Made by a program: the position numbers and the translations under genes
Notes under the pieces: model-generated
Seen by the model: the letters and a program-made list of their open reading frames with translations, nothing else
Told to the model about the DNA's origin: nothing
Database searches by the model: none
Shown: in pieces, positions 1 to 20,000 of the stretch
Position numbering within the stretch: the stretch's first letter is position 1
How the letters are laid out: every line of letters begins with the position of its first letter
Virus record (IMG/VR): IMGVR_UViG_3300017992_000735
Source of the DNA: an uncultured virus (IMG/VR IMGVR_UViG_3300017992_000735)
Taxonomy: Duplodnaviria; Heunggongvirae; Uroviricota; Caudoviricetes
Reading direction: 5' to 3' (one strand)
Length of the DNA stretch: 20,000 bases

Positions 1-512
1 CTCGATGCAGAAGTTGTGCAGCTAAAAGAAGGAATGAAGAAAGATACAAAGATCCAGAGTTCAGAGAGAAACTGAGCGGGATACATAAGAAAGTGTTCGA
101 GGAGCAGCCCGAGAAAGTACAAAAGTTACGGGCGGGTCATAGAAAATTTATCCAGGACCCAGAAAGAAAAGAAAAATTTTACGAGTCCAGAGAAGTCGTA
201 TCAGGAGAAGAGCACCACTGGTACAGAGATGGTTCCTGTCTAGACAGCGAGTATGGTGGGGAATTCGATGAGAGATTGAAATTTCAGATCCGTCAGAGAG
301 ATCAAACCTGCCAGATGTGCGGAAAGACTGAGGAAGAGAACGGAGAAGCATTATCCGTTCACCACATAGATGGAGACAAAGAAAATAATGACCCCCAAAA
401 CTTGATAGCATTGTGTAGAAACTGTCACTCCAAGACGACATGCCTCCCGGATCAATGGGAACTAGCATTATCTCTATACATGGAAGATAAAGTAGAAGGG
501 GAGATTCATTAA
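1..512 (+). CDS. HNH endonuclease (5' partial), probable free-standing homing endonuclease
   Basis: Frame is open from position 3 (RCRSCAAKRRNEERYKDPEFREKLS...), so the true start lies left of the window. C-terminal RDQTCQMCG..LSVHHIDGDKENNDPQNLIALCRNCHSK is a classic zinc-binding HNH motif, preceded by NUMOD-like basic helical repeats. Confidence 0.88.
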   Translation, partial: RCRSCAAKRRNEERYKDPEFREKLSGIHKKVFEEQPEKVQKLRAGHRKFIQDPERKEKFYESREVVSGEEHHWYRDGSCLDSEYGGEFDERLKFQIRQRDQTCQMCGKTEEENGEALSVHHIDGDKENNDPQNLIALCRNCHSKTTCLPDQWELALSLYMEDKVEGEIH

Positions 513-526
513 CTGAATCTCCCCTT
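496..526. terminator. Inverted repeat between convergent HNH and capsid genes, probable terminator
   Basis: Perfect 13-bp stem AAGGGGAGATTCA-ttaac-TGAATCTCCCCTT overlapping the HNH stop and lying just downstream of the spliced capsid stop at 568-570. The U-tract is weak. Confidence 0.6.
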
Positions 527-567
527 GATATTGCGACACGTCCTAAAGACGATTAGAATCTTAACCT

Positions 568-661
568 CTAGGTGAATGAAGTGCCCCCGACGATGCTGCA
601 GCCGGTGCCAAGGTGACCTGCAAAGCTTGCCGTGTAGGCGGCTTGCGCACACATATGCTTT
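568..661 (-). CDS. Major capsid protein, exon 2
   Basis: After removing intron 662-903 the frame continues ...ALV-I-KHMCAQAAYTASFAGHLGTGCSIVGGTSFT-TAG. The spliced product is 451 aa. Confidence 0.85.
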
Positions 662-903
662 CTAAATATCTTTGTTATCATAAAGGTGTTTAACCCTCTA
701 TTTCTTACTGTTACCAGTAAGCTCGGACTATGTCTTCGCTCATTTCTGAACGCCCCGCGCTCGTGGGAGAATTATTGCCATACCTCTCGGTTCAGGCGCA
801 CTCCTAGTCTCTACACCCACCAAAAAGTTTCCCTTCTGGCTTGGCTCGGCGTTGTCCCAGTGGGAGTTTCGCCGAATTCACGGAGTTAAGTGACAAAGCG
901 TTT
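662..903 (-). ncRNA. Group I self-splicing intron (242 nt, no ORF) in major capsid gene
   Basis: Core elements: P GAATTCGGCGAAACTCC, Q GACAACGCCGAGCCAAGC, R GGTGTAGAGACTAG, S AAGACATAGTCCGA (P7 GACTA/TAGTC). P1 AGTGAU|AAA-cgc-UUUGUCACU has a U.G pair at the 5' splice site. P10 GCUUU pairs with 3' exon AAAGC. GNRA-capped P8 and P9 hairpins; terminal G at 662. Confidence 0.92.
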
Positions 904-2165
904 ATCACTAGTGCAGTCACCGCGTAGATTTCAAAGGCAAAAGCTGTACAGCCTCTTGGCAGATCTACATAACTTAATGGTGTTTGTGTACTCTTATACA
1001 CAATAGGTTCTCCATTATGATAAACTCTTAATGGATACACCGTCGAGCTAAATATATCTGCCCCCGTCGTCGTGGCAGTGAACCGGAAGTCCGGAACCAG
1101 GATCAACTCTCCTACGAACGTCTGGATTCTCGGAGCTAGCGTGAAGCCAGCCACGATGCCTCCGCGGTCCTGGTTGATCTGGATCATTTGGACGGGCTGT
1201 GTCCCTCCGGTGGCGCCCAAGCTCAGGTAGCCGATAGCGATGGCTCGGAGAGCTTTGGGGTGACCGAAGATGTGGGTGGGTCTTGCACACCCAGCAGCGA
1301 GGAAGTTGTCGAACTCTTCCTCGTCATAGGTCCCGGTCGGGTTGCTGTTGGTCCGCGCACCGTTTGCAGATGTGACTTGGGTCTCGATCCCGTCGAAAGC
1401 GTTCGCAACTGTAGCGATTGCTCCCTTGACCAGGGCGAGGTCCCACTTGTTCAGCACAGTCACTTCCTGGAGTTTCATCATCTTCTCTTTGACTCCGATC
1501 ACTGTTTCGATTCCAGAGTCTAGAGAAAGTCGGCTGATCCCCAATCCCTGCGCGCGTGCGACTGCTATCGAGTGACGTAAGTCCTCGTAGGTGATAGACT
1601 CATAACTGCCGATGTACTTGCGGGCAATTGTAGTCGTCTCACCCTCATGCGTGGTCTCGTCCGGACAAGCTCCTTTAGTGAAGAAGCCATGGGACGCCTC
1701 CCCCGTGGTGTCGAAGCTCAGGCTGGTCATCTCTCGCCAGCTATCTGAGTTGTAATCGGTCACCACTTCAGGCAACGTCTTCCAGACTGTGATCTCCTCA
1801 CACATGTCCAAAACCTCAGTCGGATCTAGAGGCTGAGGATACTGGTTAGAGAAGTCTGCGGGCTGCGTATAGGGCTGAGGCAGGATATTTGGGTCGGTTT
1901 GGGTCTTCTCAACCATTCCCTTGATGACTTCCACAGCGGGATCGCCTTCCGGCTCCGGCTGGTTCAGGTTCTCATAAACAGACTGAGCAACCTGCTGCAT
2001 CTCGGTCATGGTCAAGTCCTCGCCGCCCTTAGCCTCTCGCACCTGTAACACGGCCCTAGCAACAATGTCCTCGATGTTCGGACCTTCGGCAGGTTCACGA
2101 CGACCTGCGATGTCGGCGGCACTCTTGGTCACGATATCGGTAATCGTAGGAACCAAGAGTTCCAC
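904..2165 (-). CDS. Major capsid protein, exon 1 (probable HK97-fold with N-terminal scaffold-like extension)
   Basis: Directly downstream of the protease-scaffold gene; strong RBS AAGGAGGT before GTG. Capsid-like segments include (WDLALVKG..NAFDGIETQV, PTHIFGHP, TFVGELILVPDFRF). Confidence 0.8.
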
Positions 2166-2202
2166 GTTGCACCTCCTTATTTAGTTTTTAAAGTGTTTCC
2201 AC

Positions 2203-4344
2203 CTAGTATATTACACCAGGTGGTGTGGTCATCCGTGCGATCTCTTTGGCAGAGTAGCTTTCCTTCGGTTCTGGAGCAGGACCACTCGAGCGGTACATAG
2301 ATTTCCTGATTGGCGCCGCCTCAGCTACCGGTTTGCTGATTTGGTTTCTCAGATCCTCCAGTTCCGCCTTCAAGGTTGCATTCTCTTGCACTAGCGGCCT
2401 TGTGCCCTCATTTACTGCAGCTACAATAACCTCCCGGATGTCGCCCATTGAAGGTGGGGTCTCTTGGATGACTGATTGCTGCATCCAATTCCCCAAATCT
2501 CCGAGCGCTTCCTGACAGGCTTGTAACTTGCCCCTCCGGTCTAGCTCCTCGCTCCCGAGCACACTTTTGACCTTTATATTGAAAACATCTAGAGGTGTGG
2601 TGGCAGGTGGCTCTACTCCTTCAGCCTTAACACGTTCCTCAGGCTCGGCTTCCGAACCGCCGACTTCTGCCATAGATGTAATCTCCGATTTAATTGCTTC
2701 TGCGATCTGATTTAACGCGTCTTGTGCCACTGACAAATCACCTTCAGTAACTGCGTTGTAGACGCCTTCTGCGAACCTTGTCATGTTATCATCAAAATCT
2801 GCTGCCATAACTTCTCCTCCAGTGGCTGGAGTTTCTTCTAAAATCGAAATAGCTGGGTTCTCAGGAAGTGGTTGCATTTCCGTGCTTGTACCGACAACTG
2901 CTTCTGGGGTGTACTGAGCGTCTTTGTACCAAGTTTCCATATCCTCGTTCAGTGAAGTAACCATCCCGCCCAGCTCACTCAGACGCCGTTGCATATCCTC
3001 GAAAGCCTTTAGACGAGCGTCTGAAACCTTGCGGCCTGCTTTCTCAACTGCCTCAGATTGTTCCTCAGCCTCCTCAACCACAGCTTCATCCAAACTAGGC
3101 GCCCCGTCCTCAGCTTCGGACTTTTTGCCTCGGAATTTCCCAGCCTTAATGGCTTGGACCACTCCCTCTTGTTTGTGTGCAGCTGCTCGGGCGGCCTTTT
3201 TATCTTTATATTTTTTGCCCTTACCATAAGGAAACCTACCTAGGACTTTGTCCCCCTTACTTGAATAAAGGACAACCTCCCCATCCTCTTCCTTTATCAT
3301 CAGCTCGATGAGTTCAGCTTTTTCAACTCCACTCATCTTAGCACCGCACTCAGGGCAGGTGACACTCGTACAAGGAGTTCCTGCTTCGTGAGGAGCTGTG
3401 GCTCCGCACTCTGGGCAAACGCATTCAGCAGGTCCACCGTCGCCTTGCTTTGGACCACCTACTCCTTGTCCCTCTCCCCGGGCCTTTTCCACTTCGGACT
3501 TCTGTTTCTTTCGTTTCTTAAGCTCTTCCTCATTCTCTTTCTTAGCTTCTTGATCTAGTCCGGGAACCTCGGCTTCCTCCGGAGTCTCTGTCCACATTTC
3601 CTCGGCCATTGTCTCCTTGCCAGGTTCCTCCTTTTCGTACTCAAAGTCTTTATCCACCTTCTTGCGCTTTGCCTTCTCAACATCCTCACCCTTAAAGACT
3701 AGCCCCTCCTCTCCTGCCTCAGACTTGCCGACTTGACTGGAATATTGCTCTAACTTCTCAGCCCACTCATCGCCAACGATCGAAGCAGCGTCTTCTTTCT
3801 TTGTAACCATACTTTTCTCCTTCCAGGCCTCGATCTCTGTCCGCGGTAGAACAGGAACTCGAGTTAATGCAAAATGTTTGATAATCCCATCTCTATAAAC
3901 ACGCCGAGAGCCTTTCTCGGTAGCCTCTGACTTTTCCTCTTCCTTGGTTCTATCATAGAAGCCCATCGAAATACGGACTCTCTCATCATGCGGAACATCG
4001 TTTTTAATATCCTCCTGAACTGCGGTAAAGGCCGCCTTACCCAGTTCAGTCGGCCAGAAAGTACCTTTTGCTTTGAACTTCTCGCCATCCGGGTAAATCA
4101 CAGTGGAAGGCCCAGCTATCCAATCTTCGTCAGGAATTCCCTTACCGGCGAAGTCATAATGCGAAACACAAGCATACGGCATCATATCCATTTCTTCGGC
4201 ATGAGCAACAGCATTGTCGAAAAAAGCTCGGTCCACTCGCTCTTTGTGGTTGTCTTCTCCTGTATCTGAAACAGTAGCAGCCCAGTGCATGGTGCCGTCG
4301 TCGTGCAAAGAAGCTTTGGTAAAGTAGAGACTAATATCTGGCAT
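2203..4344 (-). CDS. Prohead maturation protease fused to long acidic scaffold region
   Basis: N-terminal ~175 aa resemble a prohead protease (DTGEDNHKERV, VSHYD, RISMGF, KHFALTRVPVLPRTEI). The rest is an E/K/A-rich region with a CxCPECG..CPECG module and a coiled-coil C-terminus. Canonical position upstream of the capsid gene. Confidence 0.75.
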   Translation of the reverse strand: MPDISLYFTKASLHDDGTMHWAATVSDTGEDNHKERVDRAFFDNAVAHAEEMDMMPYACVSHYDFAGKGIPDEDWIAGPSTVIYPDGEKFKAKGTFWPTELGKAAFTAVQEDIKNDVPHDERVRISMGFYDRTKEEEKSEATEKGSRRVYRDGIIKHFALTRVPVLPRTEIEAWKEKSMVTKKEDAASIVGDEWAEKLEQYSSQVGKSEAGEEGLVFKGEDVEKAKRKKVDKDFEYEKEEPGKETMAEEMWTETPEEAEVPGLDQEAKKENEEELKKRKKQKSEVEKARGEGQGVGGPKQGDGGPAECVCPECGATAPHEAGTPCTSVTCPECGAKMSGVEKAELIELMIKEEDGEVVLYSSKGDKVLGRFPYGKGKKYKDKKAARAAAHKQEGVVQAIKAGKFRGKKSEAEDGAPSLDEAVVEEAEEQSEAVEKAGRKVSDARLKAFEDMQRRLSELGGMVTSLNEDMETWYKDAQYTPEAVVGTSTEMQPLPENPAISILEETPATGGEVMAADFDDNMTRFAEGVYNAVTEGDLSVAQDALNQIAEAIKSEITSMAEVGGSEAEPEERVKAEGVEPPATTPLDVFNIKVKSVLGSEELDRRGKLQACQEALGDLGNWMQQSVIQETPPSMGDIREVIVAAVNEGTRPLVQENATLKAELEDLRNQISKPVAEAAPIRKSMYRSSGPAPEPKESYSAKEIARMTTPPGVIY

Positions 4345-4388
4345 AATTATATTCCTTATTGAGACAATATATTAAAATGTCATTAACA

Positions 4389-4437
4389 CAAAACAAAACC
4401 CAACTTTCCAGGTCTTCTGACCTTTCCAGTTGGGCTC
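4389..4437 (-). terminator. Leader hairpin with U-rich tail upstream of protease-capsid genes
   Basis: AGCCCAACT-GGAA-AGGTC-AGAA-GACCT-GGAA-AGTTGGGTT followed by TTGTTTTG on the minus strand. Confidence 0.5.
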
Positions 4438-4465
4438 CAGTTGGCTTACTGCCTTGGCCTCAAGA

Positions 4466-4513
4466 ATTATATCATTTTCCTCTTTATTGTAACATAGAAG
4501 AGGGAGAAATCAA
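4466..4513 (-). promoter_or_regulatory. Putative sigma70-type promoter(s) for head genes
   Basis: TTGATT-N16-TACAAT with extended TG (4486-4513), and a second extended -10 TGATATAAT (4466-4474), in the intergenic region. Confidence 0.5.
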
Positions 4514-4515
4514 AA

Positions 4516-4767
4516 TCACACCTTATACCCCCACCTGCCAGGATTCTGCAAAAACTCCTCAGCGTTCTCCAGAGAGCCCCCCTCCAACCACAACATATTA
4601 TCCCCTAGCCCCTCCTCAGACTCCAAAACCTCAGAAGTAACCTCGCGGGATGTATTGATAATCTCAGTTACATCCTCCTCAAAAGGACCAGTTACCACAA
4701 CCTGATCTGGGGCGATATCCACAGTTGCAGCATATTCACCATCTAGTCTATATACCTTCACTTCCAC
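4516..4767 (-). CDS. Small acidic protein, putative partner or inhibitor of the upstream metallopeptidase
   Basis: 83 aa; overlaps the upstream stop. Shares the pattern VKVY..G..A/G....EFL...GY.V with ORFs at 13683, 15411 and 16246. Confidence 0.7.
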   Translation of the reverse strand: MEVKVYRLDGEYAATVDIAPDQVVVTGPFEEDVTEIINTSREVTSEVLESEEGLGDNMLWLEGGSLENAEEFLQNPGRWGYKV

Positions 4768-5537
4768 TCCTCCGGCATTCTATCACCAAGGACAGCTCCC
4801 ACCATCTCATGTGATTCCGGAAAATAATGCTTATAGAAACCCACTTCCCTTTTATTCGAGTACCTTTTCACACATTCTATACTCTCTGCAAAGAATTCCC
4901 GCTCTGTTTTCTTTGCATAGTTCGTAGGAAACCGATCAAAAAGCCAGGCTCGGTCGTACGGATTATCTTTTGCCCGAATCACCTTGGATGACTTAGCCAC
5001 TCCCTTCGTTTCACTCAGTGTGTAATCCAGCGCATGTCCCCACTCATGCCAAACTGTGCCATAACTGGCAAACCCCTGAGGTGTGTCTAGGTTAGCAGAT
5101 GTTTGCGGCCCAAAAACAATTTCATCTGTGTACACCCTGTAAAATCCAGCGCAACCCCTAGCCGAACCTCCATATACGCGATCGAATTCTTCTTGGGTTT
5201 TTGTTGTGATAAAAGTAACCTCAGTATCGGGTTGAGGCATCCCTTGCAGACTGTATGCTATCTCAGTAGCTTGGTTCTTTGTAACACGCGAACCCACACG
5301 GTGCCCACCAGTAGCCTCCTCAAACTTACTCCTATAGTTGTCATCAGTCCAATCAACAGTACTAACCTTTCCCACAACAGCGGGCGCCTTACTGGGAGCA
5401 CTTCCCCCTCTCCTGCCCTTGCGCCCTTTGTGACCCCAATGACCACTTCCAGGCCCGCCTTTCTCAACCTCTGACTTGCCTACGTAGAATTCAATCTCTT
5501 TTCCTAACCCTGCGATCTCCGACGGAGTCGCTGCCAA
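4758..5537 (-). CDS. GGPGSG-tagged zincin metallopeptidase domain (probably the C-terminal half of a MuF fusion, 4758-6149)
   Basis: Tag at 5388-5459. HEWGH plus downstream YA....EFFAES (gluzincin, lethal-factor-like signature). In frame with MuF across one TGA. Confidence 0.8.
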   Translation of the reverse strand: MAATPSEIAGLGKEIEFYVGKSEVEKGGPGSGHWGHKGRKGRRGGSAPSKAPAVVGKVSTVDWTDDNYRSKFEEATGGHRVGSRVTKNQATEIAYSLQGMPQPDTEVTFITTKTQEEFDRVYGGSARGCAGFYRVYTDEIVFGPQTSANLDTPQGFASYGTVWHEWGHALDYTLSETKGVAKSSKVIRAKDNPYDRAWLFDRFPTNYAKKTEREFFAESIECVKRYSNKREVGFYKHYFPESHEMVGAVLGDRMPEEWK

Positions 5538-5546
5538 GTGGCACCT

Positions 5547-6149
5547 TCAGACGTTCGGGTGAGCTGGCGGCCCACCACACTTTTCTCCAAAAACGTTATC
5601 AAAGGTCTTCGAGTTAACCGGCTGGGGACCCATCGCCTCATTAGCCTTACAGACCTCACATGCGTCCGCTCCAATGGTCACCCATCGCTTTGTTTCAAGG
5701 CCGACTTCGTCCATCTGCTTTTCCCAAGCAGAAGACTGGGCACGAGCAATTTCAAACCGAGTGATCGAGCGGATCCTTTGCTCACTAAACTCGCTCTGCT
5801 CGAATAAATTTTTAAAAATTCCGTCTATCAGGTCTTGTTCGGGGATCCCTTCTTGGAGACCGTTGTAGATCATAGTGCGGAGGTAGTGTTTGGTTCCTCT
5901 GTTGACGTTTCGAACCATCTCTGCTGCTCTGTCTTGAATAAATTCCAGAGCAACAGGATCTACCAGGTCAAAAGCCAACTCAATTGCTACCCCAGCCAGC
6001 TCTCCGATGTACTCTGCTGCCCCTTCTAGCCCGTCTAAGTAAGCCAGAGTTAACGCTGCAATGAGTTCGTCAGAAACGTCTATTGACCAAAACTCTTCTG
6101 AGTCGTCTAGGATCTCATCTATTCGGTCCCACAGTTCTTCGTCAGCCAC
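5547..6149 (-). CDS. MuF / SPP1 gp7-like head morphogenesis protein
   Basis: RIRSITRFEIARA, KRWVTIGADACEVC and PPAHPN motifs; RBS AGGAG. The ORF ends at a TGA inside the HP..CRC motif (HPNV*RCHL). Confidence 0.85.
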   Translation of the reverse strand: MADEELWDRIDEILDDSEEFWSIDVSDELIAALTLAYLDGLEGAAEYIGELAGVAIELAFDLVDPVALEFIQDRAAEMVRNVNRGTKHYLRTMIYNGLQEGIPEQDLIDGIFKNLFEQSEFSEQRIRSITRFEIARAQSSAWEKQMDEVGLETKRWVTIGADACEVCKANEAMGPQPVNSKTFDNVFGEKCGGPPAHPNV

Positions 6150-6161
6150 TCAAAAAGTCTC

Positions 6162-7010
6162 CTACTCTCGCGGCACCGTTGTACTTGTATCAGATACATA
6201 TACCTTGCCCCTGTTCAATATAATCGTCTCAGGCAACCCTTGCCCATCTAAACCTTGAATAGCATCATAACCCAACAACGCCGGGAGCCGAGCCATATCG
6301 TGTCGCGCAAACTCCGCTACATCATTTGAAATCCGAGAATATTCTGTTATATCCCTTACCAAATCCTTGTTTGTTGGGTCCTTAGCAAGACGAACAGATA
6401 ACTTATTAAGTTCGGTATCTCTCAACTTGCTAAACTGGTCGTGTAATCTATGAACTTCTGCCTCTGTAACAACTTTAGCCCCTTTACTAAGAGCCATCCT
6501 AGTGACAACTCCGCCCTCGCTTTTCGCAAAATGTTTAGCATGGCTTTCGGCATCCCTACCATGTGCAGCATGAACCCCGCTGGCATAAAATCCACTCCCA
6601 GTATGCAATCTACCTGACCTAAACTGTTCGGCGTACTCTGCCGCTCGGGCTCCTCCCTCCGCCCTAAACATCTCCAGTCCACCAGAACCGATAACGCTGT
6701 CTAGCTCCTTCTCCGTTACCACACTCGGCAGTGAATTATAACCAATCTCGGCGAACAGTCTTCCTGTGATCTCCTCCTTTGTGCCTTCCTCTCCTAAACG
6801 ACCTATCATTCCACCAATATCCGTAAAACCGGTAGGAGAAACCAGATCCGCCAACGGCGTAAGTCTTCCAGCTCTAGAGGGAGCCGACCCACCTCTTTTG
6901 CCCTTTCGTCCTCGATGTCCCCAATGACCTGAGCCAGGGCCTCCCATCGCCCGAAAATCACCAAGAGAAGATTCTATTAGATTGACAATACCTGCAGACA
7001 AGTCAGCCAT
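6162..7010 (-). CDS. GGPGSG-tagged ADP-ribosyltransferase-like protein
   Basis: Start most likely ATG at 7010 (TAATG overlap with the upstream stop). Tag at 6873-6944. EMFRA..GSGFYASG..GYDAI..ETIILNR pattern; paralog of 10822-11949. Confidence 0.6.
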   Translation of the reverse strand: MADLSAGIVNLIESSLGDFRAMGGPGSGHWGHRGRKGKRGGSAPSRAGRLTPLADLVSPTGFTDIGGMIGRLGEEGTKEEITGRLFAEIGYNSLPSVVTEKELDSVIGSGGLEMFRAEGGARAAEYAEQFRSGRLHTGSGFYASGVHAAHGRDAESHAKHFAKSEGGVVTRMALSKGAKVVTEAEVHRLHDQFSKLRDTELNKLSVRLAKDPTNKDLVRDITEYSRISNDVAEFARHDMARLPALLGYDAIQGLDGQGLPETIILNRGKVYVSDTSTTVPRE

Positions 7011-8407
7011 TACCATTTCCAATCAGGATAACTACTCCCCAAATTACTTACCTGATCCCTTGCCACAATTAGTTCTTTATTGAAAATCGCCCTATCCTCA
7101 CAAATCAGAACAGGGGAAACCCAGAATAATTCTCCCCCGACTTCATAATCAACTATAGCGCACCCATTCTGCCACTGTGGACCTGAACTAAACCCAGGTA
7201 CCCGGCCATCTATCCAGCAGGCACACCCAGGTGAGAACCCAACAACCTGCTTTATCTCCTTAGCGCGGTGTATCGTTCTGCTTCCCCACTCCACCTTGTG
7301 AGTGTGGCCGAAAATCTCATTCGTGTCTCCACTCTCAATAACTGCTTTGGCAGTATTTCCGGGAATTCTCGCTATCTCGCCGTGGGTCAAGCGTAAAAAC
7401 TCATTTAACCATACCTCCCCACTCGGGTAATCTCCAACCCATTCTATCTCTAAACTGTCCAACCCTAGTAGACGGGGCACACTCATAGCTGGTGGCATCT
7501 CCATCTCATCGGCGGGCCGGAGGTCATAAGCGGCTCTCAAGTGAGTGACAATGGCATCTTGCAACCTTTTACCGTGGTTCCCTTCGTAAACAGTCATCTC
7601 CTCACAACATTGCCGAAATTGAGACAACCACCAGTGAGCTTCCAGTACAGAAGGCTGAGTCGTTTCGCAGAACTCTGGAGATTTTGTATATTTTGTAGAC
7701 CACTCAGCCAAATCTAACATATCCCCCAAAACATCCACACGGTCCACTTCAGCTATTTGAGCTACTTGGAGGATAACATCTAGAACTGCACGGTTATGGA
7801 GAGGAGTAAGCTCACCTGTTGTAATATCACGAATAAATCCAAAATGGGGATCTGAAAATATAAGCGTTCTGCGCAGTTCCCCTTTTCGTGCCTTATATGC
7901 CTGTGGAAGTTTGAAAATCTTGCACTCAACCGGCTGGAGGACTGGGAAGATCGGTTCCGGCTCAATACGTGATAACCAAACTTTGACTTGGAACAGGGGA
8001 GCAATAACAAGTCCGTCCTCGTATACAGAACCAGTTAGACGCCCCTCATCCCAAGTAAGATCCTTTTTGGCTGCCTTAGCACCAACGGGCCACTTGTTTA
8101 CAAGGTACCGGTCAACCTTCCAGACATTTAAATCTACCTGGCAAACTTCAAGCATCTCATCGAGAGTTTTGATTCCAGCAAACTGTGCCTCAACAACCAT
8201 AGTGTTAACCCGTTCATCTCTTTTGACAGTTTGCCGATCTTTCCTGCCTCTTTTTTCTCTCTCTCGAATATACTTCTGCCGAGCAGAGCTCTCAGAGACA
8301 CCAAACATCTCCCCCACTTCTCTCCAGGACTGCCCAGATGCTTCGATGTTGTCTCCCATAGAGATTAGTAGATTTGTCTCGTCTTGGGTCCAGCGCTTAT
8401 TGGCCAA
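7010..8407 (-). CDS. Calcineurin-like metallophosphoesterase with N-terminal HTH/Myb-like domain
   Basis: All five motifs are present: FSDPH, GDMLD, GNH, THG, GHTH. N-terminal RWTQDE..SWREVGEMFGVSESSARQKY. Confidence 0.85.
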   Translation of the reverse strand: MANKRWTQDETNLLISMGDNIEASGQSWREVGEMFGVSESSARQKYIREREKRGRKDRQTVKRDERVNTMVVEAQFAGIKTLDEMLEVCQVDLNVWKVDRYLVNKWPVGAKAAKKDLTWDEGRLTGSVYEDGLVIAPLFQVKVWLSRIEPEPIFPVLQPVECKIFKLPQAYKARKGELRRTLIFSDPHFGFIRDITTGELTPLHNRAVLDVILQVAQIAEVDRVDVLGDMLDLAEWSTKYTKSPEFCETTQPSVLEAHWWLSQFRQCCEEMTVYEGNHGKRLQDAIVTHLRAAYDLRPADEMEMPPAMSVPRLLGLDSLEIEWVGDYPSGEVWLNEFLRLTHGEIARIPGNTAKAVIESGDTNEIFGHTHKVEWGSRTIHRAKEIKQVVGFSPGCACWIDGRVPGFSSGPQWQNGCAIVDYEVGGELFWVSPVLICEDRAIFNKELIVARDQVSNLGSSYPDWKW

Positions 8408-8410
8408 AAA

Positions 8411-9877
8411 CTACTCCTTTAGCTGATTGAAAATGTTCTCGATGCTTCCCTTTACTGCCTTTCCATACAACTGATCCGCTAGGACATCTTGCATCATTTT
8501 AAAAGCTTTGGTTTGTTCAAGGTCATCTCCTACGTCTTGCTTCAACAGGAGGGTTTCCTCGACTATATGGGCAGCTTTCACTGCGGGAGGATACTCAGGA
8601 TATTCTCCTTTTGGTTTTTGAGCCTTAGGTGGAACTTCCTTTTGGGCAGGAGGTTTGGGCAGACCCTGGATTCCTTCTTGTATTGCTCCCGGTTTAACAG
8701 GGATTGAAAATATTCCGTCTTCAACTGCCTGCTCTAGCATATCCTCTGCTGCCAGTGCCCCAGCTCCTACCATCTGACCCAGGTAAGCAATTCGCAAACC
8801 CTCAGCCTGGCGCCGTTTGACTACGTCCTCAATCTCAGGAACGTCCCAATCGAACATGATTGGGCAATCTGGCGGGAAGAACTGCCGGTTGATCGCCCGC
8901 TTCTCGTCGTAGGCGAACCCACCCACGCCAGTGCGTTGGGTAGTTAACCTCTGTACACGAGCTCCAGCAAGCGTCCTATCGTGCTCCGCCAGGCCAAGGC
9001 TACCTATGGTCAAACCATATGGTGTTCCACATTTCTCCGCGTAATGCTTCCATTTTTCGCTAACATTCAGCTCAGGTTGACCAAAAGGAACAAATTTGGC
9101 AGGAGTCTCGTGTTCATACAGCAAAGGAATCTTAATGGGATTCACACCCATCATCATTTCTTCGAAACCTTTTTTCCACTCTGTCACGTCCGCTTCCGAG
9201 AAATCCATTAAATCCAAGATTCCTGCAATGGGGGTATCCGATAAACTTTTCAAATCATAAGTATAAAGCCTTGCCAACGCTTCTATCACTTGATAATTTT
9301 GTTCTACAGGGCTTTTTTGATACCCAAAGAGCTTTATGCTCGTCTGCGGAAGGTACATAAGTCGAGCAATTTCTCGACGTTTAAACGCGATTGGCCGCTG
9401 ATTGTCATTCGGATCCATCTGGACGTATGGATAGTTTGGGTTGCCTTGATTGATATACATCGTACCAGCATCCACGTGCACTATTCCAGCAGGGTAACCA
9501 GCAGGGAACTTCCCACCAAACGCACCATCTGGCCACCACATAATCTCTAAAGAACCCCCAAAAGGTAGATCGTAGCTATCTTTCTCCCACATAACCTTTA
9601 GGAGATCGAACCTAACATGCTCGAAAAGTTCCTCATAATACTCAGTTATCTCTAATACTTCATCGCTCTTTGGGTCCACCCCCTTCTTTGGAGTAAACTT
9701 ATACTCAAGTTTCAAGGATCTCACAAGATGTGTCTGGTACGAAAGGTTTACAGGCTCTGATGCCAGATACCGCCACTGCGTGCTTGAGAACATAGAAGGC
9801 ACACGAGACGGCTGTAAAAATGGTCTTGTGTTTACATCCAGATATGCTACTGATCTTCTCTTCGGTTCTGCTGCCAT
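8411..9877 (-). CDS. Portal protein
   Basis: 488 aa from ATG 9877 (TAATG overlap with the upstream stop, GAGG RBS). Located between terminase and MuF. Portal-like segments GIVHVDAGTM, PYVQM, FGYQKSPVE, AGILDL, YGLTIGSLGL. Confidence 0.75.
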   Translation of the reverse strand: MAAEPKRRSVAYLDVNTRPFLQPSRVPSMFSSTQWRYLASEPVNLSYQTHLVRSLKLEYKFTPKKGVDPKSDEVLEITEYYEELFEHVRFDLLKVMWEKDSYDLPFGGSLEIMWWPDGAFGGKFPAGYPAGIVHVDAGTMYINQGNPNYPYVQMDPNDNQRPIAFKRREIARLMYLPQTSIKLFGYQKSPVEQNYQVIEALARLYTYDLKSLSDTPIAGILDLMDFSEADVTEWKKGFEEMMMGVNPIKIPLLYEHETPAKFVPFGQPELNVSEKWKHYAEKCGTPYGLTIGSLGLAEHDRTLAGARVQRLTTQRTGVGGFAYDEKRAINRQFFPPDCPIMFDWDVPEIEDVVKRRQAEGLRIAYLGQMVGAGALAAEDMLEQAVEDGIFSIPVKPGAIQEGIQGLPKPPAQKEVPPKAQKPKGEYPEYPPAVKAAHIVEETLLLKQDVGDDLEQTKAFKMMQDVLADQLYGKAVKGSIENIFNQLKE

Positions 9878-10770
9878 TAGAATAACCTCTCCATATGAGG
9901 AGCCCCCACACCCTTGGTAGAACTTAGCGGCAGAATCCAATTCTCAACTAAAAAATCTGCTCCGTACTCCTCCAGTTGAAAATCCCAGATTGCAACCACA
10001 AAGTATCCATTCTGATGCGCCCACCTAGCCTTTTCTATATCTCGCTCCTGCATGTCAGGGAGAGTATGCCAGTAGGACCCTTGAACCTCAATTAGTGTCC
10101 TGGGAGGCACGAACTCATCGTAGATCCTATAATACCCCTTCGGCCTATACTGAGATATGTGCCTAATCCCCTTCTCATCCAGAGCCCGAGATACATCAAT
10201 CTCTATAGAAGTAGGGGAGTCAAAAACTCCATCGTAGTCGCCTCTCCGCCAAGCCTCTTTTACGCTCTCAGACATCCTTGCACGGACTTCGTCGGTATAC
10301 ACCGCCCGGTTTCCAAGTAGAACTTTAGCCTCTCGGGCTCTCCGCATATTAGCCTGTACCTCATCCGGGTTATTCTCACACCACTGCCTTATCTTCCTAG
10401 ATTGCCGTACTCGGAGTTCCTCCGTCCATGCTCCCTCGTGATCGCCCCTATCCCAAGATTCCTTTATCTTACCCGACATCTCATGATGTCTATCAGGATC
10501 CTTCCACGCTGCAGTTGCTGCTCTAGATTTTTTCCGAGTTGTTTCACCACTACTGTGGTCTCCCCGACTCCACGCCTCCTTAGTGGTCTTGGAATATTTC
10601 CTCCTCGTCTCACTGCACATTAGCGGTGCTTCAGGAAACCTCTCCAGATACTCTACCGAAGATATCCCATGCTTAAACGGTAGATGGCGGTTATCTAAAC
10701 GCCTTGCCTTGGCACCGCATACCCTACAAACTATGTAATCTATTCCTTCCACGCCCATATCTTTTGCCAT
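9877..10770 (-). CDS. Vsr/DUF559-like endonuclease with zinc finger and NUMOD3-like repeats (putative homing endonuclease)
   Basis: CRVCG..H....H zinc finger; repeated ExRxKxSxxxKEAWxRGD helices; C-terminal PTSIE..YD..LIEVQGSYWH..D..K..GYFVVAIWD. Confidence 0.8.
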   Translation of the reverse strand: MAKDMGVEGIDYIVCRVCGAKARRLDNRHLPFKHGISSVEYLERFPEAPLMCSETRRKYSKTTKEAWSRGDHSSGETTRKKSRAATAAWKDPDRHHEMSGKIKESWDRGDHEGAWTEELRVRQSRKIRQWCENNPDEVQANMRRAREAKVLLGNRAVYTDEVRARMSESVKEAWRRGDYDGVFDSPTSIEIDVSRALDEKGIRHISQYRPKGYYRIYDEFVPPRTLIEVQGSYWHTLPDMQERDIEKARWAHQNGYFVVAIWDFQLEEYGADFLVENWILPLSSTKGVGAPHMERLF

Positions 10771-10821
10771 ATAATTACACCTTAATAAGCATCAGGTGCT
10801 AGAAATTTTTAAAAATTCCCC

Positions 10822-11949
10822 CTACTCAACGCGTCCCTCCAGAACAGCAATAAGATGGTGCATATCCTGCTCTAAGTATTTCCTCCGCGTATGCCATTTC
10901 TTAACTGTCCCCGGCGATTTGGATGTTGCTACCTTCTCTGCCGCTGCGATTGCCTGCTGACGCTTACTCTCTATTTGATTTCTCAGCCAGCTAACTCGAT
11001 GCTTCGGCAAAACAGCACTTGGGACAATTTTGCTCACATCCACCTGTTGCGACGGCAGTACTCGAGGAGACTTTATGGAACCTCGTTTAGGTGCTGTTGC
11101 ACTCATTGGGTTCTCTGCTATTCGCAGTGCAGATCTATTTAAAACCACCATGTAGCCCTGCTCCGATACATCTATTGCATCATAACCGCTAGCAGCAGCA
11201 AACCGCCCCCGATCTCCTGTCGCTATGTGTCCTACGACATCTCCATGCTGTTCTGCTATGTAAGAGGCCTGCATAAGATTATTCGCAGTCTTATTATCGC
11301 CACGATTCGCAGCAGCAAAGGCTTGGGTCCTCAGAGTATCAGGATCTACTTTTACGCTCTCCCGGCTTGCTAGCCATCCTTCCATCTCCTCCTTAAGCGC
11401 AGACTCACTTATAACGTTAGCATCTTTTTTCAGAGACATCCGAATTATAGTTGCGTTTTCTCCTTGCTTAGCTCCAAAGTACATTGCAGTACTATCTGCA
11501 TTCTCGCCGTAAACTGTATATAACCCTGCGCCATGCATACCGGTCCCCGTCTCAAACGAATCTCCATACATCAACTCCTCGGCATACTCCCCCCTAGATA
11601 CTCCACGGTAAAGCTCCCTCTCCCCAGAATTCACAAACTCATTTAGCTCAGAAGCAGTCACCACATCCGGTTTGCCATCGAACCCCTGCTCTTTGATAAT
11701 CTCATTGGCAATAGGATCCGTTCGGCTGCTGGGTGGGACATACGTGTCGACCCTCCCCTCGAGCACAGAATTCAAATATGGGGATTTGGCCACAGTTCCA
11801 GCCTTGCTGGGAGCGGAACCACCGCGCCTCCCTTTCCGCCCTTTGTGGCCCCAGTGTCCAGAACCGGGCCCACCCATCTCCTTGTACTCACCAAGGGACT
11901 CGTCTATTAAATTGATAATATCAGCGGAACATTGGGTAGAAGCCGTCAA
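10822..11949 (-). CDS. GGPGSG-tagged ADP-ribosyltransferase-like protein
   Basis: Tag at 11803-11874. ELYRGV..GTGMHGAGLY..GYDAIDV..YMVVLNR, plus a basic C-terminal extension. Confidence 0.62.
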   Translation of the reverse strand: MTASTQCSADIINLIDESLGEYKEMGGPGSGHWGHKGRKGRRGGSAPSKAGTVAKSPYLNSVLEGRVDTYVPPSSRTDPIANEIIKEQGFDGKPDVVTASELNEFVNSGERELYRGVSRGEYAEELMYGDSFETGTGMHGAGLYTVYGENADSTAMYFGAKQGENATIIRMSLKKDANVISESALKEEMEGWLASRESVKVDPDTLRTQAFAAANRGDNKTANNLMQASYIAEQHGDVVGHIATGDRGRFAAASGYDAIDVSEQGYMVVLNRSALRIAENPMSATAPKRGSIKSPRVLPSQQVDVSKIVPSAVLPKHRVSWLRNQIESKRQQAIAAAEKVATSKSPGTVKKWHTRRKYLEQDMHHLIAVLEGRVE

Positions 11950-13690
11950 CTGTATGATAACGCATCTCCTTCATGGGTTGAAAATCTTCCTCGTTCACTG
12001 GGAATGGCTTTTTATCTAAAATGTGATAAGTTCTCCCAGAAGCTGGGCCTCGAACTGTAAAGGGTGGCTGAAGTAAATACCGCAGCTCAAACCTGTCTCC
12101 TCGGTCAGCAGAAACAATCATGCCCGGGCTTAAGAATTTTAATTTTCTCCACCGCTTCCCATCGAAAAATCCCACATCGGGCCAGGCTAACATGACCGCC
12201 TCTGCTCGGTCTGGCGACTTAGTTCCCCGGTCCTTCATCTTGTCCTTCTGCTCGACAATAATTTTACCCCGGGAAGTCACCCCCCACCTTGGTGCAATCA
12301 TCTGTGACTGCAAAACTTCATCATCTGGCAAGTCCATTTCCGTAATACCCAAACGCATCATCCACCAGAGCTGATCTCTCAAAGACCAAAACTCCTCCGT
12401 GTAGTCTTTCTCATTGATAGGTGGTTTCTGGACATGGACTTCGAGAATCTTGACTCCTTCCGGAAGATCTCCAAGCTCACTAAGTTCCTTCAGCCTGTCG
12501 TGTACACCAGACCCTACTCCAATAATATCTACCCGAACCTCCTGAGGGTGATGTTTTCTAATCAGACGAACCGCCTGGCCAGCCACAGTCATCACATCTG
12601 CTCCCTCAAAAGTCCATAGTATTTCGGCGTGGTGTCCGAAAATCCCAGCAATCACTGACTCATCTCCCCCACCGAAGGCAACATCTATTCCGAACCGAAC
12701 AGGCTGGCCTGGTTTCTCAACTCGTTTGACTGCGGCGTCCACGGCAGACATGGGAATGATTTGATCTTCCCCCTCGCTTGGGAACCAGCCTAAGACCTTG
12801 GACTCTGCGAGGGGATTGGGCTTCCACCACTGGTCCGAGTCCGGAGGAAATTGAAAAAGTTCTACCTTTTGCTCTGGTAGCGGGTCAAAGACTCTCGCAC
12901 ACCACTTCCTTATTCGTTCTTGCACCCACTCCAACCGGACAGCTTTTGGGAAGGGAGGATCCTCTCCTTGTAGTTCTGCCAGTATATTGGGGTGATCGAG
13001 TGCACCAATGTGTATACAATGCCAGGTAGGATCGTTCGCAGCGTCGTAAAATGGTCCAGATCTCTCTAGGGGGTTTCCAATAGCAATAACTCGGTTATCA
13101 GGTCCAACTGGGATGTTGTCAACTGCGGCGTCCCAAATCGGCGCTCGGATACCAGGACCTTCGTCGAGTGCCACACATATCCTCTCCTCATGGAACCCCT
13201 GAAACCGGTTCTCTCGGTCGGTTGACAATCCTAGGGCGTAGTGTTTAGCAGAGTGCTTAATTTCCGTAGAGTAAGTTTTTCCGACAGATCCCTCTGGGCG
13301 CTGATCTCGGATTTCGCCCCACAGAAGCTTCTCGACTTGGGGCCAGGTGGGAGCGGTTGTCAGTGCAATCGAAGGATCAAAAACATCGAACCACCAGTTG
13401 ATAAGCCCACCCACAATGAACGTTTTGCCCACACCGAACGATGCTGGGACGATTGTATATTTGTTCATCTGGAATGACAAAGCAACCGCCACTTGTTTGT
13501 CCCACCACTCAACTTTGAGAACTTCCCGGGCGTACTCTTGGATGCTCTCGACGTACTTCGCATACTTCTTAGGAACGGCCAAGGATTTGTCCCGGTTCAT
13601 CCGTTCCCTAATCATTGCGACAAGTCTTCGGTCGTATTTTTCCTCCCAGTTTGGTGGGAGAGAATCTAGCCAGTCGGGAGCCCTAGTCAA
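11921..13690 (-). CDS. terL: Terminase large subunit
   Basis: Walker A ASFGVGKT, Walker B VALDEG, coupling motif IGNP, nuclease motifs FGIDVAFGGGDESV and KSPDRAEA. Confidence 0.93.
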   Translation of the reverse strand: MTRAPDWLDSLPPNWEEKYDRRLVAMIRERMNRDKSLAVPKKYAKYVESIQEYAREVLKVEWWDKQVAVALSFQMNKYTIVPASFGVGKTFIVGGLINWWFDVFDPSIALTTAPTWPQVEKLLWGEIRDQRPEGSVGKTYSTEIKHSAKHYALGLSTDRENRFQGFHEERICVALDEGPGIRAPIWDAAVDNIPVGPDNRVIAIGNPLERSGPFYDAANDPTWHCIHIGALDHPNILAELQGEDPPFPKAVRLEWVQERIRKWCARVFDPLPEQKVELFQFPPDSDQWWKPNPLAESKVLGWFPSEGEDQIIPMSAVDAAVKRVEKPGQPVRFGIDVAFGGGDESVIAGIFGHHAEILWTFEGADVMTVAGQAVRLIRKHHPQEVRVDIIGVGSGVHDRLKELSELGDLPEGVKILEVHVQKPPINEKDYTEEFWSLRDQLWWMMRLGITEMDLPDDEVLQSQMIAPRWGVTSRGKIIVEQKDKMKDRGTKSPDRAEAVMLAWPDVGFFDGKRWRKLKFLSPGMIVSADRGDRFELRYLLQPPFTVRGPASGRTYHILDKKPFPVNEEDFQPMKEMRYHTVDGFYPMFR

Positions 13691-13838
13691 AACGAAACCC
13701 CCGACTCTTCAGAAATTCTACAAGGTCTGCGCCTTCTGGACATCCCTTTTTCGCCTTCTTGAGGTCGGGGGAGTAGACTTGTACTACAAGCCAGCCAGTG
13801 AGCTGGCCCAGCTTGTTATAGATTTTTACTTTGCCCAT
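13683..13838 (-). CDS. Small hypothetical protein (51 aa), duplicate copy A
   Basis: Below the ORF-track cutoff. MGKVKIYNKLGQLTGWLVVQVYSPDLKKAKKGCPEGADLVEFLKSRGFRFD; AAAGGT RBS; fills the gap between neighbours. Confidence 0.8.
   Translation of the reverse strand: MGKVKIYNKLGQLTGWLVVQVYSPDLKKAKKGCPEGADLVEFLKSRGFRFD
13687..13781. repeat. 95-bp direct repeat, copy A (copy B at 15415-15509)
   Basis: 94 of 95 positions identical by direct comparison. Confidence 0.95.
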
Positions 13839-13850
13839 ACTGCTACCTTT

Positions 13851-14069
13851 CTAATCCACTCCATACAAACTTAGAATCACTGCACTTCGTACCGTCTCGG
13901 GACTGTTCGCGAACCAAGCCTCACCTACATCTACTCGCTCGAGATCCATGCAAGTTGATGGGCCCGTCCCATCAGTAAATATATAGATAGGTAAGTCTCC
14001 ATGCTGCTTTCGAATCTCTTCTAGATGATCGATTAGTTCACTAGTAAGCATAATACAAGTCTCCCTCAC
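13851..14069 (-). CDS. Hypothetical phage protein
   Basis: 72 aa; GTGA overlap with the upstream stop. LIDHLEEIRKQHGDLPIYI is typical of small phage proteins. Confidence 0.65.
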   Translation of the reverse strand: MRETCIMLTSELIDHLEEIRKQHGDLPIYIFTDGTGPSTCMDLERVDVGEAWFANSPETVRSAVILSLYGVD

Positions 14070-15418
14070 TCAAATAAGCTCGATAGAGATGTTGCCACCC
14101 GTTGTTCGGAAACAAGCACGTCTTCCACCCACCCACCTTCGGGACTGAGAACGAGTTGGGATTCGATTTGAGAAATGATAAAATCACTCTTAGATACCCC
14201 ACCCGGTACTATAGTAATATTTTTACCTTTGATAGAAGATACCTTATAGTTTCCTTTTATCAACCAAGGTTTCTCCTCGGGGTGATTAGAAAAATTCTTA
14301 AGGTTTGCTCCTCTCTGTGGGTTATCCAAAATAAACGTATATTTACGAGCCCCAAAAGCCCCACCAGCGGGACTAAGGCTCGAAAACTCACGCCCCAAGG
14401 TCCCAAAATCTACCTTGTCTCCCACAGATAGAGAGCCCTCCCAATCTGAACCGCGGTATAAACGAGGAGTACTTCTTAAATCTTGCTCTACCATACTTTT
14501 GATTATAGCTGCTGCTGCCAATTGCTTTGGTATCCACCGACGCTCTGGATTTGCTAAGTCCCTCTCGAAACGTTTGAGAGACACATGCCTAAATCCTGGG
14601 TCGCTTTGACCACTAAATCCCCCGCTGGTGAATAACCTTGCTTCTGCGTAGGCATCTGCATACTTCATGTACTCATTCTCGGGTACCTCATCATGCAGAT
14701 CCCCCAGAAGGGAGGTAAAACCCCGGTCGCGGGCATCTCGACCTATAGACACCAGTATACCCGGATCGTAACCATCCTTCTCCAACTGGCTTACAACCGC
14801 AGCGCCAAGAACGCCGACTGCCCCCGGCAAACTCCCTCCCCTCTTTCCTTTTCGACCAGCGTGACCCCAATGGCCACTTCCTGGTCCGCCTTTCTCTACC
14901 CATCCACCTTCGGGGCTGAGAACGAGTTGGGATTCGACTTGAGAAATGATAAAGTCGCTTTTTACCCGCAGGACTTTTCTTCCGATGTATGTGGCACCAT
15001 ATGGAGCTATGTGGGTATTATCTATAAAACCCGATATATCAACCCTATCCCAACCAGCTTCCGCTGCCATTAACTCCTCAAACCTCCTATCTATAGATCC
15101 CCAAGAAGTTTTACCCAACCCTCGAGACTCCATGCATCCTTCCCACCAGCTTTCAAGCTTAACCTCGTACAAAGTGTTATCCACCTCAGCCTGTATCGAG
15201 AAATCAGGGTCTATATTCCCCTGAATAACATCCACCTCGAATGCGTGCCAAGAAGACCAAGCACCACCTACCGGTTGAGGGCTAGAAATCCCACCAGCTT
15301 TAGAAGGGGCCGATCCACCGCGCTTACCTTTGCGGCCTTTGTGACCATGGTGGCCAGAACCGGGGCCGCCCATCTCAGTTAGTATGGCGCCTACTTCGGC
15401 AAAGAGGTCTCTACTCAA
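14066..15418 (-). CDS. Two-module GGPGSG-tagged polyprotein; second module is R-S-E type ADP-ribosyltransferase-like
   Basis: Tags at 15299-15370 and 14825-14890. LYRG..FSSLS..FSNHPEEKPWL..YKV in module 2. A 23-aa linker is duplicated. Confidence 0.7.
   Translation of the reverse strand: MSRDLFAEVGAILTEMGGPGSGHHGHKGRKGKRGGSAPSKAGGISSPQPVGGAWSSWHAFEVDVIQGNIDPDFSIQAEVDNTLYEVKLESWWEGCMESRGLGKTSWGSIDRRFEELMAAEAGWDRVDISGFIDNTHIAPYGATYIGRKVLRVKSDFIISQVESQLVLSPEGGWVEKGGPGSGHWGHAGRKGKRGGSLPGAVGVLGAAVVSQLEKDGYDPGILVSIGRDARDRGFTSLLGDLHDEVPENEYMKYADAYAEARLFTSGGFSGQSDPGFRHVSLKRFERDLANPERRWIPKQLAAAAIIKSMVEQDLRSTPRLYRGSDWEGSLSVGDKVDFGTLGREFSSLSPAGGAFGARKYTFILDNPQRGANLKNFSNHPEEKPWLIKGNYKVSSIKGKNITIVPGGVSKSDFIISQIESQLVLSPEGGWVEDVLVSEQRVATSLSSLFE
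14123..14191. repeat. Intragenic ~69-bp repeat, copy A (copy B at ~14894-14962)
   Basis: Encodes KSDFIISQ[IV]ESQLVLSPEGGWVE, 22 of 23 aa identical between the copies. Confidence 0.9.
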
Positions 15419-15575
15419 AACGAAACCCCCGACTCTTCAGAAATTCTACAAGGTCTGCGCCTTCTGGACATCCCTTTTTCGCCTTCTGGAGGTCGGGGGA
15501 GTAGACTTGCACCACCCCGTTGATGTACCACCCGACGAGTTGGCCCAACTTATTGTATATTTTTACTTTATCCAT
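15411..15575 (-). CDS. Small hypothetical protein (54 aa), duplicate copy B
   Basis: MDKVKIYNKLGQLVGWYINGVVQVYSPDLQKAKKGCPEGADLVEFLKSRGFRFE; GAGGAG RBS. Confidence 0.82.
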   Translation of the reverse strand: MDKVKIYNKLGQLVGWYINGVVQVYSPDLQKAKKGCPEGADLVEFLKSRGFRFE

Positions 15576-15578
15576 ATC

Positions 15579-16133
15579 TTACTCCTCAACCCAAATAGCC
15601 ACTTTGGGCCATAGCAAACCACATAAAACCTCTCTCTCATAAAACTCAACAGGAAAGTCAGCTACTACCCAATAAACTTCATCCTCCAACCAAGTTGTAT
15701 TCGGCTCCAAGACGGGCTCGTCCAGCACTCTAGTGGCCAACTCGTACTCCTCCTCTGGCAGGGGCAGCCCCCAGTAGTGCTTCACTCCATCTCGGATACC
15801 CAACCGTCTCTGACCAGCAGACCGTAGACGACCTGTGTCTTTAATATCTACAATAAGTAACTTCTCACACTCTGGAATGAATACGATTGCTCTCTTATTC
15901 GCCCACTGCGGCCAGTAACTGATGTCCCAGTCGTACACACACTGCCCAGTACTGTTCTTCCTACAATCATTGACTGCCATAGTCGGAGCGGCTAGATCCA
16001 ACTCCTGGCCGCTGCGCATTCTATCACCCTGACAAAAAGCTGGAGGACCGTAGGGAGTGGCCAAGCCAACCATATCTGGCATGCGGAGTGGGATACTAGT
16101 GTATAAGATTAAAGCTACCAGAATCTCAATCAC
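15579..16133 (-). CDS. Secreted or membrane-anchored protein, possibly RlpA/3D-like double-psi barrel cell-wall enzyme
   Basis: Hydrophobic N-terminus. ATPY..G..MRSG..TMAV..IVDIKDTG..VADF resembles RlpA/3D motif order. Confidence 0.45.
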   Translation of the reverse strand: MIEILVALILYTSIPLRMPDMVGLATPYGPPAFCQGDRMRSGQELDLAAPTMAVNDCRKNSTGQCVYDWDISYWPQWANKRAIVFIPECEKLLIVDIKDTGRLRSAGQRRLGIRDGVKHYWGLPLPEEEYELATRVLDEPVLEPNTTWLEDEVYWVVADFPVEFYEREVLCGLLWPKVAIWVEE

Positions 16134-16249
16134 CTAAGACGCCTTAGTTTAGGAATTTGAATAGATTTCTGTTTGATTACTTTCCCGGATCCGTCTTTGG
16201 TGACTTCAATCCGGACGGGCCAGTTTTTGCCTTTAGTAACTTCTTTCAT
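16130..16249 (-). CDS. Small basic hypothetical protein (39 aa)
   Basis: MKEVTKGKNWPVRIEVTKDGSGKVIKQKSIQIPKLRRLR; ATGA and GTGA overlaps with both neighbours. Confidence 0.6.
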   Translation of the reverse strand: MKEVTKGKNWPVRIEVTKDGSGKVIKQKSIQIPKLRRLR

Positions 16250-16506
16250 ACTACAACCTCATAGCCTTCTCGGAGGAGATAGATAATGAGCGCGTTGACA
16301 AAATCCGGATCTGTATCTGATACTATCTCCACGAAATCTATTATTTTATCCTCACCTACGACGTCTGAGCGGCTGGGTATAACCACAGACCGATCTTTAT
16401 TAACTGCAGCCATAATACCTTTGAGTCCTCGATCTGAAGTAGTAACTCGACCCAGCCGATCCATAGTCCCAACCTGCTTACCTGTTACACCGCTAAGGAT
16501 ATTCAT
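16246..16506 (-). CDS. Small protein, putative partner or inhibitor of the upstream metallopeptidase
   Basis: 86 aa; follows the 16503-17258 peptidase directly. Ends F...L...EGYEV, like 4516-4767. Confidence 0.7.
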   Translation of the reverse strand: MNILSGVTGKQVGTMDRLGRVTTSDRGLKGIMAAVNKDRSVVIPSRSDVVGEDKIIDFVEIVSDTDPDFVNALIIYLLREGYEVVV

Positions 16507-17258
16507 TTTATGTACTCCACCCCACCAAACACGTCATCTCGCATGTACTCATAAATCTCCGGAGCTCGCTTCTGTAAGGTCTTCGGGGCGCTTGTATACA
16601 TTTGGTAGCTTTCGGCAAATAACTCCTTGTGATCTTTCTGAGAGTATCGGGAAGGAAATCCCTTCCTCGGACCTCCTGCCTTTGTCGCTTCCGCCCGTAG
16701 TGCACTGGGGTGTATTCCGACTCGACCTTTCTTCTCCCTATAGAACTTTCCAAAATCTTCAACGTAACGCCGGTCTCCATACTGTGAGTTATGATTTTGA
16801 ACCACGTGACCAATCTCATGCACCACAGTGGCCTTATGCCAAATCCGCCTATTATGAGCTCCATAAGTCTCACTATTTAGCTCGATGTAGTTCCCTCTGC
16901 ACCGTCCCTCTGCTCCAGGGATATGGCGTTTCTCAATCCCATAGACCTTGTCTAGGTGCTCCTGGGGGAGATTGGCTACAGCACGCCTTATCACTCCTTT
17001 GTCTTTTTCAGTTAAAGAGGAGTGCAAACGGTCTTCATGCATAGCCGAATCCGTTGGGGGAGTGTGACCCTTGGCAGCAATCCTCTTAGCTGCTGCTTGA
17101 CGCTTTCTCCAGTCCTTGCCTGTTCGTCTAGACATAGCTCTAGAGCGCGGGAGGGACCCACCTCTTTTTCCTTTTCTGCCTGCGTGTCCCCAATTCCCAG
17201 ATCCGGGGCCACCGAGTTCTATGTAGTTGTCTATGATCTGGATAGCAATGTCTGTCAA
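16503..17258 (-). CDS. GGPGSG-tagged zincin metallopeptidase
   Basis: Tag at 17148-17213; HEIGH plus SRYS...ELFAES. Confidence 0.8.
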   Translation of the reverse strand: MTDIAIQIIDNYIELGGPGSGNWGHAGRKGKRGGSLPRSRAMSRRTGKDWRKRQAAAKRIAAKGHTPPTDSAMHEDRLHSSLTEKDKGVIRRAVANLPQEHLDKVYGIEKRHIPGAEGRCRGNYIELNSETYGAHNRRIWHKATVVHEIGHVVQNHNSQYGDRRYVEDFGKFYREKKGRVGIHPSALRAEATKAGGPRKGFPSRYSQKDHKELFAESYQMYTSAPKTLQKRAPEIYEYMRDDVFGGVEYIK

Positions 17259-18187
17259 ATGGTGACTCCTAACAGGTCCGTGACGTTGGCGATCCGGTTG
17301 AATAGGGTAGTCGACTCAGATCCAGCAAACAACAAACCAACCACTTCGCGGTCGCCGGTTAGAACAGCCGAACCGCTGTCTCCGCCCTCGCACATGTAGC
17401 CAGCCATAACTTGATCGGTGAAAGTGGCCATTTGATAGCCGTACAAAACGTTGGCCGTCACGTCAATTTGCTCGATAGTTCCGTGGGTAAGGCCAGTTGT
17501 GCGGCCACTCTTCTGAATACTCATGCCGAGTTCGGCTTCGGCTACTCCAGCGGGTTCGCCGATTTCGAGGATCTCGGGGGTGACGAGGTCAGATGACAGT
17601 GGAGTGGCTAGGGCGGCGTCTACGAGGTTCTCCGAGTTGTTGACTCCTCGGAGGCGGTAGCGAGACTTCATGGCTCGGGCAATCAAGTTCCCGGCACCGA
17701 TGATTCCATCCAAAATGGGACAACTGAACTCAACCGGAACAAACCGGTAAAGCGTAGCGATGAGGTCATCAACCGTTCCGCCGTCGTGGGGACCGGGCTG
17801 GACGATGTAGTCTCCTGGTTCTCCCGCGTTCGAGTTGGCCAAGACGTGGTTGTTGCTCAAAATATACCCTTCGGAGGTGAGGCAACCAAGTGTTCCAGCC
17901 GTGATGTCGACGTGACCAATAGACACTCCACCAGGAGCGGGGCGGTGCTTGCTCGTTCGCATCGCTCTCAAGACACCAACTTCCTGGACGTCTGTTTTGA
18001 TTCCATTGAGGTACTTGGGGACAGGTTCTACGGGGTTTGTTTGTTTCTGGACTACGGAGACGATGACAGCTAGGTCGTCGGTCCGCTCTCCTCCGACTCT
18101 CTTGTAGCCAACTCCTACAGCCACGACGTTCTTTTTGGCTAGTAAGTGGCTAGCGTATGCGGACTTGATAGATCTTACTTCGTTCAT
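17255..18187 (-). CDS. Trypsin-like (Nal1-like) serine protease
   Basis: Start likely ATG 18187 (AAAGGAG RBS). APGGVSIGH..TAGTLG, SNNHVLAN (His), VDAAL (Asp), KSGRTTG, GDSGS (Ser). Confidence 0.88.
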   Translation of the reverse strand: MNEVRSIKSAYASHLLAKKNVVAVGVGYKRVGGERTDDLAVIVSVVQKQTNPVEPVPKYLNGIKTDVQEVGVLRAMRTSKHRPAPGGVSIGHVDITAGTLGCLTSEGYILSNNHVLANSNAGEPGDYIVQPGPHDGGTVDDLIATLYRFVPVEFSCPILDGIIGAGNLIARAMKSRYRLRGVNNSENLVDAALATPLSSDLVTPEILEIGEPAGVAEAELGMSIQKSGRTTGLTHGTIEQIDVTANVLYGYQMATFTDQVMAGYMCEGGDSGSAVLTGDREVVGLLFAGSESTTLFNRIANVTDLLGVTI

Positions 18188-18321
18188 TTTTTCTCCTTTA
18201 CACAAGATGGGCAAGTAAATTCAATGACGGTCGTCCAGACTTTAGGTTTAGCGACTCTAGTAAACCACCCGTATGGCTTGGTAAACCAGCCTTTGCATTT
18301 CTTACACTTGTAGTAGATCAC
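18184..18321 (-). CDS. Small zinc-ribbon protein (45 aa)
   Basis: MIYYKCKKCKGWF...EFTCPSCVKEKK has two CxxC pairs; 4-nt overlaps with both neighbours. Confidence 0.65.
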   Translation of the reverse strand: MIYYKCKKCKGWFTKPYGWFTRVAKPKVWTTVIEFTCPSCVKEKK

Positions 18322-18443
18322 TTCTTCTCTCTAATGAAAGGTGGCTTTAAGTTCTTAACTATAGCTTGTCTCCAAGCTTCCTTCTCGTTAGACGCTTTTA
18401 TTTCGTAATTGTCAGTTGAGCCGATGACAGTGTATGTCTTCAT
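18318..18443 (-). CDS. Small hypothetical protein (41 aa)
   Basis: MKTYTVIGSTDNYEIKASNEKEAWRQAIVKNLKPPFIREKK; ATGA/GTGA coupling to neighbours. Confidence 0.55.
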   Translation of the reverse strand: MKTYTVIGSTDNYEIKASNEKEAWRQAIVKNLKPPFIREKK

Positions 18444-18742
18444 AGTAAGTTTATTAAGTATAGAGATAAGATGTGGAAGATTTGATCGTCCGTGGGACCA
18501 ACGCCCTCATACTGGTCAATAAACTTGGGCCAAAGCTTCTTAAACTGAAACCAATCAATGATGAAGTGAGAAGCAAAAGCCAACGAAAGCTGGAGTAGGT
18601 TCCAACTTGTAAACAGGAAGACAAACGTCGTTACAATGAAACAGTGCAAACACATACCCCAGATGTGCTGTCGCTTTATGGTGGCTAACCATTTGTTTTG
18701 GAATAAAACATCTCCAACTAGGTGGCCTATAATGTAGTTCAT
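18440..18742 (-). CDS. DUF3307-like membrane protein
   Basis: GHLVGDVLFQ..LH..SHFIID..DQIFH motif series with hydrophobic helices. Confidence 0.7.
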   Translation of the reverse strand: MNYIIGHLVGDVLFQNKWLATIKRQHIWGMCLHCFIVTTFVFLFTSWNLLQLSLAFASHFIIDWFQFKKLWPKFIDQYEGVGPTDDQIFHILSLYLINLL

Positions 18743-18897
18743 CTATCCTCGCTTAAGAAGTCCTTTTCTACAACCACATTGTCCTTTGCAGTTGTAGGAA
18801 CAGGTGGGTAGGGTTCGTGACGGACTAAGTAAGTGGGCGGCTTACTGCAGGTTAAGCACCAATCATCCGAGTGTGTTGGGTGTAGTTCGTTAGTCAT
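18739..18897 (-). CDS. Small hypothetical protein (52 aa)
   Basis: MTNELHPTHSDDWCLTCSKPP...; ATGA overlap with the next gene. Confidence 0.4.
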   Translation of the reverse strand: MTNELHPTHSDDWCLTCSKPPTYLVRHEPYPPVPTTAKDNVVVEKDFLSEDR

Positions 18898-19181
18898 AAT
18901 TTATGTAAGGTCCTATTCTGGGGATGGGTTTTATAAAAAAGTTAGGTGACATTGCCCGCAGCGCCTTCGCGTTTGGTTTTAATTTTTTCCAACTCCTGCC
19001 TACCCACTGTCATCCTTTACAATCTTTACACCTACCTGGCCTAAACGCCCCATAAACTGCATATTTGTTGACATAACATACATAGTCTGAACATGTATAT
19101 GTTTGTTCTACGCCTCAGCGCCCATACATAACACCAGAGTTATCCGGGGCGGGGGCCAGAGGGGTGGTGGGTGACCTTCTG

Positions 19182-19463
19182 TTACCTCCCACAGCAGTAT
19201 CTCCTCAACCCTTTGAGCTTTTTAAGCCTCCTTTCTGTCTTCTTATAACTATCACGGCTCAACCTCATCTCCTCCCTATACTTCTCCATCCTCACCTTAG
19301 CCTCCTCTCTAGCTGCGTACATTGTGCTTGGAGGATATCTACTTAATGCCTCACCTTTCCGCCGAAGTAGAACTTCAGTAGATTCCACAGCTTTGTCCAA
19401 CCAGCTACACACCGCCACCCACGCACTCACTATGAGAGCTGTCAAAGCAATCGCTACTTCCAC
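19182..19463 (-). CDS. Hypothetical protein, N-terminal transmembrane segment plus basic coiled coil
   Basis: 93 aa; overlaps the upstream gene end. Confidence 0.5.
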   Translation of the reverse strand: MEVAIALTALIVSAWVAVCSWLDKAVESTEVLLRRKGEALSRYPPSTMYAAREEAKVRMEKYREEMRLSRDSYKKTERRLKKLKGLRRYCCGR

Positions 19464-19972
19464 TCCACATCCCTTACATAGACCAGCTTTATGTACTTAT
19501 CCCCATATGCCCACCTAGCTAGTCTCTTCTCCTCTAGTAGGTGCATGAGTGTTCTGTGTGATTCTGTAGCACCTACCTCCAGGGGAGCTTGGCCAGGAGG
19601 TAGCTCTTCCTCTACTACCTTACCTGTGTGCAGTGTTTGTCCTAGCACTATTGGCTCAGTCCACACCAGCTCGCCGTCTGTATTATGTCCTCTGCCTTTC
19701 ATTGGAATAAACGTAGCTTTAAATGAGTACGGTAGGTTGTTTAGTGCTTTGTTGTTTGCTTCTATGTATTTGTTGCCCTTTGGTATTCGGCCTACATAGA
19801 TCTTTATATACAGAATAGCCCCTAAGCATAAACCAGTATGTAACCAGGAGTACACATACGTATCGTAGATAGACGGAAGGGGGTTATTCGCCCCATAACC
19901 TTGTGCTACAAAATCCATCCACTTCGGTTCATACTCTGCACCTGCCAGAGTAGGCCCCCATTGAGGTCTCAT
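19454..19972 (-). CDS. Hypothetical protein
   Basis: 172-aa ORF, co-oriented with the cluster; no motif recognised. Confidence 0.55.
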   Translation of the reverse strand: MRPQWGPTLAGAEYEPKWMDFVAQGYGANNPLPSIYDTYVYSWLHTGLCLGAILYIKIYVGRIPKGNKYIEANNKALNNLPYSFKATFIPMKGRGHNTDGELVWTEPIVLGQTLHTGKVVEEELPPGQAPLEVGATESHRTLMHLLEEKRLARWAYGDKYIKLVYVRDVEWK

Positions 19973-20000
19973 ATGAAAGGTACAAGGAGATTGCGAGGGC

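Follow-up and report, generated by a model that had tools for sequence, protein, structure and literature searches.

Proteins that are packaged in the head and injected are a phage's first weapons against the host defences. To our knowledge, they are known in detail only for a few model phages (T4, P1, N4 and the phiKZ-like phages). A different case of targeted loading is found in the encapsulins, where a short conserved peptide sends diverse enzymes into the lumen of an HK97-fold shell.

Among the described phage systems, polyvalent proteins carry 2–15 effector or structural domains in one polypeptide and, according to Iyer, Burroughs, Anand, de Souza and Aravind (2017, PMC5512222), are predicted to be processed by zincins and packaged in the head. 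In T4, the Alt protein and the internal proteins IPI-III are described as having N-terminal capsid-targeting propeptides, which are removed by gp21, while the C-terminus of Alt is trimmed as well (PMC9026906). MuF polymorphic toxins have been reported from temperate phages by Jamet et al. (2017, PMC5576092).

The present analysis concerns a 20,000-nt stretch of DNA (the window) from an uncultured phage of ~109 kb, in which several genes share a 22-residue tag. This tag probably marks the place where head-packaged cargo is cut and handled.

Tagged genes and their neighbours in the window

The motif GGPGSG[HN][WH]GH[KRA]GRKG[KR]RGGS[AL]P occurs in six in-frame copies of 66 nt each on the minus strand, starting at 17213, 15370, 14890, 11874, 6944 and 5459 and distributed over five ORFs of 251, 450 (two copies), 375, 286 and 259 residues. 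The six copies reported in the initial annotation are thus real, and its upper coordinates agree exactly.

17148..17213, minus strand, tag copy 1, GGPGSGNWGHAGRKGKRGGSLP, in the 251-residue zincin
15305..15370, minus strand, tag copy 2, the first tag of the 450-residue protein
14825..14890, minus strand, tag copy 3, the internal, second tag of the 450-residue protein
11809..11874, minus strand, tag copy 4, in the 375-residue protein
6879..6944, minus strand, tag copy 5, in the 286-residue protein
5394..5459, minus strand, tag copy 6, in the 259-residue zincin

Two further copies were found: the seventh on the same contig (G000:C1:57432-57920), in a 162-residue protein with a 122-residue payload, and the eighth in the near-identical, complete sister genome (G001, 108,853 bp, eight tags), in a 319-residue protein encoded directly after the small terminase. 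In the latter protein, LYRG, SWSVS and EGEVV were spotted by eye when the ART triad R/H...S...E was looked for. In the sister genome, the individual tags have profile E-values from 3.6e-28 to 1e-19, which excludes a chance origin. The seven contig copies have 17 alignment columns without any variation, and over their 21 pairs the amino acid identity is 89% at a nucleotide identity of 68%, identical residues being encoded differently in 69% of cases, including Ser AGT vs TCN and Arg AGA vs CGN. The selection therefore acts on the peptide, as had been claimed from differences in codon usage, and this supports the view of the tag as a portable, selected peptide.

The tagged genes and two further elements of the 450-residue protein are organized as follows.

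16503..17258, minus strand, 251-residue protein: 15-residue acidic leader, tag, HEIGH zincin of the lethal-factor-type metallopeptidase family
14066..15418, minus strand, 450-residue protein with two cassettes: leader, tag, unknown domain and closing element, then tag, ART-like domain and closing element
14891..14962, minus strand, internal KSDFIISQVESQLVLSPEGGWVEK element of closing/leader type, immediately before tag copy 3
14123..14191, minus strand, second copy of the KSDFIISQVESQLVLSPEGGWVEK-type element, near the C-terminus of the 450-residue protein, with no tag after it
10822..11949, minus strand, 375-residue protein: leader, tag, payload paralogous to the 286-residue protein
6162..7022, minus strand, 286-residue protein: leader, tag, possibly ART-PolyVal-like payload
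4758..5537, minus strand, 259-residue protein: leader ending in KSEVEK, tag, HEWGH zincin

Each of these proteins thus contains one module, except for the 450-residue protein with two. The payloads had been described as two HExxH peptidases, three ART-like domains and one unknown domain, an assignment that holds to different degrees. The 251-residue protein, whose gene has a TTG start with a Shine-Dalgarno-like AGGAG 7 nt ahead, is a zincin, as it combines HEIGH with a Pfam ATLF match of 29.9 bits (cut-off 27.4). In the 259-residue protein HEWGH is present, but the family matches are weak (ATLF, E 0.17; phrog_4415, E 0.02); its payload matches P0152 (E 6e-37), which has a different leader. Among the proposed ART-like domains, the second module of the 450-residue protein is homologous (E 2e-13) to the region of module 1 of another relative, P0151, which carries PF03496, and it gives E 0.021 in hhalign against ART. 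The payloads of the 286- and 375-residue paralogues (36% identity, E 9e-41) have ART-PolyVal as their nearest ESM Atlas clusters, at 0.88-0.89, which is a language-model lead; hhalign against ART profiles and the profile searches returned nothing significant for them, so that this part of the assignment stands at the level of a lead to ART-like domains. The same type of payload is found as the C-terminal module of MuF proteins: P0159 joins a PF04233 MuF domain to it, and gp030 of cyanophage PSS2 has a related module. Module 1 of the 450-residue protein has no Pfam or PHROG profile match. The untagged element at 14123..14191 is a candidate C-terminal processing site, and P0151 has the same near-C-terminal arrangement.

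The tagged genes are surrounded by genes for the small terminase, TerL, a MuF-like protein, a protease-scaffold and the putative portal and capsid proteins.

17255..18214, minus strand, trypsin-like serine protease (phrog_20754, 3.2e-61; Pfam Trypsin_2), directly upstream of the tagged 251-residue zincin gene
11921..13690, minus strand, large terminase subunit, TerL (phrog_2, 6.9e-27)
8411..9940, minus strand, putative portal protein (weak phrog_12 match, E 0.0098, plus position)
5547..6149, minus strand, MuF-like head morphogenesis protein, stand-alone and untagged, 200 residues (phrog_2662, 4.1e-13; phrog_2468, 7.9e-13)
2203..4344, minus strand, prohead protease (HK97/S78-like, residues 1-190) followed by an acidic scaffold with four VEK (ESM Atlas structure matches)
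804..2165, minus strand, putative major capsid protein (position and a weak phrog_212 match, E 0.18), with GMVEK at residues 83-87

Of the terminase, portal and MuF neighbours named in the initial annotation, TerL and the MuF-like protein are solid and the portal is weak. The stand-alone MuF gene has tagged genes on both sides. The protease-scaffold has no match in the Pfam and PHROG searches; its TM scores to Peptidase_S78 clusters of the ESM Atlas are 0.64-0.71, with only one structure match to S77.

The tag in other phages

A profile of the tag finds 2,705 cluster representatives at E<=1e-3, of which 55 are at <=1e-30. The best matches are polyproteins of 1,000-3,100 residues with up to 10 tags each. 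With a second profile, 1,459 of the 8,000 proteins scored are positive; the best 120 of these matches all come from metagenome sources, and 20 of them have a portal, MuF or S78_2 domain. No cultured phage with the tag was found; PSS2 (gp030), phage Versailles (homologous protein) and FP_Brigit (20 kb) all lack it. A Pfam model, a solved structure or a publication on the motif itself did not turn up either.

The company that the tag keeps is in line with its proposed role ahead of diverse enzymes. In the best 27 polyproteins, 17 have Pfam matches, with ART-PolyVal or ADPrib_exo_Tox in 10; the other domains are Zeta toxin, ParB_N, LigT, PolyA_pol and SprT/DUF2268 zincins, and one of these tag-delimited polyproteins holds Peptidase_S78_2. 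Among the tag-bearing proteins of viral loci, 29 of 60 gave Pfam matches, including 14 to ADPrib_exo_Tox, and the fusions in this set involve Phage_portal_3 (5), MuF (1) and DUF2213 (1). The expected association with head genes is seen in the tabulation of neighbours as well, where 20 of 24 diverse loci have a head or packaging gene either at a distance of ~6 kb or less from the tagged protein or fused to it, a raw tally without base rate. The other 4 loci have no such gene, and one of them (L012) sits among replication genes. From the fusions to portal, MuF and prohead protease we infer that tagged modules would reside inside capsids. The suggestion that effectors are swapped is also borne out, since in relatives the payload that follows a given leader and tag is exchanged, and in close relatives leaders and payloads are both shuffled around it.

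The leaders themselves are less general. The acidic helix leader is seen only in the lineage of the window phage and in that of L010/L019/L047, and other phages have leaders down to 8-9 residues in length. The idea that leader and basic tag together form a portable signal is thus retained for the tag, which is portable, but not for the pairing, also because the basic charge is peculiar to the window phage.

A proposed cleavage junction and the alternatives to it

The position of the tag was analyzed over 655 tags in 150 proteins, where the median spacing between tags is 227 residues. The first tag lies <=60 residues from the N-terminus in 97 of the 150 proteins, and the last one <=100 residues from the C-terminus in only 4. 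The tag starts modules and does not end them.

The residue immediately before the tag shows a characteristic behavior. Within a protein, the fraction of the dominant residue is 0.93 at position -1, as compared to 0.49, 0.54 and 0.44 at -2 to -4; in a regex-based count the value at -1 is 0.92, whereas shuffling gives 0.53, and at most 0.56 in 200 rounds. Overall, this residue is K in 45%, R in 23% and L in 16%, and it follows the head-gene lineage (D in 5 of 6 with Phage_portal_3, N in 4 of 5 with Phage_portal, L/A in 5 of 6 with MuF, K in 2 of 2 with S78_2). Fixation within a protein combined with differences between lineages is characteristic of a protease P1 site, although part of the constancy could come from intragenic duplication rather than from protease specificity. 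Unlike most carriers, the window phage has a mixed -1 position and a conserved residue at -2: in the contig copies, all seven -1 residues have long side chains (K, M, L or R) and six of the seven -2 residues are E; for the eighth copy, from the sister genome, these residues are K at -1 and Q at -2. The tripeptide VEK, found at two tag junctions, is present four times in the protease-scaffold vs 0.66 expected (noticed post hoc), twice in TerL, and once in the N-terminal region of the capsid protein (residue 85).

On this basis, we suggest that the tag is the conserved junction at which the modules of polyvalent phage head proteins start. In most carriers these are giant polyproteins, frequently with a fused portal, MuF or prohead protease domain. 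Each enzyme module of ~230 residues opens with the tag, and a phage protease would cut just ahead of its initial Gly. The HK97-type prohead protease is the most probable cutter, and the co-encoded zincins are an alternative; that the window phage encodes a prohead protease is a point in favor of cleavage. The trypsin-like protease is another candidate processing enzyme, and no such gene was seen beside the tags in the 24 other loci. The freed module may keep a flexible Gly-rich N-terminal tail within the capsid and leave it together with the DNA upon ejection. In the window phage, the polyprotein would be broken into at least 7 separate genes, where the short acidic amphipathic leader of each, functionally like a T4 capsid-targeting sequence, may carry its module to the prohead interior before it is cut off at the junction …E-[K/M/L/R]|GGPGSG…. 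That the tag is such a maturation-cleavage junction and a retained N-terminal prefix of capsid-internal cargo, with the modules here split into genes, is a reading whose chances we regard as evenly balanced. Cleavage by itself is not a sufficient explanation of the tag, because an invariant stretch of 20 residues on the prime side exceeds what a protease usually needs. A more tentative extension is a general, so far undescribed polyprotein code of tailed phages, in which the head protease of each lineage would cut after its own P1 residue before an invariant GGPGSG…GGS, and the peptide would remain on every freed enzyme as a handle for holding in the capsid and threading through portal and tail. 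If this code is real, it would provide thousands of unrelated phages with a portable loading and delivery signal for arbitrary proteins, and would point to a huge repertoire of injected enzymes against hosts and their defences that is yet to be explored.

We have also considered that the tag is an uncut address or docking peptide for the prohead interior (capsid lumen, portal crown, scaffold or MuF), by which any enzyme that carries it could be encapsidated. Such a role, which we consider unlikely, would be analogous to the encapsulin peptides, which are usually C-terminal, unrelated in sequence to the tag and have no linked cleavage. It would account for the conservation of 22 residues over very different head-gene lineages, for the tag in front of every module, also in stand-alone proteins with the shortest leaders, and for the MuF gene between tagged genes in the window phage. 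However, an address would be redundant in polyproteins fused to portal or MuF, where up to 10 copies are nevertheless found; the protein-specific -1 residue is left unexplained; and no obvious conserved partner exists across S78, DUF2213 and the different portal families.

The Gly-rich composition, the location between domains and the coil predicted for the tag in the model of the 375-residue protein (pLDDT about 28-36, in a model that is poor overall) would suit a mere flexible linker that spread by duplication without any specific recognition. The AF2 models are in general too poor for structural statements, and such a linker is quite improbable: 69 diverse copies have 11 invariant columns, including His, Arg and two Ser; the peptide is kept despite heavy synonymous divergence; C-terminal tags are almost absent; and in 62 of the 150 proteins the first tag is <=25 residues from the N-terminus, with nothing before it that a linker could join.

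We judge to be about equally improbable that the tag is an RGG- or AT-hook-like arm that ties the cargo to the packaged DNA for co-ejection. The copies of the window phage have a net charge of +4/+5 and contain RGG, the payload of the seventh tagged protein has a pI of 10.5, and a common variant has a GRP core, but over the 655 tags the charge is only +0.9 on average (range -3 to +5), and GRPGEVGGS, the commonest form, is near neutral. DNA binding by charge is thus unlikely to be the conserved function, since the basic charge is confined to the window phage, and the proposal in the initial annotation of a DNA-binding element is not supported as stated. For an AT-hook, the R-G-R-P core is missing (GRKG in the window copies, GRPG elsewhere).

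Finally, the recombination of leaders and payloads around the tag could indicate an in-frame recombination joint, kept for evolvability or DNA homology rather than for the biochemistry of the peptide, but this is very improbable, because 68% nucleotide identity with scattered synonymous differences is too low for efficient homologous exchange and the conservation is at the amino acid level.

Comparison with known systems

A 22-residue module-start signature in ~2,700 protein clusters would allow candidate injected effectors of uncultured phages to be listed from sequence only. It also suggests a processing rule, i.e., a lineage-specific P1 residue followed by the invariant tag, and the tag could serve as a compact label for loading foreign proteins into capsids.

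With the MuF toxins, the locus has in common the pairing of MuF with a C-terminal effector, as the payload of the 286- and 375-residue proteins is MuF-fused in P0159 and in PSS2 gp030, the latter a fusion without tag. In the window phage, however, MuF is a separate ORF of 200 residues, and the effectors carry leader and tag instead. The Pfam family DUF7211 (PF23847) is a 25-residue motif that takes the same position ahead of an exotoxin-type ART in a head locus (L038:5000-5689), but its sequence is different (YGVKGMKWGVRK type); the six tag stretches match no Pfam family at E<=10, and the sister genome has no DUF7211 match (>27 bits).

The resemblance to the T4 system lies in diverse cargo proteins, an ADP-ribosyltransferase among them, that start with a short leader, in cargo genes located with head genes, and in a protease-type junction at the end of the leader, and the trimming of the Alt C-terminus parallels the C-terminal junction copy of the 450-residue protein. 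On the other hand, the cut in T4 is not followed by a conserved Gly-rich segment of 22 residues, and the T4 protease gp21 belongs to S77, whereas the protease of the window is mostly nearest to Peptidase_S78 (HK97 type). A T4-type system is defined by a propeptide that is necessary and sufficient for incorporation into the head and is taken off by the prohead protease at a defined motif; for such a removal in the window, the pattern at positions -1/-2 and the VEK shared with scaffold and capsid protein are indirect indications.

The polyvalent proteins are similar in their head-gene context, with predicted processing and encapsidation, and in a domain repertoire (ART-PolyVal, zincin, Zeta toxin, ParB, LigT, MuF) that is shared with the tag-bearing relatives. 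The main text of the polyvalent-protein paper (PMC5512222) contains neither 'glycine' nor 'linker' and does not describe the tag, its module-start position or the lineage-specific preceding residue. ART-PolyVal is clear in the relatives, while in the window one zincin is above the Pfam cut-off, the second is weak and ART-PolyVal is a language-model lead. The virion-gene context is the same in the window phage. The relatives, with up to 10 tag-delimited modules, also have the multidomain architecture of polyvalent proteins, whereas the modules of the window are separate genes with one or two modules each. Rather than a new system of six effectors, as had been proposed, the locus is therefore better described as a split form of the known polyvalent proteins, and the window phage shows that a polyvalent protein can exist split over multiple genes.

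Tag copies and head gene order of the phage

The six copies of the 22-residue Gly-rich tag in the window are located exactly where the initial annotation had placed them. A seventh copy is found outside the window, in a 162-aa protein encoded among the head-tail connector genes (G000:C1:57432-57920, where G000 is the contig holding the window), and an eighth in G001, a near-identical sister genome that is complete at 108,853 bp with direct terminal repeats. The 122-residue payload of the 162-aa protein has a pI of 10.5 and 29 Lys and Arg residues, a composition that recalls small basic internal proteins. In reverse orientation, the window corresponds to positions 1-19989 of an IMG/VR virus record of 77,326 bp, for which CheckV estimates a completeness of 27%, compared to 100% for G001. 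The former value looks misleading. Because G001 is complete, the phage is of ca. 109 kb and is not a jumbo phage.

The relevant genes of the window are all on the minus strand and are listed here in the direction of transcription.

Head gene series (the first two genes are present only in G001, just outside the window)
G001 only: small terminase (phrog_2538, 1.8e-11)
G001 only: tagged 319-aa candidate ART, with several genes between it and the DUF3307 gene
Minus: DUF3307 membrane protein, upstream of the trypsin-like protease gene
17255-18214, minus: trypsin-like serine protease (phrog_20754, 3e-61; Pfam Trypsin_2)
Minus: tagged 251-aa zincin, directly after the trypsin-like protease
Minus: 184-aa protein without assigned function, between the tagged 251-aa and 450-aa genes
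Minus: tagged 450-aa two-module protein, next before TerL
Minus: TerL (phrog_2, 7e-27)
Minus: tagged 375-aa protein, next after TerL
9877-10770, minus: 297-aa Zn-finger/REase-like protein, next after the tagged 375-aa gene and before the putative portal
Minus: putative portal (phrog_12, E 0.0098)
7010-8407, minus: metallophosphoesterase (phrog_20266, 1.4e-34)
Minus: tagged 286-aa protein, between the metallophosphoesterase and MuF-like genes
Minus: MuF-like 200-aa protein (phrog_2468, 8e-13)
Minus: tagged 259-aa zincin, between the MuF-like and 713-aa genes
Minus: 713-aa protein, the first 190 residues HK97-type (S78) prohead-protease-like (ESM Atlas structure rows, TM 0.64-0.71), with an acidic scaffold-like region behind them
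Minus: putative major capsid protein, after the 713-aa gene and last of the series

Several of the untagged genes deserve mention. The trypsin-like protease gene (17255-18214) shares 4 nt with the start of the tagged 251-aa zincin gene. In 24 other loci, no such protease was seen beside the tags. The enzyme may serve in processing in this phage specifically, or may be cargo. The 297-aa protein combines a ROS/MucR-type zinc finger with a weak REase/HNH-like C-terminus, and its ORF overlaps that of the putative portal; the gene may be a homing endonuclease insertion within the head operon. Just beyond the capsid gene, the opposite strand encodes an HNH endonuclease (3-512, plus strand; Pfam HNH, 2.5e-9). 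The metallophosphoesterase, located between the portal and tagged genes, has ca. 150 extra N-terminal residues and no tag, and may either enter the head by a different route or not be cargo at all. The scaffold region of the 713-aa protein contains a zinc-ribbon-like CxxC...CxxC pair at residues ~300-340 (3300-3450, minus strand), preceded by a degenerate Gly-rich stretch that itself directly follows KSEVEK; the Zn-ribbon Pfam matches to this protein are weak.

Across the seven contig copies of the tag, 17 columns are invariant. The copies are 89% identical in amino acids versus 68% in nucleotides, and different codons are used at 69% of the identical residues, including switches within the six-fold-degenerate Ser and Arg, which confirms the earlier proposal that conservation acts on the peptide. 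The low nucleotide identity counts against a rival reading of the tag as a recombination joint. The window variant, GRKG[KR]RGGS, carries a net charge of +4/+5 compared to a mean of +0.9 over 655 tags and is thus unusually basic; the low mean counts against another rival, namely that the tag is a DNA-binding arm.

Spread of the tag and anatomy of its junctions

A profile built from the seven leader-plus-tag stretches was searched against 1.84 billion cluster representatives and matched 2,705 proteins at E<=1e-3, 537 at <=1e-10, and 55 at <=1e-30, the best matches being proteins of 1,000-3,150 residues with 4-10 matched stretches. With patterns specific to the variant of this phage, 239 stretches were matched on viral contigs, 134 of which were confirmed, in 66 loci, while the same patterns gave 20 confirmed stretches in 17 loci of prokaryote genomes, mostly MAG contigs labelled Oscillospiraceae, Lachnospiraceae, and other Clostridia. 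The general consensus reads x-GGPGSG-[NH]-[FWH]-GH-x-GR-P-G-x-x-GGS-[AL]-P. All 120 best matches of a broader profile have metagenome sources, none with a curated-source name. In PSS2, Versailles, and FP_Brigit, the polyvalent or portal proteins have domains in common with the tagged proteins but do not carry the tag. With the 47-residue leader plus tag as query, tblastn matched nothing among GenBank phages, for which the low-complexity filter is the probable cause.

Position statistics were collected for 655 tags, distributed over 150 proteins. The N-terminus is within 60 residues of the first tag in 97 of the proteins, and within 25 in 62 of them. Only 4 proteins have their last tag within 100 residues of the C-terminal end; the sequence beyond the last tag has a median length of 259 residues, and the median tag-to-tag spacing is 227 residues. 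The tag therefore opens each domain-sized module and is not a symmetric linker, which counts against the rival view of it as a passive linker.

The residue directly before the first Gly (position -1) is nearly constant within a protein, with a dominant-residue fraction of 0.93, but varies across proteins, where K accounts for 45%, R for 23%, and L for 16%, ahead of A, E, and others. The fractions for positions -2 to -4 (0.49, 0.54, and 0.44) barely exceed the background of ~0.37. An independent regex count gave 0.92 at position -1, compared to 0.53 in shuffles (maximum 0.56 in 200 shuffles). This position follows the head-gene lineage, being D with Phage_portal_3, N with Phage_portal, L/A with MuF, and K with S78_2. 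One lineage-specific position against an invariant block would, judging from the sequences, have the look of a protease P1 site. In the present phage, each of the seven contig copies has K, M, L, or R at position -1, and six of them have Glu at position -2, while the eighth copy has K and Q, respectively. The tripeptide VEK precedes two of the tags. The protease-scaffold protein has four VEKs, versus 0.66 expected from composition, and the putative capsid protein has one, at residues 85-87, where a propeptide boundary is plausible. All of this was noticed post hoc, and TerL also has two.

Leaders, payloads, and exchange of modules

The leaders of this phage are acidic amphipathic stretches of 15-26 residues, and that of the 375-aa protein is helical in the AF2 model, with low confidence. 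Analogous helices precede the tags, internal ones included, in the lineage of loci L010, L019, and L047. In other lineages the leader can be as short as 8-9 residues, and the helix is therefore lineage-specific and outside the universal unit. Of the portable "leader plus basic tag" put forward in the initial annotation, the widespread tag thus stands, while the acidic helix is lineage-specific and the basic charge unusual. On the contig, a leader HMM matched tagged proteins only, and the scaffold, the capsid protein, and other genes are therefore without the leader. We also considered translation from the Met just before GG in three genes, and rejected it because paralogues and relatives have the leaders conserved at the peptide level.

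Both modules of the 450-aa protein are closed by the element KSDFIISQ[VI]ESQLVLSPEGGWVE, one copy standing before the internal tag and the other, which no tag follows, 18 residues short of the C-terminus. The relative P0151 has the same closing-element design and retains the first leader and both tags. Its module order is ART then zincin, compared to an unassigned domain followed by an ART-like one in the 450-aa protein, whose module 2 matches module 1 of P0151 (E 2e-13). In another relative, P0152, a leader and tag of the 286/375 type precede a zincin payload of the 259 type (E 6e-37). In P0159, MuF and the 286/375 payload form a fusion, and this payload also has a match in the C-terminal part of PSS2 gp030, an untagged cyanophage protein in which MuF and Zeta_toxin domains occur. 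Comparison of the payloads with ART-PolyVal and exotoxin-ART alignments by hhalign gave no significant match, and neither the 375-aa nor the 450-aa protein had a match in PDB sequence searches. The AF2 models are poor, with pLDDT of 45.6 for the 375-aa family (4-row alignment) and 32.2 for the 450-aa protein alone.

The tag-bearing proteins are polyvalent proteins as described by Iyer et al. (2017, PMC5512222). Pfam matches were obtained for 17 of the 27 top polyproteins, with ART-PolyVal or ADPrib_exo_Tox in 10, the Peptidase_S78_2 prohead protease domain in 1, and Zeta_toxin, ParB_N, LigT/2'-5' RNA ligase, PolyA_pol, SprT/DUF2268 zincins, and HINT/intein among the others. From the loci of other phages, 60 of 69 distinct tagged proteins were scanned (nine near-duplicates being left out) and 29 gave matches, 14 of them to ADPrib_exo_Tox; DRAT, GNAT, PI3/PI4-kinase-like, Gln_amidase, and PARP domains also occur, along with fusions to Phage_portal_3 (5, four also with NUDIX), MuF (1), and DUF2213 (1). 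Head anchors are present in 20 of the 120 best broader-profile matches (MuF 6, Phage_portal_3 6, Phage_portal 5, S78_2 3). Since the C-terminal region of the portal faces the capsid interior, portal-tag-effector fusions would put the tagged modules inside the head.

For 24 of the 66 loci, picked as apparently distinct lineages, a PHROG "head and packaging" gene is found among the untagged same-strand neighbours within ~6 kb in 19 (raw tally), or 20 when L015 is counted via its fusions. No such gene is found at L012, which has replication genes, L047, L056, or L070. An ADP-ribosylglycohydrolase gene (phrog_6572, ~1e-50) recurs beside tagged exotoxin-type ARTs at L023, L028, L033, L043, and L044, and may be the antidote or reversal partner of the packaged ART. 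Inteins/HINT domains with DUF559/REase inserts are embedded in the tag-bearing polyproteins L010:3748-7524, P0007, and P0149.

Proposed processing and relation to known systems

We propose that a phage protease would cut the junction, the prohead protease being the first choice and the tagged zincins the second; in excerpts from Iyer et al. (PMC5512222), zincins are proposed to process polyvalent proteins. Cleavage would free the modules, and the Gly-rich tag would stay as an N-terminal tail inside the capsid, where its possible roles are those of an anchor, an unfolded lead-in for portal exit, or a second recognition step. In the split version, the acidic leaders would work like T4 capsid-targeting sequences. 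Taken as a whole, the chances of this model being correct appear evenly balanced. Its main rival is that the tag is an address peptide that stays uncut. Complex prediction for the S78-like domain with a leader-plus-tag peptide gave a score of 0.64, compared to 0.55 for one unrelated control, and argues neither way. BLASTP detected no similarity between the protease-like N-terminus of the 713-aa protein and a DUF2213-tag protein.

The six tag stretches match no Pfam family at E<=10, and a PDB profile search gave no chain with the tag. The motif strings are absent from phage papers in the searchable literature, where GGPGSG matches split-GFP linkers and adenylate-kinase P-loops. Walker-A mimicry (GGPGSGK being a P-loop word) was dropped because the Lys is replaced in the tag and the fold context is missing, and a collagen-like (G-X-Y)5 triple helix because the stretch is too short. 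Neither "glycine" nor "linker" is used anywhere in the searchable text of Iyer et al. (PMC5512222). At L038:5000-5689, in a locus where the GGPGSG tag is present as well, an ART is preceded by DUF7211 (Pfam), a term absent from the searchable literature, which is a different short motif (YGVKGMKWGVRK type) in the same position. This suggests at least two interchangeable module-start peptides.

The two closing elements of the 450-aa protein parallel the processing of T4 Alt, which, according to excerpts from PMC9026906, loses both its N-terminal and C-terminal propeptides to gp21. The kind of system, head-packaged effectors and polyvalent proteins, is already known; what seems not to have been described before is the tag, together with its module-start rule, the lineage-specific residue ahead of it, and the split form with several genes.

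Follow-up and report, generated by a model that had tools for sequence, protein, structure and literature searches.

A conserved in-frame stop at a metal-ligand codon of a phage MuF–effector gene, either read as selenocysteine or marking an unusual gene split

Fixed-ratio frameshifting produces the G/GT proteins of phage lambda and the 10A/10B proteins of T7, both cases of recoding in phage structural genes, and in Qbeta readthrough of a UGA extends the coat protein into the A1 protein. In bacteria, E. coli fdhF is the prototype of a gene whose SECIS lies inside the open reading frame. In MuF–effector fusions, as described in the available text of two papers (Jamet et al. 2017, PMC5576092; Iyer et al. 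2017, PMC5512222), the MuF head domain is N-terminal and the effector at the C-terminus varies; the terms 'stop codon', 'frameshift' and 'readthrough' do not occur in PMC5576092. Here we describe a MuF–effector locus of an uncultured marine phage in which the MuF reading frame meets a TGA at the codon of a metal-ligand cysteine. Throughout, the window is the whole stretch of 20,000 nucleotides that was analysed. The stop is conserved at the same codon in a clade of relatives, with conservation on both sides of it. Either the codon is decoded as selenocysteine, or the gene has undergone an unusual split that has been conserved.

Architecture of the MuF–effector locus

On the minus strand, the sequence CAC CCG AAC GTC TGA AGG TGC CAC TTG GCA translates as H-P-N-V-*-R-C-H-L-A. 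The ORF at 5547..6149 (200 aa) terminates at this TGA, beyond which the frame stays open for 262 codons that run from the MuF tail through a Gly/Arg-rich tag to an HExxH peptidase, for a total of 463 codons (Table 1). The preliminary description had joined the two ORFs into a 463-aa MuF–tag–metallopeptidase, and the ORF list agrees. It had also assigned the TGA to the first Cys in the HPxxCxC motif of MuF, which both the sequence and the homolog alignment confirm: of the signature CxxC...HPxxCxC, the phage has CEVC and HPNV, then the TGA in place of the first Cys of CxC, with the second Cys encoded after the stop.

Table 1 Features of the MuF–effector locus (positions in the window).
Feature	Position	Strand	Remarks
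MuF-like head-morphogenesis core	5550..6149	-	200 codons, GTG start at 6149; ORF list and PHROG MuF families
CxxC (CEVC)	5649-5660	-	Motif of the MuF core
HPNV	5550-5561	-	Motif of the MuF core, directly before the TGA
In-frame TGA	5547..5549	-	Column of the first Cys in HPxxCxC; homolog alignment and contigs of three runs
AGG TGC CAC (R-C-H)	5538..5546	-	Directly 3' of the TGA; encodes the family-invariant second Cys, C203
AGGTG Shine-Dalgarno-like site	5542-5546	-	Same bases as the R-C-H codons, which also hold its 4-nt spacer
TTG	5535..5537	-	Leu205 of the read-through protein, or start of a separate 259-aa ORF
MuF C-terminal tail LAATPSEIAGLGKEIEFYVG	5478..5537	-	Conserved in full-length MuF homologs; alignments and AlphaFold2
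Hairpin	5503..5538	-	Candidate SECIS or start-codon occluder; from folds; upper part 5512-5531
Tag KSEVEKGGPGSGHWGHKGRKGRRGGS	5400..5477	-	Conserved linker before effector domains; six window copies and IMG/VR loci
Effector, zincin-like metallopeptidase	4761..5399	-	BLASTP to a window paralog; stop TGA at 4758-4760
HEWGH	5034-5048	-	Effector motif
EFFAES	4881-4898	-	Effector motif, Glu-containing helix

The MuF gene belongs to the head module and lies 12 nt behind a tag–effector gene, after the terminase (11921..13690; phrog_2, 6.9e-27) and a weakly portal-like ORF (8411..9940; phrog_12, a weak match at only 0.0098), both on the same strand as MuF. PHROGs identified the core as MuF (phrog_2662 at 5e-15, phrog_2468 at 4.6e-13; nine families at E ≤ 0.01), and 1499 homologs were found at E ≤ 1e-3. 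Pfam returned no family for MuF, the read-through protein or the effector even at E ≤ 10 (PF04233 included for MuF), and the structure search gave no PDB fold match at E ≤ 0.001; P0169, a relative of 68% identity, has a precomputed PF04233 match. The effector, which has no PHROG match of its own, contains HEWGH and EFFAES and matches by BLASTP (E = 3e-13) the window ORF 16503..17258, which in turn matches Pfam PF07737 at 1.1e-6. The relative P0004 also carries PF07737.

The six window copies of the tag are 61–79% identical as DNA, and the tag occurs at 23 IMG/VR loci. As a linker between modules it is widespread, and effector exchange takes place directly behind it; it stands on at least five more modules in the 20-kb window and on many modules in other large phages. 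Four further stand-alone tag–effector genes within the same 20 kb begin with a common amphipathic leader. The ORF downstream of the TGA is without this leader and has the MuF tail in its place. Where tag-bearing IMG/VR records have a MuF match (2 of 10), both are long open frames without stops. Close relatives carry different effectors: this phage has a metallopeptidase, whereas P0176 has an ADP-ribosyltransferase domain, and P0006 and P0175 have one that is PI3/4-kinase-like. This shows a constant MuF, tail and tag with interchangeable enzymes behind them, a compact effector-exchange system.

Conservation at and beyond the in-frame TGA

Across 66 aligned homologs, the TGA column contains Cys in 49, Asp in four, Glu in two, a gap in two and the protein end in nine. 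Asp and Glu, the sole other residues in this column, are also able to bind metal. The next-but-one column, C203, is Cys in all 57 homologs that reach that far. The clade to which the phage belongs has 14 members, ten of which end at the TGA codon, while two have Cys and two have Glu, one of the latter being a complete MuF–tag–peptidase fusion. Besides this phage, nine database relatives of 59–96% identity (P0162–P0166, P0168, P0012, P0171 and P0172) terminate exactly at the TGA codon, as known from protein records, which give the protein end rather than the stop triplet. The TGA/Cys alternation among homologs that the preliminary description had suggested looking for is thereby seen, at the protein level, as stop/Cys alternation.

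The stop forms, at 56–96% pairwise identity, have 71 of 200 columns invariant, and C164, C167, H197 and P198 are retained in all ten. Cys191 is enriched among them (6/10 versus 4/57; Fisher p = 3.5e-4, not corrected for phylogeny) and absent from the other four; P0045 has C191 and no Cys at 201. In P0167 (224 aa) MuF is split from its neighbour after the tail, with the Cys intact, and in L142 and L144–146, from other phages, MuF-CRC is fused directly to the same tag. The tree, which does not resolve the five sub-lineages, is compatible with a single origin of the stop.

Protein-pattern scans of viral, metagenome and genome contigs and DNA-motif scans of viral contigs recovered no clade member except this phage. 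The metagenome contigs yielded just two distant MuF loci (27–31% identity), and tblastn against GenBank phages gave no match. A scan of IMG/VR for PP[AG]HPxx-TGA-x-C returned 99 stretches (80 with flanks, 19 short), with a MuF context or an open upstream frame only in this phage. The pattern PPxHPN-TGA-x-C returned 14, including one MuF-like stretch, L114, which is frameshifted, has a stop seven codons on and so looks like a decayed gene.

Beyond the TGA, R-C-H and the 20-residue tail align with full-length MuF homologs, and the downstream ORFs of relatives bear the same MuF tail. With the TGA read through, PHROG scores gain between 0.8 and 8.2 bits (phrog_2662 from 49.8 to 56.1, phrog_6577 from 30.7 to 38.9, phrog_2468 from 49.5 to 50.3). 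AlphaFold2, run with Cys at position 201 and an alignment of full-length homologs, places residues 201–224 inside the fold at a pLDDT of 88–93, with a strand at 204–206 and a helix at 209–213. Coding conservation thus persists 3' of the TGA and, judged from sequence, this stretch looks translated.

An artefact of sequencing or assembly is highly improbable, and so is a decaying gene in a defective phage that has recently acquired an inactivating mutation. The preliminary description had allowed for a sequencing error or fresh nonsense mutation; one base separates TGA from TGC or TGT, and our comparison is of contigs rather than raw reads. Against this, contigs from runs that may include the source sample show 0 differences over 4700–6300 (X1 and X3) and over 4700–5731 (X4, depth 74). 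Eleven contigs (7 JGI, 4 Logan/ENA) encode the 200-aa product without change, the IMG/VR record of the phage (108,853 bp, classed as 100% complete with direct terminal repeats) is 100% identical over the locus, and in nine diverged relatives the protein ends at this codon too.

General reassignment of TGA is excluded. As the preliminary description stated, TGA is a normal stop elsewhere: it ends nine other ORFs among 21 longest-ORF calls in the window, four of them in start/stop overlaps. The 77-kb genome has five adjoining in-frame pairs of ORFs of at least 90 codons, and MuF/effector is the sole coding-looking pair joined by TGA; the other TGA pair (91+91 codons) has an Arg-rich, low-complexity translation and was judged non-coding. 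ARAGORN found 0 tRNAs in the window and the 77-kb record, and the best tRNA-Sec score in the phage was 22.1 bits against a cut-off of 47, which excludes a phage suppressor tRNA or tRNA-Sec. A search of the phage for selB gave no match.

The 108.8-kb record contains four tRNA-model matches with 35–54-nt inserts; because three of them adjoin a Ro60/TROVE gene, they are probably Y RNAs. An archaeal host came into consideration through these inserts, through a terminase with its best match in a Methanosarcinales virus (32.7% identity) and through a protease that matches an Aeropyrum virus. It is excluded by replication genes of bacterial type, namely PolA, a beta clamp, a gamma/tau clamp loader and a DnaG-type primase. 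With a bacterial host, the kind of SECIS that applies is the one inside the ORF.

Decoding of the TGA codon

Folding agrees with the hairpin of the preliminary description, which had a G-first apical loop 23 nt after the UGA. The upper part (5531..5512) reads GCGACUCC-GUC-GGAG-A-UCGC, and its GUC loop begins 23 nt after the UGA. This core of 20 nt (-10.5 kcal/mol) has an upper stem of 4+4 bp and a 3-nt loop, G-U-N. The extended hairpin (36 nt, -13.4 kcal/mol) includes the TTG, in a lower stem that pairs CUUGGC with GUUAGG. In the available text of PMC13188914, the bSECIS model has a loop of 3–9 nt, a G in the first two loop positions, a distance of 16–37 nt from the UGA and a stability of ≤ -7.5 kcal/mol, and the hairpin agrees with it in all four respects. 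The SECIS-like layout proposed earlier therefore fits the published model, but the model is unspecific: among 300 sampled UGA triplets of this genome, 67 pass and four are equally stable. In 400 synonymous recodings of the same peptide, 34% pass and 23 reach the observed stability; a GU loop at that stability occurs in 1 of 600, and shuffle z-scores are -0.5 to -1.6. The hairpin is only modestly beyond chance, and the bSECIS test has low specificity.

The TTG lies 9 nt after the TGA, behind AGGTG and a 4-nt spacer. The preliminary description called AAGGTG weak, which does not hold, its register being that of the presumed capsid gene. A Shine-Dalgarno sequence with an in-frame start within four codons occurs at 128 of 5189 internal codon positions (2.5%), and separate translation from TTG 5537, which the preliminary description had allowed, is equally alive beside selenocysteine insertion or readthrough. 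Gene callers treat the downstream ORF as its own gene: P0002 and P0176 begin with L at the TTG codon, where P0175 starts as well. Called starts among relatives fall at codon 205 (P0176, P0175), 215 (P0006, P0177) and ~219 (P0004); on these differences, which are those of gene-caller predictions, a fixed restart site appears not to be conserved. Between the TGA and Cys203 there is no start codon, which rules out a supply of this Cys in trans. The R-C-H codons would go untranslated if the genes are split, yet they are intact, and the Shine-Dalgarno sequence accounts for AGGTG only.

The reading we tentatively prefer, with confidence somewhat short of even, is that the UGA codes for selenocysteine, placed in a U-x-C metal-binding half-site within a MuF–effector virion protein, and that the whole clade of marine phages borrows host SelB. 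The MuF gene and the following ORF would then be one translational unit of core, UGA, R-C-H, tail, tag and zincin peptidase, a MuF–effector fusion of the usual kind. A share of ribosomes would decode the UGA at the metal-ligand position, most probably as selenocysteine, with host SelB and tRNA-Sec guided by the hairpin and its GUC loop 23 nt downstream, giving a 463-residue virion protein whose U-x-C half-site would face C164-x-x-C167. Terminating ribosomes would release the 200-residue core and could restart at the TTG nine bases on, and insertion versus termination, with this restart, might set the ratio of tethered to free effector. We infer decoding of the codon from the alternation of stop and Cys at one position that otherwise admits Asp or Glu only, from the conserved R-C-H and tail with their PHROG gain and predicted place in the fold, and from an upstream site (C164, C167, H197, P198) still constrained in all stop forms. 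Selenocysteine as the residue and the hairpin as a SECIS would fit the bSECIS model, the rarity of equally stable UGA triplets and the bacterial host type. The break after the tail in P0167, the direct MuF-CRC–tag fusions of other phages, the varied positions of the called starts and a downstream ORF that opens with a MuF tail rather than the leader of the stand-alone genes point the same way. The earlier proposal of selenocysteine or readthrough, with selenocysteine as the candidate residue, has gained somewhat from the alternation, from Cys203 and a tail integral to the fold, from the invariant half-site and from the bSECIS agreement. Against selenocysteine stand the Shine-Dalgarno sequence and TTG directly after the UGA, with the genes split by callers, the unspecific hairpin model with its low z-scores, and a phage that has neither a tRNA-Sec above the cut-off nor selB. 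Glu at the codon in two relatives is unusual for a selenocysteine position, and a single base change leads from Glu to TAA or TAG, whereas TGA takes two. If the protein is truly truncated, Cys191 could also serve as the substitute ligand. In E. coli, termination at UGA is fairly efficient when an A follows, and no case of selenocysteine at a structural zinc site, or in a phage protein of any kind, is known to us.

A plain conserved gene split, with coupled re-initiation at TTG 5537 via AGGTG, is a serious possibility, almost as probable as selenocysteine. An ancestral TGY-to-TGA change would have cut a MuF–tail–tag–effector fusion and been kept since, with MuF ending at Val200; the hairpin, whose lower stem contains the TTG, would keep this start closed unless upstream translation opens it, and the MuF tail at the N-terminus of the effector may dock onto the truncated core as a non-covalent capsid tether. 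The start geometry shared with the presumed capsid gene and rare by chance, the calls at the TTG codon here, in P0176 and in P0175, and a layout of short leader, tag and effector like that of the four stand-alone genes favour such a split, as do the single origin permitted by the tree, Glu forms one step from TAA or TAG, the enrichment of Cys191 and the absence of known selenocysteine machinery. It would, however, deprive MuF of a Cys invariant in 57/57 homologs and of the strand and helix that AlphaFold2 puts inside the fold, although its partner residues stay invariant in 10/10 stop forms. The impossibility of supplying Cys203 in trans, the intact R-C-H codons, called starts at three positions and the cleanly split P0167, which breaks after the tail, weigh against it too. 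Near-cognate readthrough, programmed or tolerated, with a few per cent of Trp or another residue at the UGA, shares the same signs of translation after the stop and is compatible with the Shine-Dalgarno sequence and TTG; we consider it unlikely. A small amount of full-length MuF–effector would suffice at a few copies per head, the remaining effector coming from the TTG. Only UGA, the leakiest stop, is involved, and Cys191 could replace the ligand lost at 201, as P0045 illustrates, but four of the ten stop forms are without it, and the column admits otherwise only Cys, Asp and Glu, whereas Trp is no ligand. UGA-A is not the leakiest context, and we know of no bacterial readthrough-stimulating signal except SECIS.

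Comparison with described systems

A selenocysteine reading would make this the first bacteriophage selenoprotein and would bring both phages and a structural protein of the virion into the range of selenoproteins; phage gene callers would then systematically cut a class of MuF–effector fusions in two. No phage selenoprotein was found in the literature searched or in a 2026 review of prokaryotic selenoproteomes, and the words 'phage' and 'virus' have 0 occurrences each in PMC13188914. If the stop is a true one, it would mark an unusual long-lived split that strips MuF of an invariant Cys and part of its fold and passes the tail to the effector, which suggests non-covalent loading of cargo into capsids.

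The genes with an in-ORF SECIS, in the available text of PMC13188914, resemble this locus in a UGA aligned with Cys, coding conservation downstream and a bSECIS hairpin. Unlike those bacterial selenoprotein genes, the UGA here falls on a presumed structural metal ligand rather than a known redox site, some relatives have Glu there, and a Shine-Dalgarno sequence and start follow. Qbeta A1 readthrough and the lambda G/GT and T7 10A/10B frameshifts likewise yield a minor, C-terminally extended form of a structural protein, but here the short form would be without an invariant Cys and part of its fold. Adjacent genes coupled by termination–reinitiation are alike in having stop, Shine-Dalgarno sequence and start within 15 nt and a start buried in a hairpin; in this phage, however, the boundary cuts a conserved domain, and the downstream frame continues the upstream protein.

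The effector resembles the zincin-like MPTase of polyvalent proteins in its HExxH and Glu helix, in being lethal-factor-like (its paralog matches PF07737), in its place in a late region and in its joining to other modules, as far as described in the available text of Iyer et al. 2017 (PMC5512222). It differs in that this copy has no Pfam match of its own; that text does not mention the tag that precedes it, and the word 'glycine' has 0 occurrences there. With the MuF polymorphic toxins, in the available text of PMC5576092 and PMC5512222, the locus shares a MuF domain followed by an effector that varies between close relatives. It is set apart from them by a conserved Gly/Arg-rich tag between MuF and effector, with four stand-alone tag–effector genes nearby, and by a conserved in-frame stop that interrupts the fusion at a metal-ligand Cys.

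An in-frame stop at the MuF metal motif

The minus strand carries all long ORFs of the window except an HNH endonuclease gene at the window start, and these ORFs form the phage late region. The window itself belongs to an assembly of 77 kb and also lies within a 108,853-bp IMG/VR phage record (G001) with direct terminal repeats, rated 100% complete. Past the in-frame TGA that ends the MuF ORF, the frame reads AGG TGC CAC TTG and stays open over a further 262 codons, up to a TGA at 4758-4760. PHROGs assigns the upstream part to MuF-type head-morphogenesis families (phrog_2662, 5e-15; phrog_2468, 4.6e-13), and Pfam has no match. The downstream part encodes, in order, R-C-H, a tail, a Gly/Arg-rich tag, and a zincin-like peptidase, whose homolog, window ORF 16503..17258, matches Pfam PF07737.

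Features of the MuF frame around its in-frame TGA
Feature	Position	Strand	Description
MuF ORF	5547..6149	minus	200 aa, ends ...GGPPAHPNV then TGA
In-frame TGA	5549..5547	minus	end of the MuF ORF
AGGTG (SD-like)	5546-5542	minus	follows the TGA, 4-nt spacer before TTG
TTG	5537-5535	minus	candidate start of the downstream ORF
MuF tail		minus	20 residues, LAATPSEIAGLGKEIEFYVG, after R-C-H
Gly/Arg-rich tag		minus	KSEVEKGGPGSGHWGHKGRKGRRGGS, after the tail
Zincin-like peptidase		minus	motifs HEWGH and EFFAES

In an alignment of 66 homologs, the TGA column (codon 201 of the read-through MuF) holds Cys in 49, Asp in 4, Glu in 2, a gap in 2, and the protein end in 9. The second Cys, two positions further on, is present in every one of the 57 proteins long enough to include it; C167, H197, and P198 do not vary, and 62 of 66 keep Cys at C164. 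These column counts bear out, for the HPxxCxC branch, the placement of the TGA at the first Cys of the MuF metal motif made in the preliminary description; fifteen rows carry a shorter HPxCxC.

The stop is genuine and of long standing. Three sequencing runs, belonging to three studies (2018 sediment and 2021 seawater, the source sample possibly among them), have contigs that show no differences across the stretch, and depth at the TGA is 74 in run X4. A 151-nt contig over the TGA in a fourth run (~98% identical, depth 2) has no listed difference there, and the identical 200-aa product is recorded 11 times, on 7 contigs of JGI and 4 of Logan/ENA. Thirteen clade relatives were compared, namely 12 close homologs from a word-indexed search and the database protein P0003. 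Nine (59-96% identical, 199-202 aa), encoded on Logan, ENA, and JGI contigs, end at the protein level exactly at the position of the TGA codon. Two have Cys at this codon and extend across CRCHL and the tail to end after ...FFTG, and two have Glu, one being P0003 (440 aa), a complete MuF-tail-tag-HExxH fusion. The identical contigs, the X4 depth, and these nine relatives overturn the sequencing error or nonsense mutation initially considered, and an artefact or pseudogene is very improbable.

In a maximum-likelihood tree, the 14 sequences form one clade (support 88/89) whose five sub-lineages branch in unresolved order; the stop occurs in three of them, Cys in one, and Glu in one. The tree thus allows either one origin of the stop or several. 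An exhaustive representative search gave 1499 matches at E<=1e-3, and the relative P0012 is the only one ending here among the best 150. Motif scans of IMG/VR for a TGA at the MuF Cys gave no further intact example. The IMG/VR locus L114 (IMGVR_UViG_2788500345_000001) has a classical MuF C-terminus reading HPN-TGA-ACVMVLS-stop, with the upstream part of the gene in another frame, and is probably a decayed copy rather than a second example.

Across the ten stop forms (this MuF and the nine relatives), 71 of 200 columns are invariant at pairwise identities of 56-96%. C164, C167, H197, and P198 are among them, so the upstream half-site, whose partners would be Cys201/Cys203, is still under selection. 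Cys191 occurs in six of the ten versus 4 of 57 other proteins (p=3.5e-4, phylogeny ignored), an enrichment that can be read either way, as decoding or as a plain split.

Hairpin, downstream frame, and candidate restart site

The bSECIS consensus in the available text of PMC13188914 has an apical loop of 3-9 nt on an upper stem of 4-16 bp, a G at loop position 1 or 2 (mostly with G or U after it), a distance of 16-37 nt from the UGA, and an energy of at most -7.5 kcal/mol. The hairpin (loop GUC, 23 nt from the UGA) agrees on all four criteria, at -10.5 kcal/mol for its 20-nt core and -13.4 for a 36-nt form. An in-house version of the model accepts 67 of 300 sampled UGA triplets of the genome; 30 are as stable as -10 kcal/mol and 4 as stable as -13.4. 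At stricter settings, 11 of 600 UGA triplets have a loop starting with GU, a criterion chosen after the loop had been seen, and one combines it with the stability of this hairpin. Synonymous recoding of 18 codons (n=400) lets 34% pass, 23 reaching -13.4, and against dinucleotide shuffles the z-scores lie between -0.5 and -1.6. By these controls, the hairpin is SECIS-compatible and somewhat better than coding demands. The SECIS-like layout first described stands, but the test has low specificity; the hairpin alone proves nothing, and its SECIS role is a candidate only. Its lower stem contains the TTG, which would suit translational coupling equally.

Several observations speak for translation of the sequence past the stop. 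Six PHROG scores rise on read-through, the gain being 0.8 to 8.2 bits. With Cys placed at 201 and 67 aligned sequences as input, AlphaFold2 models residues 1-224 at a mean pLDDT of 83.8, rising to 88-93 over residues 201-224, which form a strand (204-206) and a helix (209-213); a structure search with this model returned no similar solved structure. The TGA and Cys203 have no start codon between them, and a downstream protein with its own initiation could therefore not supply Cys203. In other phages (IMG/VR loci L142, L144-146), MuF-HPNCRC is fused in one frame directly to the same tag, and in P0167, a clade member with Cys intact, MuF is split from its neighbour after the tail.

Other observations speak for a separate downstream gene. 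The presumed capsid gene shares the register of AGGTG plus 4 nt; of 5189 internal codon positions, 128 (2.5%) have an SD 5-mer and, within four codons, a start in frame. Gene callers start the downstream ORF at the TTG in this phage and at the same codon position in the relatives P0176 (printed with L at its start, meaning TTG) and P0175, ten codons later in P0006 and P0177, and later still in P0004. Judged from equal contig size and source, P0176 probably lies on the same 2528-bp contig as the MuF P0162 (96% identical). In four other window genes, a short leader precedes the tag and effector. These leaders are amphipathic helices of one common type, found also in other phages, and the MuF tail is unlike them.

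Elsewhere on the minus strand, portal-like ORF 8411-9940 and metallophosphoesterase ORF 7010-8407 share a frame with one TAG between them; AAGGAG overlaps this stop, and a TTG follows 3 nt later. In the relative P0007, the homologous portal C-terminus continues straight into GKSEVEKGGPGSG and an ADP-ribosyltransferase domain.

Selenocysteine, restart, or readthrough

Decoding of the UGA is favoured by a conserved stop at the Cys column, an intact invariant Cys and tail past it, a preserved upstream half-site, and a SECIS-type hairpin. We tentatively prefer Sec as the residue, at somewhat less than an even chance. A plain split with restart is almost as likely: an SD and TTG lie behind the stop, the Glu forms need one base change to become TAA or TAG but two to become TGA, the hairpin test is of low specificity, and decoding is without known precedent. 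Near-cognate readthrough is unlikely. The three models are not mutually exclusive; the available text of PMC4513850 reports 30-40% recoding at an E. coli UGA-SECIS, so termination products and TTG restart would accompany Sec insertion.

As first stated, TGA is a normal stop elsewhere, ending 9 other ORFs, and in the 77-kb genome an in-frame TGA links no second pair of genes that look coding. Neither a tRNA-Sec above the cut-off nor selB is present in the phage genome, which has replication genes of bacterial type (PolA, beta clamp, clamp loader, DnaG-type primase). Our literature search on phage selenoproteins and the SECIS model found no phage selenoprotein paper, the available text of a 2026 review (PMC13188914) mentions neither 'phage' nor 'virus', and stop codon, frameshift, and readthrough are all absent from the searched text of PMC5576092.

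G001 carries many auxiliary genes outside the window (L152-L156): a UvrD-type helicase with an intein, 7-deazaguanine genes (PTPS, radical SAM, GTP cyclohydrolase I), two sulfatases, a phosphonate-binding protein, an ABC permease, ~ten glycosyltransferases, and thioredoxin. At G001:C1:29876-30487 (loci L005, L006, L008) and L153:10503-12290, three tRNA-like genes of 113-124 nt with 35-54-nt inserts in the anticodon region, missed by ARAGORN without its intron option, lie directly upstream of a Ro60/TROVE gene (vWA_Ro60 6.9e-63); two stretches nearby match the Rfam nematode sRNA family RF01656. The three genes probably encode YrlA-type Y RNAs, which mimic tRNAs, as described in the available text of PMC4201824. 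Another tRNA-like gene (78 nt; G001:C1:81227-81304, L007, minus) scores 31.9 bits with the tRNA model and 22.1 bits, below cut-off, with tRNA-Sec; it has no recognisable 7-nt anticodon loop and no ARAGORN call.

Tag modules and effector exchange

The ~21-residue tag, GGPGSG[HN][WH]GH.GRKG.RGGS, occurs six times in minus-strand genes of the window (5383-5469, 6868-6954, 11798-11884, 14831-14900, 15294-15380, 17137-17219; 61-79% identical as DNA), each copy followed by an effector-like domain. It is found in 23 IMG/VR loci, from phages of 6-96 kb, often several times per polyprotein. It looks like a general module linker and may be cut by a protease; ORF 17255..18214 encodes a trypsin-like protease, and the available text of PMC5512222 has no description of the tag. 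ORF 14066-15418 (minus, 450 aa) appears to be a two-module polyprotein, with two tags and an internal repeat SDFIISQ[VI]ESQLVLSPEGGWVE (as DNA 14124-14191 / 14895-14962, 90% identical). A 105-nt repeat (13683-13787 / 15411-15515, 96% identical) and an adjoining 49-nt repeat (13791-13839 / 15528-15576, 78% identical) are found upstream of two genes, the terminase gene and ORF 14066..15418, each spanning a small ORF starting M[GD]KVKIYNKLG.

Relatives whose MuF is 77-96% identical retain both tail and tag and carry, directly after ...GGSAPS, a different enzyme from that at window 4761-5399: an ADP-ribosyltransferase domain in P0176, a PI3/4-kinase-like domain in P0175/P0006, and another HExxH peptidase in P0177, the MuF/effector pairing on one contig being judged from equal size and source of contigs. 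This change after the tag is cassette exchange. Fusions of MuF to effectors, and polyvalent proteins with zincin peptidases, are already known (PMC5576092, PMC5512222, available text); polymorphic toxins likewise exchange cassettes, and here the exchange takes place at the tag.
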